Source of the DNA: Opitutia bacterium
GTDB taxonomy: Bacteria > Verrucomicrobiota > Verrucomicrobiia > Opitutales > Opitutaceae
Direction of reading: 5' to 3'
DNA length: 64,000 bases
Assembly: GCA_947478395.1 (NCBI GenBank)
Contig: CANJVR010000003.1
Span: 320,001 to 384,000, forward strand
Shown: positions 1 to 64,000 of the stretch, piece by piece
How positions within the stretch are numbered: position 1 is the first letter of the stretch
How the letters are laid out: each line of letters opens with the position of its first letter
Program-made: the position numbers and the translations under genes
Notes under the pieces: generated by a model
Told to the model about the DNA's origin: nothing
Seen by the model: only the letters and a program-made list of their open reading frames with translations
Database searches by the model: none

Positions 1-95
1 AGCGTGGCGAATCGGCCCGCGCGGGGCACCGGGTTTTCGCCCTTGTTTCGCCTTGTTCGACGCGGCAACGTGACCGCTCGCGCTCTTAACTCACC

Positions 96-1508
96 ATGAA
101 GATCAACGTCGCTCTCACTCCCGCCAAACTGGCCCGGAAAACTGCCCGCGTGTTCGAGCTCGCCGGCGAAAAAATTCGCGCCATCGACGCCGCGTGGGAT
201 CCGGTCAAAGGCACCCCGGTGTTTACGGTGCAGGGGAAATACACCTCGCGCGGCTGGACCGAGTGGACCCAGGGCTTCCAGTTCGGCATGGCGTTTCTGC
301 ACTTCGACGCCACCGGCGACACCGCGATGCTCGAGCGCGGCCGCGTGAAAACAGTGCGGCATATGGCTTCGCATGTCTCGCACGTCGGAGTCCATGATCA
401 CGGCTTCAACAACGTTTCGACCTACGGCAACCAGCGCCGGCTGATGCTCGAGGGCAAGACGCGCTTCAACCAGGCTGAACTCAATTACACCGAAATCGCA
501 CTCAAAGCCTCCGGCGCCGTGCAGGCCGCCCGCTATGTGCCTACCGCCTACAAAAAGGCGTGGTCGCCCATTCCCGGTGCCGCGGGCGTCGCCCCGTCCG
601 GTTACGTTTATTCGTTCAATGGGCCGCAGTCGCTTTTCGCCGACACCATTCGTTCGATGCGTTCGCTCGTGGTGGCGCATCAGCTCGGGCACGCGCTGAT
701 GGGTGAGGGCGACAAGCCGACGAATCTCCTGCACCGCGCGATCGAACACGCGGCGACCACGGCCCGCTTCAACGTGTTCTTCGGCCAGGGCCGCGACAGC
801 TACGATGTGCGCGGTCGGGTGGCCCATGAGAGTGTTTTCAACCGCAACGACGGCCAGTTCCGCTGCCCGAGTTCGCAGCAGGGCTACTCGCCGTTCACCA
901 CCTGGACCCGGGGCGCCGCTTGGATCATCTGTGGCTACGCCGAGCAGCTGGAGTTTCTCGATACGGTCAAAGGCTCAGACCTCGACGCCGTCGGCGGCCG
1001 TCGCGCGGTCACGGATCTCTTCCTCGAAACCGCGCGCGCGACCAGCGACTATTACATCGACGGCTACTCGGCCAAAGACGGTGTGCCGTACTGGGACAGC
1101 AGCGCGTTGAACACCCACCGGCTGGGCGATTTCACGAAACGCGCGGCCGATCCTTTCAACGCGCATGAGCCGGTTGATAGCTCCGCCGCCGCGATCGCCG
1201 CGCAAGGTTTCCTGCGTCTCGGCCGCTGGCTCGAGACGAACGGAGAAAAGGCCGCGGGCAAAAAATATTTTCAGGCGGGCCTGACGATTGCCGACACGCT
1301 CTTCGATGAGCCGTATTTATCGACCGACAAAAAGCACCAGGGCCTTTTGTTACACAGCGTCTACCACCGCCCGAACGGCTGGGACCACATCCCGAAAGGC
1401 CGGAAAGTGCCGTGCGGCGAGTCGTCGATGTGGGGCGATTACCACGCGATGGAACTCGCGCTGCTGATCCGCCGGCTCGGTGAAGGAAAGTACTACACGT
1501 TCTTTTGA
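96..1508 (+). CDS. Glycoside hydrolase family 88-like (unsaturated glucuronyl hydrolase)
   Basis: WTQGF, HDHGF, QQGYS..TTWTRG.AW, VPYWD, DSSAAAIAA and WGDY motifs typical of GH88. Confidence 0.85.
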   Translation: MKINVALTPAKLARKTARVFELAGEKIRAIDAAWDPVKGTPVFTVQGKYTSRGWTEWTQGFQFGMAFLHFDATGDTAMLERGRVKTVRHMASHVSHVGVHDHGFNNVSTYGNQRRLMLEGKTRFNQAELNYTEIALKASGAVQAARYVPTAYKKAWSPIPGAAGVAPSGYVYSFNGPQSLFADTIRSMRSLVVAHQLGHALMGEGDKPTNLLHRAIEHAATTARFNVFFGQGRDSYDVRGRVAHESVFNRNDGQFRCPSSQQGYSPFTTWTRGAAWIICGYAEQLEFLDTVKGSDLDAVGGRRAVTDLFLETARATSDYYIDGYSAKDGVPYWDSSALNTHRLGDFTKRAADPFNAHEPVDSSAAAIAAQGFLRLGRWLETNGEKAAGKKYFQAGLTIADTLFDEPYLSTDKKHQGLLLHSVYHRPNGWDHIPKGRKVPCGESSMWGDYHAMELALLIRRLGEGKYYTFF

Positions 1509-1511
1509 GGA

Positions 1512-1543
1512 GTGGAGCGCGTATCCCTAACACGCCGGTTCGG
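1512..1543 (+). repeat. REP-like repeat family A, copy 1
   Basis: gtggagcgcgtatccctaacacgccggttcgg resembles 18514-18545 and 21375-21402; lies just after a stop codon. Confidence 0.55.
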
Positions 1544-1618
1544 CGTCGCTTTCTCTGGGAGCCGACTCGCACGGGTGGGTTAATCAAAATCCACTCCAAT
1601 TTTTAAATTCAAACGTCC

Positions 1619-2443
1619 GTGCCCACGCCACTCCTCTACGAATCCCACTGCCACACCCCGCTGTGCAAACATGCCCGCGGTGAACCAGCGGAGTACGCGG
1701 CCGAAGCCATCGCTCGCGGGTTGAAGGGGATTATTTTCACGGATCATTGTCCGCTCCCCGACGGATTTTCCTCCGGCGTGCGGATGGCGCCCGGGGAATA
1801 CGACCACTACGTGGCCATGATCGCGCAGACGCGCGCTGATTTTGCCGGGCGGCTCGATGTGCGACTCGGACTCGAGAGCGATTATTATCCGGGCGTGGAA
1901 TCGTGGCTGGAGCAACTGCACGCCCGGGTGCCGCTGCATCATGTGCTGGGCTCCGTGCATCCGCAGATTTCCGATTATCGCGCGCGTTATTTCACCGGCG
2001 ACGCTGTGGCCTATCAGCAATTGTATTTCGAGCATCTCGCGCAATCGGCGGAAACGAAACTTTACGATACAATTGCCCATCCCGACCTCGTGAAAAACGA
2101 GGCGCCGGCCGATTGGAATTTCGCGCGCGTCCGGCCTTACATCGAGCGAGCGCTCGACCGAATTGCGGCGACCGGCGTAGCGATGGAACTTAATACTTCC
2201 GGGGTGAACAAGGCGCTGCCCGAATTGAATCCAGGTCGCGCGATGCTCGCGATGATCCAAGCCCGTGGCATTCCCATCGTGATCGGCGCCGACGCCCACC
2301 GGCCGACGCGAGTCGCCGACGGGTACATGAACGCGCTGCGGACGCTGCAAGAAATTGGCTTCACCGAGGTCAGTCATTTCCTGGACCGGAAACGGCAGAT
2401 CACGCCGATCGCGGCGGCTTTGGCGTCGCTCCCAATTTCGTAA
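1619..2443 (+). CDS. PHP-family histidinol-phosphatase (HisJ-like)
   Basis: HCHTPLCKHA, FTDH, GLESDY, LGSVH, AHPDL, ELNTSG and GADAH motifs. Confidence 0.9.
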   Translation: MPTPLLYESHCHTPLCKHARGEPAEYAAEAIARGLKGIIFTDHCPLPDGFSSGVRMAPGEYDHYVAMIAQTRADFAGRLDVRLGLESDYYPGVESWLEQLHARVPLHHVLGSVHPQISDYRARYFTGDAVAYQQLYFEHLAQSAETKLYDTIAHPDLVKNEAPADWNFARVRPYIERALDRIAATGVAMELNTSGVNKALPELNPGRAMLAMIQARGIPIVIGADAHRPTRVADGYMNALRTLQEIGFTEVSHFLDRKRQITPIAAALASLPIS

Positions 2444-2508
2444 CTCCCCGCCGCGGCGGTCATCCCGGGAGCTTGCTCCGACGCGCTCGATGGATTCCTT
2501 CAGGTGCG

Positions 2509-3603
2509 ATGTCTGCCCGCCTGATCAACCTCTACGATCTCACCCGCGAACAACTGCGGGCGCAATTGGTGCGCTGGGAATTTTCGCCCGTGCACGCGGG
2601 CCGGTTGTGGAATTATCTCTACCTGGAGTTGGCCGAGTCGTTCGACGTCATGCCGGAGTTGCCGGCCAAGGTTCGCGACCGGCTCAAAGCGGAGGCGAGT
2701 ATCGGCGTTTTGACGACGGCGCTTGCGACCGATTCAGCTGACGGGTTCACGCGCAAATATCTGCTCGGACTCGCCGACGCCGAAAGGATCGAGACCGTAC
2801 TCATGCGCTATACCGGCCGCGTGACCGCATGCGTATCGAGTCAGGTCGGCTGTGCAATGGGCTGCGTTTTTTGCGCCACCGGCCAGATGGGCTACACCCG
2901 GCACCTCACGCCCGGTGAAATCGTTGCGCAGGCGGTGCACGTAGCCCGCGCGCTACGCGCCCGGCCCACATGTCACTTAATAGGTGACATTCCCTCGAAG
3001 AAAGCGCCGCCGGAACGCCTGCGCAATCTTGTGCTCATGGGGATGGGCGAGCCGTTGCACAATTATGAGGCCGTGATGCAGGCGGTGGATATCATGCGCG
3101 ATGGGGCTGGCCTCGCGCTCGGGGCGGAGCGCATCACGCTTAGCACCGTGGGCGTGGTGCCGGGGATTTTGCGTCTGGCCGCGGAGAAGCGTCCGATCTT
3201 TCTCGCGGTTTCACTGCACGCGGCGACGCAAGCCGAACGCGCCGCGCTGGTGCCGGCCGCAAAGAAATGGCCGCTCGACGAACTGATGGCGGCTTGTCGC
3301 ACGTATAGCGAAACGATGCGCCGCCGGATTTTCTACGAGTGGACGCTGATCGAAGGAAAAAACGATTCCGTCGATCAGGCGCGGGCGGTCGGACAGCTTT
3401 TGCGTGGCTTGCCGGCGCAGGTGAATTTGATCCCGCTGAATCCGACCACGGGCTACGACGGCGAACCCGCGCGGAGCGAAGCGGCGAAACGGTTTCAGAA
3501 AATTCTCGCCGAAGAATTCAAGATCCCGAGCACCGTGCGACAACGCCGCGGCATCGATATTGCCGCAGGTTGTGGGCAGCTGGCCGTAGCGGAGTCCCGC
3601 TGA
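2509..3603 (+). CDS. rlmN: 23S rRNA (A2503-C2) methyltransferase RlmN
   Basis: CVSSQVGCAMGCVFCATG radical-SAM motif, MGMGEPLHN, AVSLHA, VNLIPLN, DIAAGCGQL; start placed at ATG 2509. Confidence 0.95.
   Translation: MSARLINLYDLTREQLRAQLVRWEFSPVHAGRLWNYLYLELAESFDVMPELPAKVRDRLKAEASIGVLTTALATDSADGFTRKYLLGLADAERIETVLMRYTGRVTACVSSQVGCAMGCVFCATGQMGYTRHLTPGEIVAQAVHVARALRARPTCHLIGDIPSKKAPPERLRNLVLMGMGEPLHNYEAVMQAVDIMRDGAGLALGAERITLSTVGVVPGILRLAAEKRPIFLAVSLHAATQAERAALVPAAKKWPLDELMAACRTYSETMRRRIFYEWTLIEGKNDSVDQARAVGQLLRGLPAQVNLIPLNPTTGYDGEPARSEAAKRFQKILAEEFKIPSTVRQRRGIDIAAGCGQLAVAESR
2970..2990. repeat. 21-bp palindrome inside rlmN (encodes CHLIGDI)
   Basis: atgtcac-ttaatag-gtgacat; first 19 bp identical to intergenic 14687-14705. 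Confidence 0.8.
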
Positions 3604-3800
3604 AAGGAATCAAATCGTTGGATTTTTGGCCACGAAGAGGCACAAAATTTTGTCTCCTTTGACGGCCACGGCATTGCGCCGATAGGCGCGCAGCCGGCGA
3701 AAGCGGCCGCTCGTATGGTCGAGCGGGATTTCTGCTTCCAGCGCCGCTGGCTTGATCAAAGCCGCGGCCGCGCTAATTCGGAAATCGGCGGCGGTCGGGT

Positions 3801-5162
3801 CTACAGCGCAAGCGTTTCCCGGCCGGATGCCACCAGCGGATCCGCCGATAGCGTGGGTTCCCTCGATGCGCCCGCGAGGCCGAGACTTGCGGCGCGAGAT
3901 TGCAGCGTGAGCCAGGCCAGCGAGGCCGAGACAGAATTTTCTGTCTGCAGGGCTAGTTGATCGAAGCTCGGCGCCAGCGGCGGAAGCACGCCAGCGGCGA
4001 TCAGTTTTTTCTCGGCGAGGAACAGGCCCAGCGAAGCGCCGAGAGCGTCGAGCCAGACGCGAGGCGAGGCCGGCTCGGCATAAGCCAGCCCAGATTTTTC
4101 GGGCGACCACTCCATGAACTTGCGGAGCTGCTGATGCAGTCCCTTGAGCTCGGCGTCCATGGTCACGGGGTTCCAACGCACGAGGAACTGCTTGCGCTCG
4201 CGGAATTTCTTCACCTCCCAGACGCGGATCAAAAGTTCGTAGTCTCCGCCTTTTTGCCGCAGCGCCCCCGTAAAAATATAATCCAAACCGCCCGTGCTGG
4301 TGTCGACCAGTTGACGGAGGTTTTCCATGGTCCACTCCGCCGAAAAAATCACCGGTTGGCCCGCACCGCCGCCCGGGGGCGTCAGCAGGCCAACGGCCGC
4401 GGCGGGCTCATAGTGCGGCGAGAAATAAAACGTCTCGGAAAGCCACATCGGAATTGCGCGGGACAGACGTCCGAGTTCGTCCTCGGGCTTGGCCATCGCG
4501 GCGATGAGATCGGGATACGCTCCTGGCAGCGCGAGTTGGGCGAACGCGACGCGACGTAAGCGCTCGCTCTTCAACGGCAGGATTTGGCCTGCCAGCGGCT
4601 CCAGCCCGTAGAACCAAATCGGCTTTGTAATGCTCGCGAGGGAGATTTTCGGCACCGCGGCGGTTGTGCCCTCGTTCGCGGGATCGCCCGCCTGGGGCAG
4701 TGGCTCGGCGCCCTGCACGATGAGATCGGCGATGGCGTTGGAAAATCCGTGGAGGCGTTCCTCCAGTTCGGGCCGGTTGAGGGAAAACAAAATATCCAGC
4801 ACGTGCTGCGCGGAGTCGGGGTTGCGCAGGGCCAAGTACGCTTGAAGGAGATTAAGACCGGTCGCGGGTCCGTGGCGCTGCCCATCGTAGCGCGGCGCGA
4901 TTAAATCTATGATCGGTGCGAGGTGGCCGGTGGAACCGAGGTCGCCCGAAATCGTGACAAGCACATCCGCGCGATCGCCCGAGTGGGCGAGTACTTCTTC
5001 GTAGATCGTGAGTGCCGCGGGCAGATCCTTGACGTCGAGGTGGGCGCGAGCTGCGTCGAGGCGCGGCCGGATCGGATTAGTCGCGGACGTTTCAGTCGCG
5101 ACCGGCTGGGGGACGGAGGAAGGCGAATTTTTTTTGGCGGCAAGACGGTCGAAAAATCCCAT
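3801..5162 (-). CDS. Hypothetical protein with TPR-like helical N-terminus
   Basis: Long ORF with normal composition; A..IYEEVL TPR-like helices; start at MGFFDRL. Confidence 0.75.
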   Translation of the reverse strand: MGFFDRLAAKKNSPSSVPQPVATETSATNPIRPRLDAARAHLDVKDLPAALTIYEEVLAHSGDRADVLVTISGDLGSTGHLAPIIDLIAPRYDGQRHGPATGLNLLQAYLALRNPDSAQHVLDILFSLNRPELEERLHGFSNAIADLIVQGAEPLPQAGDPANEGTTAAVPKISLASITKPIWFYGLEPLAGQILPLKSERLRRVAFAQLALPGAYPDLIAAMAKPEDELGRLSRAIPMWLSETFYFSPHYEPAAAVGLLTPPGGGAGQPVIFSAEWTMENLRQLVDTSTGGLDYIFTGALRQKGGDYELLIRVWEVKKFRERKQFLVRWNPVTMDAELKGLHQQLRKFMEWSPEKSGLAYAEPASPRVWLDALGASLGLFLAEKKLIAAGVLPPLAPSFDQLALQTENSVSASLAWLTLQSRAASLGLAGASREPTLSADPLVASGRETLAL

Positions 5163-5227
5163 GGGATCGAGCAAACGGTTTCAGACCGCCCATGGGAATT
5201 TTTTTCGTCGTGAGCGACGGGTCCGGT

Positions 5228-5839
5228 TTATCGGGCCCGGTTCTGAATTCGGCGGCCGAAGGTGTGCGCGGCGCCCGCAGCCATAATTCCAACGAGGTGC
5301 GCCAGCGGCACCGGATAGGCCCCGGGTTCAACGAAGCGAGCGAAGAGCGGCCGCTCCGCCAGGAATTCGGCGATCACTTTCACGGCGAGCAACAGCAACA
5401 CGGCGGCCCAGAACCAGCGGTCTGACGTCCCGCGGGAAAGCTGGGTCAGCGCCAGAAAAGCCAGCAGCGCGGCAGCGACGCCGGAAAGGCCCGCGTAACG
5501 CTGCAGCGCAGGATCGAGGATGTATAAAGCCCCGCCGATGAAACCGGGCCCGAGTAACAACAGCAGCCGGGCGCGTTGCGGGGAGAGACGTTCGGACCAC
5601 GCGGCGGCCGGAAGGAGCACGGCCAGATTCCAAATGAGGTGGCTCGCCCCAAAATGAACGAAATGGCTGGTCCAGAGGCGCCACCACTCGCCGTGGCGAA
5701 CAGCATCCCGCTCATACTCTAGAGCGCTCGTGTTACCGGGCCAGACGGCGACGCCAACGGCGAACAGCGCGACCACGAGCGTGACCCAAGGAAAGGCAGC
5801 GCGGGCGCCAACGGCAGCGTGAGGGGACGAAGCAGTCAT
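5228..5839 (-). CDS. rrtA: Rhombosortase (rhomboid-family intramembrane protease)
   Basis: GEWWRLWTSHFVH..HL.WN, YAGLSG catalytic Ser and AHL.G catalytic His; adjacent to a GlyGly-CTERM gene. Confidence 0.85.
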   Translation of the reverse strand: MTASSPHAAVGARAAFPWVTLVVALFAVGVAVWPGNTSALEYERDAVRHGEWWRLWTSHFVHFGASHLIWNLAVLLPAAAWSERLSPQRARLLLLLGPGFIGGALYILDPALQRYAGLSGVAAALLAFLALTQLSRGTSDRWFWAAVLLLLAVKVIAEFLAERPLFARFVEPGAYPVPLAHLVGIMAAGAAHTFGRRIQNRAR

Positions 5840-5908
5840 GGAGCTGTAAACAAGCGTCGGAGGAAAATCCAACCGCCCCAAATTTCGATTCCCATTGGGC
5901 GCGGGCGA

Positions 5909-6820
5909 TCAACGCGCGTCATCGCGAATAGCGGGGACGGAGGCCGATGCGGATCGGGACAAACACCGGCCGAGCGCGAGCAAGCCGAGGACAAGGACAA
6001 ACACCCCGCCAAAGCTGCCGCCACCCGTATAGCCGGGACGATGTTCGATCTTCACTTCGCCCGGCGATTGCTTCACGCGCACGCGAAACTCCTCCAACTG
6101 CGTTTTTAGATTCTTGATCAGCTCGGTCGTGGCTTGGTCGAAACCTTGGGCGCTATCGGCGCGGAGCCGTTGGTCCACGTACACGGCCGCGGCTCCGGCC
6201 TCCACCCGACTGCCGCCCGGCGCGCGAAAAAGCAGATGCCGGCTTTCGATATCGTAGACCGCCGCTTCCATCAGCGTCTGGGTGTCGTTTTGATTTCCAT
6301 GGAAAAGGTAGGCGCCGACGATCGTCCAGTAGGTCAGCGACAGGATATTGTTGTTGGTAAACTGAAGTTGATCGTACGCGACGAGCGCGACGACATCGAC
6401 GCCGAGGAGCGAGCGGACTTGGTTGAGATTGTCGAACCCACCGCCGGCGCGCAGGTAGCTCGACGGAATTATTTGAAAACCCTGGATGTAATCGAGGCCC
6501 TTGAATTCTGCGGCGACGCGTTCGAGCAAGGCGGACTTTTGCAGTTCGGAAATGCCGGATGGAGTCCCAAAACGTTCGGTGCCGTTGCCTGAAGGGACAA
6601 ACGCTACGCCCACCCGCAGCGGCAGGCGGAGCACCGGAATACTCGTCGGTGGAAGTGGGTTGGACTGATTCGGGTAAAGATAACTCACAACACTGCTGGC
6701 GCGTTGCGTTTGGCGGCCGCGGGAAGAGAAACAACCGGTGAGCAGCAATAGCGCGGCGCTGAGTGCGATTAGGTGATCGAAGCGAAAACGAAACGTCGTG
6801 CGGGGCGATGGGACGTGCAT
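5909..6820 (-). CDS. Rhombotarget lipoprotein with GlyGly-CTERM tail
   Basis: Lipobox LLLTGC, SSVVSYLYP, YWTIVGAY, LLFRAPG; C-terminal GGGSFG + hydrophobic segment + Arg. Confidence 0.85.
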   Translation of the reverse strand: MHVPSPRTTFRFRFDHLIALSAALLLLTGCFSSRGRQTQRASSVVSYLYPNQSNPLPPTSIPVLRLPLRVGVAFVPSGNGTERFGTPSGISELQKSALLERVAAEFKGLDYIQGFQIIPSSYLRAGGGFDNLNQVRSLLGVDVVALVAYDQLQFTNNNILSLTYWTIVGAYLFHGNQNDTQTLMEAAVYDIESRHLLFRAPGGSRVEAGAAAVYVDQRLRADSAQGFDQATTELIKNLKTQLEEFRVRVKQSPGEVKIEHRPGYTGGGSFGGVFVLVLGLLALGRCLSRSASASVPAIRDDAR

Positions 6821-6918
6821 GGCGCGGCGAGATTTCTGGCCAAAGGCGATGATGACAACGTCCATCGCGACGGTAAATATTTTCGCCCAGCGGCGGGGGA
6901 GCGGCGGAAAAAAACTAG

Positions 6919-7926
6919 TTATGATCGCGGCGTGGGAATATTTTCGGGGGCGACGCCGGCGCGGGTCGCGATGAGCGCGCAAACCTGGGGAACGTACATG
7001 CGGGTTTCCGCGGGGAGGGAAGACGCGATGCCGGCGTAGGTTTTCGTCGGAGATTTTTCGAGGAGACGCGCCACGCGGCCGGAACCGGCATTGTAGGCCG
7101 CGAGGGCGAGGGGCCAGCTGCCGAATTTTTCGTAGTGGCCGCGGAGTAAACGAGCGGCGGCACGGGCGGACTTATCGGGATCGGTGCGTTCGTCCGGCAG
7201 AAACGTGCCGAGGCCCTGTTCCTTGGCGGTGTCCGGCATGAGTTGAAAAAGTCCGCGCGCGCCGGCCGGACTGCGAGCAGAGGGATTCATCATCGACTCG
7301 GCCTCGGCGAGCCAGGCGAGTTCGGCGGGCACGCGTTCCGCGGTGAACGCGGCGCGCAGGCGGGGCATCAACGCGGCCGCGGCCGCGGGCGATGGACGAC
7401 CGCGGGCTCGAGCGAGCCAGAGATCGTAATAGGGAACGGCGGGAGAATTTCCGATTTCCGATTTTTGGTTTTCGATGGGTGGCTGCGGTAGCGCGCGGGG
7501 CGGTAGCGGGGTGGTCGAAGGCGTGGTCAGCGGTCCAGCGGCTTCGATTTCGTCGAGGCGCGCGGCGAGCCAGTCGGCATAGTCGTCGTACTCAGGAAAA
7601 AGACGAAGGGCCGTCAGTGCGGCGCGACTTTCGGGGGCGTACGCGGCAAGCGCGCGCAGGTCGTCGCCTTCGAGGGCGCGTTGGAGCCGCGTGGCGAATT
7701 CGTCCCAGTGCGACTTCGACGGAAACTCGTACTGCGCCTTGATTTCCGCCGGGGCGAATTGCTCGAAGAGTTGCTGGCCGAGGGCGAAAAGGTCGTCGGT
7801 CGAGGGCGCGGAGGGCGTGGCCGAAGCAGGTGCGGGGCCCGGCGTTGAGTCCGCGGCGAACGAGAAGGTCATCAGCGCGCTCAAGCCGGCGAGGGCGCGG
7901 ACGCAAAATCGCGAGGCGGCGAACAT
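6919..7926 (-). CDS. Lytic transglycosylase (SLT domain)
   Basis: AES..NP.ARSPAGARGLFQLMPDTA and LALAAYNAG motifs; signal peptide. Confidence 0.9.
   Translation of the reverse strand: MFAASRFCVRALAGLSALMTFSFAADSTPGPAPASATPSAPSTDDLFALGQQLFEQFAPAEIKAQYEFPSKSHWDEFATRLQRALEGDDLRALAAYAPESRAALTALRLFPEYDDYADWLAARLDEIEAAGPLTTPSTTPLPPRALPQPPIENQKSEIGNSPAVPYYDLWLARARGRPSPAAAAALMPRLRAAFTAERVPAELAWLAEAESMMNPSARSPAGARGLFQLMPDTAKEQGLGTFLPDERTDPDKSARAAARLLRGHYEKFGSWPLALAAYNAGSGRVARLLEKSPTKTYAGIASSLPAETRMYVPQVCALIATRAGVAPENIPTPRS
7446..7476. repeat. Heptamer tandem repeat within the SLT gene
   Basis: aatttcc-gatttcc-gattttt-ggttttc-gat; encodes IENQKSEIGN. Confidence 0.65.
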
Positions 7927-7978
7927 GGACGAAACGTTGGCACAATTTTCGGCCAGCGCCAGACGCGTCGCGGGGGCG

Positions 7979-9331
7979 TCAGCGAGGTGGAGTGGAGAGG
8001 GCCGCAGCGACGAGCGCCTTGAGCTTCAGCGCGGGCTGCGTCTGAAAAATAATCTGCGGCGAGAGGTCGTAACTCTTGGGGTTGTTGGCCACGAAGTCGG
8101 TTGTGGCGAGGCGGTAGGTGCGCGCCGGATCGATGGTGGCCGGACCGGCAGCGGCCAGATATTCGCCGTGGCGTTCGGCGAATGGGGTCTCGGGACCTTG
8201 ATTGGCCGTTGCGAGGATGGCGGCGAGTTGGGCCCCGGTGACTTCCGCGATGCAGATCGTGCCTTCAAAACGCACGCAGGCATCGAACGCGACGCGTGTG
8301 ACTTCCCCCTCGGGCAAGCCGGCGCCGAAGGTGGTATTGCCGATGGCCGCGGCGTCGACACCCGCGCCCGTACGGACTTGGGCGGCGACCCAGCGCGCCG
8401 CTTCGATCGGTGAAAGCGCTTTGGCGGTATGGCCGACAGCTACCAGGTCGTCGGCGGTGAGATATTTTGCGTTGGTTTCCCGGATCAGCGCGGCGAGTGC
8501 GGGATCGGCGGGATCGGTGAGCGCGATCGGAATTTGTTCAACCTCCCAGCGCGGCCCGGCATCGGTGGCGTGGAGCATAGCGAGGGAAAAAGAATCGTTC
8601 CACGAGCCAGACTGAAAGTAAACGGTGCGGCCCGTGTGATGGACAAAGCGGAGGTGATTGTGCGCGCCCGCAAAGAGCGTGCCGTCGGGAATCAGCGGGA
8701 GTAGTGCCCGGTCGGTTTGCACGCCGGTGTGAGTCAGAACGATGGCCAGGGGCGCAGTCTTGAGCAGTGCAGGAAAATTTTTCTGCGCCCAAGCGAGGGG
8801 ATCGCTCACATCGAGCGAGGGACGAACAGCGGCCCGGTAGGTGTTGAGGTGATCGGTTGCGAGTCCAACGACCACCGCTTCGCGCGCGCCCAGAAGCAGC
8901 CGGGTCGAGCCGGGTGCGAACGGCGCCTGCGTGGCGCGATCGACGAGGTTGCTGATGACGGTGACGCCGGTGGCCTGGATGCGCGCGACGGTGTCGTCTA
9001 CGGCGTAGAATTCAGGCTCGTGATTGCCGAGGTTGAGAATGGTGGGCGCGCGTTGGGCGAGCGCGGCGAACATCGCAAAATCGATCGCGCCGGCGCTGCG
9101 GCGGGCGACGACGTTGCCATATTCCAAAGAGTCCCCGTCGATGAGCACCGCGAGTGGCACACCCGGGTGCGCGGCGTGGAGCCGGTCGACGTGCGCGACG
9201 AATTGGGCCGTGCGCTCGTAGGCGGAGTGTTGATCGCCGACGATGACGACGATCGCATCGGGTTCGACCGCCGAGAGCGCCAGCATTTGAAACCAAATTA
9301 GGCCTAACCATTGAAGGAAACAGAGCCGCAT
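7979..9331 (-). CDS. Metallophosphoesterase / 5'-nucleotidase family protein
   Basis: GDQH, DGD, LGNHE, THTG and GAHNH motifs plus a 5'-nucleotidase C-terminal region. Confidence 0.85.
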   Translation of the reverse strand: MRLCFLQWLGLIWFQMLALSAVEPDAIVVIVGDQHSAYERTAQFVAHVDRLHAAHPGVPLAVLIDGDSLEYGNVVARRSAGAIDFAMFAALAQRAPTILNLGNHEPEFYAVDDTVARIQATGVTVISNLVDRATQAPFAPGSTRLLLGAREAVVVGLATDHLNTYRAAVRPSLDVSDPLAWAQKNFPALLKTAPLAIVLTHTGVQTDRALLPLIPDGTLFAGAHNHLRFVHHTGRTVYFQSGSWNDSFSLAMLHATDAGPRWEVEQIPIALTDPADPALAALIRETNAKYLTADDLVAVGHTAKALSPIEAARWVAAQVRTGAGVDAAAIGNTTFGAGLPEGEVTRVAFDACVRFEGTICIAEVTGAQLAAILATANQGPETPFAERHGEYLAAAGPATIDPARTYRLATTDFVANNPKSYDLSPQIIFQTQPALKLKALVAAALSTPPR

Positions 9332-9496
9332 GCGACAAACGTCAGAACCCCTTTTCGTGGCGGCAAGCTCGCAGGCGCCGTTGCATAGGAAGAAATCCGG
9401 TCCGCCGGGCAGAGCCTCGCTTTACTCCGGCCACCCTTCCGAGCCGTTTCCCGTTTGACCCTCCGGACGGGGCGTTTACTTAAACCGGTTCTGCGG

Positions 9497-10906
9497 ATGA
9501 ACCGGGTCCATATCAAAACCTACGGGTGCCAGATGAACGAGCGCGACAGCGAGGCGGTCGCGGCGATGCTGCGCGCGCGGGGCTACCGGATCGTGGCGAG
9601 CGAGGACGATTGCGATGTCCTGCTGCTTAACACCTGCAGCGTGCGCGACGCGGCGGAACAGAAAGCGATCGGCAAGGCTTCGTACCTGTTGCACCGAAAA
9701 AAACGGCAGCCGGAGTTCGTCATCGGGATTCTCGGCTGCATGGCGCAAAACCGTGGGGCCGAACTTCTGGATAAACTGCCTGATCTCGACCTGATTGTCG
9801 GCACGCAGAAATTTCACCAGGTGCCGGAGTATTTGGAAAACATCCGGGCGGCGCGGGCGGCGGGCGTGCCATTGGCGACAAGCATTGTGGACATTGCGGA
9901 GGAAGCGGGTTCGCAAAATACGATTCGCGATCACGTGCTAGCGCAGGACGTAGAAAATTTGACGGCTGATGGGGTCGAGGGCGTGGACATCCCGCCGCAA
10001 GTGAGCGCCTTCGTTTCCATTCAGCAGGGCTGCAACATGGACTGCTCTTTCTGCATCGTGCCGAAAACGCGGGGCGACGAACGCTCGCGTCCGATGGACG
10101 ACATCGTGGCGGAGTGCCGGTCGCTCGCGGCCCGTGGCGTACGCGAGGTGACCTTGCTCGGGCAAATCGTGACGAGTTATGGGCGGCGCGACTACACGCA
10201 CACGGGCGGGATTTCGCCGTTTGTGCAGCTCTTGGAGCGCGTTCATGCGATCGACGGGATTGAGCGGATCCGTTTCACGTCACCGCATCCGCGCGGTTTT
10301 AAACAGGATCTGGTCGAGGCGTATGGCCGGCTCCCCAAGCTTTGCGGTTACGTGCATCTGCCGATGCAGTCGGGCAGCAACCGGATGCTGCGCGCGATGA
10401 ACCGGCCGTACACGCGCGAGCGTTACTTCGAGATTGTCGAATCGTTGCGGGCGGTGCGCCCCGATATGTATTTTTCGACGGATGTGATTGTGGGATTCCC
10501 GGGTGAAACCGAGGAGGATTTCGCCGAGACGCGTGATCTTTTCGAGCGGGCGGACTACGACATGGCCTATATTTTCAAATATTCGATTCGGACGGGCACG
10601 CCGGCGGCGATACTGGGCGATCAAATTCCGGACGAAGTAAAAGAAGCGCGCAACGCGACGCTGCTCGGCGTGTTGCAGCAAAACTCACTGCGCCGCACGG
10701 CGACGCTGATTGGCACGGTCGAAGAAGTGTTGGTCGAAGGACCGGATAAAACCGGCCGCCGCTTTACCGGCCGCACGCGGGGCAACCGCGTTTGCGTGTT
10801 CGACGCGAGCCCGCGGCTGATCGGTCAGCTCGTGCCGTTGAAGATCGACCGGGCGACCGTGAGCACGCTGTACGGCGAGCTGGCGCTCAGCGGCGTGGAG
10901 GTTTGA
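9497..10906 (+). CDS. miaB: tRNA-2-methylthio-N6-dimethylallyladenosine synthase MiaB
   Basis: TYGCQMN, NTCSVR, GCMAQ, GCNMDCSFCIVP, TDVIVGFPGET and TRAM domain. Confidence 0.95.
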   Translation: MNRVHIKTYGCQMNERDSEAVAAMLRARGYRIVASEDDCDVLLLNTCSVRDAAEQKAIGKASYLLHRKKRQPEFVIGILGCMAQNRGAELLDKLPDLDLIVGTQKFHQVPEYLENIRAARAAGVPLATSIVDIAEEAGSQNTIRDHVLAQDVENLTADGVEGVDIPPQVSAFVSIQQGCNMDCSFCIVPKTRGDERSRPMDDIVAECRSLAARGVREVTLLGQIVTSYGRRDYTHTGGISPFVQLLERVHAIDGIERIRFTSPHPRGFKQDLVEAYGRLPKLCGYVHLPMQSGSNRMLRAMNRPYTRERYFEIVESLRAVRPDMYFSTDVIVGFPGETEEDFAETRDLFERADYDMAYIFKYSIRTGTPAAILGDQIPDEVKEARNATLLGVLQQNSLRRTATLIGTVEEVLVEGPDKTGRRFTGRTRGNRVCVFDASPRLIGQLVPLKIDRATVSTLYGELALSGVEV

Positions 10907-10933
10907 TCGGGAGCACCGCGACGATTTTCAAAC

Positions 10934-11473
10934 ATGACCCTCACGCTCGCCACGCTCATCCCCGGTCTGATTCTGCTCGCGCTCGGCGTACCGCTCGCAC
11001 TCGGGGGCTCGATGGTGAGCTCGGCCCTGAAGGCTTTTCCGCGCTCGATGCCGGCGGCCGGCGTTTTTTTCGGGGCCGGCGCGGCGTGGTTCCTTTATAA
11101 CATCTGGCACCTTTCCATGGCGGACTTTGGAGAGTATCGGACGTATTTGTTCATCGGTTTCGCGATGGTCGCCGTGCTGGCTTTCAAGTGCGTGCCGGAT
11201 TTTCTCTCGGTGCGCGGGCTGTGTGCTTTGGTGTTGTTGGGTGCGATGCCGTTGCTCGATGCGGCGTACATGGAATACGATAAGCCGCAGCGGCTGCTGA
11301 TGGTCGCACTGGTGTACGTTGCGATCGCCGGCGCGATCTGGCTTGGAGCGCAACCGTACCGTCTGCGCGATTTCATCGGCTGGCTGTTGGTTCGGCCGGG
11401 TCGTGCACGAATCGCCGGCGGCATCCTGGCGGCGTACGGTCTGCTACTCTGCGGCACGGCGTTCACTTATTGA
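10934..11473 (+). CDS. Hypothetical integral membrane protein
   Basis: Several hydrophobic helices; sits between miaB and gmk in an apparent operon. Confidence 0.8.
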   Translation: MTLTLATLIPGLILLALGVPLALGGSMVSSALKAFPRSMPAAGVFFGAGAAWFLYNIWHLSMADFGEYRTYLFIGFAMVAVLAFKCVPDFLSVRGLCALVLLGAMPLLDAAYMEYDKPQRLLMVALVYVAIAGAIWLGAQPYRLRDFIGWLLVRPGRARIAGGILAAYGLLLCGTAFTY

Positions 11474-11481
11474 GCGGTGTC

Positions 11482-12111
11482 ATGACCGAGCACGTGTCAC
11501 AGCCGGATCAGGGAACTCCCGCAGCGGTGTTGATGGTAATCGCTGGGCCCGCGGGCTCGGGGAAGAGCACGTTGTGCGAGCGGCTGGTGGGCGAGGCGCC
11601 GGGATTTTCGCGGGTGATCACGAGCACGACGAGGGCGCCGCGGCCGGGCGAAGTGGATGGCTGTCATTACCATTTTCTGACGCCGGCCCAGTTCGATGCG
11701 AAGATTGCGGCCGGAGAATTTTTAGAATGGGCGTGGGTCCACGGCGACCGGCGTTACGGCACGCTGGCGTCGAGCGTGCTGGCGCCGCTCGCCGCGGGCC
11801 AAAGTCTCGCGATCAATCTCGATGTGCAGGGCGTGGCGAGCCTGCGACGGGCGGCTGTCGCACGACCCGCGCTGCGGCGGACGATGTCCACGGTTTTCAT
11901 CGTGCTCGATCACGCGCAACTCGTGGAACGTATCCGTAGCCGCGGTCAGGACAGCGAGGAGGAGATTGCGCGGCGGATGGCGACGGCGGAAGCCGAATTG
12001 CGCGAGGCCGAGAAGTTCGACTTCATCATTCACAGTCGTTCGCGCGATGAAGATTTTGCCGCGCTGCTCGGGATTTTGGCCAAAGCGCGGGTGAAGGCGG
12101 CGGCGGATTAG
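11482..12111 (+). CDS. gmk: Guanylate kinase
   Basis: GPAGSGKST, TTRAPRPGEVDG..YHF, FLEWA.VHG..YGT. Confidence 0.95.
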   Translation: MTEHVSQPDQGTPAAVLMVIAGPAGSGKSTLCERLVGEAPGFSRVITSTTRAPRPGEVDGCHYHFLTPAQFDAKIAAGEFLEWAWVHGDRRYGTLASSVLAPLAAGQSLAINLDVQGVASLRRAAVARPALRRTMSTVFIVLDHAQLVERIRSRGQDSEEEIARRMATAEAELREAEKFDFIIHSRSRDEDFAALLGILAKARVKAAAD

Positions 12112-12142
12112 AGCGGGTTAAGTTTTTCCCTGACGGTTTTGC

Positions 12143-12212
12143 GTAGCGGCAGGCGACCCTGCCAGCCGGGTTTGGCGTCCTCATTTCGGCGGGCGGAGAC
12201 GCCGGCCGCTCC
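12143..12212. repeat. GTAG-type REP doublet (inverted pair)
   Basis: gtagcggcaggcgaccctgccagccg ... cggcgggcggagacgccggccgctcc, imperfect inverted arms. Confidence 0.65.
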
Positions 12213-12274
12213 TTCGTTAGCGACACCGCATTTGATGAATCCGTTTCAGCCCGCCTCGATTGCACAGAAGCAAA

Positions 12275-12304
12275 AAAATCCCCGGGAAATTTCCCGGGGA
12301 TTTT
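12275..12304. terminator. Bidirectional intrinsic terminator (gmk/gnd)
   Basis: Perfect palindrome aaaatccccgggaaatttcccggggatttt between convergent genes. Confidence 0.85.
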
Positions 12305-12335
12305 GATCGAGTCGGACTGCGAGGGTTAAGCTAGG

Positions 12336-13841
12336 TTAAGCTTCGATCTGTGGGCGTGACGCTTCGGGCCAGTCGATGTGGAAGAATTTTCCGCGCGGCT
12401 GGTCGACGCGCTCGTACGTGTGGGCGCCGAAATAATCGCGCTGCGCCTGGAGCAGATTAGCGGGCAAACGGGCCGAGCGGTAGCTGTCGTAGTAGGCGAG
12501 CGCCGAACTAAACGTTGGGGACGCCACGCCACACTCGGCGGCGAGCGACACGACATGACGCCAGTTTTCCTGCGCCTGCTTCACGGTCTTATTGAAGTAA
12601 GGATCGAGCAGCAGATTTGCGAGGTTCGGGTTCCGCGCGTAGGCCTCGGTGATTTTTTGCAAGAATGCCGCGCGGATGATGCAGCCACCGCGGAAAATTT
12701 GTGCGATCTCGCCGAAGTTAAGCTTCCAGTTGAACTCGGTCTGCGCGGCGCGCATGAGCTGGAAACCCTGCGCATAGGAACAGATTTTTGAGCAGTACAA
12801 CGCGTCGTGGATCGCCGCGATGAGGGCTTTCTTTGAACCGCGGTATTTGCGCTTCGGGCCCTTGAGAATTTTTGAGGCGGCTACGCGCTCGTCCTTGATC
12901 GCACTGATGCAACGCGCGAACACCGCTTCGGCGACGGTTGGCGCCGGCACGCCCATGTCGAGCGCGTTGGTCGAGGTCCATTTGCCCGTGCCTTTCTGGC
13001 CGGCGGTGTCGAGCACGACGTCCACGAACGCCTTTTTCTTCGTCATCGGATCCTTCTGCTTGAGGATGTCGGCTGTGATCTCGATCAGGAAACTATCAAG
13101 AATGCCGGTGTTCCAATCGGAGAAAATCGCGCCCATTTCCGCCGGTTTTAGACCGAGGAGACCCTGCATCAAGGCGTAGGCCTCACAGATCATCTGCATG
13201 TCGCCATATTCGATGCCGTTGTGAACCATCTTCACATAATGACCGGCGCCGTTTTCGCCGATGTAAGTGGTGCAGGGCACGCCGCCGCTGACGGGATGGC
13301 CAGGCGTGGCGCCCATGATGGGTTTACCGGTCTTCGCATCGACCTTCGCGGCAATCGCTTCCCAGATTGGCTTCAACTGAAGCCACGCGGCGAACTCGCC
13401 GCCGGGCATGAGCGACGGGCCAAAGCGCGCGCCTTCTTCGCCACCGGAAACGCCGGAGCCGATGAAGCGCAGGCCTTTTTCGCGGAGAACTTTTTCGCGG
13501 CGAATGGTATCGGTCCAGAGGGCATTGCCGCCATCGATGATGATGTCGCCCTTTTCTAGGAGTGGCACGAGGCCGTCGATCACCGCATCGGTGGCCTTGC
13601 CGGCCTGCACGAGGATCACCATTTTGCGCGGCTTGGCCAGGGACTGGACGAACTCGGGCAGTGTCTTCGCGCCAAAAAGGCCGCCCGGCGTGGAAGGATT
13701 TTCGGCGACGAACTTGTCGGTTTTTTCCGTAGTGCGGTTGTAAACCGAGATTCGGAACCCGTGATCGGCGATGTTGAGCGCGAGGTTTTGACCCATCACG
13801 GCGAGCCCGATGAGTCCGATGTCAGAGTGCGTTTTGGCCAT
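12336..13841 (-). CDS. gnd: NADP-dependent 6-phosphogluconate dehydrogenase
   Basis: [47 protein letters not shown]. Confidence 0.97.
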
Positions 13842-14179
13842 AAAAGTGACGGAAGGTACGCAGCATCCCCCCGGAAAACCAATCTGTTTTTAGCCGAGGT
13901 CAGAAATCAACGGCGGGCCGATCCTCACGCCATCGATCATGATGGGCTAGCAAACCATTCAGCCTAGTCTGAAGGACCCGTTTCAGTCCGGTGTCAGCCC
14001 AATTTCCGACTCCATCATCCGAACTCCAAACCTAAAACTGCAGGCTACGGCGCGCCCTTGGGTTCCTGCGCCTGCTTGCCTGCGTGAGCGCCTTTGCGCG
14101 GAAAAAACGGCGCGATCTGGCTGATGATCGGCGTCATGGGCTGCGTTTCCTGCGGTAAAAATGAATTTCCGCCGGGTCG

Positions 14180-14638
14180 CTAAGCCGGCGGGTTCGTGGC
14201 TCCCGCGTGGTCGCCGCGTGTGGCGCAGTTGATCCAGATGGTGGCGCCGTCGGCGTAGTGCTCTTTTTTCCAGATCGGCACGCGGGCTTTGGCCTCGTCG
14301 ATAATGTAGCGGCACGCATCGAAGGCGGCACCGCGATGCGCCGCCGTGACGCCGACCCACACCGCGAGATCGCCCAACGCGAGTGCGCCCACCCGGTGCA
14401 CGCAGACCGCGCCGAAAACGGGAAACTTCTCCCGCGCTTCGGCCAGAATGCGCGCGCCTTCCTTCTCCGCGAGCGGCGGGTAGGCTTCATAGTCGAGCGA
14501 CTGCACGAGGTGGCCGTCGTTATGATTGCGCACCCAGCCCTCGAACGTCACGCCCGCGCCCGCCCGCACGTCGGGCAAGCCCCGCGCCAAGGCCCCAGGA
14601 TCGAGTGCGGTGGTTGAAAGGAGAAAACTAAAACTCAC
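14180..14638 (-). CDS. moaE: Molybdopterin synthase catalytic subunit
   Basis: GAGVTFEGWVRN, YEAY, HRVG, HRGAAF.AC, PIWKKE. Confidence 0.95.
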   Translation of the reverse strand: MSFSFLLSTTALDPGALARGLPDVRAGAGVTFEGWVRNHNDGHLVQSLDYEAYPPLAEKEGARILAEAREKFPVFGAVCVHRVGALALGDLAVWVGVTAAHRGAAFDACRYIIDEAKARVPIWKKEHYADGATIWINCATRGDHAGATNPPA

Positions 14639-14686
14639 GGGATGGTGGGGGCTATTTTTTGAAAACTGGAGAGCTCGTCAGAGTGA

Positions 14687-14705
14687 ATGTCACTTAATAG
14701 GTGAC
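14687..14705. repeat. Intergenic copy of the rlmN palindrome
   Basis: atgtcacttaataggtgac identical to 2970-2988. Confidence 0.8.
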
Positions 14706-14753
14706 GTTTAAACTGGGGGAATTGGGGGAGGTCGACGCCATCGATGGGAAAAC

Positions 14754-14996
14754 TCAACCGCCTGCGACCGGGGGGATGAACACCACGCGGTCGCCTTCGT
14801 GCAGCGTGGCGGTGGCAGTCACGAATTCATCATTCACCGCCGCCCGGACGCGATCGCCTGGCAGCGTGAAACCGTGGCGTGCGCGGAGTTCCTCGTAAAG
14901 CGCGCCTGGGGTGGTGGCCGGCGTGGTGAGTTTTTCCTGCGCAATCCCGCGTTGCTCGCGGAGAATGGCGAAGTACTGGATCGTGATCGTTGGCAT
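14754..14996 (-). CDS. moaD: Molybdopterin synthase sulfur carrier
   Basis: YFAILRE, AVN.EF, C-terminal FIPPVAGG. Confidence 0.93.
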   Translation of the reverse strand: MPTITIQYFAILREQRGIAQEKLTTPATTPGALYEELRARHGFTLPGDRVRAAVNDEFVTATATLHEGDRVVFIPPVAGG

Positions 14997-15143
14997 CGGG
15001 TCGGCGGGTAAAAATCCTGTGGCATTCATGCCGGGGATTTCGCGATAGGCCAGCTCACTCGTGCGTGCTGAAGCTTCGAAGAAAAAAGCCCGCGCGGCAC
15101 TGGTTAAGGGCGCGTCCTTGAAGCAAAACCAAAAACGGGAGGG

Positions 15144-15355
15144 GAACCGCTAATCGGATTTTCCCAATGGGAAAATCTATGATCGGCGGCTACGGCTGAT
15201 CGCCGGCGCAGGGAGTGGGTGGCATCCGCTGATCGCGGACGATTTCTCCACGGAGAAAACAGGCTGGGATCACCAGCCCCAATCACAAAGGCCGCAGGCG
15301 ATTAGCCGAAGGGGTGTTCGTAGATTCGCCCGTTGGCGAATCCCATTAGCGGTTC
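15144..15355. repeat. MITE/BIME-like element with inverted hairpin-containing arms
   Basis: gaaccgctaat...attagcggttc terminal inverted repeat extending about 36 bp; related copy at 22894-22954. Confidence 0.65.
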
Positions 15356-15384
15356 GATTGCCCCGGTTATTTCAACGACCCACG

Positions 15385-15870
15385 TTACGGCGCGTGAAAG
15401 TCGCTCTTGCCGCCGGTTTTTTCCAGCAGGCGGATGTCCTTGATCACGATGTCGTGCGAAATCGCCTTCCCCATGTCGTAAAGCGTCAGCGCCGCGATGG
15501 TGGCTCCAGTGAGTGCTTCCATTTCAACGCCGGTCTTTGCGTGCGTTTCGGCGCGGCAGCGGATCGCCACTTCGACCGAGCCGTCGGCGGCCGCGGCGCG
15601 CGACTCCAAGTCAATCTTGCAGTCGTCGAGTGGCAGCGGATGGCAGAGGGGAATGAGTTCGCTGGTGCGTTTCGCGCCCATGATCCCCGCTAGAATCGCC
15701 GTTTGGAAAACCGGGCCTTTTTTGGTCGCGATATCGCCGTCGTGCAGCAACGCGGCCAGTGCGGGCGGCAACACCACGACCGCGCCCGCCGTCGCGATGC
15801 GCCGCGTGGCGGTTTTTGGACCGACGTTGACCATCGCCGGCTGACCTTTGGCATCGAGGTGGGAGAGCAT
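15385..15870 (-). CDS. moaC: Cyclic pyranopterin monophosphate synthase
   Basis: LSHLD..G...MV, LIPLCHPL, TGVEMEAL, YDM.KA, KTGGKS. Confidence 0.96.
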   Translation of the reverse strand: MLSHLDAKGQPAMVNVGPKTATRRIATAGAVVVLPPALAALLHDGDIATKKGPVFQTAILAGIMGAKRTSELIPLCHPLPLDDCKIDLESRAAAADGSVEVAIRCRAETHAKTGVEMEALTGATIAALTLYDMGKAISHDIVIKDIRLLEKTGGKSDFHAP

Positions 15871-15932
15871 ACAGAAAGAGAAAAGCTGGCGCGCGAAAAT
15901 GGCGGCGTAAAGCCGCCGCTAAAGGAAAGTCG

Positions 15933-17168
15933 TCACACCCACGGCCAGAATCGCACCACCTCGCCCGCGGGAAATTCGTTCCGCTCGGCCGGCAGTTCGA
16001 CGAAGCCATCGGTGCCAACCAAACCGGCGAAATCCCCCGAAGTATTGACCAGCTCGGGCGTCGCGAGCGTTTCGGCCTGCGGTCCGCTGTGGATTTTCAC
16101 CGGCAGCAGGCCCGCCAGTTTCGGCTCGAACTTCACGGCGGTCGCCAGTGCGGCGGTCCGGGCCGGCGACGGCGTCATCCCGCTGGCCTGGGCAAGGGCT
16201 GGCAGCACATAGCGATGGAGACAGGTGTACGCTGCCACCGGATTCCCCGGCAGCGCAAAGACGGGAGTCGAACGCGCGCTCATGCCAAACCAAAACGGCT
16301 TGCCTGGACGCTGGGCCACGCCGTGGAAAATTTTCCGCACGCCCTGGCGGGCAAGCTCGTCGGGCAGGAAATCGAATTTTCCTTTCGAAACTCCGCCGGT
16401 GACCAACATCACGTCATATTCTGCGAGCACGTGCCAGAGCCGGTGTTCGATCTCCTCTCGCACGTCCCGCACATGAAATCGGTCCACGCGCGGATAGCCG
16501 GCCAGTGCGAGCGTCGCGCGCAACGCGAGATCGTTGCTGCGCCGGATCTGGTGCGGCGCCACGCCCGCTTCCACTTCGACCAGTTCGTCGCCGGTCGTCA
16601 CGATGGCGATTTTCGGGGAATGCGCGACGGTCAAGAAAGAGTAACCGCAGGCGGCCGCCACCGCGAGTTCACGGCCCGTGAGTCGCACGCCGCCGCGCAC
16701 GATTAACGCGCCCGCCGGATGATCACTCCCTCGCAGGTGGACGGCGTGACCCGGCTGAAATTTTCCCGCGGCTTTTCCGACGTTCATCAGGGTGGGCGAA
16801 TTTCCCACTTTGGCGCCCTCGGCCCGCGTCGTTTCCTCGTACGGCACCACGCAATCTGCGCCGGTCGGCAAAGCGGACCCAGTCATGATTTCAACACAGG
16901 TGTCCGGCTCCAGTCCCAATACCCGCGGCAACATGCCCGCCGCCTGCACGCCTTCCACGCGAAACATCTGCACCCCCGCCGCGAGCGAAGATGACCGCAA
17001 CGCGTATCCATCCATCGTCACGCGATCAAACGGCGGCAGATCGCGGTCGGCTTTCAAATCGGCGCGCAAAACCCGTCCGTGCGCTGACGTCAGAGGACAA
17101 TCCTCGCGGTGCAGCAACCGGGTGTTTTCGCGAATAAGTTTTTCGGCCTCGGCCGGCGTGATGAGCAT
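15933..17168 (-). CDS. moeA: Molybdopterin molybdotransferase
   Basis: PPFDR..MDGYA, IMTG, TGDEL, TGGVSKG, RPGKP, LPGNP. Confidence 0.95.
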   Translation of the reverse strand: MLITPAEAEKLIRENTRLLHREDCPLTSAHGRVLRADLKADRDLPPFDRVTMDGYALRSSSLAAGVQMFRVEGVQAAGMLPRVLGLEPDTCVEIMTGSALPTGADCVVPYEETTRAEGAKVGNSPTLMNVGKAAGKFQPGHAVHLRGSDHPAGALIVRGGVRLTGRELAVAAACGYSFLTVAHSPKIAIVTTGDELVEVEAGVAPHQIRRSNDLALRATLALAGYPRVDRFHVRDVREEIEHRLWHVLAEYDVMLVTGGVSKGKFDFLPDELARQGVRKIFHGVAQRPGKPFWFGMSARSTPVFALPGNPVAAYTCLHRYVLPALAQASGMTPSPARTAALATAVKFEPKLAGLLPVKIHSGPQAETLATPELVNTSGDFAGLVGTDGFVELPAERNEFPAGEVVRFWPWV

Positions 17169-17476
17169 AAAGGTTTTCCCAACGCGTCAGCAAACCAGCC
17201 GTCATCCGCGGTGCAACCCCGGGCTCAGGCCGTCACGGGTTGATCGCCAACCTCCGATCTCGATCCCGGTCATCAATCTTTCGTCAGCGAAATCACGGCG
17301 CTGATCGGTTCTCCTGGGTGGGGGAAATAATCCAGCTTCTTTCGATCCAATTTGGAAGGGCCGTCGCCGTCTGGTCCGAAGCCATGGGACGCTGCTCGAA
17401 AATATCCGGCGGCCCGCAACGGCTTAAATCTTGACGCTTGCGCGGTCGTGCCGGGCGCTTCTCCTCTTCGTTTCCC

Positions 17477-18493
17477 ATGTCCGGTCCCCGCGATCAATTC
17501 CAGCGTCCCCTCCGGGATCTTCGCATCTCGGTGACGGATCGTTGCAATTTTCGCTGCCCCTATTGCATGCCGAAGGAAGTGTTCGGCCCCGGCCATGCTT
17601 TCCTGCGCGATCCGCAGCTGATGACCCTCGGCGAACTCACCCGCATCGCGCGGGCTTTTAAAGCGCTCGGAGTGGAAAAAATCCGGCTGACCGGCGGTGA
17701 ACCACTCCTGCGACCCGACGTACCCGACCTCGTGCGCGTGCTGAAACAGGATCTCGCGATCCCGGATGTTGCCCTCACGACCAACGGCTGGTTACTCGAA
17801 AAACTCGCACCTGCTCTGCGCGACGCCGGACTTAATCGCGTCAACGTTTCGGTCGATTCCCTCGACGACGCCATCGCCGGAAAAATGAACGGTCTCGGCT
17901 TCAGCGTTGCGCGTGTGCTGCGCGGGATCGACGCGGCCGCCGCGCTCGGCCTGCCCGTGAAAATCAACTGTGTGGTCCAGCGCGGTGTGAACGATGGCGA
18001 GCTGCTCGCGCTGTGTGATTATTTTCGCGAGCGCGGTCATGCGCTGCGGTTCATCGAGTTCATGGATGTCGGCAACACGAACCATTGGAAGGCCGACCAC
18101 GTCGTGCCTGCCCGGGAAATCGTCGCTCGCATCCAAGCCCGCTGGCCGCTTGAGCCCATCGGTCCCGCGTATCGCGGCGAAGTAGCCGCGCGCTACCGTT
18201 ACGCTGACGGGCGCGGAGAAATCGGCCTGATCAGCTCGGTCACGGAACCGTTTTGCCGCGACTGTCATCGCGCGCGTCTCTCGGCTGACGGGAAACTCTT
18301 CACCTGTCTTTTCGCCACGCTCGGCTGGGATGTGTTGGGCTGCCTGCGCGCCGGAGCTAGCGATGAGGAACTCGCCAATTATCTCAGCCGCATCTGGCGC
18401 GGCCGCGAAGATCGGTATAGCGAGGAGCGCTCCTCCGTGCTCGCCGCCGGCGAATCGCGTCCGAAGATCGAGATGAGCTACATCGGCGGGTAA
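17477..18493 (+). CDS. moaA: GTP 3',8-cyclase
   Basis: LRISVTDRCNFRCPYCMP, RLTGGEP, FCRDCHRAR..G.L.TCLF, MSYIGG. Confidence 0.97.
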   Translation: MSGPRDQFQRPLRDLRISVTDRCNFRCPYCMPKEVFGPGHAFLRDPQLMTLGELTRIARAFKALGVEKIRLTGGEPLLRPDVPDLVRVLKQDLAIPDVALTTNGWLLEKLAPALRDAGLNRVNVSVDSLDDAIAGKMNGLGFSVARVLRGIDAAAALGLPVKINCVVQRGVNDGELLALCDYFRERGHALRFIEFMDVGNTNHWKADHVVPAREIVARIQARWPLEPIGPAYRGEVAARYRYADGRGEIGLISSVTEPFCRDCHRARLSADGKLFTCLFATLGWDVLGCLRAGASDEELANYLSRIWRGREDRYSEERSSVLAAGESRPKIEMSYIGG

Positions 18494-18513
18494 CGCCGAA
18501 AACCCTCCAGGGG

Positions 18514-18545
18514 GTAGCGCGCGTTATTCCTCGCGCGCCGGTTCG
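18514..18545 (+). repeat. REP-like repeat family A, copy 2
   Basis: gtagcgcgcgttattcctcgcgcgccggttcg downstream of moaA. Confidence 0.6.
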
Positions 18546-18593
18546 CCAAGTTTGGCTCGCCGACCGAGGATCGGGCCGACTTTGTTCGCTCTG

Positions 18594-19535
18594 ATGCAAC
18601 CCACGCTTCTCGTACTCGCGGCCGGCATGGGCTCGCGTTATGGCGGGCTCAAGCAGATTGATCCGGTCGGACCCGGCGGTGAAACCGTGCTCGATTATGC
18701 GGTGTTCGACGCGGTCCGCGCGGGCTTCGGGCGCGTCGTGTTTGTAATTCGCCGCGACTTTGAGGCCATCTTTCGCGAGCAGGTTGGCGCGAAGTACGCC
18801 GGCCGCATCGCCGTTGATTACGTTTTTCAATCGCTCGACGCCCTGCCGTCGGGCCGCCGACCGCCGCTTGGCCGCGAAAAACCATGGGGTACTGGGCACG
18901 CGGTGTGGTGCGCCCGCGGCGTAATCCGGGAAAATTTCGCGGTGATCAATGCCGACGATTTCTACGGGGCTAACTCCTTTGTTCAGCTCGCGAATTTCCT
19001 CGGTGGAGCCGGGCGCGGTACGGCACCGGCTCGCGGCGCCGTGGCACCGGTGGAGTTCGCGATGGTGGGTTTCCGTCTCGATCGCACCCTCTCCGAAAAC
19101 GGCGCGGTGGCGCGTGGGGTTTGCACCGTCGCATCCGGCCATTTGCGCGCGATTGTTGAACAAACCGGCCTGCATGCGGCCGATGTCGGACCCGGACAAA
19201 AATTCGGCGGCGACGAAACGGTTTCCATGAACTGCTGGGGTTTCACGCCCGAAATCTTTCCCGCACTCGATGAACAACTTCAGGCGTTTCTGGATTTTCC
19301 AGCGCAGGGCGGGGCGGTACCGGCGGCAGCGGCCGTCGATCCTTTGAAAGGGGAGTTTTATTTGCCGGCGGCGGTGGCGGCGATGATTGGCAAAGGCGAG
19401 GCTGTTGTCCGCGTGTTGCCCACGGTCGGCACGTGGTTCGGAGTCACTTATCGGGACGACAAGCCGCGAGTGCAGGCGGCCGTGGCTGAACTGGTGCGAA
19501 GCGGCGCGTATCCGGCTAAACTTTTTCCGTCATGA
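18594..19535 (+). CDS. Sugar-phosphate nucleotidyltransferase family protein
   Basis: LAAGMGSRYGGLKQ, KPWGTGHA, INADDFYG, WFGVTY. Confidence 0.88.
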   Translation: MQPTLLVLAAGMGSRYGGLKQIDPVGPGGETVLDYAVFDAVRAGFGRVVFVIRRDFEAIFREQVGAKYAGRIAVDYVFQSLDALPSGRRPPLGREKPWGTGHAVWCARGVIRENFAVINADDFYGANSFVQLANFLGGAGRGTAPARGAVAPVEFAMVGFRLDRTLSENGAVARGVCTVASGHLRAIVEQTGLHAADVGPGQKFGGDETVSMNCWGFTPEIFPALDEQLQAFLDFPAQGGAVPAAAAVDPLKGEFYLPAAVAAMIGKGEAVVRVLPTVGTWFGVTYRDDKPRVQAAVAELVRSGAYPAKLFPS

Positions 19536-20380
19536 AACTTGCCCGATCGGATGCCGATATTTTCACGCCTGACGGCACCGACCCGGTGCGAGCGCTCGCG
19601 CGGACCACGCACCTCTGCATCGGTGCGCATCAGGACGATATTGAGATCATGGCCCACGACGGGATCGCCGCGTGTTTTGGGCGTACGGATAAGTTTTTCA
19701 CGGGCGTAGTGGTCACCAACGGTGCTGGTTCCCCGCGCTCGGGTCGCTATGCCGCGTTGACTGATGCCGACATGCTCGCCGTGCGCCGGGATGAGCAACG
19801 TCGGGCTGCCGCGCTCGGCCGTTACAATCTCCAACTCCAGCTCGCGCATCCCAGCTCCGAGGTGAAAACGCCGGATCACGCGGGCCTCATGGACGATTTC
19901 GCGGCAATTTTTAACGGCTGCGCGCCGGAGGTCGTTTATCTCCATAATCCCGCCGACAAACACGACACCCATGTCGCGGTCTTCCTCCGCGTTCTAAAGG
20001 CCCTGCGCGCGATGCCGCGTGAGCGGCGTCCGCGGCGCGTGCTCGGCTGCGAAGTGTGGCGTGACCTCGACTGGCTGGTCGAGGCCGACAAAGTGGCGTT
20101 GGACACCAGTGCGGAGCCGCAGCTGGCGGTCGATTTGCTAAAAGTCTTCGATTCCCAAATCAGCGGCGGCAAACGCTATGATCTTGGTGCGCTGGGCCGC
20201 CGCGCGGCGAATGCCACCTTTCATACCTCGCACGCGACGGATGTGGCCGGCGCCATGACGTGGGCGATGGATCTTACGCCGCTCGTGGCGGACGAGACGC
20301 TCGACGTACAGGAATTTGTCGCCGCCCACATCGACCGGCTGCGGAGCGATGTGGTGCAGCGAATCGCGGCTCTTAGCTAG
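19532..20380 (+). CDS. PIG-L/LmbE family deacetylase
   Basis: AHQDDIE, TNG, R..EQ, HN..DKHDTH; overlaps the upstream stop. Confidence 0.88.
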   Translation: MKLARSDADIFTPDGTDPVRALARTTHLCIGAHQDDIEIMAHDGIAACFGRTDKFFTGVVVTNGAGSPRSGRYAALTDADMLAVRRDEQRRAAALGRYNLQLQLAHPSSEVKTPDHAGLMDDFAAIFNGCAPEVVYLHNPADKHDTHVAVFLRVLKALRAMPRERRPRRVLGCEVWRDLDWLVEADKVALDTSAEPQLAVDLLKVFDSQISGGKRYDLGALGRRAANATFHTSHATDVAGAMTWAMDLTPLVADETLDVQEFVAAHIDRLRSDVVQRIAALS

Positions 20381-20403
20381 AGGGCTTCGAAAACGTTTTC
20401 TTG

Positions 20404-20503
20404 TTTGTTATGCTAGGCGCAGCGCAGAATCCAGCGGTCGGATGCACCTTTAAAACCGCGGCGTAAAACCAAATGGATTTTTCACGGCGTTCAGCATGAC
20501 AAA
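20404..20503. repeat. Degenerate inverted-repeat element (TGTCATGCTG-type REP-like)
   Basis: tttgttatgctaggcgcagcgcagaatcca ... tggatttttcacggcgttcagcatgacaaa; arms 22/30 complementary by my count. Confidence 0.6.
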
Positions 20504-20547
20504 GACGGAAAATTCGTTTTGAACACCCCTCGGCTCCGAGAATTTTT

Positions 20548-21315
20548 ATGAACTCAAAACTTTTCGATCTCACCGGCCGCACCGCTCTCATCACGGGCTC
20601 GAGTCAGGGTCTTGGCTTCGCGTTTGCGCGTGGGCTGGCCGAGGCGGGCGCAACGGTTGTACTCAACGGGCGCGATGAAAAGAAACTCGCACTGGCGTCG
20701 GCGGAGTTGACGGCGGCAGGGCTTAAGGTGGCGACCGCGGCGTTCGACGTTACGGATGGGGCTGGGATCGAGCGCGCGATCGCCCGCATCGAGGCGGAGG
20801 TGGCGCCGATCGACATTTTGGTGAACAACGCGGGGATTCACCGGCGCGCGCTGCTCGCGGAAATGACCGAGGCGCAATGGCGCGAGGTGCTCGACACGAA
20901 TCTCACCAGCGCGTTTCTCGTCGGCCGACAGGTGGGTCCGCGCATGATCGCGCGCCGGTCGGGAAAAATCATCAACACATGCTCCGTCATGAGTGAAGTG
21001 TGCCGGCCCACGACGGGAAATTACGCCGCCGCCAAAGGCGGGTTGAAGATGCTCACGCGGGCGATGGCGACGGAGTGGGCGAAGCACAATCTGCAGGTCA
21101 ATGGAATCGCACCGGGGTACTTTGAAACCGAGCTGAACAAGCCCTTGGTCGAAAATCCGGACTTTAATAAATGGATTTGCGGCCGCACGCCGGCGGGACG
21201 TTGGGGGAAGCCGGCTGAGTTGGTGGGTACCGTGGTGTTTCTCGCTTCGACGGCGTCAGATTTTGTCAACGGGCAGATCATCTACGTCGACGGCGGATTG
21301 CTCGCGGCGATTTGA
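20548..21315 (+). CDS. SDR oxidoreductase, gluconate 5-dehydrogenase-like
   Basis: TGSSQGLG, NNAG, YAAAKGG, RTPAGRWG, VNGQIIYVDGG; IdnO/Gno-like. Confidence 0.85.
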   Translation: MNSKLFDLTGRTALITGSSQGLGFAFARGLAEAGATVVLNGRDEKKLALASAELTAAGLKVATAAFDVTDGAGIERAIARIEAEVAPIDILVNNAGIHRRALLAEMTEAQWREVLDTNLTSAFLVGRQVGPRMIARRSGKIINTCSVMSEVCRPTTGNYAAAKGGLKMLTRAMATEWAKHNLQVNGIAPGYFETELNKPLVENPDFNKWICGRTPAGRWGKPAELVGTVVFLASTASDFVNGQIIYVDGGLLAAI

Positions 21316-21374
21316 AGTGCATTTGGAGTGAGGGTAACGCGAGTCCGGAGGTCTGAACCTATGGTGTGCCCGAG

Positions 21375-21402
21375 GGAGGGCGCGTTATCCTTGTCGCGCC
21401 GG
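21375..21402 (+). repeat. REP-like repeat family A, copy 3
   Basis: ggagggcgcgttatccttgtcgcgccgg downstream of the SDR gene. Confidence 0.5.
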
Positions 21403-21558
21403 CGGGGCTCAGACCGTTGCAAGATTCTGGGCCGCGCACGACGCGTCGGATTAAGGACCATCAGCCCGACCTACGTTCCGATGGGATTTTTTACTTAAAT
21501 CGTCACCTTACGCCGACGTTGATTCGCACGCCGCAGTTCGTAACGTCGCCTGATCGCG

Positions 21559-22902
21559 ATGCTGAATTTACCGCTGGAGCTTTTGATTTTGGGTCTGCTG
21601 GTGGGGGCCAACGGGCTCCTCGCCATGGCCGAGACGGCGATTGTTTCAGCGAAGAAGACCAAACTCCGGAAGCTGGCGCACAAAGGTGACTTGGGGGCAG
21701 GCAAAGCCTTGGCACTGGCTGAGCAGCCGGCGCGATTCCTGGCCTTGGTGGAATTTTGGCTCACGCTTTCTGGCATGATCGCGGGTGTGCTGGCGGGCGC
21801 GAAACTGGCCTCGCAGCTTGCCGCGTGGTTCGTGGTGGCTTGGCCTGGCCTGGCGTTATGGGCCGACGGCATTGCGCTCGTGGCGGTGACGCTGGGGTTG
21901 ACATCGTTCATGCTACTTTTCGGCGAGCTTGTGCCAAAGCGGGTGGGGCTGGCCCATCCGGAGAAAGTCGCGGCAAGGCTCGCGGGCGCGATGATTGCGC
22001 TCGCCTGGCTGGCGGCGCCGTTGATCAAGCTTTTCGAATTTTGCACGGGCGCGCTCGTCGGCCTGATCGGTCTGAAAAGTCCGCGCGCAGCCGATAGCGT
22101 GAGCGAAGACGAAGTTCGCGCGCTGGTGGAACAGGGTTTGCACGCCGGGGTTTTTCAACGCGCGGAAAAAGAAATGGTCGAGGGCGTGCTCGCACTGGAC
22201 CAATTGTCCGTGACGCGGGTGATGACGCCGCGGCCCAAAATCGTGTTCCTCAACGTCGACGATCCGGAGGAGGCGAACTGGCGGCGGATCGTCACGAGCG
22301 GCCACTCTTATTTTCCCGTCTATCAGGGTAATCGCGACCAGATCGTCGGCATGGTGGCGGTGAAAGCGCTCTGGGCGCACTCGGCCATCGGCCTGCCCAC
22401 GACGTTGAAGAATCTGTTACTGCCGCCGTTGCTGGTGCCGGAGACGCTGAACACGATCCAGCTGCTCGAGCAGTTCAAAAAAACGGGCAAGCACATCGCG
22501 ATTGTGACCGACGAATTTGGTGCGGTCCAGGGGCTCGTGACATTGATCGATGTCCTTGAAGCGATCGTGGGCGATCTGCCGTCGCCGGGCGATCGATTGC
22601 AGCCCGCGGCCACGCAGCGGGAGGATGGCTCGTGGCTGATCGACGCCACGCTGCCGACGGGTGAGTTGAAGACCTTGCTCGCCCTCGATGCCTCGCTGCC
22701 GCACGAGGGCCAGGCCGAATACCAAACCGTGGGCGGCTTTATCGTGACGCAGCTGGGACGGATTCCCGCCGCGGGCGATTTCTTTGAATGGCACGGGTGG
22801 CGTTTTGAAGTCGTGGACATGGATCGGCGTCGCGTCGATAAAGTGCTCGTGGCGCGTGCGCCAACGAGCCGAGCGGTCGAATCGGCAGCAGGAAACCGCT
22901 AG
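21559..22902 (+). CDS. Hemolysin-family CNNM/CBS/CorC transporter (HlyC/CorB-like)
   Basis: AETAIVS, GELVPK, MTPR, CBS pair, DEFG...G.VT..D..E.IVG, CorC domain. Confidence 0.92.
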   Translation: MLNLPLELLILGLLVGANGLLAMAETAIVSAKKTKLRKLAHKGDLGAGKALALAEQPARFLALVEFWLTLSGMIAGVLAGAKLASQLAAWFVVAWPGLALWADGIALVAVTLGLTSFMLLFGELVPKRVGLAHPEKVAARLAGAMIALAWLAAPLIKLFEFCTGALVGLIGLKSPRAADSVSEDEVRALVEQGLHAGVFQRAEKEMVEGVLALDQLSVTRVMTPRPKIVFLNVDDPEEANWRRIVTSGHSYFPVYQGNRDQIVGMVAVKALWAHSAIGLPTTLKNLLLPPLLVPETLNTIQLLEQFKKTGKHIAIVTDEFGAVQGLVTLIDVLEAIVGDLPSPGDRLQPAATQREDGSWLIDATLPTGELKTLLALDASLPHEGQAEYQTVGGFIVTQLGRIPAAGDFFEWHGWRFEVVDMDRRRVDKVLVARAPTSRAVESAAGNR

Positions 22903-22954
22903 TCGGATTTTCCCGACGGTGAAATCTTCGAGAGGCGGCGGCTAATGGCCTGCG
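22894..22954 (+). repeat. Copy of the 15144/15355 arm overlapping the CNNM stop codon
   Basis: aaccgctagtcggattttcccgacggtgaaatc...ggcggctaatggcctgcg. Confidence 0.65.
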
Positions 22955-23182
22955 CGTTAGGAATGGGCCCGCTGATCACGGGCGGTTGTTTTGAAAATGG
23001 CTGGGCTAACCAACCTCCTGAAGGTGAGTTCTGAGGGTGATGAGCTGGAGAGGAATTTTAAGGATTCGCGCGTTGGTAAAGTCCGATGAGCGGTTACTCC
23101 CTCCGTCCGTTGCGAACAACTTGTCGGCAAAAACCCTTTGCCAATCCCGCGCGTGCGGCGGACGGTGAGGTATGGCGGAATC

Positions 23183-24160
23183 ATGCAAGACCACTTCACC
23201 GGCCAGCCCACCTTCATCTGCGGAAGCCTCCTCCCGGGGCCTCAAGAAAGACGCGCTCTTCAACACGATCACGAGCGAAGACTGGCGGCGCTCGCTCGCC
23301 TCGGCGCGACGGCAGCCGAATGCGGTCTCCGCCCGGATCAGGGAGAAACGGACCGCGATCTCGTCCTCCTCGCCGAAGACGAAGTAAGTTTGCTGGAAGC
23401 CTCGGGCCCCGAGTGGGCCAGGCTGGGCGATGCGATTCGCGCACTGCGCGCTCTCCTGCCGGTCCGGACCTTGGAGGATTTTGGATTTCCTTCGGTTGCG
23501 GTGGACGATGCGGAAAATCAAAATCCCCTGGAGGAAACAAATCCGCGACTGCGCCGGATCGGCGGCGGCGTCGAGGCATGGGCGTTTGCGGCCGTGGCGG
23601 ACGGCTCGGCGTATAAATTTTATCTCCCGCGCGAAGGCTCGCGCATCGGCAGCGAATTTATTTTTCGTCCCGGCGACGAAACGATCCTGCGCGCCGAGGC
23701 CGGACTAGGGGATTATCGGGCCCTTCTGGAAAAACTTTTACTGGTGCATGCACTCGGCGGTATGGCGACGGAGGTCGTCGCGGTGACGCCGGAAGGAATT
23801 CTGGTGGCGAAGCAGACGATCGGTGAAACGCTCCCGCAGGGCGACGACGTGTCGCGCGTGCTGCCAGCGGGACTGATCGAGATTCCCTCGAGATTTTTGC
23901 GCGCAAACCGCGATCATCCCAGGCTGTTTTTCTTGGCGACTGGCGCCGCCGGCGAGCCCCAGCCTTATCTCGTGGCGGATTTGCACGCGCGGAATTTCGT
24001 GCGTGGCGTGGACGGCGCGTTGCACGTCATCGATCTCGTCGCGGCACCCTGGCCGGCGGGCGGCGCGGCGCGTGAGCCGTTGGTCCGCGACTGGCTCGAA
24101 CGCGTGCGGCGCGACCCGGCGGCAACGGCGTTGCCTGGCGCGCGCGACGACGAGCTATAG
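23183..24160 (+). CDS. Protein-kinase-like fold protein (resembles polyvalent-protein kinase family)
   Basis: IGGGVEA Gly loop, AYKFY Lys, ADLHARNF catalytic loop, HVIDL. Confidence 0.65.
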   Translation: MQDHFTGQPTFICGSLLPGPQERRALQHDHERRLAALARLGATAAECGLRPDQGETDRDLVLLAEDEVSLLEASGPEWARLGDAIRALRALLPVRTLEDFGFPSVAVDDAENQNPLEETNPRLRRIGGGVEAWAFAAVADGSAYKFYLPREGSRIGSEFIFRPGDETILRAEAGLGDYRALLEKLLLVHALGGMATEVVAVTPEGILVAKQTIGETLPQGDDVSRVLPAGLIEIPSRFLRANRDHPRLFFLATGAAGEPQPYLVADLHARNFVRGVDGALHVIDLVAAPWPAGGAAREPLVRDWLERVRRDPAATALPGARDDEL

Positions 24161-24201
24161 CCGCTGGTTTGCTCTAACCGTAGTTGGCCTGTTCGTGAAG
24201 G

Positions 24202-24236
24202 CCATGGATGGCTTTCAGCCAGCCATCCATGGTTTT
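24202..24236 (+). terminator. Intrinsic terminator
   Basis: 12-bp stem ccatggatggct/agccatccatgg followed by tttt. Confidence 0.65.
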
Positions 24237-24248
24237 GCTGCAGATATG

Positions 24249-24277
24249 AAAAAGCCGGACGCGTGAAACGTCCGGCT
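24249..24277 (-). terminator. Intrinsic terminator of the peroxiredoxin gene
   Basis: Stem agccggacg/cgtccggct with a T-tract on the minus strand. Confidence 0.75.
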
Positions 24278-24306
24278 GAAATTAGGCGGCGTGAGGAGCG
24301 GGGACT

Positions 24307-24816
24307 TTAGCTCTTCACCGTGGCGAGGTAGGCGAGGATGTTCTCGGCCTGCTTGTCGGTGACGCCGACATCCTTGTAGACGATCTTGCCGTCCTTGATG
24401 AGGTAGGCTTCGCGGCTCGCTCGCGCTCGGTCGCCTTGGCCGAAGGCTTGAATAACTTTCTTCTCGGTGTCGGCGAGGAGCGGATACGGGAAATGATTGA
24501 GATCCTTAAACTCTTTTTGTTTTTCGACCGGATCGACGCTTACGCCAACGATGGTAACGCCTTGTTTGGCGAGGTCGGCCGCGGCGTCGCGCAGGGAGCA
24601 GCCCTGCTTCGTGCAGCCGCCGGTGAGTGCTGCGGGGTAAAACCACACCAGCGTATATTTGTTTTTTTTGTAGACGTCACCGAGGTTGAGCGTCGTGCCA
24701 GCGTCAGTGATACTGGATACAACCGGAGCGGTGTCGCCGACCTTCAAAGGATCGGCGGAGGCGAAGGAAAACATGGTGAGGAATGAAGACAAAACGAGTA
24801 GGGGGCGAAGTTTCAT
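24307..24816 (-). CDS. Peroxiredoxin (BCP/PrxQ-like) with signal peptide
   Basis: FYPAALTGGCTKQGCSLRD, GVSVD, FPYPLLAD. Confidence 0.9.
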   Translation of the reverse strand: MKLRPLLVLSSFLTMFSFASADPLKVGDTAPVVSSITDAGTTLNLGDVYKKNKYTLVWFYPAALTGGCTKQGCSLRDAAADLAKQGVTIVGVSVDPVEKQKEFKDLNHFPYPLLADTEKKVIQAFGQGDRARASREAYLIKDGKIVYKDVGVTDKQAENILAYLATVKS

Positions 24817-25643
24817 GGTGGAGCGGACGTTGGACAGCTAATCAGCAAGGCGCAAGCCGGGCAGTGCTTTCGGATCAATAAGTTTAAATCGTTCTCGGGT
24901 GCGACGGGTGGTTTGTGGCCCGCCGGAATCGCGGAGCTGGTTGCGCTGCGATTGGGCAGCGATTTTCGCGCGTTGCTCGTTCACGAAGGCGAGGGGAAAG
25001 TTCGTTCAGCGTGGGCCGCGGCGAATCCTCGAAGGGATTTGAAACAAGGCTGGCTTCAACGGGCTCAATGGCGGCGCGTTGGGTCGAAAGCAGTTTGACG
25101 CGGTCCTTGAGGCCGCGCCGGCTGTTGGCCGAGGGCAGTGAGTTCATCCTCCAAGGCTTTCACCCGATCGTGGGCGGTGAAATTTATGACAGAGGTGCGG
25201 TCGGTCGCTTCGAAGGATGTTGGCAGCGGCGGTACTCAGGCCGGCGACTGGGAGCGATTGATCGATCAGCGATAAGGAAAGTTTTTAAAGTTCACGTTGA
25301 GAATGCCGGCGGCGAGATCGAGGGCCGCGACGTTTATAAAATTATATTAATCAATATATACCGTTACTCAGCCGAACCGGGAATCGACCGTTGCGGCGCG
25401 GGTTAACGTGCGTTGCGCCGGCGCCGGGCGTAGGTTTTAGCGGAATGGCGAGGCGGGCTACGGCCAGCTGAGCCGCCTGAAGGGAGATTTTCGGAACTTG
25501 CGCCGAGGCCGCGGGGACTAAAATGTGTCCGTCCTTGCTGTTGCAACGGTCGTCTCGCCGGGTGGGTTCCAAGCCCTTTCGTGCGTGCGGCTGTCGCTTG
25601 GCTTCGACCCATTTTCCGTTTTCGCCCACCGCTGACCTTTCTC

Positions 25644-28600
25644 ATGTTGTTCTCATTGTCTTCCCGTCTCTGGCAAGTCCGCCTGTTCGCCGTCACGATT
25701 TTCGCCTCGCTGGGCTCTGCGCTTTTGGGGCAGCTCAACCAGCCCTCGGCGGGCGACGGCTTTGACCCCAACGCCAATGGCGTGGTCAACGTGGCCTTGG
25801 CGCAACGCGACGGGAAGATTGTGCTCGGGGGCTCATTCACGACGCTGCGGCCGAACGGCGCATCGGATAATGTGGACCGCAACGCCCTCGCTCGCGTGAA
25901 CACCGACGGCTCGCTGGATTTCGATTTTAATCCGAACGCCAACGGTCAGGTCTACGCCATGGCGCTCCAATCCGCGGGCGCTAATGCGGGTAAGATCATC
26001 GTTGCAGGGGCATTTACGAGTGTCGGTGGCGTGACGCGCAATCGCATCGCCCGCCTCAACACGGACGGCACGGTCGATTCCTCTTTCAACGTCGATCTCG
26101 CCGGCGGGCTCGCGCCCGAGGTGTATGCTTTGATCGTGTTGCCGGATGACCGGATCGTGATCGGCGGCGCCTTCACGACGGTCGGCGGCGTGACCCGCAA
26201 TCGTATTGCGCGGCTCTCCGCCAATGGGGCGCTGGATACGACTTATGATCCCAACGCGAGCGCGGCGGTGTTGAGTCTGGCGGTTCAACGCGACGGCAAA
26301 ATCATTCTCGGTGGCAGCTTCACGTCGTTACAACCAGCCGGAGACTCCTCGGCGACTACGCGTCGTTACCTTGCGCGGTTGAATCTCAACGGCACCGTTG
26401 ATTCGGAGTTTGATCCCAAGCCGGACAACACGGTTAGGACCATCGCGGTCCAGGTCGACGGAGCGATCTTGCTTGGCGGAAATTTCGGCGGTCTTCAGCC
26501 GACCGGCAGCGATGCCGCGATTTCGCGCAGCCGCATCGCCCGGCTCAATCCCAACGGTTCGCTCGACGCTTTTTACGCGCCGAATGCGAACGCCCAAGTC
26601 TCGGCGTTTGCCTTGCAACCAGACGGCCGGTTGCTCGTCGGCGGAAATTTCACGCAGCTGGTTCCGAATGGTGGAGCGACCGTGAGCCGTTCCTTCGTGG
26701 CGCGACTCAATGCGGACGGCACCGTGGACCTCAGCTTTCAGACTTTGTCTAACGCCGCCGTCAACGCGATCGCGCTTCAAACCGACGGCCGCGTGGTCGT
26801 GGGTGGTGCGTTTACGCAGTTGCGAGCGGCCGCCGTCGGTACGGTGCCGGTAAACCGCAATCGCGTCGCGCGGCTCAACATTGATGGTTCGCCTGACACG
26901 GCGCTCGATCCGGCCGCCAGCGGCTTGGTGCTCGTTCAGGCGGTGCAAAGTGACGGGAAGGTCGTCGTCGGCGGCACTTTCACGCTCATGGGCGGATTGA
27001 CGCGCAACTATATTGCCCGGCTGAACACGGACGGAACCGTCGACGGTTCCTTCAGTCCCGCGCTCAACGCCCCGGTCCAGACGATTGGGATCCAGTCCGA
27101 TCAAAAAATCCTGATCGGCGGTACGTTCACGAATATTGGCGGTGTGACGCGCAATTATCTCGCGCGCCTCAACGCCGATGGATCGCTCGACAATACCTTC
27201 AACCCGTCACCCACCAACCAGGTGAACTCGCTGGCCATCCAGACGGACGGTAAAATTATTCTTGCTGGAGCCTTCACGTCGCTATCCCCCGAAGGCGGGT
27301 CTTCAGTCGCGCGAAATCACCTCGCACGCCTCACCGCGGCTGGGGCAGTTGACACGACCTTCGATCCCAACTCGGACTCCGCGCCGAACGTGATCACGCT
27401 GCAAAGCGACCAAAAAATTCTGGTCGGCGGTAGCTTCAACGGCTTCACGCCAAACGGCGGCACCGGCGTCGCGCGGACCAATATGGCCCGGTTGAACACC
27501 GACGGTACGGTTGATACCACGTTCGATCCCCAGCCTAACGGAGCGGTGCTGACCCAAGTGGTACAGGCGGACGGCAAAATCGTGATCGGCGGATCCTTCG
27601 TCGTGCTTAATCCAAAGGGCGGCGCGGGCGTAATTCGTTACTATATTGCCCGGCTTAATGCGGACGGCACACTCGACACGGGCTATAATCCCCGGGCCAG
27701 CGATACGGTCGCATCACTGGCACTGCAAGCCGACGGCAAGGTGTTGGTCGGTGGACTTTTCTCGTTCCTGCGGCCGGGCGATGACGTCGCCAAAAATGCG
27801 ATCCGCAATCGCATCGCCCGCCTCAATGTTGATGGCACGGTCGATACCGGTTTCGATCCCAACGCCGGTGGGCAGGTGGCGACCGTAGTCTATCTTGCAT
27901 CGGGGAAAATTATCATGGGCGGCGGTTTCACTTCGCTGAAGCCCGCCGGGAAAGATTTGGTCTTGGCTCGCAACCGCATCGTTCGGCTCAACAGCGACGG
28001 CACGGTCGACGCGAGTTTTGATCCGACCGTGACCACGCAAAGTGCCGGATCGATCGAAGTCGTGGCGACCCAGTCCGACGGCAAACTGATCGTGGCGGGC
28101 GGTTTCAATAATTTTTCTGGATCGAGGAGCTCGAATCTAGCGCGCTTTGGGACTGGCGGCGATGCCGACGCGACATTCCTGCCGAACGCCGACGGACCGG
28201 TCTCCACCGTGCTGGTGCAGCCCTCGCGGACATCGGTGCCGACGGCGAACGTTTTCGCCTGGTTCAACCCCGACAGCACCCTGCGCGCGAGCTTCAAGAA
28301 TTCCGCTGTCGCTCAGCTTTCGGGCCAGATCAATGCCGTGTTGGCGCAGGCTGACGGCAAGATAATCGTCGCGGGTAATTTCACCAACAAGGCCGGTACG
28401 ACGGGAAATTATCTCCTGCGACTGAAGACCGATGGTACCTTCGATCCGACGTTCAATCCCAGCCCCGCGGGAGAGGTCAACGCCATCGCGCTCCAGTCCG
28501 ACGGTAAACTCGTCATCGGCGGCAGTTTCGATTCCGTCGGCGGCGCGACGCGTTACCGGATCGCGCGGTTGAACACCGATGGGTCCGTCGACACGGGCTA

Positions 28601-31526
28601 TAATCCTTACGCGGGCGATGTGGTCTACGCCCTCGCCATCCAGTCCGACGGAAAAGTCATCGTCGGTGGCGCCTTCACCACCTTTCAACCCAATGGCGCG
28701 AGCACCACGACCGCCCGCAGCTTTCTCGCCCGCCTTAACACCGATGGCACGCTAGACACCGCTTACAATCCCACCCCAAGCGCCTTGGTTCGCGCCCTAG
28801 TCATCCAGCCGGCCGATGGAAAACTGATCGTCGGTGGCGACTTTAATTCGTTTCAGCCCAACTCTGCGACTACGGCGACGACCCGTAATTTCATCGCGCG
28901 GTTGAATACCGATGCGACGCTCGACACCGAGTTCGACCCGAATGCCAATGCGGCGGTCTATGCGATCGCGCTGCAGTCCTACGATAATAAGCCCGTGATC
29001 GGCGGAGCATTTGGCCTCCTTCAACCGGCCAACGGCGGCGCCTTCGTCCGGAGTTACATCGCCCGCTTGAACACGAACGGTAGCGTCGATTCCAATTTCA
29101 ATCCGTCTCCGAACAACGCCGTACGCGCGGTCGCCGTCTCGTCCGACGGCTCCATCCTGCTCGGCGGCACGTTCACGGCTCTCCAGCCCGGGAGTAGTTT
29201 TTATCCGGTAGCGCGCAGTCATATCGCCCTGGTCGGAAGCGATGGCGCCCTTAACACCGGTTTTAATCCGAGTCCCGCTGGCGATGTTCTCGCCATCGCC
29301 TCGCTGGCGGATGGCAGCGTGCTGGCGGGCGGTTCGTTCACCAGCTTGACCTCGGATGCCAATCTGATCGTAGGCGGAAATTTCAAAAACATTGGCGGCA
29401 CCAGCCTCGCGTATCTGGCTCAGCTGGACGGAGCCGGTAGCGCCGTGCCCGGATTTGCGCCCAATCCCAACGGTGCGGTGAACGCCATTGTGCAGCAGCC
29501 CGACACCAAACTCATTGTCGGCGGCAGCTTCACGGCCATCGCCGGTCTGCCGCGAAACCGTCTGGCGCGCGTCACGACCGATGGCGTGTTGGATGCGACA
29601 TTCAACGCGGACGTCACCGGCACCGTTAACGCCCTCGCGCTCCAATCCGACGGCAGGCTCGTCGTCGGCGGCGCCTTTACTGCGATCACCGGCACGGCGC
29701 GCTCCAATCTCGCCCGCGTCAACGCCGACGGTTCGATCGAGGCCAGCTTCAATCCGCAGGCGAACGGCCAGATCAACGCCCTTTTGCTCCGGCCCAACGG
29801 GCAGATCGTCGTGGCTGGTTCATTCACCTCACTCGGCGGGCAGACCCGTAACCGGCTCGCCCGGCTCAATGCCGACGGTTCGGTGGACGCGAGTTTCAAC
29901 CCCAACGTGAACGGCACGGTCTTCTCGATCGTCGCGTCGGTCGACGGGAAGATCATTCTCGGCGGCACGTTCACCAGCGTTTCGGGCGTTGGTCGTAATA
30001 ACGTCGCGCGTTTAAACGCCGACGGCAGTCTCGATGCGTCGTTCGATCCCAACGCCGACGGATCTGTATTCGCCGTCGCCTTGCAGCCTGAAGGCGGGGT
30101 GGTGCTCGGCGGTGCTTTTAACGCGGTTACCGGCCAGTCCCGTTTCCGCCTTGCTCGCCTCGCGGTGGGCAACGCCGCTGCAGCTCAACTCATCAGCGCA
30201 TCCTCGAATCGGACGACGCTCACGTGGACGCGCACCGGTGGAGGGGCGGAACTTTCCGCGGCCCGTTTTGAAATTTCCACGGATGCGATTACCTGGACTC
30301 TGCTCGGCGCCGCGACGCGCGTCGGTGTTACTTCAAATTGGCAACTCACGGGGCTCAGCTTGGCGGCCGACAGCACGTTTTATGTTCGCGCTCTAGGCTC
30401 AGCGCCGACCTCGAAAAATACCTCGGCGGGACTCGTCCGCAGCGAGCAGATCTTTAACTTCGCGCAAACTCCGATATTTGGCACCGATGTAGTCGTGGGC
30501 GCTGTTGCCGATCAGGCTTTTCGTTACGCGGCATCCAACGGAAAAGCCGCCGCCTACACCGCCGCCGGCCTGCCAGCCGGCCTTAAGATCGATGCGGCAA
30601 CCGGTGTCATCACGGGTACGCCAACTGAAACCGGAACCTACAATGTCGTGGTTACTGCGACCAACGCCGGCGGCAACGTGAGCGCCGCGTTGCTCTTGAA
30701 CATCGGCGGCACCGGCAGTGCAGCCAGCGGCCAGTCGATCCGACTCATCAATCTTTCAGCCCTCGCCCAAGTGGGCACAAATGGAACGGCAATCACCGGC
30801 TTCGTCAGCACAGGTGGCACGGTACTCATCCGCGCCATCGGCCCCGGTCTGAGCGCCTTCGGCGTCAGTGGTGTACTAACCGATCCGGTGCTGCGGATTT
30901 ATGATGCCGCCGGAGCGCTCGTAACGTCCAACAACGACTGGAGCGGCTCCGATATTTCGTCGGCCAGCGTCGCCACGGGAGCATTCCCCCTCGCCGCAAA
31001 CAGCAAGGATGCAGCGCTGCTGCTCAACCTCGCCCCCGGTGGTTATACGGCACTCGTCACCAACGCCGATGCTCGCGGCGGCGCCCTGCTCACGGAAATC
31101 TACGATGCGAACGGCACAACATTGACGCCGCGTTTCCGCAATCTCTCCGCGCGCGCTCCCGTGGCGCCCGGCAGCCCGTTGGTCGGCGGCTTTGTCATCA
31201 CCGCCACCGATGCCTCCGGCACACAAAAGGTCTTGGTCCGCGGTGTCGGTCCCGGTCTCACGAAATTCAACGTGGCGAACGCCCTCGCGGATCCGGTCCT
31301 CAAAGTTTACGATGCATCCGGCCGCTTGATCGCGACGAGCAACGACTGGAGTGGCACCGACGTCGCCGCGGCCGCTGTGGCCACGGGAGCATTTGCGCTT
31401 GAGGCCGGTAGCAAGGATGCGGCGCTGTTGCTCACCCTCGCTCCGGGCGGCTACACGTTTGAAATCACCGCGGCTCCGAACAGTGCCGCCGGTGAAGCGC
31501 TCGCCGACATCTACGCTGCGCCGTAA
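25644..31526 (+). CDS. Giant secreted delta-60 repeat (beta-propeller) protein with putative Ig domain and duplicated C-terminal domain
   Basis: Signal peptide; many 'V.A.A.Q.DGK...GG.F...R..IARLN.DG..D..F.P' repeats; GLP.GL.ID..TG.ITGTP Ig-like unit; two copies of the C-terminal domain. Confidence 0.9.
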   Translation: MLFSLSSRLWQVRLFAVTIFASLGSALLGQLNQPSAGDGFDPNANGVVNVALAQRDGKIVLGGSFTTLRPNGASDNVDRNALARVNTDGSLDFDFNPNANGQVYAMALQSAGANAGKIIVAGAFTSVGGVTRNRIARLNTDGTVDSSFNVDLAGGLAPEVYALIVLPDDRIVIGGAFTTVGGVTRNRIARLSANGALDTTYDPNASAAVLSLAVQRDGKIILGGSFTSLQPAGDSSATTRRYLARLNLNGTVDSEFDPKPDNTVRTIAVQVDGAILLGGNFGGLQPTGSDAAISRSRIARLNPNGSLDAFYAPNANAQVSAFALQPDGRLLVGGNFTQLVPNGGATVSRSFVARLNADGTVDLSFQTLSNAAVNAIALQTDGRVVVGGAFTQLRAAAVGTVPVNRNRVARLNIDGSPDTALDPAASGLVLVQAVQSDGKVVVGGTFTLMGGLTRNYIARLNTDGTVDGSFSPALNAPVQTIGIQSDQKILIGGTFTNIGGVTRNYLARLNADGSLDNTFNPSPTNQVNSLAIQTDGKIILAGAFTSLSPEGGSSVARNHLARLTAAGAVDTTFDPNSDSAPNVITLQSDQKILVGGSFNGFTPNGGTGVARTNMARLNTDGTVDTTFDPQPNGAVLTQVVQADGKIVIGGSFVVLNPKGGAGVIRYYIARLNADGTLDTGYNPRASDTVASLALQADGKVLVGGLFSFLRPGDDVAKNAIRNRIARLNVDGTVDTGFDPNAGGQVATVVYLASGKIIMGGGFTSLKPAGKDLVLARNRIVRLNSDGTVDASFDPTVTTQSAGSIEVVATQSDGKLIVAGGFNNFSGSRSSNLARFGTGGDADATFLPNADGPVSTVLVQPSRTSVPTANVFAWFNPDSTLRASFKNSAVAQLSGQINAVLAQADGKIIVAGNFTNKAGTTGNYLLRLKTDGTFDPTFNPSPAGEVNAIALQSDGKLVIGGSFDSVGGATRYRIARLNTDGSVDTGYNPYAGDVVYALAIQSDGKVIVGGAFTTFQPNGASTTTARSFLARLNTDGTLDTAYNPTPSALVRALVIQPADGKLIVGGDFNSFQPNSATTATTRNFIARLNTDATLDTEFDPNANAAVYAIALQSYDNKPVIGGAFGLLQPANGGAFVRSYIARLNTNGSVDSNFNPSPNNAVRAVAVSSDGSILLGGTFTALQPGSSFYPVARSHIALVGSDGALNTGFNPSPAGDVLAIASLADGSVLAGGSFTSLTSDANLIVGGNFKNIGGTSLAYLAQLDGAGSAVPGFAPNPNGAVNAIVQQPDTKLIVGGSFTAIAGLPRNRLARVTTDGVLDATFNADVTGTVNALALQSDGRLVVGGAFTAITGTARSNLARVNADGSIEASFNPQANGQINALLLRPNGQIVVAGSFTSLGGQTRNRLARLNADGSVDASFNPNVNGTVFSIVASVDGKIILGGTFTSVSGVGRNNVARLNADGSLDASFDPNADGSVFAVALQPEGGVVLGGAFNAVTGQSRFRLARLAVGNAAAAQLISASSNRTTLTWTRTGGGAELSAARFEISTDAITWTLLGAATRVGVTSNWQLTGLSLAADSTFYVRALGSAPTSKNTSAGLVRSEQIFNFAQTPIFGTDVVVGAVADQAFRYAASNGKAAAYTAAGLPAGLKIDAATGVITGTPTETGTYNVVVTATNAGGNVSAALLLNIGGTGSAASGQSIRLINLSALAQVGTNGTAITGFVSTGGTVLIRAIGPGLSAFGVSGVLTDPVLRIYDAAGALVTSNNDWSGSDISSASVATGAFPLAANSKDAALLLNLAPGGYTALVTNADARGGALLTEIYDANGTTLTPRFRNLSARAPVAPGSPLVGGFVITATDASGTQKVLVRGVGPGLTKFNVANALADPVLKVYDASGRLIATSNDWSGTDVAAAAVATGAFALEAGSKDAALLLTLAPGGYTFEITAAPNSAAGEALADIYAAP

Positions 31527-31532
31527 CGCGGC

Positions 31533-31565
31533 AGGTAGAGCGTGTTGATCCAACGCGCTCTACCT
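31533..31565. repeat. GTAG-flanked hairpin (REP-like, may act as terminator)
   Basis: aggtagagcgtgttg-atc-caacgcgctctacct between convergent genes. Confidence 0.7.
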
Positions 31566-31579
31566 AATAAAGCGCACGC

Positions 31580-33106
31580 TCACCAATTATCCGAGCGAAA
31601 CGGCACGGCGGGTAGCCCCGCGCCGTTGTATAAATTTGCCTCCGGCGAATTTTTCCACGCGTAGCGCACGGCCACGGGCTCCTTCACGTCCGGCGCCGAA
31701 ACGAGCAAGGCGTCGCGGTCGATCTTGGCGCTCGCCGGCCGGAAAACTTTGTTCGGCCCGGCGACTTCGAGCGACTGTACAGGCTTGTCGTGTGCAATCA
31801 GACCCGAACTGGCGTGGGCAAATTTGATGCGCAGCGCGGAGCCTTCCCGGGTCGCGCCGGTGAAGGTGGGTCCGGTGTCGTCGCTGATCGCGCCGTAGAG
31901 CCGATTTTTGGCGAGCAGTGCGAGGCGACGGCCCACGTCCTGTTTGTTGGTCGGATGCACGTTGTCGGGATTCCCGAGGTCGATCGCGAGCGCCTGACCG
32001 GTCTGCGGCAGCGCCAGGGTCTGGGTCTGAGCCTCGCGGAGAAAGGCGTACGTGGCGTTGGTTTTGTCCTCGGGTGCCTTGTAGTTCGCGAGACTGACCC
32101 AGTAAAAAGGGAAGTCGCCCTGACCGAAATGGCCGCGCCAGCCCGTGATCATGGCGGAAAAGAGCGCGTGATATTCGGACGCATGATCGGCGTTGCTTTC
32201 GCCCTGGTACCAAAGCGCTCCGCGCAACGCGTACGGTAGCAGCGGATTTATCATGCCGTTAAAAAGACCGGTCGGAGTCCACGAATCGCCCGGGCCACGG
32301 GGCGCGCGAGGTTTGGGGTTGTCCTTGAGAAACGTTTTATACGCGACGTCACTTTTCGCTTTTGCGACGGATTCCCGCTGATTCCAAGCGACCGAAGCGA
32401 AGTCAAAAGCGGATTTCCTCGCGGGAAACTCAGCCAGGTTTTGAGCCCAGCGCTCATGCATAAAAGCGAAGTCCGGACGGCGGGCGGTCGCCGGGCTCAG
32501 CCATGATTCGACAGGCGACCCGCTCCACGAACTATGCACGACACCGACGGGCACGTTGAGCTTTTTAAAAATATCTCGGGCAAAAAAATAACCCACCGCG
32601 GTAAAGTTTCCGACGGTCTCCGGTGCGGCCTGCAGCCAACCGCTGGTGGCAACCGTGTCGGCGGGAGTCTCCGCGACCTGCCGCGCGATTTGCACGTGAC
32701 GGATGAGCGGAAAGCGGGCGCTGGCGATTTCGGCCGCCGCGTTGTCGGACTGTTTCACTGTGAACTCCATGTTCGACTGGCCCGAGCACAACCAGACTTC
32801 GCCGACGACCACGTCATGGAGGGTTACCGTGTTGTTTCCCGCGACGACGAGATCGGTGCCTTCGTTGCTGGCCGCCGAGGCCTCAAGAAAAACCATCCAC
32901 CGGCCATCGCTGCTCGTGGTCGTGCCGAGCGTTTGACCGTGAAACGAAACGACGATGTGTTCTCCCGGCGCGGCTCGTCCCCAGACCGGAATGGGTTTCT
33001 CCCGCTGCAACACCGCGTGATTCGTGAAGAGCGGCGCGAGGGTCACCTCGGCGCGCAACGCACCCCCGAGCAATCCCAAGCATAAAAAACGTAGCGCTGG
33101 CTTCAT
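31580..33106 (-). CDS. Sialate O-acetylesterase family (SASA) protein
   Basis: VLQR, GEVWLCSGQSNM, WYQGESN, LREAQ, D.G....HP.NK, VRYAW, PFRSD. Confidence 0.92.
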   Translation of the reverse strand: MKPALRFLCLGLLGGALRAEVTLAPLFTNHAVLQREKPIPVWGRAAPGEHIVVSFHGQTLGTTTSSDGRWMVFLEASAASNEGTDLVVAGNNTVTLHDVVVGEVWLCSGQSNMEFTVKQSDNAAAEIASARFPLIRHVQIARQVAETPADTVATSGWLQAAPETVGNFTAVGYFFARDIFKKLNVPVGVVHSSWSGSPVESWLSPATARRPDFAFMHERWAQNLAEFPARKSAFDFASVAWNQRESVAKAKSDVAYKTFLKDNPKPRAPRGPGDSWTPTGLFNGMINPLLPYALRGALWYQGESNADHASEYHALFSAMITGWRGHFGQGDFPFYWVSLANYKAPEDKTNATYAFLREAQTQTLALPQTGQALAIDLGNPDNVHPTNKQDVGRRLALLAKNRLYGAISDDTGPTFTGATREGSALRIKFAHASSGLIAHDKPVQSLEVAGPNKVFRPASAKIDRDALLVSAPDVKEPVAVRYAWKNSPEANLYNGAGLPAVPFRSDNW

Positions 33107-33208
33107 CAAAATTAAGTTAGCCGCGGGGCGCATATTTCCGAGCGCCAAAAACGGTTGCGCACCCCGTGCCGGCTTGCGCCGTCGGAGCGCCCGACGAAAC
33201 TTTTCGTC

Positions 33209-34510
33209 ATGAACTCCCGCCTTTGTTTCGTCACGGTGTCTGTGCTGGGGCTCGTGAGCGCCACGCTGTTCGCGGCTCCCGCTCCGGCAATTACCGACGA
33301 GGCAAAAGTCCCGCCTTACCATCTGCCCGATCCGCTGCGCGCGGTCGATGGTACGGTGATTCGTGATGCGACCACTTGGCGGACCCGGCGCCGTCCGGAG
33401 TTGATCGAATTGTTTTCCCGCGAAGTGTACGGCCGTACGCCCTTCGGCCGGCCCGCGGCCATGCGCTTCGAAGTTACCTCCATCGATCGCCGCGCTTTAG
33501 GCGGCAAAGCCACGCGCAAGGAAATCACGCTTTGGTTCACGGGAAAAACGGACGGCCCGCGCCTGCACTTGCTGATCTATCAACCAAACGGCACGGGCGC
33601 TCCGCCGCCGGTTTTTCTCGGACTGAATTTTTTCGGCAACCACACCGTGAACGCTGATCCCGGCATTGCACTCGCCGAGCCGCTCACGTTCTACGATGTC
33701 GATCATTACCGGCCGGCCCCCTCGACGACGTCCGCTGCTTCGGACCAGCGCGGCGTGCACGCCTCGAAATGGCTCGTCGAAACCGTCATCGCGCGCGGCT
33801 ACGCCACCGCGACCGCCTGGTGCAACGACCTTTGTCCGGATCGAATCGATGGGTTGAAGGAAAACGTCGGTGCGCTTTCCGCCACGGGCGACACCGAGGC
33901 CCGCGCGGGCGACGCCTGGGGCGCGTTGGGAATTTGGGCGTGGGGCTTGAGCCGGGCGCTGGACTACATCGAGAGCGATCCGGAACTCGACGCGAAGCGC
34001 GTGGCAGTGCACGGGTTTTCCCGGCTCGGCAAAGCGGCCGACTGGGCCGCGGCGCAGGACGAACGTTTCGCGATGCTCATCTCCAACGAAAGCGGCTGCG
34101 GCGGCGCGGCGCTCAGCCAACGAATCTACGGCGAGACGGTGGCGATCATTAACGGCAAGTTTCCGCACTGGTTCGCCCGAAATTTTCGCCGTTACGACGA
34201 TAACGAAGCGGCGCTGCCGGTGGACCAGCATGAACTGCTCGCGTTGATTGCGCCGCGGCCGCTGTACGTTGCGAGCGCCGACGGCGACCAGTGGAGTGAT
34301 CCGAAAGGCGAATTTCTCGGCGCCAAGGGCGCGGAACCCGTTTACGCCCTATTCAACAAAAGAGGTTTGGGTGCTGCGGTGCCGCCGCCGCTCGACACAC
34401 CCATCGGCGAAATGATCGGTTACCACGATCGCACCGGTAAACACGACATGACCGACTACGACTGGGCGCAGTATTTGCGATTCGCTGATCGGCATTTTAA
34501 TCGGAATTAG
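33209..34510 (+). CDS. CE15 glucuronoyl esterase-like protein
   Basis: LPDPL, WAWGLSRALDY, GFSRLGK, ESGCGG, HWF, DQHELLALIAPRP, GKH. Confidence 0.85.
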   Translation: MNSRLCFVTVSVLGLVSATLFAAPAPAITDEAKVPPYHLPDPLRAVDGTVIRDATTWRTRRRPELIELFSREVYGRTPFGRPAAMRFEVTSIDRRALGGKATRKEITLWFTGKTDGPRLHLLIYQPNGTGAPPPVFLGLNFFGNHTVNADPGIALAEPLTFYDVDHYRPAPSTTSAASDQRGVHASKWLVETVIARGYATATAWCNDLCPDRIDGLKENVGALSATGDTEARAGDAWGALGIWAWGLSRALDYIESDPELDAKRVAVHGFSRLGKAADWAAAQDERFAMLISNESGCGGAALSQRIYGETVAIINGKFPHWFARNFRRYDDNEAALPVDQHELLALIAPRPLYVASADGDQWSDPKGEFLGAKGAEPVYALFNKRGLGAAVPPPLDTPIGEMIGYHDRTGKHDMTDYDWAQYLRFADRHFNRN

Positions 34511-34542
34511 CGCGGGCGGACGCTCCGCACGACTCACGCCCG

Positions 34543-36030
34543 TCATGGTTGGTTTCCCTCCGTGGACTGGAGGGGACGATTTAAAAAGTCGCGCAATTCG
34601 CCCGCGAGCTTCGGGCCGAAGCCGGCGATCTCGCGGATCTGTTCCACGTCCGCCGCCCGCAGGCGGTCGATGCTGCCGAAGTGGGCCAGCAATGCCGCGC
34701 GTCGCACTGGGCCCAGACCGGGAAAATCGTCGAGCACACTTTCGCGGATTTTACGCGTGCGCAAATCGGCGCTGTACGTGTTGGCGAAACGGTGGGCTTC
34801 GTCGCGCAGCCGCTGGAGCAAATTAAGTGCGGGCGAATTGAGCGGTAGATTAAGCGGCGGACGCTCGTCGGAAAAAATGATGGTCTCATGTTTTTTCGCG
34901 AGGCCGATCAAGGCCGGCGGCGTGAGGTCGAGGGCGATGAACGCCTTCAACGCGGCCCCAATCTGGCCGCGGCCGCCATCGATCACGACGAGATCTGGCA
35001 TCGGCTTACCTTCGTCGCGCAGGCGCCGGTAGCGCCGGCCGACGACTTCTTCCATCGCGCGAAAATCGTCGTTGCCGACGAAGCTTTTGATTTGGAAGCG
35101 ACGGTAGTTGTCCTTGTCTGGGCGGCCGTCGGCGAACCGCACCATCGAGGCGACCACGAACGTCCCGGAAATGTGTGAAATGTCGAAGCACTCGAGAATC
35201 CGCGGCGGCGGATCGAGTGCGAGCGCTGCGCCCAAGGCGCGCACCGCTTCGACGCTCGCGTCGGGGAGCGTGGGATCGATGCGCTCAAACGTGCGCGTCT
35301 TCGCGAGCGTTTTTTCGAGCGCGAAAACGACGTCGCGCAATTCCGCGGCTTTTTCAAAGTTTTGTTTCTCGGCCGCGGCGCGCATTTCGGTCCGGAGCGT
35401 TTCCAGCCATTCACGGGATTTTCCCTCCAGAAACGTGCAGCCCTCGTCGACCCGGCGCCGGTAATCGTCGGTCGTGGTGAGATTTTTAAAACTGTAAATT
35501 TCCTCGCGCACGTCGTCGTAGAGCTGCCACGTGCCATCGGGCAATTTCTTCGGCGTCGCATCACCGAGCAAGATACCGAATTGCCGACGCATCTGCGCCA
35601 GGGTCTTGCGCAGGAGGCCGCTGTGCGCGAACGGACCGAAATGCCGCGAGCGCTCATCTTTTTTGAAACGTGTCAGACGAAAACGCGGCAACTCCTCGCC
35701 GGGATCGACCCGCACGAGCAAGAAGCGTTTGTCGTCGGTGAAGTCGGTGTTGTATTTCGGCTTCCACTGCTTGATCAGCTTGCCCTCGAGCAGCAGGGCC
35801 TCGGGCTCGGACTTCACTTCGTGGACATCGAAGTCAGCGATCATCTCGATTAACGCCCGGATTTTCGGGTGCCACGTCATCGCCCGTGACGGCGTGAAAT
35901 AAGACGAGACGCGTTTCTTCAGGCTCTTGGCTTTGCCCACGTAGATGATCCGTCCAAGCCGGTCTTTCATCAGATAGATCCCGGGCTTATCGGGCAGACG
36001 TCGGACTTTTTCTTTTAAATCGGAGCTCAC
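34543..36030 (-). CDS. uvrC: Excinuclease ABC subunit C
   Basis: PGIYLM..YVGKAKSL GIY-YIG, UVR domain FEKAA.LRD, ECFDISH, IDGG.GQ, RDEAHRFA, HhH; GTG start inferred. Confidence 0.9.
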   Translation of the reverse strand: MSSDLKEKVRRLPDKPGIYLMKDRLGRIIYVGKAKSLKKRVSSYFTPSRAMTWHPKIRALIEMIADFDVHEVKSEPEALLLEGKLIKQWKPKYNTDFTDDKRFLLVRVDPGEELPRFRLTRFKKDERSRHFGPFAHSGLLRKTLAQMRRQFGILLGDATPKKLPDGTWQLYDDVREEIYSFKNLTTTDDYRRRVDEGCTFLEGKSREWLETLRTEMRAAAEKQNFEKAAELRDVVFALEKTLAKTRTFERIDPTLPDASVEAVRALGAALALDPPPRILECFDISHISGTFVVASMVRFADGRPDKDNYRRFQIKSFVGNDDFRAMEEVVGRRYRRLRDEGKPMPDLVVIDGGRGQIGAALKAFIALDLTPPALIGLAKKHETIIFSDERPPLNLPLNSPALNLLQRLRDEAHRFANTYSADLRTRKIRESVLDDFPGLGPVRRAALLAHFGSIDRLRAADVEQIREIAGFGPKLAGELRDFLNRPLQSTEGNQP

Positions 36031-36044
36031 GTGGAATGAAAATA

Positions 36045-38054
36045 TTAGCGCACCGTGGGCGGAAGCGCCACTGGAGTCGCGGCCATTTCTGCCGGGGCTT
36101 CCAGCAAGGCGGTTCGTAGGTCGTCGTCCGAGAGGCGCCAGACCAACAGGGTGTGGGCGATTTGTGCGACTGGCTGATGGTGACGCAGCCAGGCAAAAAG
36201 TCGTGCGCAACGGAGATCATTGAGCGCACGAAATTCCGCGGACCAATACGAATCGCCCTTTTCGGCCATCAACCGTCGCGCTTCCGCTGGCGTCGCGGTG
36301 TAGTAGCGGGCGAACGCCGCCGATGCCGCCTGATAGCGGGTTTCGTAGACTTGATTCCACGGTCCGAAGGCGGGCGCATAAACCTGGAGCAAGGTGGTGC
36401 TGACCACGAAAAGCCCGGGTTGAAGCGGAGAAAGTCCGCGAGTTTCCGCTCCGTAGTAGGTGGTGAGGGACACGGCCGAAATCCCGTAGTCGGCCGGCGT
36501 GCCCATACCGAAATACCCGAAATGGATGGGTTCCTTCTCGCGTTGATGATCGCGGAGCCAGTCGCGTAGCGCCGGCAAGTCCATGCCCCAGTCGAGCGAG
36601 CTGTCGACGAGATGGCGCCAGGCTTGATCGGGTCCACCGGAGATCCGGTTGAAAAATGCAAGGTAGTGCGGACGGATCATCCATGATTCGAGCGCAAACG
36701 CCGCGACCAACGCCGCGATGCCTCCGCGCCGCCACGCGGGCGCCCCGGCTAATGCCGGCCACGCTGCTCCCGCCAAGATGTACAAAGGCGGTAGCAAGGG
36801 CAGAAGATGCCGGTGCCCGATGTTGAGCCGCGCGAATACGAGCGTGCCGCCGAACACAAAAATAACCGTGAGCAGCGGGGCAAACGGATACCAGGCGGCT
36901 GCTGTAGCGCAGCGCCGCACAAGCGCGATCGATGCGACAAGGAATAGCGGGAAAAAAGCCAGCGGCATTTTGACCAGAAACGCGTAGGGAAAAAATCCAG
37001 GCCAATGACCGAAACCGTAGTCTCCGTTGAAAAACGCGTAGCGATACGCGCTGGCGCGCCATACAAACTCATAGCCGAAAAGATACGCTTTCGGGAGCAG
37101 CCGGGCCGCGTCCAAGGCGTGCAGCAGGCGGATCGGCCAGCCGAGCTCGCCGTCGAATTGCACGGCAAATGGATTCGTGGTTGGGATCGAACCGGGCGTC
37201 GGCAGAAAACGGAAATTGTAGGCGGCCCAAATTGCGCCCCATGTGAACATGAGGTGAAGGAGGAGCAGCGCGGCGATTCCTGTCCCGATGGACGCACGTG
37301 ACCGCCATGCACGTTGGCGGCCGACCTTGAGGGGCCAGGTGCCACGTTGCGCGCAGCGTACGAAGCCTAGCACAAGCGCGATGGGCAGAATCAACGGCGC
37401 CGACATTTTTGTCAGAAAAAGCAGTGCGAACAACGATACGCTAAGGAAGAACCGCGTCACGGTGATGCGTTGCAGCAGTTGCCACCATGCGTAGGTCGCG
37501 CCGAGGAGAACGCCCGCGAAAGCGAGGTCGGAGGTCACGAGGCTGCCGTGCGCAAGAAGCGCGGGACAAAAAACCGCGAGGCCCAGCGCCACGAAACCGC
37601 CGCCGGTGCCATGCAGCGAACGGGCCCAGAAAAAAATCAATGCGGCCGTCGCGGCGCCCAGCAACGCGATCATCGCGCGCGTCGACGCCAGAATTTGATC
37701 GGGGTCGTTGGTGGGGCGGTTTAGGAGCGACGCGCCGAGTCCCCAGACATCCGGTTGCTGCCACGCGGGGTCGGTCGCCGGCGGCAAGACCGGGCGAGAG
37801 ACCAGCAAAGGCAGAGTGGCCCAGCGTTGCGGAAAATTTCCATTCTCGGGCTGCAAACGAAAATCGCCTTTAAGCCAGTAAGCGTAGCCGGCGGCTAAAT
37901 GAGCCGGCTCGTCGAATGCGACTGATTTCGAGCGGGCCGCGGACAACGCCATGGCGACATAGCTGCCGAGCAGGACGATAACAAGCAGGCCAACCCCGAT
38001 CGACCTTCGGCCGGGGCGGCCGGCCGGGGGGTGATCTCGCGCGGGGGTTGGCAT
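36045..38054 (-). CDS. GT-C/PMT-like (GT39/ArnT-like) membrane glycosyltransferase
   Basis: FDEPAH luminal loop, P.LLAHG..VT.D, many TM helices, RH.LP, DSSLDWG. Confidence 0.8.
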   Translation of the reverse strand: MPTPARDHPPAGRPGRRSIGVGLLVIVLLGSYVAMALSAARSKSVAFDEPAHLAAGYAYWLKGDFRLQPENGNFPQRWATLPLLVSRPVLPPATDPAWQQPDVWGLGASLLNRPTNDPDQILASTRAMIALLGAATAALIFFWARSLHGTGGGFVALGLAVFCPALLAHGSLVTSDLAFAGVLLGATYAWWQLLQRITVTRFFLSVSLFALLFLTKMSAPLILPIALVLGFVRCAQRGTWPLKVGRQRAWRSRASIGTGIAALLLLHLMFTWGAIWAAYNFRFLPTPGSIPTTNPFAVQFDGELGWPIRLLHALDAARLLPKAYLFGYEFVWRASAYRYAFFNGDYGFGHWPGFFPYAFLVKMPLAFFPLFLVASIALVRRCATAAAWYPFAPLLTVIFVFGGTLVFARLNIGHRHLLPLLPPLYILAGAAWPALAGAPAWRRGGIAALVAAFALESWMIRPHYLAFFNRISGGPDQAWRHLVDSSLDWGMDLPALRDWLRDHQREKEPIHFGYFGMGTPADYGISAVSLTTYYGAETRGLSPLQPGLFVVSTTLLQVYAPAFGPWNQVYETRYQAASAAFARYYTATPAEARRLMAEKGDSYWSAEFRALNDLRCARLFAWLRHHQPVAQIAHTLLVWRLSDDDLRTALLEAPAEMAATPVALPPTVR

Positions 38055-38126
38055 TTTTAAGTTAATGGTCTATATCGTGCGTTGATTGCGCCCGTCCTCC
38101 ATTTCAATCTTCCTCTCGTTTATCGC

Positions 38127-39419
38127 ATGCGCGTAGTCCGCTTCGAACTTCTAACTCTCGGTGACGAATTACTGCTGGGGCTCACCGCCAACGGTCACCT
38201 TACGTTCATCGGTGCTCAACTTGGCCGTCGTGGCGTCATGCTGGCCCGCAACGTTACGATCACCGACGAAGCCGACGCCATCGCTGCGCAATTTAGCGAA
38301 AGCTGGGCGCGTTCGGACGTCGTGATCACGACTGGCGGACTCGGTCCGACCTGCGACGATCGCACCCGCGAGGCCGTCGCGGCGGTGCTCGGACAGAAAC
38401 TAGTGAGAAATGAAAGCACCGTGCAGCACATGTTGGAGCGTTTCGCGCGGCTGGGGCGCAAGATGACGGATAATAATTTGAAGCAGGCCGATTGTTTTGA
38501 GCGGGGCGAAGTCTTGCCCAATGCGAATGGCACGGCGCCGGGACTTTGGGTTGAGCAGGACGGAAAAATTTTGGTCATGTTGCCCGGTCCGCCGAACGAA
38601 CTACAGCCGATGTTCACGGATCAGGTCATCCCGCGTCTGGCCCAGCGTGGTCTGCTGACCGCGCGCGAAGCCTACGTGCAAGTGCGTACGTCGGGCGTGG
38701 GCGAGAGTGCGCTCGAGACGCGGCTGCAGCCGGTGTTCGATCGCTTTGGCGACGCGCTCAGCATCGCGTTTTGCGCGCACGCGGGGCACGTCGACTGCCG
38801 CGTGAGTTCACCGAGCGGCCGGTTAAGCGATGAAGCATTGCAGGGCATCGCGGCGGAATGCGCCGGAATGCTCGGGGAAGACTTCGTGTGCTACGGCCAC
38901 GATTCGCTTTCAAAAGTCTGTGCGGACTTGCTGCGCGGGCAGGAAAAAACGCTCGCATTGGCGGAGACGGCGACGGGCGGATTGCTGGCGAATGCGTTTA
39001 CGGATATTAGCGGTGCGTCGAAATTTTTTGCCGGCGGCTGTGTCTGTTATTCCAACGAGTCCAAGATGCAGTTGCTCGATGTGCCGGAGTGTTTGCTCGC
39101 GCAGCATGGCGCGGTGAGCGCGGAAAACGCCGTGGCGATGGCGACGGGTGCCGCGGAAAAGTTGGGGGCGGATTATGCCATGGCGATCACCGGCTTCGCG
39201 GGCCCCTGCGGGGGAACGAAGGAAAATCCCGTCGGCACCATTTACATCGCGCTCCATGCACCGCATGGGATGTGGTCGAAAAAACTTAATTACCCGGGCC
39301 CGCGCCAGACGGTGAAACAACGGGCGGTCAACGCGGCGCTCGATTGGTTGCGGCGTGAATTGGTGCGAGCGGCGAATGGCACGAGTCTTCCCGCAGGACG
39401 GCACGGGGTGATGCAGTGA
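38127..39419 (+). CDS. cinA: Competence/damage-inducible protein CinA (MoCF + PncC domains)
   Basis: GDELL.G, TGGLGPT.DD.T, N..GTAPG, LPGPP.E, GAS..F.GG..YSN, HGAVS, PVGT. Confidence 0.92.
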   Translation: MRVVRFELLTLGDELLLGLTANGHLTFIGAQLGRRGVMLARNVTITDEADAIAAQFSESWARSDVVITTGGLGPTCDDRTREAVAAVLGQKLVRNESTVQHMLERFARLGRKMTDNNLKQADCFERGEVLPNANGTAPGLWVEQDGKILVMLPGPPNELQPMFTDQVIPRLAQRGLLTAREAYVQVRTSGVGESALETRLQPVFDRFGDALSIAFCAHAGHVDCRVSSPSGRLSDEALQGIAAECAGMLGEDFVCYGHDSLSKVCADLLRGQEKTLALAETATGGLLANAFTDISGASKFFAGGCVCYSNESKMQLLDVPECLLAQHGAVSAENAVAMATGAAEKLGADYAMAITGFAGPCGGTKENPVGTIYIALHAPHGMWSKKLNYPGPRQTVKQRAVNAALDWLRRELVRAANGTSLPAGRHGVMQ

Positions 39420-39467
39420 GAGTTTTTTTGTAGTCAGGGTGAGCGCCCCCGCCCTCTAATTAGAAAC

Positions 39468-40379
39468 TCAGCCCAGCAAGTTTTTCAGCGCGGCCAGATA
39501 TTTTTCCTGAGTCCGGGCAATGACTTCGCCCGGCAAACGCGGCGCGGGCGGTTGCTGATCCCAACGCAGCGCCAGCAAATGATCGCGCACGAATTGTTTG
39601 TCGTAGCTCGGCGGTGAGCGGCCAGGCGCATAACTGTCGGCCGGCCAATAACGCGACGAATCAGGGGTGAGCACTTCGTCGATGAGGATGAGATTTCCTG
39701 CGGCGTCGGTGCCGAATTCGAATTTGGTGTCCGCGAGAATCATGCCGGCGGCGCGCGCGCGATCATGGCCGAATTGGTAAAGCGCGAGACTGGTGGCCTT
39801 CACTTTTTCATAGAGTGCGGCACCGATGGTGGCGGCGCCTTGGGCGTCGTCGATGGGCGTGTCGTGTTCGCCTTTGGGCGCCTTGGTCGTCGGCGTGAAA
39901 ATTGGCTGGGCGAGACGATCCGCCTGACGCAGTCCGGCAGGCAGCGCGGTACCGCAAACGCGGCCGGTTTTCTGATAGGAACTCCAGCCGCTGCCGATGA
40001 GGTAACCGCGGGCGACGCATTCGATCGGAAGCGGCTTTAGTTTCCGCACAATCATGCTGCGCAGTTGGAGATCGAGATCCGTAATACCGCGACGGGCGAA
40101 TTCTCCCGGCTGATCGGGCAAAAGGTGATTGGCGATCAGCCCGCAGGTTTGTTCGAACCACCATAGGCTCATTTGCGTGAGAATGATGCCTTTGCCGGGA
40201 ATCCCGTCGGGCAGGATCACGTCAAAGGCCGAGAGACGGTCCGTGGCCGTGAGCAGCAGGGCGTCGCCGAGATCAAAAATCTCCCTGACTTTCCCCGACG
40301 CGATCAGCGGAAACGGCAGGCCAGTGACCGTGGTGCGTGCGGTGGTGGGGAGCGCGGCGGCAATGGCGGCGAACGTCAT
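39468..40379 (-). CDS. purC: SAICAR synthase
   Basis: GKVRE, TDRLSAFD, ECVARGYL.GS, ADTKFEFG, DEVLTPDSSR, YDKQ. Confidence 0.97.
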   Translation of the reverse strand: MTFAAIAAALPTTARTTVTGLPFPLIASGKVREIFDLGDALLLTATDRLSAFDVILPDGIPGKGIILTQMSLWWFEQTCGLIANHLLPDQPGEFARRGITDLDLQLRSMIVRKLKPLPIECVARGYLIGSGWSSYQKTGRVCGTALPAGLRQADRLAQPIFTPTTKAPKGEHDTPIDDAQGAATIGAALYEKVKATSLALYQFGHDRARAAGMILADTKFEFGTDAAGNLILIDEVLTPDSSRYWPADSYAPGRSPPSYDKQFVRDHLLALRWDQQPPAPRLPGEVIARTQEKYLAALKNLLG

Positions 40380-40452
40380 ACGGGAGAATTCAAGGGAGTG
40401 CCGTCATGAGTCAGCAGAAAATAGCGGTCAGGGCCGGGTGAAATAAAAGTCC

Positions 40453-40480
40453 TTGCGCGAGGCAGGTCGCGCCGTACCGT
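40453..40480 (+). promoter_or_regulatory. Putative sigma70 promoter of tRNA-Glu
   Basis: TTGCGC-N16-TACCGT preceded by an A-rich tract and followed by a GC-rich discriminator. Confidence 0.4.
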
Positions 40481-40496
40481 CGGCCGTTCCAAGTTA

Positions 40497-40573
40497 GTCC
40501 CCATCGTCTAGCCTGGTTAGGACACTACCCTTTCACGGTAAGAACCGGGGTTCGAATCCCCGTGGGGACGCCA
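40497..40573 (+). tRNA. tRNA-Glu (TTC)
   Basis: Cloverleaf: GTCCCCA/TGGGGAC acceptor stem, CT-TTC-AC anticodon loop, GGTTCGAATCC T-arm, encoded CCA. Confidence 0.96.
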
Positions 40574-40578
40574 ATTTT

Positions 40579-40612
40579 AAAAAGCCCGCCGCTCGAATGA
40601 GTTGCGGGCTTT
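40579..40612. terminator. Bidirectional terminator after tRNA-Glu
   Basis: aaagcccgc...gcgggcttt hairpin with A/T flanks. Confidence 0.75.
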
Positions 40613-40650
40613 GTGCTTTCAGGGCGGGCAGCAGTGGCGTTCCCGGCGGT

Positions 40651-41325
40651 TTATTTTTTTCGCCGAAGCGGCTGGCTTTCCCGGGGGCGGACGGCGAGGT
40701 CTGCGACCATCGTGTTGAGCTCGGCGAGACCGAACCCGATCTTTTTGAAAAACGAGTCGTCGTGCCGTACCACGACGAACCGCGAATGGTGCGTCCATAG
40801 TTTGCGGAGCCGGGCATCGAGCTTCGCGGCCTGCTTGATCGATTCATTGCGCACGGGATTGCCGCCCTCCACCTGCAGGCCGCCTATGGCGGCGCTCTCA
40901 AAAAAAATCACGCCGTCATAACGCGCGAGTTCGTGCTCGAGGGTGGTGCCGAGCGCGTCGAAAAAATCGCCCGGTGCTCCAGGCCAATAGGCCGCGCCAT
41001 CTACCGTGCCGCGGTCGCAGAGCAGGATGCGGTCGGGGTAGCGCGCGGATTGCACGTCCTCGAGATTGCGTTGTACGTGGAAGATGGCGCGCTGCGCGGC
41101 GAGGAGGCCGGCGCGCTGGGTGTAGCGGGGAAAACCGCCGGAAAAAATTAACGTGGCCGCTTCTGGCACGACGACGACCCGCTCGCCGATTTCCCGGCGA
41201 AATAGGTCCGCCGCCGTGGTCTTTCCGCCGCCGGGCCCGCCGGTCAGCACGATGCGGCAGCGGCGGTCTCCGTTTTCGTCCTGCGATCGGTGGACGAGTT
41301 TGGGTTTAGGTCGCGCCATGGTCAT
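40651..41325 (-). CDS. P-loop NTPase (AAA_28 / NadR-kinase-like)
   Basis: IVLTGGPGGGKTT, VPEAAT, LCDRG..D. Confidence 0.85.
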   Translation of the reverse strand: MTMARPKPKLVHRSQDENGDRRCRIVLTGGPGGGKTTAADLFRREIGERVVVVPEAATLIFSGGFPRYTQRAGLLAAQRAIFHVQRNLEDVQSARYPDRILLCDRGTVDGAAYWPGAPGDFFDALGTTLEHELARYDGVIFFESAAIGGLQVEGGNPVRNESIKQAAKLDARLRKLWTHHSRFVVVRHDDSFFKKIGFGLAELNTMVADLAVRPRESQPLRRKK

Positions 41326-41417
41326 GGTGGGGCGGATTTTTTCGGGATCGATAAGTGGAAGCGCGGTTGAAATTTCGTTCGTCTGGCTGCGCCCACGCGG
41401 CCTTTTGCGCGGTCTGG

Positions 41418-41720
41418 TCAGCGGCGGGCCCGGCGAAAAGCCGACACTGCGCCGAAGGCTCCGGGCAACCAGCGCAGCACCGTGCCGAGCAATTTGAAGC
41501 GAGGAAACGCCACCCGCACGGCGACCCCGGCCAGGGGACCCGCCGCGAACGTGGCGAAGGGTGCGAGCTGGCGCCAGAGACTGTAAGCGCGATCGATCCA
41601 CGCCAGCGGTTTACTCACCGCCGCTGCGACCTCAAGGTAGTGCACGCGGCGGTGGGCCATCGACTGACGCACCACGGCCTTGCGGCGGGCCAGCTGGTTT
41701 AATTCTCCTTGGGGATACAT
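41418..41720 (-). CDS. YqjK-like small protein
   Basis: L..RK.....I...R pattern; third gene of the elaB-yqjE-yqjK triad. Confidence 0.6.
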   Translation of the reverse strand: MYPQGELNQLARRKAVVRQSMAHRRVHYLEVAAAVSKPLAWIDRAYSLWRQLAPFATFAAGPLAGVAVRVAFPRFKLLGTVLRWLPGAFGAVSAFRRARR

Positions 41721-42091
41721 GCGCGGTCTTCCTTGAGCTCATCGATGGTCGCAGCGAACGGCCGCGGCTGGCGCGCGAGGTAGCGCTGGAACGCGATGAC
41801 AATCGCCACCGCCGCACCTGAGTAGAGCAACGTCAGCCCACCCAGAACGGTGAGTCGCGCGCTTTCCCAGAAAAAATAAACCAGCGTGAGGCTCGCGAAG
41901 GTGAGGGCCATCGCGCCCGCAAACATCGCTGCACTGATCCAGATGAACGATTGGAGCAGGCGGAATTTCTCCTCCTGCAGCTCGAGCGAAACAAGTTCGA
42001 CCCGATCCTGCAGGCTGCCGAGGAGCGCGTCGCCGAGCTCGCGGAACGAGTCCAAGATGCCCGGCGGGCGATCGCGAGGGGACATGGTCAT
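41699..42091 (-). CDS. YqjE-like membrane protein (phage-holin superfamily III)
   Basis: R.EL...EL.EEK.R, two TM helices, F..T..EL..DR. Confidence 0.85.
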   Translation of the reverse strand: MTMSPRDRPPGILDSFRELGDALLGSLQDRVELVSLELQEEKFRLLQSFIWISAAMFAGAMALTFASLTLVYFFWESARLTVLGGLTLLYSGAAVAIVIAFQRYLARQPRPFAATIDELKEDRACIPKEN

Positions 42092-42096
42092 CGCCC

Positions 42097-42414
42097 TTAC
42101 TTTGAGCGCCGGCTGACGAGCAGGCCAATCACGACGCCGACGCCCGCGGCGATGGCGAGCGACTGGTACGGGTTTTCGCGGATCGCCTCGTCGGCGGAAC
42201 GGACGCCCGCCGCCACTTTTTTCTTCGTGCCGTCGTAGAGGTCCGACAGGCGTTCCTGGGCCGCGGTGAATCGCGCCCGCATGGCTTCCATGGCTTCGTG
42301 GGAGTGTTCGGAGACGGAGGTCTCCATCATTTTTTCCGCCTCCACCACGAGGTGACGGAGATCGTTGAGGAGTTCTTCGGGCGTTTCAGCTGGAATGTGA
42401 GTGCGATTTTTCAT
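42097..42414 (-). CDS. ElaB/YqjD (DUF883) family protein
   Basis: DL..LV..AE; C-terminal D..IRENPYQSLAIAAGVG..IGLL.SRR. Confidence 0.92.
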   Translation of the reverse strand: MKNRTHIPAETPEELLNDLRHLVVEAEKMMETSVSEHSHEAMEAMRARFTAAQERLSDLYDGTKKKVAAGVRSADEAIRENPYQSLAIAAGVGVVIGLLVSRRSK

Positions 42415-42483
42415 GGTGATTAATGGTTGCGGGGTTTTTTCGGGGAAATTTTTAGGCAGGGTAGCGGTCGGCGCAGGCTTGGG

Positions 42484-42768
42484 TTAGGCGGCGAAGCCGA
42501 ACCGGTCTTTCACGGCCACCACGTCGATCGAGAGGCATTCGCGCAGCATCGCGGCGGCGATGCGGTCGATCGCGACCTTGAGCATGCGGTCAAAGGCGTG
42601 GCCCGTCAGCGGCGCGCCGTGATGGCGGATGGCCTTGATGCGGGCCCCGGCGGCCAGCAGATGCATGAGGAATTCCTCCGCTTCCACGGGGTCGTCGGTA
42701 AAATGGGTAAACACGCGGGTGCTGTGCTGAGGGCGTACAATGTAATCGATGGCGAATTGGGTGAGCAT
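42484..42768 (-). CDS. Hypothetical protein
   Basis: 94-aa ORF with normal composition inside a co-oriented cluster. Confidence 0.7.
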   Translation of the reverse strand: MLTQFAIDYIVRPQHSTRVFTHFTDDPVEAEEFLMHLLAAGARIKAIRHHGAPLTGHAFDRMLKVAIDRIAAAMLRECLSIDVVAVKDRFGFAA

Positions 42769-42816
42769 GATTTTGGGGGATTTAAGGAAAGGCTGTAGTG
42801 GGTGGAGCGGGAGCGG

Positions 42817-43539
42817 TTACGCGACGGTGGTTTGGTTCGGGGAGAGGCGGGCATGAAACTCGCGGGCTCTTTCGAGCAACTGGGCGTCGGTCAGATGATG
42901 TTCATCGACCACGAGAGTACCCACGATGCGGCGGGCGATTTCCGGACGATGAGATTTAACCCACGCGACAAACTGTTCCATCTCGCTGCCCTGGCCTTTG
43001 CCGCTGCCGAAAATCACGATCTCTCCGTCTTTCTTCAGCGACGCGGGCGTGGAGATGAGCGCGTTTACAACCGCACCGAAGAAACTGTTCGCATCCGGTT
43101 TCTCCATGCCCCGCGAAAAATCCTTGGAGTTGTGGGCATGGCGGAAGAATTCGTGCGGGCCTTGGGACAGGATCTGCTGGGCCGCCTTGGGTGGCATCTC
43201 GGAGTGAAAAATCCGGGCCTGATGGTGGTTGATGACTACAAGCCAGTGAGATTTCCCGACAATGGTTGCTGGCAGCGGCGTTTCCGATTGCTCAAGAAAC
43301 TTTCGCAGCTCGGTGAGTTCGAAAAGGTCGGTGACCTCCTTGGTGCGGGGGACATGGAGCGTGAGGGTGCGACCGTTGCGAGTGGCTTTGAGGTTACCGT
43401 TGGCCTCCTCGGTGACTGCGCCCAGCTGACGCAGCAGGATATAGACGTCATGCCAGACGAGATTGTGCGGCGCGGGATGGTGAAATATCGATTCGTAGGT
43501 CTGGAGTTGTGAGCCCGTGAGCGAGGAGGATGAGGTCAT
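42817..43539 (-). CDS. Fusion of HicA-like domain and eRF1-domain-2/host-attachment-like domain
   Basis: N-term IFHHP..NL.W.D...LL..LG...H.P..K...LRKFL; C-term HWLVVINHHQARIF...EIVIFGSG.G...IVG...D..LTD.QLL..AR.F. Confidence 0.7.
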   Translation of the reverse strand: MTSSSSLTGSQLQTYESIFHHPAPHNLVWHDVYILLRQLGAVTEEANGNLKATRNGRTLTLHVPRTKEVTDLFELTELRKFLEQSETPLPATIVGKSHWLVVINHHQARIFHSEMPPKAAQQILSQGPHEFFRHAHNSKDFSRGMEKPDANSFFGAVVNALISTPASLKKDGEIVIFGSGKGQGSEMEQFVAWVKSHRPEIARRIVGTLVVDEHHLTDAQLLERAREFHARLSPNQTTVA

Positions 43540-43681
43540 GTTGAAGTGGGTGGCGGGATGGAATGCGGTGGTCGTGTTCTGAAAAAGAATGGGCAAACGG
43601 AAGGCGCGGCGCGGGGCGGATCTGGCGCTTTGGTTTGCATCGCTGGCTCGGGGTGCAGCCCTCGTGGAAAAACGGAACCGG

Positions 43682-44416
43682 TCAGGCGGCGAGGTGGCCA
43701 TTTGCGTGGGCGGTTTCAAACCAAGCGGAAGGGGGTGAACCGGGCGCGAACTCCGGGCACGTCTCGGCGAGCAGTTTGCGAAGATTTTCGCGTGCGCGGG
43801 CGATGCGGCTCTTGACCGTCCCGACCTTGATGTGAAGCGCCTGCGCGATCGCCTCGTAGGAGTAGTGATGGATGTTGTGCAGCGTCAGAATCTCGCGCCG
43901 CTCGGCGGAGAGTCGCTCCATGCAGGTGGCGATGAGCGCGGAAAATTCCCCGTTAACGGCTTCGCGTGTGGGATCGGGCGCCTCTGAGGCGATGAGTTCG
44001 GTGAAGGTGGCGCCGGCGTGGGCTGTGAGCGGGTAGTCGAGCGAAAGCGTGGCGTGGCGGTGGCGCCGGACGTAATACCAGTAGCGGTTGCGCGCGAGAT
44101 TCGTCGCGATGTGGTGCAACCACGTGGCGAGCGAGCAGTCGCCGCGGAAACGGCCGAGACCGCGATGCGCCCGGAGGAATGTGTCCTGCGTGATTTCCTC
44201 GGCGTCGGCCCGGTCGTGGAGCATGCCGAGGACCTTCGCGAAAGTTTTCCGCTCGTGGCGGTGCATGATCTCGATGAAAGACGTCTCGTCGCCGCCGTTG
44301 AAACGGCGCACAAGCCCGGCATCGATGGCGGCTTCGCATTTAGCGGCGGCGTGTGGGCCGGCCTGATCGGCCGTGAACGAGTGCGGGGAGGCGGGGGTGG
44401 GGTGAACGGTGGACAT
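43682..44416 (-). CDS. ECF RNA polymerase sigma factor
   Basis: DAEEITQDTF, FRGD.S..TWL..IA.N, YE.IA..L....GTVKSRI.RAR. Confidence 0.92.
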   Translation of the reverse strand: MSTVHPTPASPHSFTADQAGPHAAAKCEAAIDAGLVRRFNGGDETSFIEIMHRHERKTFAKVLGMLHDRADAEEITQDTFLRAHRGLGRFRGDCSLATWLHHIATNLARNRYWYYVRRHRHATLSLDYPLTAHAGATFTELIASEAPDPTREAVNGEFSALIATCMERLSAERREILTLHNIHHYSYEAIAQALHIKVGTVKSRIARARENLRKLLAETCPEFAPGSPPSAWFETAHANGHLAA

Positions 44417-44451
44417 GGCGGAAGGCTGGTTTCCAGAAGTGCGGTGGTGTT

Positions 44452-45420
44452 TCAGGCCGCGCTGGCGAAGGAGAAGGAACTGCTGATGGACCGTGCGGAC
44501 TGGTGCAGCCGGTCGTGATAGCGCGAAGGCGATTCGCCGGCGATGCGGTGGAACACCCGGTTGAATTGCGAAAGCGACTGGAAGCCGGCCGCGAAGGCGG
44601 CCTCGCTCATGCGGGCGTGGGGATTGAGCAGCATATGCTTCACGGTCTCGACGCGTAGCCGCGCCAAGTACTCCGTAAACGTAAGGCCCGTCACCTTTTT
44701 GAAGACCTTGCAGAAATAAAACGCACTCATGTTGGCTACGCGGGCAACATCCGCGAGGGCCAGATCCTCGCTCTGTTGCGCCGCGATGAACGCGCGCGCC
44801 CGGGCGATGGCGGGCAATTCGGACTGTGCTTCGCTGACCATCACCTGATTGCTCAGCGAACCGAGGTGCTGGGCAAAAATTCCCAAGAGTCGAACGACGG
44901 AGTCGTAGTGTTTTTTCGCCACGACCCGAGTTTTGAAAAAAGCTGTTTCGAGCTCGTGACGGTCGACGCTCGATCCCCACTGGGTCAGTTGATTGGCGAT
45001 ACGGTTAAAATGGGTCCGTGAAGTTTTTTTCATGAATACCTGGCCCGTCTGCAAATAGCCGAGAACCTCGTTTCCGGCCCGCACCGGAATCGCGGATTCA
45101 GTCAGGCCGGCGAAGCACACCAGCGTTTTCGCCTCGGCGGCGGCTTCCGTTTCCACGCGCTGCTGGAGTTGCAGGCAGGCCGCGCACGATTTGTTGCTCG
45201 AGGCCAGCAGCGCGCAAAAGGCGTTGGCGTGCTTGGAGCCGTAAAGCGGGGATTGAAATGATCCTCGCTGCCGGAGCACCAGCGGCAGGCCCGTGGTAGC
45301 TTCGAAGGCCTTCTGGTATTCGCGAAAAATTTCGGAGCGCTGCAAATGCGGAATGGCACTGCGCTCGGCGGGGTTGCGGTCGTCCGCCGGCGTCGCGGAA
45401 ATCAGAGATGTGGTTCGCAT
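44452..45420 (-). CDS. AraC-family regulator with N-terminal PocR ligand-binding domain
   Basis: F..ATGL, N.FC..C..C, CFAGL....P...G.L..GQV; C-terminal AraC HTH (FKK.TG..F.EY, GFQSLSQFNR.F). Confidence 0.9.
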   Translation of the reverse strand: MRTTSLISATPADDRNPAERSAIPHLQRSEIFREYQKAFEATTGLPLVLRQRGSFQSPLYGSKHANAFCALLASSNKSCAACLQLQQRVETEAAAEAKTLVCFAGLTESAIPVRAGNEVLGYLQTGQVFMKKTSRTHFNRIANQLTQWGSSVDRHELETAFFKTRVVAKKHYDSVVRLLGIFAQHLGSLSNQVMVSEAQSELPAIARARAFIAAQQSEDLALADVARVANMSAFYFCKVFKKVTGLTFTEYLARLRVETVKHMLLNPHARMSEAAFAAGFQSLSQFNRVFHRIAGESPSRYHDRLHQSARSISSSFSFASAA

Positions 45421-45479
45421 CGCCGACATCTTACGGTAACGGAGCGCCGCGGGAAATTGGAGGTGCGACCTTATCTTTA

Positions 45480-45494
45480 TAAGGAAAATTCTTA
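45480..45494. promoter_or_regulatory. Putative NarL/RcsB-type operator
   Basis: TAAGGAAAATTCTTA imperfect palindrome about 60 bp upstream of the PocR-AraC gene; related TAAGGGAATTGCCTA at 47405-47419. Confidence 0.45.
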
Positions 45495-45942
45495 GGCCCA
45501 CCGCGTAAAAACCCAGACATGCGCGGGAGCAAGGTCCGTCCGGTCTTTCGCAAACGATGTGAAACGGAAGAACGGAAACGGCCTTATGCGATCCCCGATG
45601 CGATCTCCTTGGACCAATATGACGACCGCGAGCTACCATTTGGGGAAAGTACCCCAGGTTCGCGTTGAGGACTTCCATGCGCTTTGGCGTTTGCGCCCTG
45701 GTGCAAGGACACGGAGCAAAGTCCGTTCAAGAATTTTTCCTGGTGGTTTTGCCGCCGAGCCGTAGCGCCCTTTTCTGGGCGTGGACTCTGGCCGCGGAAC
45801 GCCCGGGTCTGAAGGCCCCCTCGAAAGATTTAGAGCGGAAAAAACGTCCAAGGAGGGATTTTCCGGGTCCACGCGGCTCGACGTTCGACGCCGCGCAAAA
45901 GTGTGACATGCTCGCGAGCGGTGCGGCCCGCGGTCGCCGCCT

Positions 45943-46560
45943 TCAATCTTCGATTCGCGCAGGTTCCGGAGCTTCGATGTCCTGATATGCCCGGCGGATT
46001 TCTTCGAGGTGACTGCGATATTTTTCGGCGTCGCCGAAATCGATAAAATTTTTGTAACGACTGTGCGCACATTTCACGCAACCCGCGTGTTTAATGGGGC
46101 ACCAGTGTTGCTCGGTTCGCGCGGCGATCTCGGTGAAGTACGCGAGGATGCCGTTGGCGTAGGCACAGTACTCGCAGTTAAGTTTTTCGAAGAAGTTCAG
46201 ATAGTTCAGGCGATGGCGGTCGAACGCGATGTAGTCGCGCCGGCTGACTTTGGGTATGCCATAGATCGGAAAGCAGATCGCTTGATAGAGGGAGCCGATG
46301 ACGTCCGTGAGAACAATGGGGAGCAGGCAGGCCCAAATGACCGGTGCGGTGAGGAGAACGAGAAAACGGGAGTTCAGTAAATAGCGGTGGAAGCTGAGGC
46401 GGAGCGCCCGATGCTTGGTTTTCGCCACCGTAGTAAACTGCACCTTCTTCTCGTGAATTTTGTAGCAGAACTCGGTTTCTTTCTTCCGAGTTTCGCGAAT
46501 GAGTTCCTGTTCCAGCAGCCGGATCTGACCGAGCAGCGCTTCGAGTCTGTCATTTCTCAT
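45943..46560 (-). CDS. Cys/His-rich hypothetical membrane protein
   Basis: Hydrophobic segment followed by YQAICFP, NCEYCAY, RTEQHWCPIKHA. Confidence 0.8.
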   Translation of the reverse strand: MRNDRLEALLGQIRLLEQELIRETRKKETEFCYKIHEKKVQFTTVAKTKHRALRLSFHRYLLNSRFLVLLTAPVIWACLLPIVLTDVIGSLYQAICFPIYGIPKVSRRDYIAFDRHRLNYLNFFEKLNCEYCAYANGILAYFTEIAARTEQHWCPIKHAGCVKCAHSRYKNFIDFGDAEKYRSHLEEIRRAYQDIEAPEPARIED

Positions 46561-46771
46561 GGGATAAGCGGGTGGGCGTTTTTTTGATGCGGTTGGGGCC
46601 GATGCGACGATGCCGGAGTAAATGCGGGGCCCGGCATCCGAACGCAGAAGGGAAAAGCGATCGGGTGAAGTGCGGGCTGTGTCCCGGAGGAAGAGAACGC
46701 GGTTCACGGGATTGAGATGGTCGTCGCGGTCAGTCGGGCTGGACGATGCTGGGGCGGATAGCAGGGCGGGA

Positions 46772-47254
46772 TTATGCGCTGCGCAGGGTAGCTTCATTCA
46801 CGCCGGGAGCGAAGAACGCGCAGCCTGCTTCCTTGGCTAGGCGTTGCACGGTCTGTAGGCGCGGCGAATCCACGCGATCAGGCAAATCGGCGCGGCCAAA
46901 GAACGCGGCCACGGCGGTTGTGGCGTTGTGCCGCCCGGTCAGGCACTTTCCCAGCCAGCTTTCGACGGACAAAGGCAGCAGCCGGAGTACGCTGGACGTG
47001 GCGATGACGATCAAGTCGGCTTCGACCGCGGCAGCCATCGCGTGCGCCCGATACTCCGGATCCTCCAGCGTCGAAAAACTCCACGGCGACAAGTGCGGTT
47101 CCGGGCCGTCCGGAATCCGGCGGAGCAGCGCGGTAATAGTTTCCGCCGCCCACATCGCCGCGGCGATGTTTTCGTAGGCGAGGATAACGGTCATTTCGGC
47201 GGGCGTGCTGGCATCGGCGCAATCGAGTGCGGTCAAGGTGGCGGGGGTGTGCAT
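46772..47254 (-). CDS. Hypothetical alpha/beta protein
   Basis: VILAYE, W.F..L, EADLIVIA, LP..V..W pattern; divergent from the kinase operon. Confidence 0.65.
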   Translation of the reverse strand: MHTPATLTALDCADASTPAEMTVILAYENIAAAMWAAETITALLRRIPDGPEPHLSPWSFSTLEDPEYRAHAMAAAVEADLIVIATSSVLRLLPLSVESWLGKCLTGRHNATTAVAAFFGRADLPDRVDSPRLQTVQRLAKEAGCAFFAPGVNEATLRSA

Positions 47255-47465
47255 GGCTTTGGTTTGATCGTACTGTTTGGGGGACTCGGAACTGCGGCGC
47301 GTCAAACAGGGCCAATATGACCGGGAGAGAAGATCGTCGCTAACATCGTTCCACCCTAGCAGCACGGCGCGTCGCCGGAAATTGGAGGAACAGCGGTATC
47401 TCGCTAAGGGAATTGCCTAGTCTCGATAGGCCGCCGGCTGACAAGAAGCGCCTTGCCGTGCCCGC

Positions 47466-48731
47466 GTGACGCGTAACGCTACGACGGTGCCGTCGAGAGA
47501 TTTTTCCACCCCGACCAAGGAAGAATTGATTGCGCGCTTGGAGCGTTTCGCGCGTGAGCGGACCGAATCCGAACGCGAACTGCGCGCCGTGGTGAAGGAG
47601 TTGCGCGCCGTGAAAGCGGCGCTCGACGAACATGCGATCGTCGCGATCACGGACGCGGCCGGAAAAATCACGTACGTAAACGACAAGTTTTGCGCGATTT
47701 CAAAAATCTCCCGCGAGGAATTGCTGGGCCAGAATCATCGCATCATCAACTCGGGCTATCACCCTAAGGAATTTTTTCGCAGTCTCTGGGCGACCATCAG
47801 CCGCGGCGAAATTTGGCATGGTGAAATCCAGAACCGTGCGAAGGACGGGGAGATTTATTGGGTCAATACCACGATCTACCCGTTTGTCAGCGAGGACGGA
47901 AAGCCGGTCCAGTACGTCGCCATTCGCACGGACATCACGCAGCGCAAGGCGGACGAAATTGAACTGCAGCAATTCGCATCCGATCTGGCGGAAAAGAACA
48001 AGGAGCTAGAGGCGATTGTTTATACCGTGTCGCACGATCTGCGTTCGCCGCTGTTGAACGTCCAGGGCTTTGCGCGGCAGCTCGCGCAGGCGTGCGCTTC
48101 AATCCAAGGGGCGACCGCCGCGGCGCACGACGGCCTGGTTCCAGTCGCCGCGTTGAAGGCACCGCTCGAAACCACCATTCCGCAGGCGCTGCGGTTCATC
48201 AGCGCGGGCGTGCACAAAATGGAGATGCTGCTCGCCGGTTTGCTGCGCTACTCACGCTTGGGCCGGATGACGTTGAACATCGGCCCGATTCCCATGAACG
48301 AGCTGCTGGCGGAAATCGTCGCGGCGATGAGGTTCCAGATCGATCAGGCGGAGGCCGAAATCGTAGTCGATCTGCTCCCCGCCTGCCGCGGCGATCGCAC
48401 CCAAACCAATCAGGTTTTTTCCAACCTGATCGACAACGCGCTGAAGTTTCGCGATCCGGCCCGGCCGCTGCGGATCACGGTGACGGGTGGCATCGCCAGC
48501 GGGAAGGCGCTTTATCAGGTGGCGGACAACGGGATTGGCATTGCTCCCTCGCACCAGGCGAAGGTTTTCGAAATCTTTCATCGGTTGGACCCGGAGAAAA
48601 CGACCGGCGAGGGCCTCGGATTGACGATCGCCCAGCTCATCCTCGACCGGCAGCACGGCGGGATCAGGGTCGAGAGCCAGCCGGGCCAGGGTTCCAGTTT
48701 TTTCGTTTCCCTTCCGGCCGTCGAATCCTAG
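47466..48731 (+). CDS. Cytoplasmic PAS-domain histidine kinase
   Basis: PAS/PAC (ITD..G.I.YVN..F, W.GEI.NR.KDG), SHDLRSPL H-box, NL..NA.KF, DNG.G, G.GL. Confidence 0.93.
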
Positions 48732-48747
48732 GCGGCCGCCCCCAACT

Positions 48748-49203
48748 ATGAAAAACGCCCCGACTATTTTGATCGTCGATGACGATGAAGGTCATGCGAT
48801 CCTGATCCGACAAAATCTGGAGCTGGCTGGTTTGAGTAACCGCATGGAGCATTTCTGGAATGGGCAGGAAGTTTTAGATTTTCTTTTTCTCCGTCAGCCC
48901 GACCGCTCCCGAGAAATTGGGGAAAATTATCTAGTCCTGCTCGATATGCGCATGCCGAAGGTCGACGGCGCGGAAGTCCTGCGGCAGATCAAGGCGGATC
49001 CGGAGTTACGCAAGCTGTCGGTCATCATGTTGACGACGACGGAGGACGCCCGCGACGTGGAGCGGTGCCACGAATTGGGGTGCAGCGTGTACGTGCAAAA
49101 GCCGGTAGACTACGACCGGTTTACCGAGGCGGTCCGCCGGCTCGGGCTTTTCGTGCCGCTAATGCTGACGCCACCGTTGAACGGGCCGCCGGCGAAGTCC
49201 TAG
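48748..49203 (+). CDS. Single-domain response regulator
   Basis: VDDD, LLDMRMPK, MLTT, KP. Confidence 0.93.
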   Translation: MKNAPTILIVDDDEGHAILIRQNLELAGLSNRMEHFWNGQEVLDFLFLRQPDRSREIGENYLVLLDMRMPKVDGAEVLRQIKADPELRKLSVIMLTTTEDARDVERCHELGCSVYVQKPVDYDRFTEAVRRLGLFVPLMLTPPLNGPPAKS

Positions 49204-49205
49204 TT

Positions 49206-50255
49206 ATGGCCAGGTCCGTCACGCCGCCGCTGATTCTGATCGTCGATGACGACGAGGGTCTTCGCATTCTGATGGCGGACGCTTTTCGCCACGAAGGATG
49301 CGAGGTGGCGACAGTCGATTCGGGGGGCGCGGCCCTGGCGTGGCTGGAGACCCGGACGCCGGCTTTGATGTTGCTTGATCTGAAGATGAAGGACCTCGGT
49401 GGCCCGGCGTTAATCGAGCGGCTCAAGCAGGAAAATTCCCTGGTGCCGTTTGTCGTCGTGACCGGACAAGGCGACGAAAACGTCGCGGTCGAAATGATGA
49501 AACAGGGTGCGCTCGACTACGTGATGAAGGACACGGGGCTGCTCGACCGGTTACCGATCGTGGTTAAACGCGCACTGGATGTGCTAGAGCGGAACCGGGC
49601 GCTGGCGGAGGCCGACACCGAAAGGGGGCTGCTGCAGAAGGAGATCGTTGAGATCAGTGAACGGGAGCAGCAACGCATCGGTCAGGATTTGCACGATGGT
49701 CTCGGGCAGCAGTTGACGGCGATCGAGATGCTGTGCGCAGGTCTTAAGAGTGATGTCGGGTCGCAGCCGGCGCTTAAGAAACAAGTGGAGCTGATCGCGA
49801 AATCGATCCGCGAGGCGATCACGTTTGTCCGTCGGGTATCGCGCGGACTGGCGCCGAAGAACGATGAACCCCGTGCGCTGGAAGGCAGCCTGACCGCACT
49901 CGCCGAGCTTTCGAATTCCCTGGGATCCACGCGGTGCTATTTTGAGTGCCCCGAGCCCGTCGTCATCGACGATGGGGTGAAGGCCGGATCGCTTTACCGG
50001 ATTGCGCAGGAAGCGGTGAACAATGCGCTCAAGCACAGCGGCGCTGGGGAAATCGTGGTGAGTCTCACGCAAACGGTCGAAGCCGTGAAACTCCGCATTT
50101 CCGACAACGGCGGCGGTTTCGACCAACGGAGCGGGAGTGGCATGGGGCAGCAGGTGATGAAACACCGCGCCGCCAGCATCGGCGCGGAATTGAAGGTCGA
50201 TTCGAAGGCTGGCCACGGCGTGTCGGTTACCTGCATCCTGCCCCGAGCGCTATGA
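49206..50255 (+). CDS. Hybrid receiver + HisKA_3 (NarX/NreB-type) histidine kinase
   Basis: N-terminal REC; EQQRIGQDLHDGLGQ, YRIAQEAVNNALKH, DNG.GF. Confidence 0.92.
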   Translation: MARSVTPPLILIVDDDEGLRILMADAFRHEGCEVATVDSGGAALAWLETRTPALMLLDLKMKDLGGPALIERLKQENSLVPFVVVTGQGDENVAVEMMKQGALDYVMKDTGLLDRLPIVVKRALDVLERNRALAEADTERGLLQKEIVEISEREQQRIGQDLHDGLGQQLTAIEMLCAGLKSDVGSQPALKKQVELIAKSIREAITFVRRVSRGLAPKNDEPRALEGSLTALAELSNSLGSTRCYFECPEPVVIDDGVKAGSLYRIAQEAVNNALKHSGAGEIVVSLTQTVEAVKLRISDNGGGFDQRSGSGMGQQVMKHRAASIGAELKVDSKAGHGVSVTCILPRAL

Positions 50256-50962
50256 AACAGCCTAGAAAAAATTCGGCTGCGGCGAAAGTGGCCGTCCAGC
50301 CCCAGACGCCGGAGCGCAAAAAAATTCTGCTGGTGGACGATCATCCCTTTATGCGGGCCGGGGTGGCTCAGTTGATCGATAAACAGCCCGATCTGGTCGT
50401 ATGCGGAGAGGCCGGCGACCCGGGCGCCGCCATGGGTGTGCTCGCGAAAACGAAAGCCGACCTGGTGCTCTCCGATATCACCATGCCGGGACGCAGCGGT
50501 CTCGAGTTCATCAAAGATCTTTTGGCGCAGTATCCCAACCTGCCCATCATCGTGCTTTCGATGCATGACGAAATAATTTACGCCGAACGAGCGCTGCGCG
50601 CCGGCGCGCGTGGTTACATCATGAAGGAGGCCGGCGGAGAAAATCTCTTGGCCGCGATCCGGCAGGTTTTGGGCGGACAGGTCTATGTGAGTCTCAAAAT
50701 GTCGGCGAACATCTTGGATAGTTTCTCCGGCCGGAAATCCCGGGATTCAAACTCGCCATTTGGCAAACTCACGGACCGCGAGTTCGAGGTGTTTCAGCTC
50801 GTCGGCCAGGGGAAAAGCACGCGGGACATCGCCGCGCAATTGAATCTTAGCCCCAAAACGGTCGATGTGCACCGCGGGCATATCAAAGAAAAATTAGATT
50901 TGAAGGATTCCACCGCCCTCGTTCGGCATGCAATCCGGTGGGTGGAAACCTCGAAGGGGTGA
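50252..50962 (+). CDS. NarL/LuxR-family response regulator
   Basis: VDDHP, DITMP, LT.RE.EV, S.KTV..HR..I..KL. Confidence 0.95.
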   Translation: MKQPRKNSAAAKVAVQPQTPERKKILLVDDHPFMRAGVAQLIDKQPDLVVCGEAGDPGAAMGVLAKTKADLVLSDITMPGRSGLEFIKDLLAQYPNLPIIVLSMHDEIIYAERALRAGARGYIMKEAGGENLLAAIRQVLGGQVYVSLKMSANILDSFSGRKSRDSNSPFGKLTDREFEVFQLVGQGKSTRDIAAQLNLSPKTVDVHRGHIKEKLDLKDSTALVRHAIRWVETSKG

Positions 50963-51045
50963 CCTTAGTTGATCGCGGGCGGGATGGTGCCGGCTGGGCG
51001 TTCCGTTGCCGGCCGGCGCGCATATTCGCTTAAGCCGACGGGTCA

Positions 51046-51861
51046 TCATGATTTGGCGGCGGACGGCTTGTCGGTGGTGGCCGGCGCGCGGGTCGGGGAG
51101 GGAGCCGGTGGGGTGTGGCTAAAACTATTTTCCAGCCGCTCGATTTTTTCGCGCAACAGATGCACCTCGCGAATGAGGTGATGAATCTCGGATTCTTCCT
51201 TGAGCTGGGCTTTCTCGAGAAAAAAAGTTGCGACGTAGGCGGTGAACGTCCCGAAGAAGCTCAACCCGAAGACCACCAGAATCACGGCGACCACGCGACC
51301 GGTGGCCGTCACCGGGTAGTGGTCGCCGTAGCCGATGGTGGTAATCGTGGCGAACGCCCACCATAGCGCATCGCCTGCGGAGTGGATGTTTGATCCGGCG
51401 ACACCGTGCTCGAGCTCGAAAACTGCGATGGTTGCGAACAACACGGCGACCAGTGACATCAATCCCACCATAACAAACGTCCCCTTTGCCCGCTCGGTCG
51501 AGAAATGTTCGTAAACGGCGGCGAAGGATCGGAGGGCCCGCAGAATCCGGAGAACCCGGAACACGCGCCCCCACCGCAGCCAGCTGATTTCAGGAATGCT
51601 CGACAGCAGATCGATCCAGCCGCTGCGCAGAAACCGGCGCTTCGACGGCGCGAGCCAGAGATGGACGGCAAAATCCGCGAGGAAGACTGCGCACACGCCG
51701 TGATCGATCCGGCCGAGGAGGCGACGCGTTTCCGGGTCGACCGGCACGAGTAATTCCGCGGTGAGTGCGCCGAGCGAATAGAGCGAGAGCAAGAGCACCA
51801 GCAGCTCCAAGTAAATCACGCGGCCGTTGAGTCGGGCGGCTTCCCGGAGGCTAAGGCTCAT
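51046..51861 (-). CDS. Voltage-gated-type potassium channel
   Basis: S4-like RWGRVFRVLRILRALR and selectivity filter TTIGYGD. Confidence 0.92.
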   Translation of the reverse strand: MSLSLREAARLNGRVIYLELLVLLLSLYSLGALTAELLVPVDPETRRLLGRIDHGVCAVFLADFAVHLWLAPSKRRFLRSGWIDLLSSIPEISWLRWGRVFRVLRILRALRSFAAVYEHFSTERAKGTFVMVGLMSLVAVLFATIAVFELEHGVAGSNIHSAGDALWWAFATITTIGYGDHYPVTATGRVVAVILVVFGLSFFGTFTAYVATFFLEKAQLKEESEIHHLIREVHLLREKIERLENSFSHTPPAPSPTRAPATTDKPSAAKS

Positions 51862-51952
51862 GGAGCAAAGGTTGTGAACTGAAGGAGGAAGATTCCGGCG
51901 GCGGCGGTAAAGCTGGCCGCCGAATCGCCAAAGGCGATTCCAACCCTCCGCG

Positions 51953-51993
51953 CCGCAAGATCTGCACAGCCTTGGCCAACCCGCGCGGAGCCC
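51953..51993 (+). promoter_or_regulatory. 41-bp AraC-type direct-repeat motif, copy A (upstream of nitroreductase)
   Basis: CAA-gatct-GCACA-N8-CAA-cccgc-GCGGAGCC, 17 bp before TAGATT. Confidence 0.7.
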
Positions 51994-52079
51994 AGGCTAA
52001 TTTTTTGGACTAGATTGCTCTCCCGGACCTGGCTGGCGCGCCGTGATCGACCGATTCCCCGTCGAACAATATTACCCTC

Positions 52080-52655
52080 ATGGAGACCATAGAATCGATT
52101 TATCACCGCCGCGCGGTGCGCCACTACACGCCTGAAGCGGTGCAACCGGCGGTGCTCATGCAATTGCTCGATGCGGCGGTGCAGGCGCCGAGCCCGTTGA
52201 ATTCCCAGCCGTGGTCCTTCGCCGTTTTCTGCGGCCGAGCGCGGCTCGCCGGCTTTTCGACGCGGATCAAAGAGCATTTGCTGCTCACTCTGCCTTCGAC
52301 GTGTGATTTGCACGAACATGTCGATCGGATGAACCGGCCCGAATACGATGCGTTTCACGGCGCGCCGGCCCTGGTGCTGATTTGCGCTAAACCGCAGGGA
52401 TATTCGCGGGAGGAGTCCTGCGCGTTGGCCGCCCAGAATCTGATGCTGGCTGCGCACGCTTCGGGACTCGGCACCTGTCCGGTGGGCTTTGTGCGGTCTT
52501 GGTTTCGATTGCCGCACATCAAGGACGAGCTGGATATCCCGGGAACGCACCTTCCGATGTTTCCGTTGGTCGTCGGGCATCCGGATGGGCGACCCGCGCC
52601 GCCGAATCATAAAAGGCCTGAAATTTTGGTTTGGGCCGATGGCGCGAGTGGGTGA
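52080..52655 (+). CDS. Nitroreductase family protein
   Basis: RRAVRHY, APS..N.QPW.F, AP, QNLMLAA...GLGTC. Confidence 0.92.
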   Translation: METIESIYHRRAVRHYTPEAVQPAVLMQLLDAAVQAPSPLNSQPWSFAVFCGRARLAGFSTRIKEHLLLTLPSTCDLHEHVDRMNRPEYDAFHGAPALVLICAKPQGYSREESCALAAQNLMLAAHASGLGTCPVGFVRSWFRLPHIKDELDIPGTHLPMFPLVVGHPDGRPAPPNHKRPEILVWADGASG

Positions 52656-52665
52656 AGACGGTGGG

Positions 52666-53055
52666 TCATGTTCGCGCTCGTGGCGCGTGAGCCACCGAGA
52701 AGCGAGTCCAAGGGAGCGCACGGAGGCGTTCCGCCGGAATCGGCTGGTGACTGGCGAGGCAGATGCCGTAGGTCCCCGCCAGCAGCCGCTCCAATGCGGC
52801 GTCCACCTCGGCGAGGTGGTTCGCCTCCGATTTCACCTCGGAGATGAGATTTTCAAATTCGCTTTCGTCGGTGGCGCGGTCGCCGAAACCTGAATCGGTT
52901 TTTTCCAACGCCCCGGCTGCGGTCAGGTGGTCACGGGTTTTTCCCTGCAACTCGGCGCGCAGGCGTAGCAGCGTTTTCAAATGCCACTGCCATTTTGTCG
53001 GAATGCAGAATTTGGCCGCGGGGTTTGCGTTAGGTTTACGTGAGCGGGAGGTCAT
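52666..53055 (-). CDS. DksA/TraR family protein with degenerate zinc finger
   Basis: Coiled coil with GDRA, L.EVD.AL.R...GTYG.C, IP.ERL.A.PW. Confidence 0.85.
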   Translation of the reverse strand: MTSRSRKPNANPAAKFCIPTKWQWHLKTLLRLRAELQGKTRDHLTAAGALEKTDSGFGDRATDESEFENLISEVKSEANHLAEVDAALERLLAGTYGICLASHQPIPAERLRALPWTRFSVAHAPRART

Positions 53056-53352
53056 GGGATGATTGGGCGTGAAGGCGAGAATTCGAGTTCGACGGCTGGA
53101 CTTCGGCGGTCGCAGAAATGGGGTGGCGTTGGCCCAGTGAGCAGAACGCACCGACTTCGTTTTGGGCGATCGTGCGGATGATCACGGAGAATTCGGTCAC
53201 AGAAGGGTCGCGCTCGCCGGCATCGAGCGCCGGCAGGGCGGCCTGCGACAGCACGAGCGCCTCCCGGTGCGCGCGGATGGTTGGGCGTCGGGAGCGCGAT
53301 GTCCGCACGAATTTTTCTCGCATGAGATGACTGTGCCATTCGCGGCGCTTTC

Positions 53353-53393
53353 TGGCTCCGCACCGATTGGCGAACCATGCGCATGTTTTGGCT
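53353..53393 (-). promoter_or_regulatory. 41-bp motif, copy C (toward dksA)
   Basis: Minus strand CAA-aacat-GCGCA-N8-CAA-tcggt-GCGGAGCC, 17 bp before CACAGT. Confidence 0.65.
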
Positions 53394-53409
53394 GAGCCGA
53401 TTTTGCCCA

Positions 53410-53450
53410 CCGCAAGAAACGCACAGGCTCCGCCAAGCCACGCGGAGCCC
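53410..53450 (+). promoter_or_regulatory. 41-bp motif, copy B (upstream of DUF2934-cco operon)
   Basis: CAA-gaaac-GCACA-N8-CAA-gccac-GCGGAGCC, 18 bp before TACAGT (TGn-extended). Confidence 0.7.
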
Positions 53451-53498
53451 GCCTCCCGCCGCGTTTGCTACAGTGGTGGCCATCAACCCGCACCATTC

Positions 53499-53708
53499 AT
53501 GAAAAATAACTCCGCCGTGCTGCACGAACCCACCGAGGCCGAAATTCAACATCAGGCGTACCTCATTTGGTGTGAAGGGGGCTGCCGCGACGGCACCGCC
53601 TTGGAGGACTGGCAAGCTGCCCAAGAGTTGCTGCGGCACCGGCATGGCCGGGCCCATCCGGCGCCCAAAATACTCGCAGGCAAACGGCCCGCGCTCGGCG
53701 CTCGCTGA
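53499..53708 (+). CDS. DUF2934-family small protein
   Basis: I...AY.IW...G...G.A..DW..A pattern. Confidence 0.8.
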   Translation: MKNNSAVLHEPTEAEIQHQAYLIWCEGGCRDGTALEDWQAAQELLRHRHGRAHPAPKILAGKRPALGAR

Positions 53709-53717
53709 ACCACGGCT

Positions 53718-53975
53718 ATGGCCGTCGTACCACTCACCCTCACGATCAGTCTCTGCCTCGTCGTCACCTTCCTGGTTTTTTTCCTCTGCGAGCACGCGCG
53801 CGGGCGCCTGAGCAGTGCGGAACGCGATTCCCTGCTCCCGCTTGGCGATGAAACGCCCCACTTCGCCGCCGCGAAATCAGCCGCCGAGCCGAAGGCCAAG
53901 GCGCACGGCAGCGGCTGCGGCTGCCACGACGGCTTCCGCCCGCCGTGCCCCGGCTGCTTGAAACACCACGACTGA
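53718..53975 (+). CDS. CcoS-like cbb3 maturation protein with Cys/His-rich tail
   Basis: Single N-terminal TM helix and position directly before ccoN. Confidence 0.6.
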   Translation: MAVVPLTLTISLCLVVTFLVFFLCEHARGRLSSAERDSLLPLGDETPHFAAAKSAAEPKAKAHGSGCGCHDGFRPPCPGCLKHHD

Positions 53976-53990
53976 TTTCAATTTTTTCCC

Positions 53991-56318
53991 ATGTCCGACA
54001 AGAAAATCACCCTCGAGTTTAACGACAAAGTCGTACGCCAGTTCCTGCTCGCCTCCGTCATTTGGGGCGCCGTGGGCATGATCGTGGGCGTGCTGATCGC
54101 GTCGCAGCTCAACTTCTGGCGTCTCAATTTCAACCTGCCGTGGCTCACCTTCGGCCGGTTGCGACCCCTGCACACCAACGCGGTCATTTTCGCACTCGTG
54201 GGCAACATGATGTTTGCCGGCGTTTATTATTCCACCCAGCGGCTCGTGAAGGCGCGGCTCGCGAGTGATTTTCTCTCGGCGCTGCACTTCTGGGGCTGGC
54301 AGGCCATCATCGTCGCCGCCGCGATCACGCTCCCGCTCGGGTTCTCCCGCGGCAAGGAATACGCGGAGCTGATCTGGCCGATCGACATCGCCGTCACACT
54401 CATCTGGGTCGTGTTTGCGGTGAATTTTTTCTGGACGCTCGCGCGCCGGCGCGAGCCGAGCCTCTACGTCGCGATCTGGTTCTACATCGCGACGATCGTC
54501 ACCGTGGCGATGCTCTACATCGTCAACCATCTCTCGTTGCCGACGAGTTTGGTGCACAGCTATCCGCTTTTCGGCGGGGTGCAGGATGCGCTCGTGCAGT
54601 GGTGGTACGGGCACAACGCCGTGGCGTTCTTCCTCACCACACCGATCCTCGGCATCATGTATTACTTTCTGCCGAAGGCGGCGGAACGTCCGGTGTATTC
54701 CTACCGGCTCTCGGTGATTCATTTCTGGTCGCTCGTCTTCGTCTACATCTGGGCCGGTCCGCATCATTTGCTGAACACCGCACTGCCCGGCTGGCTGCAA
54801 AATCTCGGCATGACCTTCTCGCTCATGCTCTGGGCCCCGTCATGGGGCGGCATGCTCAACGGCCTGCTCACGCTCCGCGGCGCCTGGCACAAACTCCGCA
54901 CCGATCCGGTTCTGAAATTTTTCGCGGCCGCGGTCACATTTTACGGCATGGCGACGTTTGAGGGGCCGCTTCTCTCAATCAAGTCGGTCAACGCGCTCGC
55001 GCATTACTCCGACTGGATCATCGGCCACGTCCACGCCGGCGCCCTCGGCTGGAACGGCTTCATGGCGGCAGGCATGTTCTACTGGCTCGTGCCGCGGCTC
55101 TGGAGCAAACCGCTCCACTCGGTCGCGATGGCCAACCTGCACTTCTGGATCGGGACGGTCGGCATTCTCCTCTACGTTGCGGCGATGTGGACGAGTGGGA
55201 TCACGCAGGGCGTGATGCTCAACGCCACCACCGACGGTGGCACCGTCCTCGCTTACCCCAACTTTCTCGATACGCTTAATGCCATTCGATTCATGATGCT
55301 GATGCGCGTCGTAGGGGGCGCGCTGTATTTCACCGGTTGGTTGCTCATGGCTTTCAACCTCTGGAAAACCATCCGCCACGCCCAGCCGGTCAACGGCACG
55401 ATCGAGGTGTTCGAAGATGAGCCGGTCGCCGCCGCCGCCGAAACCGGACTCTCGGTGCTCGGCACTTTCCTCAACCCGCCCGTGCTGTTCTCGATCTTCG
55501 GCATCGCATTCGCGAGCGCGTGGATGTTTGGCAATCATCTCCTGAGCGTCGCCGGTCTCGTCGGTCTGATGCTCAGCGTCATTCTCGCTTACTCGCATTT
55601 CGAGTCGCGCGGCAAAGCCTGGGCGGGATGGTACGACCGGCTCCTCGTGAATTCGCTGCCGTTCACCTTGCTGACGTTGCTCGCGGTGGTCGCCGGCGGG
55701 CTGATCCAGATCATCCCGACGGTGCTCGTCGAGAAAGCCGTGAATCTCGAGGACCGTCGGCAGATTCCTTACACGCCGCTCGAACTCGCCGGTCGCGATC
55801 TCTATGTGCGCGAGGGCTGCTATAACTGCCATTCACAGATGATCCGTACGCTCGTCCCGGATGTCCTCCGCTACGGCGACTATTCGCGCCTCGGCGAATC
55901 GATCTACGATCATCCATTTCAATGGGGCTCGAAGCGCACCGGTCCGGATCTCGCCCGCGAAGGCGGGAAGTATCCGAACATCTGGCACCTCCGCCACCTT
56001 GAGGACCCGCGCGGCATTTCCCCCGGATCGAACATGCCGAACTATCCCTGGCTCATCGCGGCCACGCTCGATACGAGCACGCTGTCCAAGAAGATCGCCG
56101 CCCAACGCGCGATTGGCGTGCCGTATCCGAACTGGACGCCCGAGCAAATCGCCACCCGCGTCGACGAGCAAGCGAAGGCCATCGCTCAGGATCTGCGCAC
56201 CGCCGGCGCCTTTGTCGCACCGGACAAAGAGGTCATCGCGCTCATCGCCTACCTTCAAAAGTTGGGCTCCTACGAGATCGTGCGCGGCGGGCCGACAAAA
56301 GTAGCGGGTAGCGAATAG
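53991..56318 (+). CDS. ccoN: cbb3-type cytochrome c oxidase fused subunits I/II (CcoN-CcoO)
   Basis: FGRLRPLHTN, QWWYGHNAV, WAGPHHL, GHVH; then EGCYNCHSQMIR and WGSKRTGPDL. Confidence 0.97.
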   Translation: MSDKKITLEFNDKVVRQFLLASVIWGAVGMIVGVLIASQLNFWRLNFNLPWLTFGRLRPLHTNAVIFALVGNMMFAGVYYSTQRLVKARLASDFLSALHFWGWQAIIVAAAITLPLGFSRGKEYAELIWPIDIAVTLIWVVFAVNFFWTLARRREPSLYVAIWFYIATIVTVAMLYIVNHLSLPTSLVHSYPLFGGVQDALVQWWYGHNAVAFFLTTPILGIMYYFLPKAAERPVYSYRLSVIHFWSLVFVYIWAGPHHLLNTALPGWLQNLGMTFSLMLWAPSWGGMLNGLLTLRGAWHKLRTDPVLKFFAAAVTFYGMATFEGPLLSIKSVNALAHYSDWIIGHVHAGALGWNGFMAAGMFYWLVPRLWSKPLHSVAMANLHFWIGTVGILLYVAAMWTSGITQGVMLNATTDGGTVLAYPNFLDTLNAIRFMMLMRVVGGALYFTGWLLMAFNLWKTIRHAQPVNGTIEVFEDEPVAAAAETGLSVLGTFLNPPVLFSIFGIAFASAWMFGNHLLSVAGLVGLMLSVILAYSHFESRGKAWAGWYDRLLVNSLPFTLLTLLAVVAGGLIQIIPTVLVEKAVNLEDRRQIPYTPLELAGRDLYVREGCYNCHSQMIRTLVPDVLRYGDYSRLGESIYDHPFQWGSKRTGPDLAREGGKYPNIWHLRHLEDPRGISPGSNMPNYPWLIAATLDTSTLSKKIAAQRAIGVPYPNWTPEQIATRVDEQAKAIAQDLRTAGAFVAPDKEVIALIAYLQKLGSYEIVRGGPTKVAGSE

Positions 56319-56393
56319 GTCGAACCACGAAGGACCGACTCCCGCGCCCCGCTTTTCCTCCGCCTTCTCCACCCATTCCTTCTTTTCCCTCCC

Positions 56394-56591
56394 GTGTTCA
56401 AACGACTCGTCTTTGAAGAATCCGCTGCGCTGTTCACCATCACCGCTTTTGTCACCGCGGTCTCGATCTACGTCGCCGTCACTTGGCGCGCCGTGCGGAT
56501 GAAGCGTCCGCAACTTGAGCGCTTTGAGAACCTGCCTTTCGCCATCGCCACGCCCGCCGCCGTCCATGACACCGACCAACTTTCCGCCTGA
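56394..56591 (+). CDS. CcoQ-like small subunit
   Basis: One TM helix plus 'ENLPF'; lies between ccoNO and ccoP. Confidence 0.6.
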   Translation: MFKRLVFEESAALFTITAFVTAVSIYVAVTWRAVRMKRPQLERFENLPFAIATPAAVHDTDQLSA

Positions 56592-57144
56592 AGACACCGA
56601 TCGTCTCCGTCACCACCGCTTCGACGGCATTCAGGAATTCGACAAGCGCCTCCCAAACTGGTGGCTGATGACACTCTACGGCTCGATCCTCTTCTGGGTC
56701 GGCTACTGGGGTTACTACCAATGGCTGAAAGCCGGCCCGGACGGCCCGCAGGAAATCACGCTGGCGATGAGCCGGATTGAGGCGGCGCGCCTCGCCTCGG
56801 CGCCGACGACGGACGATCCCAGCCTTTGGAAAATGAGCCGCAACCCCGTGATCGTCGAGTCGGGCCGGGCCACATTCAACACCACGTGCGCAAGCTGTCA
56901 TACCGACAAGCTCACCGGCGCGATCGGCCCCAACTTGGTCGACCGGCTCTGGATTCACGGCGGCAAACCCGCGGAAATCTACGTTACGGTGGACAAGGGC
57001 GTGCTCGCTAAAGGCATGCCGCCGTGGGGCCCCATCCTCGGCCCCAAGAAAGTCAGTGAGGCCGTCGCTTATATTCTCAGTTATCACACCGAAGGAGAAC
57101 CCATCGAGGTGCAGGCCGCGTGGATTCCCGTGCTGCCGAAGTGA
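56566..57144 (+). CDS. ccoP: cbb3 oxidase subunit III (monoheme CcoP)
   Basis: H.FDGI.E.D..LP.WW, CASCH, GPNL.D..W.HGG, GMP.W. Confidence 0.92.
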   Translation: MTPTNFPPEDTDRLRHHRFDGIQEFDKRLPNWWLMTLYGSILFWVGYWGYYQWLKAGPDGPQEITLAMSRIEAARLASAPTTDDPSLWKMSRNPVIVESGRATFNTTCASCHTDKLTGAIGPNLVDRLWIHGGKPAEIYVTVDKGVLAKGMPPWGPILGPKKVSEAVAYILSYHTEGEPIEVQAAWIPVLPK

Positions 57145-57174
57145 CGCGTACATTCGCGCCGTTTCTCCTTCGTC

Positions 57175-58617
57175 ATGTCCCCTCCCGTTGCTCCGCCGCC
57201 GAACCGCGATTCTGTCACCACGATTGCGGCCGATGGCTCGCGGCGTTTGCTCTATCCGGCGGACACCCACGGTAGATTCACGCGCGCGCGTCAGTGGTCG
57301 GCCGCAGGGCTGATCGTATTCTACCTTTCGCTGCCGTGGATCAAAGTTAATGGGTATCCGGCGGTATTCCTCGATATCACGGAGCGGCGCTTCCACCTCT
57401 TCGGCCTCACGCTGGCGGCGCAGGATCTCTGGCTGATGTTTTTCCTGATCACGGGCGTCGGCTTCTCGCTCTTCTTTATCACGGCGTTGTTGGGACGCAT
57501 CTGGTGCGGCTGGGCTTGCCCGCACACGGTATTCCTCGACCACGTGTACCGCCGCATCGAACGCTGGATCGACGGCGATGCGGTCAGCCGCCGTGCGCTC
57601 GCCGCGGCGCCGCTGACGGCCGGAAAGTTTTTCAAACGCGCGCTGAAGCATACGCTCTACGTGCTCGTCTCGGCGGTGATCACGCACCTATTCCTCGCCT
57701 ACTTTGTTTCTCTGCCGGCCGTGTGGGCGATGGTGAGCGCAGCGCCCGTGGAGCATTGGAGCGCGTTTGGCTTCGTCGCGGTCTATACCGGCGGGCTCTA
57801 TTTCAACTTCGCCTGGTTTCGAGAGCAGCTCTGTATCGTCATCTGCCCGTACGGCCGCATCCAGTCGGCCTTGATCGACGACAACTCACTCGTGATTGGC
57901 TACGACGCGAAGCGCGGCGAACCCCGCGGGAAAGTGGGCCCGCCGAACGCCGGCGCGTGCGTCGCTTGCAACCGCTGCGTTCAGGTCTGCCCCACCGGCA
58001 TCGATATCCGGCAGGGCCTGCAGATGGAGTGCATCGGCTGCACGGCGTGCATCGATGCGTGCGACGACGTGATGGACCGGCTGCATCGTCCGCGGGGGCT
58101 GATTCGCTACGACTCGCAAACCGCCTTCGCCGGCAAAACCACCCGCTGGCTGCGGCCACGCACAATTTTATACGGCGTCCTGCTCACCGTGGGCGCGACC
58201 GTCGCGACTTGGGCGCTGTCGACGGTACGACCAGCCAATCTTGGCGTCACTCGGATCACGGGCGCGCCCTACATCGTCAGTGCGGACTTTGTGCGGAATC
58301 AGTTTCTCGTGCGTCTGGTCAACAAGCGCAACGAGCCCGCGCGCTTCGTGCTCCGCGTCGGGGACGCGCCGGCCGCACTTCGGCAGACCGGCCTGACCTC
58401 GACCATCGAAGTCGCCGCGCTCGCCGAGATAGTCCAGCCGTTGGTACTGCAGATGCCGCGTGCGGCGTACACCGGTCCGTTTCACTTCGAGATGCGCGTG
58501 CGGGACGAGGCGGGGACGTTTCACCTGGAACGCACCGCGGAGTTTCTCGGGCCGGAAGCGCGTTTATTGCGGGAAGACGAGGAGGATGAAAAACGTGAGC
58601 ACGAATCCAAAAAATAA
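57175..58617 (+). CDS. ccoG: cbb3 accessory ferredoxin-like protein CcoG/FixG
   Basis: GRIWCGWACP, REQ.C...CPYGR.Q, two 4Fe-4S motifs. Confidence 0.95.
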   Translation: MSPPVAPPPNRDSVTTIAADGSRRLLYPADTHGRFTRARQWSAAGLIVFYLSLPWIKVNGYPAVFLDITERRFHLFGLTLAAQDLWLMFFLITGVGFSLFFITALLGRIWCGWACPHTVFLDHVYRRIERWIDGDAVSRRALAAAPLTAGKFFKRALKHTLYVLVSAVITHLFLAYFVSLPAVWAMVSAAPVEHWSAFGFVAVYTGGLYFNFAWFREQLCIVICPYGRIQSALIDDNSLVIGYDAKRGEPRGKVGPPNAGACVACNRCVQVCPTGIDIRQGLQMECIGCTACIDACDDVMDRLHRPRGLIRYDSQTAFAGKTTRWLRPRTILYGVLLTVGATVATWALSTVRPANLGVTRITGAPYIVSADFVRNQFLVRLVNKRNEPARFVLRVGDAPAALRQTGLTSTIEVAALAEIVQPLVLQMPRAAYTGPFHFEMRVRDEAGTFHLERTAEFLGPEARLLREDEEDEKREHESKK

Positions 58618-58741
58618 ACCGTCGCGTCTCTGGATCTGGTTCGCCGCGGCTTGCATAGTGCAGGTCGCGGTCTGGACGGGATGGATTGTTTTCGCGTCGA
58701 AGCACCGCGTGGCCGAGGTACCGTTGGCGACGGCGCGCTGA
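58586..58741 (+). CDS. Small single-TM protein (CcoH/FixH N-terminus-like)
   Basis: Fills the gap between ccoG and the next gene; one TM helix; start uncertain (58586 or 58595). Confidence 0.5.
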   Translation: MKNVSTNPKNKPSRLWIWFAAACIVQVAVWTGWIVFASKHRVAEVPLATAR

Positions 58742-58743
58742 CC

Positions 58744-59439
58744 ATGGAACTCGCCTCGATCAATTCGACCGGCGCTGCGTTTGTTGCCGGACTTGTCACG
58801 AGTCTGCATTGCGCGGGGATGTGTGGACCGCTGGCGTGTTCGCTCATGCCGCGCGGGCCGGAGCGTTCGAGTGCCGATGCGATCAGCACGACGTATCATC
58901 TTTCACGTTTGACCGCGTATGGCGTGCTTGGAGCGCTGGCGGGCGGACTCGGGCGCGCGCCACTTTCGTGGGTATCGCAGTCGGCGCTGCGTTGGCTGCC
59001 GTGGTTCACGGTGGTGCTGTTTCTGGCGATCGCGTTTCGCTGGGACCGGCATCTGCCGAAGATCGCGCTGCTCGGTCGCGGAGTTTTGAAATTGCAGACG
59101 TGGATGCAGGGTCGTTCGCGGGTGCAGGCGGCCGCAGTCCTTGGGTTTGCCACGCCGTTGCTGCCGTGCGGGCCGCTCTATTTTCTGGTCGCGTTGGCGT
59201 TGTTGTCGGGCTCGGCGCTGCGCGGGGTGGAGTTCATGGTGGCCTTCGGGCTCGGGACGGTGCCGTTGCTGTGGGTCGCGCAATCGCAATTTTTCTGGCT
59301 GCGAACAAAACTTTCGCCGCGGGCGATGGATGGTGCGCGTCAGACGCTCGCGCTCGCGGCGGCGTTGGTGGTTGCGTGGCGGCTGCGGGGCACGCTCGGT
59401 TTCGTCGGACCGGATCCGGCGTCGTGGATTTGTTTTTGA
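58744..59439 (+). CDS. TauE/SafE-like (DsbD_2) membrane protein of cbb3 loci
   Basis: SLHC.GMCGP, Y...R...Y, LPCG..Y, M..FG.GT.P. Confidence 0.9.
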   Translation: MELASINSTGAAFVAGLVTSLHCAGMCGPLACSLMPRGPERSSADAISTTYHLSRLTAYGVLGALAGGLGRAPLSWVSQSALRWLPWFTVVLFLAIAFRWDRHLPKIALLGRGVLKLQTWMQGRSRVQAAAVLGFATPLLPCGPLYFLVALALLSGSALRGVEFMVAFGLGTVPLLWVAQSQFFWLRTKLSPRAMDGARQTLALAAALVVAWRLRGTLGFVGPDPASWICF

Positions 59440-59440
59440 G

Positions 59441-61912
59441 ATGAGCGCGGCGGCCAATTTTCTGGACGTGGGCGGGGTGCCCTCACCCCGCATTGGGGGC
59501 GTCGAGCGGGGTCGGGGCACCCCGCCCACAGTTGGGAGAAAGCCATCCGTGACTTGCCGCCACTGCGGTGCCGTGCTGCTCGACGCCCGCATGCAGGAAT
59601 CCGGCTTCTGCTGCGTCGGCTGCGCCTACGTTTTCCGTCTCGTGCAGGAGCACGGCCTCGACGGCTATTACCGGATCAAGGACGAGATCACTGCGCCCGC
59701 GGATGCCGCGGTGTTTGAGTCTCGCGATTTCGGTTGGCTGGAAAGCGCGCAACGGGCAGCGGAGGATGCGACAAAAGAAATTCCGGGACTCACGCTCGAC
59801 GTTCAAGGCCTCTCGTGCGCCGGTTGCGTTTGGCTGATCGAGCGGATCTTTCAGCCTCTGCCGGGAGCGCGGGATATATTCGTCAACGCGCAGTACGGTT
59901 CGATGCGGCTGCGCTGGCAGCGCGGCGAATTTTCCGCGGTGGAGTTCGCGCGCAAGCTTCAGGGTTTCGGTTATCTCGTCGGGCCGGCCGGCGTGCATCC
60001 GGCTGAGCCGCAGAGCCGCGGGCTGGTGAAACGCATCGGGCTCTGCACGGCCTTCGCGATGAACGTCATGCTGTTCACGCTGCCGGCGTACTTCGGCATG
60101 GCGCCGACGTTTACTTATGCGCCGTTGTTTGGGCTGCTCTCGCTGGTGTTCGCGACGCTGAGCTTGCTCACGGGCGGAATTTATTTTTTTACGCGAGCGG
60201 CGCAGGCCTTGCGAGCCCGCGCGCTCAGCATCGATCTGCCGATCGCGCTCGGCATCGCCGGCGCCTACACGGGCTCGCTCTACGGCTGGTTCGCCGCGCA
60301 GGAACGCTTCATCTACTTCGATTTTGTTTCGGCCTTCATTCTCTTGATGCTCGTGGGACGTTGGGCGCAGGTCGCGGCGGTCGAGCGGAACCAGCGACGC
60401 TTGCTCTTACTGCAACCGCGCCCGCACGCGGTGAGGCTGGCCGATGGCCACACCGTTTCGCCGGAAAGTCTGCTCGGCCACGAAACGATGTTCATCGCTT
60501 CGGGTAATCTCGTCCCGGTCGAGGCGCGACTCGTGACGTCGAAAGCGGAGTTCTCGCTCGCGTCGATCAACGGCGAAGCCGAGCCGCGGTTGTTTTCCGC
60601 CGGTCAGCGTGTGCCCTCGGGCGCGATGAACGTGGGACGCGAGGACGTGTCACTCGTTGCACTCCAAGCGTGGGGCGAATCGCTGCTCGCGCAGTTGACG
60701 GCCCCGGCTGGAGCGTCGGGCTGGCGGCATGCGTTCCTGGAAAAAATTGTGCGCGGCTATCTCGCTGGGATTTTGCTCGCGGCCGCGCTGGCCGGCGTGG
60801 CGTGGTGGCTGGCGACCGGCGACGCGGTGCGGACGTGGGCGGTGGTGACTGCGACGCTGGTCGTGTCCTGCCCATGTGCCGTCGGACTCGCGTTTCCCCT
60901 CGCTGATGAAATGGCCACCGTGGCAGCGCGCCGGCGCGGCGTGTTTGTGCGCGAGGGCGAGTTGTGGGCGAAGCTCGGCCGTATCAGAAAAATCGTCTTC
61001 GACAAAACCGGGACGCTCACGTCGGAGACGCCGCAGCTGCAAAACCCCGAGGCCTTGGGCGCGTTGTTGCCCGAGCAACGCGCGGCTTTGCTCGCGCTCG
61101 TGCGGGCGCAATCGCATCCCGTGAGCCGGTGCCTGAGCGAGACCTTGCTCGCCGAGGCCGGCGGAAACGTGCTTGAAGGCGAGGTGCGTGAGACGGTGGG
61201 ATTTGGCGTCGAACTCGGAGATTGGTCGCTCGGTCGCAGCGGATGGCGCGACGCCAACGCGCCGGGTGATGAAACGGTGTTCGCGTTCGCCGGACGCGCG
61301 CTCGCGCGCTTTCGCTTCAGCGAGGCGATGCGCGCCGATGCGCGCGCCGAAGTGGCCGCACTTCGTGCGCGTGGATTTGAGGTGCACATTCTCAGCGGTG
61401 ATGCGCCGACAAAAGTCGAAGCGTTGGCGACGGCCCTCGGCTTGCCGTCCGCGCACGCTCGCTCGGCGATGTCGCCGCAGGAAAAGGCGGCGTGGCTCGA
61501 CGAGCACGGTGCAACCGACGCGTTGATGTTGGGCGACGGGGCCAACGATAGTCTGGCGTTTGATCGTGCGCTTTGTCGTGGCACGCCGGTGGTCCATCGC
61601 GGCGTGCTGGAGCGGAAGGCCGATTTTTATTATCTCGGCGGTGGCATTGGCGGGATTCGCGCTCTTATCGGGATCAACGCCGTGCGCCGCCGCACGCAGC
61701 GGATCATTTTGGGCTTCTCGATCCTCTACAATCTTCTCGCCGTCGGGCTCGCGGTGGCCGGCCAGATGAACCCGCTGCTCGCCGCCGCATTGATGCCGCT
61801 GAATTCGCTTCTGACCTTGGCGCTGGTGACGGCGGGAATGCGTTCCGCCTTTCGCGTCGAACCCAAGGATAAATCCCTTCCAGTCCAACTGGGCCAGACC
61901 GCGAGGGTTTGA
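59441..61912 (+). CDS. ccoI: CcoI/FixI-type P1B heavy-metal ATPase
   Basis: CRHCG..FCC.GC, CAGC HMA domain, CPC, DKTGTLT, HP, LSGD, GDG.ND, YN. Confidence 0.88.
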   Translation: MSAAANFLDVGGVPSPRIGGVERGRGTPPTVGRKPSVTCRHCGAVLLDARMQESGFCCVGCAYVFRLVQEHGLDGYYRIKDEITAPADAAVFESRDFGWLESAQRAAEDATKEIPGLTLDVQGLSCAGCVWLIERIFQPLPGARDIFVNAQYGSMRLRWQRGEFSAVEFARKLQGFGYLVGPAGVHPAEPQSRGLVKRIGLCTAFAMNVMLFTLPAYFGMAPTFTYAPLFGLLSLVFATLSLLTGGIYFFTRAAQALRARALSIDLPIALGIAGAYTGSLYGWFAAQERFIYFDFVSAFILLMLVGRWAQVAAVERNQRRLLLLQPRPHAVRLADGHTVSPESLLGHETMFIASGNLVPVEARLVTSKAEFSLASINGEAEPRLFSAGQRVPSGAMNVGREDVSLVALQAWGESLLAQLTAPAGASGWRHAFLEKIVRGYLAGILLAAALAGVAWWLATGDAVRTWAVVTATLVVSCPCAVGLAFPLADEMATVAARRRGVFVREGELWAKLGRIRKIVFDKTGTLTSETPQLQNPEALGALLPEQRAALLALVRAQSHPVSRCLSETLLAEAGGNVLEGEVRETVGFGVELGDWSLGRSGWRDANAPGDETVFAFAGRALARFRFSEAMRADARAEVAALRARGFEVHILSGDAPTKVEALATALGLPSAHARSAMSPQEKAAWLDEHGATDALMLGDGANDSLAFDRALCRGTPVVHRGVLERKADFYYLGGGIGGIRALIGINAVRRRTQRIILGFSILYNLLAVGLAVAGQMNPLLAAALMPLNSLLTLALVTAGMRSAFRVEPKDKSLPVQLGQTARV
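59468..59529. repeat. REP doublet within the 5' end of ccoI
   Basis: gtgggcggggtgccctcaccccgc ... gcggggtcggggcaccccgcccac (22/24 complementary). Confidence 0.85.
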
Positions 61913-62101
61913 ATCTCCGCGGCTTAGGCGCGAGTCGGTCGCGAAGAGGAGGGCGCGTTCCTCGATCGAAAATCCGGGATCTTCGACCTGATCGGTGGGA
62001 TCGGCGCTGGGGTTCGCTTCGTCTGTCCGCCGGGATACTTTTCGTATTTTGACTTCGCGCCGATTTTTTTCATTCGTGGTGGTCCCGCTAAATTTTACCC
62101 C

Positions 62102-62905
62102 ATGAAAAAATATCTCGTCCCCACGCTCGCGCTCGTCGCGCTGCTCCCGTTTGCGCTCGCGCAAGCACCCGCTCCGGTTGCCGCCCCGGCCGCCCCCGCT
62201 GCGGCGCCGACTCCGCCCGTGCATGTCGATGCTTCGGCGGCCATCGAGAAAAAGGATGCCACCGGAAAATTCCAAAAGCGCCACGCCGACTTTTTGGCCC
62301 GCGGCAAAGAGGGACCGATGGGCGTGCTCTTTCTCGGCGATTCCATCACCGAGGGCTGGACGAAGGCGCCGCACATCTGGGAGCATTATTACGGAAAAAT
62401 GCAGCCGGCCAATTTCGGGATCGGCGGCGACCAAACGCAGCACGTCGTCTGGCGGATCGAGAACGGCGAACTCGACGGTATCCATCCCAAGGTCGTCGTG
62501 CTGATGCTCGGCACCAATAACTCGGGCAGCCACACCGCCGATGAGATCGCGGCCGCAGACAAAAAGATTGTCGCGATGATTCGCGCGAAAATCCCGGAAA
62601 CGAAAGTGCTACTGCTCGCGATTTTCCCCCGCGGTCCCTCAAAAGACCGGCAGACCAATGCCGTGACCGAACGGACCATTGGGCTCGCCGCCAAGGCCAT
62701 GGCCACAATCACGGCGGCGAACGACCAGCTCGCGAAGCTCGATGACGGCGTGAACATCCGCTACCTCGACGTCGGGAAAAAATTTCTCGGCGACGACGGC
62801 AAGATCCCGTCGATCATCATGCCCGATCAACTGCACCCGACCGCTGCTGGCTATCAACTCTGGGCCGAGGCCATGCAGCCCTTGCTCGTAGAGATGATGA
62901 AGTAA
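62102..62905 (+). CDS. GDSL/SGNH hydrolase (PAF-acetylhydrolase-like), secreted
   Basis: GDSIT, NFGIGGD.T, GTNN, D.LH; signal peptide. Confidence 0.92.
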   Translation: MKKYLVPTLALVALLPFALAQAPAPVAAPAAPAAAPTPPVHVDASAAIEKKDATGKFQKRHADFLARGKEGPMGVLFLGDSITEGWTKAPHIWEHYYGKMQPANFGIGGDQTQHVVWRIENGELDGIHPKVVVLMLGTNNSGSHTADEIAAADKKIVAMIRAKIPETKVLLLAIFPRGPSKDRQTNAVTERTIGLAAKAMATITAANDQLAKLDDGVNIRYLDVGKKFLGDDGKIPSIIMPDQLHPTAAGYQLWAEAMQPLLVEMMK

Positions 62906-63032
62906 ATTGGCGGTCGTCCGGACCAAGGCTCCACGTGGGCCCCGGTCTGTGAATGGCTTTTGAGAGGGCGTTTAAGACGCCTCGAATCCGAACGTCCGAG
63001 CAGCGGAACGTGAAAGCCTTGTGGCTTTGGCC

Positions 63033-63356
63033 ATGAGCAACGAAATTACGCCGTTTGAACAGATCCGCCGGACCAACGCGGCGGGCAGCGGCTGGAAGAC
63101 CATTTCGTTGATATCACCGAAATGGTCGAGATCGGTAAGGGCGGGCAGCGTCCGGTGAAAACCGTGATGATGTCGCGCTACGCCTGCTACCTCGTCATCC
63201 AGAATGCCGATCCGGCCAAGGCAATCGTCGCCGTCGGCCAAACCTACTTCGCCGTCCAGACCCGCCGGCCGGAACTGAATGATCGTGAAATCGAAGATCA
63301 GCGTCGCCTCACCATCCGCTCGGAGCTGCGCCTACACAACAACCAGCTGGCCAACT
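63033..63356 (+). pseudogene. dinD: DNA-damage-inducible protein D remnant
   Basis: MSNEITPFEQIRR then a frame change to EDHFVDITEMV.IG.G..R.....SRYACYL..QN.DP.K..VA.GQTYFAVQTRR; 3'-truncated. Confidence 0.8.
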
Positions 63357-63396
63357 CAGATGATCCTGGTGATCCGACGATCGGTTCCGCGCCAAA

Positions 63397-64000
63397 TCAC
63401 GTCGCCGCGGTGACGAACGGCGTCGCCCGCTCGGCTTCGAGGCGCGGGAGCCGGACGATGAATTCAGTCCACGTCTCATCGGCGCGACCGAGCGCGAGGC
63501 TGCCCTTGTGCGCTTGGACGATGGCGCGGCACAAACTCAGCCCGAGTCCGCTGCCGCCCGACGCGCGGTTGCGATCGCTGTCGAGCCGGAAGAACCGCTG
63601 GAAAAGCTCCGCGTGTTTTTCGGCGGGAATACCGCGGCCGGTGTTGGCGAGCGAGAACACCACCTCGGCTCCTTCTGCTTTCAACTCGAAGCGCAGTTCG
63701 CCGTTCGGCTGGTTGTAGCGCACGGCGTTGTCGACCAGGTTCAGCAACACGCGGCGCAGTAGCACGGCATCGCCGGTGACGCGCAATTCGGGCGCGACGA
63801 TCGTCGCGATTTTGATGCGCGCGGGCGCGGCCATGAGTTCGGCGTCTTCGATGGCTTCGGTGACCTGGGCGCTGAAATCGACGGGTAAAAATTCGAGCTG
63901 GGTTTTTCCCGCGTCGAACCGGGCGAGCAAGAGGAGATTCGCGGAGATTTTTTGCAGTGAACCGGTTTGTTCGAGCAGGCTCACGAGCAGTTTTTCATGC
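63397..64000 (-). CDS. Sensor histidine kinase, C-terminal part (5' end outside window)
   Basis: LL.LAR.D, NLVDNAVRY, FQRFFR.D..R....GG.GLGL. Confidence 0.9.
   Translation of the reverse strand, partial: HEKLLVSLLEQTGSLQKISANLLLLARFDAGKTQLEFLPVDFSAQVTEAIEDAELMAAPARIKIATIVAPELRVTGDAVLLRRVLLNLVDNAVRYNQPNGELRFELKAEGAEVVFSLANTGRGIPAEKHAELFQRFFRLDSDRNRASGGSGLGLSLCRAIVQAHKGSLALGRADETWTEFIVRLPRLEAERATPFVTAAT

Follow-up and report, generated by a model that had tools for sequence, protein, structure and literature searches.

The fusion gene and its neighbourhood

The window, which is the whole stretch of 64,000 nucleotides analysed here, holds on its minus strand (42817..43539) a gene for a 240-residue protein, P0001, that joins a degenerate HicA-type domain to a middle domain of the aeRF1/Pelota/Balon type, as judged from the ORF, its family and the predicted structure. 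The gene is one open frame, and the plus-strand frame over the same positions has a stop; in the alignment with a same-genus homolog, identity is 71% at the first two codon positions and 42% at the third, as expected for a minus-strand frame that is coding and under selection. The HicA-type domain covers residues 7-86 (43282..43521, minus strand), a variable linker of low model confidence covers residues 87-96 (43252..43281, minus strand), and the RNase H-fold middle domain covers residues 97-232 (42844..43251, minus strand). The full-length model had a pTM of 0.63, so that the orientation of the two domains is uncertain.

The gene is single-copy in this genome and belongs to a conserved family with members of about 230 aa: 404 of 1,054 candidates matched at E ≤ 0.001, and the best 120 of these 404 nearly all measure 225-276 aa. 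Clustering at 50% identity gave 1,538 clusters, 143 of them at E ≤ 1e-30, a count that takes in single-domain relatives. Matches to P0001 occurred in 43 of 251 sampled same-family genomes, and 37 of the 43 were full-length; the 301 genomes of the phylum gave five full-length matches, all within the Opitutaceae-level family. Named relatives outside the family come from Chthoniobacterales, Phycisphaerales, Rhodomicrobium and Syntrophobacterales; a relative on a Nostoc plasmid matches at 42% over 90%, another on a Granulicella plasmid is split across two annotated ORFs, and matches spanning both domains were confined, in 401 genomes from the phylum to which G301 belongs, to G301 itself. None of 161 pattern matches in viral contigs was a relative, and a search for shorter family forms returned eight proteins, mostly fragments. 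P0001 alone had no match in Pfam, NCBIfam or PADLOC; the sequences of P0001, A1, A2 and a stand-alone HicA found nothing relevant in the PDB, and the ESM Atlas, queried with P0001 and the neighbouring 94-aa protein, returned unnamed clusters only. P0001 is a divergent member, deviating at 23 of 130 conserved columns against a family median of 9.

As for the surroundings, the fusion gene stands in a same-strand run with an ECF-type sigma factor gene directly upstream (43682..44416), the 94-aa ORF (42484..42768), a DUF883 (ElaB/YqjD-like) gene (42097..42414), a gene for a Phage_holin_3_6 family membrane protein that follows it (41699..42091), and an AAA_28 ATPase gene adjoining tRNA-Glu; a PocR-sensor AraC regulator is encoded at 44452..45420, and all the coordinates in this list refer to the minus strand. 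The tRNA-Glu(TTC) (40497-40573) forms the left edge of the gene cluster and is a possible integration site; an Rfam scan of 39-63 kb found tRNA only, and the GC content of the cluster, 0.61, equals that of the genome. Two unannotated ORFs lie at 45943-46560 and 46772-47365; the one of 205 aa has a look-alike in the island of genome G483 (L104:16854) and the other in locus L019, so that both travel with the island. Next to them, positions 47466-50962 encode a PAS kinase, a receiver, a hybrid HisKA_3 kinase and a NarL-type regulator, a set that recurs in L019 and is a candidate for control of the island; genes for a nitroreductase, a DksA/TraR-type zinc finger and DUF2934 (52080-53708) separate these regulators from a cbb3-type cytochrome oxidase cluster (53991-61912), in which CcoN and CcoO are fused in a 775-aa gene followed by FixP, FixG, DsbD_2 and a heavy-metal ATPase. 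The oxidase cluster begins about 10 kb from the fusion gene.

In 59 other fusion loci, with flanks mostly of 1.5-6 kb, the neighbours were CbpA/DnaJ (21 loci), PocR-AraC (6), the 94-aa ORF (4), DUF883 (2) and the sigma factor (1); within the same flanks, a single HPF query found HPF/RaiA in none of the 59, and the HPF gene of this genome is on another contig. In 6 of 28 loci NarL-type regulators were encoded nearby, and a gene of the zinc-dehydrogenase family is often next to it in relatives. The stress-type neighbours of the family comprise CbpA/DnaJ, CsbD, USP, YflT, DUF883, DUF2934 and fermentation enzymes; the setting is one of metabolic and stress genes, not of defence genes. In E. coli, members of DUF883 are reported to inactivate ribosomes (bioRxiv 2024.08.16.608256).

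The 94-aa ORF, proposed in the sequence-only reading as a candidate partner, turned out to be an occasional neighbour. It belongs to a Verrucomicrobiota family without a named domain and with several nearly invariant residues, present in 52 of 251 same-family genomes, 17 of which are among the 43 that match the fusion. It adjoins the fusion in 4 of the 59 other loci, and 6 of 30 loci of its own family, window included, have a fusion-family gene beside it; with such adjacency it is no fixed partner or antitoxin. The co-occurrence of the two genes fits shared membership of an island, and no weight was placed on the test statistic because the genomes are kin and not independent. The ORF sometimes follows a gene that has the C-terminal domain only (L129).

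The HicA-type and aeRF1-type domains

The HicA-type motif that the sequence-only reading had written out is present at the N-terminus (I18-F-H-H-P22, N26, W29, D31, L39-G40, H62-x-P64-x-x-K67, R79-x-F-L), with two spacings one residue longer than given there, and its assignment of this region to HicA was borne out by profiles and by the fold. HHalign of the N-domain family against five stand-alone HicA, four sets of which pass PF07927, gave 99.3% with E 4e-20 over 80 columns, and a HicA query retrieved the P0001 gene at 36% identity and E 5e-9. The family profile also retrieves stand-alone proteins of about 85 aa; those scanned pass PF07927, and for four of five the downstream gene passes HicB PF05534. 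The N-domain model, with a pLDDT of 84, has the HicA topology of helix, three strands and helix, preceded by an additional N-terminal helix, and its hairpin is formed by N47-G48-N49, a position that rests on the model and on the alignment to GSR-type HicA. All five best VIA matches of this model are HicA structures (1whz, 6g26, 6hpb, 4p78 and 5yrz), with modest Z values of 4.6-5.6, rmsd of 2.2-2.4 and 52-60 aligned residues. The per-domain Foldseek comparison that had been proposed gave no match at E ≤ 0.001 for this half, though VIA gave HicA; for the idea that this domain mimics HPF/RaiA, the 50 VIA matches listed contain no HPF. On sequence evidence, the N-domain is homologous to the HicB-paired HicA toxins.

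What distinguishes the fused domains from these toxins is the loss of their motifs. HxPHP was present in none of 73 fused domains vs 21 of 24 stand-alone HicA, and G[SA]R, anywhere in the domain, in 2 of 73 vs 22 of 24; GSH or GSR inside the hairpin occurred in none of the 73, and His at the canonical hairpin position 49 in four. The median net charge (K+R-D-E), a residue count and not a surface map, was -1 for the 73 fused domains vs +5 for the 24 stand-alone ones. For BpsHicA, toxicity is reported to require Gly22 and His24 of the first hairpin, and the surface is described as highly basic (PMC3969222); the hairpin Gly and His and the basic surface of HicA are also treated in PMC11594946. 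Other positions persist: H62 is retained in 87 of the 117 close homologs and in 31 of the 73 diverse ones, some His falls within residues 61-66 in 51 of the 73, and R79 is kept in 68 of them. The HicA-derived domain has thus likely lost its nuclease site, to judge from these motifs; inactivity is here something we infer, since Arg takes the place, in the nearest subgroup, of the His of characterised HicA, and the catalytic residue of this subgroup is undefined in the literature searched.

When 37 of the 73 fused domains were placed in one tree with the 24 stand-alone HicA, the two groups split with support 99/93, values that are rough and come from 81 columns of an unrooted tree. The N-domain is nearly always fused, and all of 101 new top matches carry both domains. 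Three stand-alone HicA-like genes without HicB (L167:1495-1776, L168:1453-1770 and L183:1507-1773), His-rich and weakly charged, branch apart from the 21 HicB-paired ones and are possible intermediates between toxin and fused domain. An N-domain-only member of the fused clade, also without HicB, was found in a box-rich stress island of genome G342 (L126:3034-3318).

Regarding HicB, the expectation that no such gene adjoins the fusion was confirmed: none was found in the window or in the family loci with a profile that recovered HicB in 3 of 3 held-out HicA loci, nor in 38 further loci. At the 59 other fusion loci (flanks mostly 1.5-6 kb, with L053 repeating L023) HicB was found in none, compared with 21 of the 24 for stand-alone HicA. 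The HicB HMM does not match the fusion gene itself, and PF05534 was not found in this genome, which is 98.8% complete. A short HicB of a different kind (PF15919) adjoins the genome's own HicA about 190 kb from the fusion; this short hicB-hicA pair (L086/L087, G000:C3:171.8-172.2 kb) follows gyrB, and an in-frame TAG lies near the start of its HicA match. A second HicA of the genome (L088), with a GSH motif, is on contig C1.

As for the C-terminal half, its proposed likeness to domain 2 of eRF1 was upheld by structure comparison. Among 48,161 chains, the top 11 matches of the P0001 middle-domain model were Pelota, Balon and aRF1/eRF1, with Z of 9.0-11.3; Pelota aligned to residues 96-233 with Z 11.3, rmsd 2.1 and 101 residues, and Balon 8rd8 with Z 11.2, rmsd 3.7 and 128 residues (the Balon entries 8rd8, 8v9l and 8v9k gave 11.2, 10.9 and 9.9). 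The first unrelated fold ranked after these, at Z 8.3, and the RNase H-like fold that is common to actin-like kinases and other proteins fell at Z 7-8.3. Foldseek, productive for this domain, matched Pelota with E 4e-6, and a stand-alone relative matches positions 128-219 of the Pelota model TIGR00111 at E 7e-4. In the predicted models, then, both the dsRBD-like and the RNase-H-like eRF1 folds were obtained, and residues 97-232 are modelled as a middle domain of aeRF1 type that has no GGQ. P0001 itself has a seven-residue insertion (161-167) that is absent from the other 116 close homologs.

The likeness to host-attachment (baeRF) proteins held at the level of the clade; the closest named stand-alone relatives are 'translational machinery protein' and 'stalled ribosome rescue protein Dom34' (HHalign 98.7%), and not Host_attach PF10116 (46.6%). 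The described baeRF families gave weak matches only, baeRF12 in 4 of 73 members (best E 0.0015), baeRF10 in 2 and Host_attach in 1; none of the 73 diverse members exceeded the Pfam cut-off for a baeRF family or Host_attach, and PF03464 had no match in the 301 genomes of the phylum. Stand-alone forms of the middle domain are common across the genomes sampled. In P0164, P0180, P0198 and P0161 the family's middle domain follows an unrelated N-terminal extension resembling DUF2934, and PF11154 matched 2 of the 73 aligned members.

The place of the aeRF1 GGQ loop, assigned from the fold, is taken by a long, low-confidence, His-containing loop at residues 125-149 (43093..43167, minus strand). The absence of GGQ from P0001 extends to the family, with none in 117 close and none in 73 diverse members. 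The loop varies from 21 to 34 residues across the family; R143 and K147 are kept in 114 of the 117 close homologs, and in only 13 and 11, respectively, of the 73 diverse ones.

Regulation, histidines and proposed role

The fusion genes of most relatives are preceded, mostly at 100-130 bases, by a near-palindromic 18-bp box that mostly scores 12-29 bits. The box model was seeded by eye from 25 training loci, 14 of which exceed 9 bits, compared with 7 of 500 shuffles; 24 of 36 further loci also exceed this value, or 20 of 29 once seven repeats were removed. Its spacing to a CATnnT element suggests, on sequence grounds, an activator site near -41. The box is found at many promoters of an Opitutaceae fermentation and stress island, sometimes between divergent pairs (L104-L105 at G483:C8:98001-138000, L126 and L133), and the promoters so marked form an apparently unnamed regulon. 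In G483, six of the nine genome-wide sites lie within a 33-kb island around the fusion gene, with phosphoketolase, acetate kinase, transaldolase, PGI, aldolase, P-type ATPases, YflT and DUF2934. The present genome has one occurrence of the pattern vs nine and five in two relatives, and the copy in the window (43646..43663, minus strand), at the same distance as in relatives, is degenerate at 2.1 bits. With the box decayed, this copy of the gene probably has another mode of expression, perhaps read-through out of the sigma-factor gene upstream. A sigma-70 scan of 41300-45700 returned no sites, and FNR/FixK-type boxes numbered four in the window vs 3.1 expected per 64 kb, with none at the fusion gene.

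Expression data on a stand-alone relative come from Bradyrhizobium diazoefficiens, where bll4412, taken as the ortholog of the sequence compared on account of its name and of the presence of B. diazoefficiens in the same cluster, is listed as 20.7-fold lower without FixK2 at 0.5% O2 and as having a FixK2 box (PMC9104804, Table 2). The same list reports a host-attachment gene as FixK2-activated at 0.5% O2, and includes phosphoketolase, DnaJ, PpsA, nitroreductase and a holin-family gene (PMC9104804), gene types that are also seen around the fusion family. Both bll4412 and the host-attachment gene appear in the microoxia comparison tables of PMC6515984.

The proteins are also rich in histidine, which accounts for 6.7% of the residues in P0001 and for about 7% in the family; among 1,057 script-called proteins of 150-350 aa of this genome the median is 2.0% and the 99th percentile 5.3%, and two reach the family level. 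The computed median charge of the family moves from -4.3 at pH 7.5 to +4.4 at pH 6.0. Conserved His residues occur in both domains (H21, H25, H105, H134, H136 and H215), and none is invariant among the diverse members; the richness could reflect a pH switch or a metal site.

By analogy with Balon, P0001 may serve, in low-oxygen or stationary-phase stress, as a ribosome-binding and ribosome-parking factor without catalytic activity, a reading to which we give an even chance; with relatives lying among stress and fermentation genes, the fusion likely helps to park ribosomes under low-oxygen stress and not to destroy RNA. An activator binding the box would switch the gene on together with the island; the middle domain would dock in the 50S A site, its long loop reaching the peptidyl-transferase centre without releasing the peptide, as that of Balon does; the HicA domain, placed where aeRF1 and Balon have the decoding-site domain, would add a second contact with RNA or the ribosome; and the many histidines may strengthen binding as the cytoplasm acidifies. 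The Balon middle domain is reported to sit at the peptidyl-transferase centre and to keep it inert (PMC10901736), and for baeRF families that consist of this domain only, Burroughs and Aravind proposed an equivalent action (PMC6514570); tests of any stand-alone middle-domain protein were not found in the literature searched. The more specific proposal, a new two-domain class of hibernation factor in which a domesticated HicA replaces the decoding-site domain, the EF-Tu-binding domain is dispensed with and a histidine-rich surface turns binding on as fermentation acidifies the cell, is doubtful. Several observations count against ribosome parking: the aeRF1 decoding domain and the EF-Tu-binding domain are missing, the family is slightly acidic at pH 7.5, HPF was found at none of the 59 loci, the box is degenerate here, P0001 is divergent, and DUF883 is a neighbour in only two of the 59.

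The sequence-only reading had offered a ribosome-targeted RNase or a silencing factor; the silencing, or hibernation-type, role is kept as the leading hypothesis, and the RNase part is not, as the HicA motifs and the basic charge are lost. An RNase of this kind, in which the middle domain brings a still-active HicA to its target, rRNA or the mRNA in the A site, and either tight transcription or ribosome-dependent activation keeps toxicity in check, would be consistent with the clear HicA homology, with a nearest HicA subgroup that is GSR and not GSH and has its catalytic residue undefined in the literature searched, and with the retained His in residues 61-66 and R79; we consider it improbable, given that both motifs of that subgroup are gone together with the basic charge, the canonical hairpin His survives in only 4 of 73 domains, there is no antitoxin, the neighbours are not defence genes, and no relative was found in viral contigs. 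Still less credit goes to a one-gene toxin-antitoxin, like the fused HicAB of Gerdes, in which the C-terminal RNase H-fold domain would block HicA in cis. HicB is reported to adopt part of an RNase H fold and fused HicAB genes occur (bioRxiv 2023.12.08.570793), and the 101 new top matches all have both domains, but HHalign of the middle domain to a four-sequence HicB profile gave 0.19%, the domain is a full aeRF1 middle domain that stands alone in many genomes, and the G342 gene has the N-domain only and no HicB.

Two further readings concern the middle domain and the histidines. A stop-codon-independent rescue factor, with the Gln of a loop GQ dipeptide hydrolysing peptidyl-tRNA, would fit the GQ of 64 of the 117 close homologs, among which G144 is invariant, and the naming of stand-alone relatives after Dom34 in databases; it is very unlikely, because P0001 has GM there, Gln is found in only 19 of the 73 diverse members, and a loop of such variable length is a pattern tied to inactive baeRF families in PMC6514570. 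It is unlikely that the fusion is a stress protein with no action on ribosomes, serving as a His-rich metal or pH sensor built on two borrowed folds and acting on some other RNA or protein of the island, such as CbpA/CbpM. The high His content with conserved His in both domains, a net charge near neutral, CbpA as a frequent neighbour (21 of 59 loci) and HPF at none of the 59 speak for such a sensor; against it, every one of the best matches, by structure and by profile, is a factor of the ribosomal A site, and the lack of an invariant His in the diverse set argues against a fixed metal site.

Returning to the ribosome-parking reading, P0001 is a small, soluble candidate hibernation factor with hundreds of homologs, at a time when a 2025 survey argues that many such factors arise by fusion and await discovery (bioRxiv 2025.11.04.686544). 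If it binds ribosomes, the middle domain of aeRF1 can function in the absence of the domains that usually flank it, and the stand-alone baeRF and 'translational machinery' proteins become directly testable; if the reading is true, a toxin domain has been turned into a protective translation factor.

Comparison with known systems

The two-domain architecture is real and apparently undescribed, inside a known clade. A HicA-aeRF1 fusion was not found in the literature searched, which covered few subscription journals. None of the 14 HicA contexts described by Gerdes has an aeRF1-type domain (bioRxiv 2023.12.08.570793, whose supplements may list such proteins), and the family headers in the supplement of Burroughs and Aravind give baeRF as stand-alone, N plus middle, or three-domain proteins, with no HicA fusion; all eight 'hica' strings there are species names.

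The stand-alone baeRF-1 middle-domain proteins (families 1, 13 and 14 of Burroughs and Aravind 2019, with 'translational machinery protein', bll4412 and Host_attach PF10116) have the same RNase H-fold domain as P0001 and, like its family, they lack the catalytic Gln, have a variable loop and are found in a low-oxygen or stress gene context; P0001 differs in its N-terminal HicA-type domain and falls below the Pfam cut-offs for baeRF and Host_attach. With the HicA toxins (PF07927, GSR and HxPHP subgroup, paired with HicB PF05534), the N-domain shares the fold and homology over 80 residues; unlike them, P0001 has lost the motifs, the basic charge and the HicB partner, and is a two-domain protein instead of a small single-domain one. 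The fused HicA classes 11-14 of Gerdes also place HicA in a multi-domain gene, but there the reported partners are HicB or SMC (bioRxiv 2023.12.08.570793).

Balon (PMC10901736) resembles P0001 in its middle domain (Z 9.9-11.2), in having no GGQ, and in a stress-operon context, DnaJ being among its reported neighbours. It has about 360 aa, compared with about 230 in the P0001 family, and its N- and C-terminal domains are reported to contact the decoding centre and EF-Tu (PMC10901736); P0001 is without the aeRF1 N-domain and the EF-Tu-binding C-domain, and no RaiA neighbour was found at its loci. Only the middle domain of P0001 aligns with Balon (model residues 93-240), its N-domain being of HicA type. 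In conclusion, the fusion is not a member of Balon or of the HicA toxins, and it may, by analogy, work like Balon.

Follow-up and report, generated by a model that had tools for sequence, protein, structure and literature searches.

A repeated 41 bp sequence is present in three copies in the window (the whole stretch of 64,000 nucleotides that was analysed) and in a fourth copy elsewhere in the same genome, labelled G000. We propose, with a probability of about 0.8, that this motif is the operator of a PocR-AraC regulator that would act as a family-wide activator of low-oxygen genes in the Opitutaceae, and that this small lake-water genome retains a regulon reduced to four promoters, those of cco, usp, a nitroreductase gene and a partner-dksA pair. 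The partner is a small, previously undescribed protein that is predicted from modelling to bind the sensor domain of the AraC protein. The locations of these features are given in Table 1.

Table 1. Coordinates of the activator sites, promoter elements and genes, numbered from the first letter of the window unless otherwise indicated.
Feature	Position	Strand	Remarks
PocR-AraC regulator	44452..45420	-	322 aa; sensor-domain Cys69, 79, 82, 102; proposed activator
Activator site 1	51953..51993	+	Core 51956-51991; 42.8 bits with a matrix made without this genome
-10 hexamer TAGATT	52011..52016	+	Nitroreductase promoter; 17 bp from site 1; register fixed in relatives
Nitroreductase-family gene	52080..52655	+	PF00881; target of site 1
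DksA/TraR C4 zinc-finger gene	52666..53055	-	PF01258; second gene behind the minus-strand promoter
Partner remnant	53036..53323	-	Leaderless, 95 aa; profile E 4.7e-8; internally deleted
-10 hexamer CACAGT	53330..53335	-	17 bp from site 3; 6 nt ahead of ATG (leaderless layout)
Activator site 3	53353..53393	-	42.3 bits; back-to-back with site 2, 16 bp between
Activator site 2	53410..53450	+	41.3 bits; serves the DUF2934-cco operon
-10 hexamer TACAGT	53469..53474	+	18 bp from site 2
DUF2934 gene	53499..53708	+	PF11154; first gene of the cco operon
cbb3 oxidase cluster	53718..61912	+	Small ORF, fused ccoNO, small ORF, ccoP, ccoG (FixG), DsbD_2 protein, P-type ATPase (ccoI-like)
Fused ccoNO	53991-56318	+	Inside the cbb3 cluster
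Fourth activator site	G000:C1:54032	+	Outside the window; 29 bits; followed by TATAAT and a Usp gene

A preliminary description of this DNA reported three ungapped copies of the motif, a consensus built on direct half-sites, and a -10-like hexamer 17–18 bp beyond each copy, and all of this is recovered here. The coordinates and strands are exact and the plus-strand pair is identical at 33 of 41 positions, the same consensus was re-derived (half-sites CAA-N5-GC, 21 bp apart), and the hexamers were located at spacings of 17, 18 and 17 bp. The minus-strand copy is identical to each plus-strand copy at 26 of 41 positions, other registers giving only 6–15, and in site 1 the two half-sites, 21 bp apart, are placed such that the proximal one overlaps the -35 position. 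A matrix made from the three copies alone has as its best other match in the 3.3-Mb genome the fourth site, on contig C1. A matrix whose training set consisted solely of 313 sites from other loci gives the four sites 29–43 bits (41–43 bits for each of the window copies) and the next match 12.7 bits, while three shuffled genomes gave 1–3 matches above 15 bits each, with maxima of 17.1, 17.9 and 27.6. A generic sigma-70 promoter scan returned 0 promoters at this locus, as expected because the -35 is non-consensus, and the loose CAA-N5-GC pattern was set aside as an uninformative search tool (36 hits at period 21 vs 31 at period 18). The TATAAT at the fourth site is perfect and stands at the register of the other hexamers, and the Usp gene behind it near-leaderless (G000:C1:54032-54571). 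Elsewhere in the genome there is a near-identical, intergenic-looking pair of repeats 525 bp apart (G000:C2:324282 and 324807), unrelated to the activator motif.

The motif is family-wide in the Opitutaceae and is more than a chance occurrence. First, when a matrix of the four sites from this genome alone was applied to the ccoN loci of 29 relatives (among the best 30 of 92 ccoN matches), a site facing ccoN was found in 28 of the 29; the single relative without one had just 296 nt of flank, and the coding DNA downstream, taken as a control, scored at most 10.9 bits. Second, the positions conserved across 51 sites are CAA, ATGC-CA, CAA and TGCG-AG, and the -10 element carries the A and the T of primary sigma-70 promoters, each in 50 of the 51. 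Third, a strict form of the motif pattern is present in 76 of 121 family genomes, as against 2 for a reversed control pattern. Fourth, the -10 A/T lies at the same position in 252 of 313 sites (shifted by +1 in 24, +2 in 20 and -1 in 13), and among 80 sites away from cco, 62 keep the exact register, 13 are off by one base and 5 have no -10. This fixed register puts the proximal half-site in the -35 position, and AraC-type activators work with the proximal half-site over the -35; as in the AraC/XylS family, the site is a non-palindromic direct repeat, two helical turns apart, that overlaps the -35. Finally, sites in relatives stand before ccoN, hemN, PFOR, c-type cytochrome and Usp genes and before genes for CoA/propionate enzymes; the preliminary description had expected hits before hypoxia genes. 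A dispersed repeat, an RNA element or mere coincidence seems a very improbable origin of the copies, notwithstanding a hairpin called at 53423-53452 and the one shuffled genome that reached 27.6 bits, since only the fixed positions are conserved while the spacers are free, the register and the target functions are constant, and an element upstream of the -10 lies outside the transcript. The sites facing ccoN in relatives, the strict pattern with its reversed control, and the matrix scan with its shuffled genomes and fixed register already largely refute this reading, a randomly placed repeat having been a concern raised with the original observation.

Within this genome, the nitroreductase gene and the DUF2934-cco operon stand behind plus-strand sites as initially proposed, but dksA, which had been taken as the direct target on the minus strand, was rejected as the first gene of that promoter: a leaderless ORF (53323-53036), the partner remnant, comes first and dksA second. 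The dksA gene overlaps the end of the remnant and is probably co-transcribed with it; its product falls below the DksA equivalog cut-offs. The order of partner then dksA is repeated in relative locus L219, dksA lies immediately behind a site in L130, and a nitroreductase homolog is preceded by a site in L273. No ortholog of PFOR, of the motif-linked cytochromes or of the CoA transferase was detected in this genome, which fits a regulon of four promoters, and the only hemN-like match stands at 31%. The window also contains a cluster of DUF883 (ElaB/YqjD-like) and holin-X-like genes (41418-42768) at which no site was found; in one relative (G052, locus L120) a site precedes a DUF883 gene. Near the right end, an ORF (63122-63718) overlaps the end of a sensor-kinase gene on the opposite strand; it has no Pfam match, and we take it to resemble a truncated DNA-damage-inducible (DinD-like) protein.

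As judged from gene content, the target set in relatives is that of an FNR-like regulon, with genes for respiration, heme and fermentation. For 80 of the 143 listed pattern matches, picked as not at ccoN, hemN and PFOR/OFOR are the first gene downstream in 12 cases each, followed by multiheme (9) and monoheme (8) cytochromes c, Usp (5), methylmalonyl-CoA-epimerase-like (MMCE-like) proteins (4), which Pfam places in the glyoxalase fold, CoA hydrolase/transferase (3) and nine rarer genes including dksA, OmpW, ETF, PEPCK, DUF883 and the partner, so that 62 of the 80 are assigned and 18 are not. The cbb3 oxidase, hemN, Usp and cytochromes are the usual low-oxygen gene set, and the FNR, Anr and FixK regulons (ccoNOQP-ccoGHIS, hemN, usp) resemble this one in their targets; FNR-type activation likewise works from a site overlapping the -35. 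The proteins and sites differ, however: FNR, Anr and FixK have a Crp fold and a palindromic box, whereas an AraC fold, a PocR sensor and a direct repeat are found here. Searches for a Crp HTH gave no match in this genome (98.8% complete; control 14/14) and none in five other motif-bearing genomes. Crp proteins are present in many relatives, and by eye the 12 best are without the N-terminal FNR cysteine cluster. These comparisons indicate a system distinct from FNR that operates in the manner of an FNR regulon. In several genomes (loci L115, L116, L156 and L169) a motif promoter is directly followed by a small two-helix membrane ORF (63–70 aa) that belongs to no family.

The proposed activator is the only PocR protein found in this genome and one of two AraC-family proteins found; it combines a PocR sensor (PF10114, 85 bits) with a C-terminal double HTH (HTH_18, 79.5 bits), and in fold comparison it matches AraC DNA-binding domains with Z up to 16.7. 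The core of the preliminary description, that a PocR-AraC activator acting through 21-bp half-sites over the -35 controls a microaerobic regulon, draws strong comparative support from linkage, co-occurrence and co-variation; the partner protein, the Usp site on another contig and the extent of the regulon across the family lay outside that description. First, no more than 3.5 kb separates the AraC gene from ccoN in 21 of 29 genomes, and no more than 12.5 kb in 28 of 29, the usual distance being 1–2 kb, and among the best 80 of 583 AraC loci, the 68 with at least 1.5 kb of downstream flank have a site in 64, the partner gene in 54 and ccoN in 51. Second, AraC homologs are present in 98 of the 121 family genomes, and the motif is found in 72 of these 98 versus 4 of the 23 without (kin not being independent); the strict pattern is missing from the other 26. 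At the ccoN loci of 32 further AraC genomes a site scores above 15 bits in 19, is intermediate in 4 and is absent in 9, the most divergent AraCs falling among these nine, and in eight genomes without AraC there is no site in 5, an incomplete locus in 1 and a site in 2 (G058 and G042). Third, the sister families, in which 6 of 12 loci have AraC next to ccoN, show a changed first recognition helix in AraC together with a variant ccoN site, lying between the two genes, that keeps the 21-bp spacing and has lost the CAA boxes (L294-L296, L299-L301); this joint change of helix and site is a single evolutionary event, in the direction expected for AraC binding. In the window, about 7.5 kb (45420-53036) carrying a PAS kinase, response regulators, an ion channel, the nitroreductase and dksA separates AraC from the partner, and AraC points the opposite way from the usual arrangement, which the same-genus genomes G019 and G076 show.

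The main counter-evidence to AraC as the binder is a set of orphan sites in genomes where no AraC was detected (G032, G040, G063, G119, G058 and G042); a search for PocR in G058, G032, G040 and G063 found none. In G032 an in-frame fusion of the hemN start with a ccoI-like ATPase (L125:153-1499) suggests that the AraC-cco block was deleted, unless the contig is chimeric, in G063 the partner lies at a contig end, and in G058 the partner carries a stop; these features account for some of the orphan sites but not for that of G040. These few genomes also lend something to the idea of a different binder, such as a neighbouring ECF sigma factor, a LuxR/NarL response regulator or a Crp/Fnr protein, and both ECF and LuxR/NarL genes are less than 10 kb away in this genome. 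The ECF sigma gene (43682-44416) lies directly behind AraC on the same strand. We nonetheless regard another binder as improbable: an ECF homolog accompanies 0 of the best 80 of 583 AraC loci and a LuxR homolog 4 of them, the -10 is sigma-70-like, the site is a direct repeat and not a palindrome, and Crp matches are absent from six motif-bearing genomes. FNR, ECF sigma and LuxR were discarded as binders on this linkage and these missing matches.

PocR of Salmonella and Listeria (propanediol/cobalamin) shares the domain order of a PocR domain followed by an AraC HTH, but it has pdu targets, whereas the regulator described here has respiratory targets and a dedicated partner protein. Listeria PocR is 27% identical over 251 aa, with three of the cysteines aligned and the fourth different; the PocR equivalog NF047788 scores 84.2 bits against a cut-off of 500, and no pdu or cob target is among the 62 assigned of the 80 downstream genes. 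By these sequence comparisons the regulator is not a PocR ortholog. The four sensor cysteines are invariant in 30 of 30 orthologs and kept in 36–46 of each 50 among 150 distant relatives, and together with the target set they point, as a best guess, to oxygen sensing through a metal or Fe-S centre; sequence and fold searches turned up no solved structure of a PocR domain. Because Listeria PocR has three of the cysteines, they are no proof of oxygen sensing, and PocR domains accompany propanediol, ethanolamine and related loci (PMC4207490), so that the same activator and site could respond to metal status or to a metabolite such as an alcohol or acid from fermentation, much as PocR senses propanediol. 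Fermentation enzymes among the targets agree with this. We consider such a signal unlikely, since the most constant targets are the cbb3 oxidase, hemN, Usp and cytochromes, and since the system is kept in this genome although PFOR and CoA-transferase orthologs were not found in it.

The gene behind the minus-strand promoter is conserved in relatives. Of 34 cases in which a long ORF follows, 31 have the start codon 5–9 nt past the -10, and the transcript is therefore probably leaderless. The product is of about 155 aa with an invariant CxC and CxxC (four cysteines). It matched no Pfam or NCBIfam family; Pfam RsbRD_N was found in 0 of 28 members at E 0.05, and an Atlas lead gave RsbRD_N in 14% of a cluster at 0.92. 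The structure model is helical and confident (pLDDT 88.6), with its best fold matches to 3pmc (Z 9.7, rmsd 3.5, 113 aligned), 3zta (Z 9.3), 9fb1 (Z 8.9) and 2bnl (Z 8.1); the top 50 rows are mostly globin-fold chains, a Z below 13 being only suggestive for a helical protein. The fold may be that of the non-heme globin sensors (RsbR N-terminal, pXO2-61 and Rv2242 N-terminal; RsbRD_N), from which the partner differs in its invariant CxC and CxxC and in being stand-alone and leaderless. It is present in 70 of the 98 AraC genomes versus 2 of the 23 others (kin again not independent) and is confined to the Opitutaceae among 151 genomes of the order. No partner gene was found within 1.5 kb in the sister families, whose AraCs beside ccoN indicate that it is not required.

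A complex predicted for the partner and AraC of the same genome (G039) scored 0.77, with 0.00 for the best of three controls; 116 of 157 solved pairs reach this value, as do 2 of 215 mismatched ones. The runs share at least 96% of their contacts, with a partner pLDDT of at least 78. The predicted contacts join two helices of the PocR domain to the most conserved segments of the partner, whose interface residues are more conserved than its others (0.66 vs 0.47); the AraC side is weakly so (0.78 vs 0.69, p 0.055). We infer that these helices usually form the dimer surface in GAF domains, and contact there suggests that the partner may be an anti-activator of AraC, as ExsD is for ExsA. The exsD gene is itself under ExsA control. 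ExsD binds the N-terminal domain of ExsA and blocks dimerisation, and two ExsA molecules occupy adjacent promoter sites (PMC4552939). The likeness lies in two activator molecules at adjacent sites, in a partner gene under the activator's control and in a protein partner on the N-terminal domain, all of this a proposal here; the differences are a GAF-like PocR domain, a four-cysteine globin-fold partner and metabolic targets, with inhibition in the present case put forward from the model.

GAF-type regulators such as DhaR (fold match Z 7.7, rmsd 3.2, 131 aligned) are repressed as well as activated by bound proteins, and this, together with the partner's own invariant CxC and CxxC, would suit a globin-like partner that is a sensor, a co-activator or a cluster carrier. 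This role is doubtful, as the partner is dispensable and was not found outside the Opitutaceae. In this genome the remnant matches only positions 1–18 and 93–154 of the partner profile (alignment A1, made without this remnant and without two wrong ORFs), positions 19–92 being missing, and it has lost the stretch predicted as the principal contact region, along with the CxC and the last cysteine. Contigs of two other freshwater studies have an allele 72 bp longer at an 8-bp repeat (53256-53263); the deletion is thus extending stepwise, and a single assembly error does not account for it. The partner is thus decaying in this genome while AraC and all four sites stay intact, which argues against an essential co-activator, the loss of which should erode the sites.

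We therefore return to the PocR-AraC activator and propose the following mechanism. Two AraC monomers would, very probably, bind head-to-tail on both half-sites, with the proximal one over the -35, and activate sigma-70 polymerase. The activator would in turn, with good probability, switch on the leaderless gene, whose four-cysteine globin-fold product is modelled as binding the activator's sensor domain; the most likely effect, at about even odds, would be inhibition and hence negative feedback. The signal is somewhat favoured to be low oxygen or redox, and cysteines of the PocR domain, of the partner or of both would hold the metal or Fe-S centre that detects it. More tentatively, the whole may constitute an undescribed two-protein oxygen switch, in which a PocR-AraC whose cysteines hold an Fe-S or metal centre is paired with a four-cysteine non-heme globin that it induces and that binds its sensor domain. 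This switch would take the place of FNR as master regulator, with microaerobic respiration, heme synthesis and fermentation under its control; if so, PocR domains in general would be metallo-sensors.

Soils, lakes and guts commonly harbour Opitutaceae, often under low-oxygen conditions. A literature search, with most subscription journals outside its scope, found neither a description of this system nor an oxygen regulator described for the family. The full module is present in Geminisphaera colitermitum TAV2 (L198), for which there is reportedly a low-oxygen transcriptome study that bears directly on induction by oxygen. The analysis yields a defined site with its candidate regulator, partner and targets, all testable in a cultured strain, and an entry point to the ligands of PocR domains. 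If a member of the AraC family does run a regulon of the FNR type, oxygen sensing would have been solved convergently. The motif also allows low-oxygen regulons to be predicted from genome sequences.
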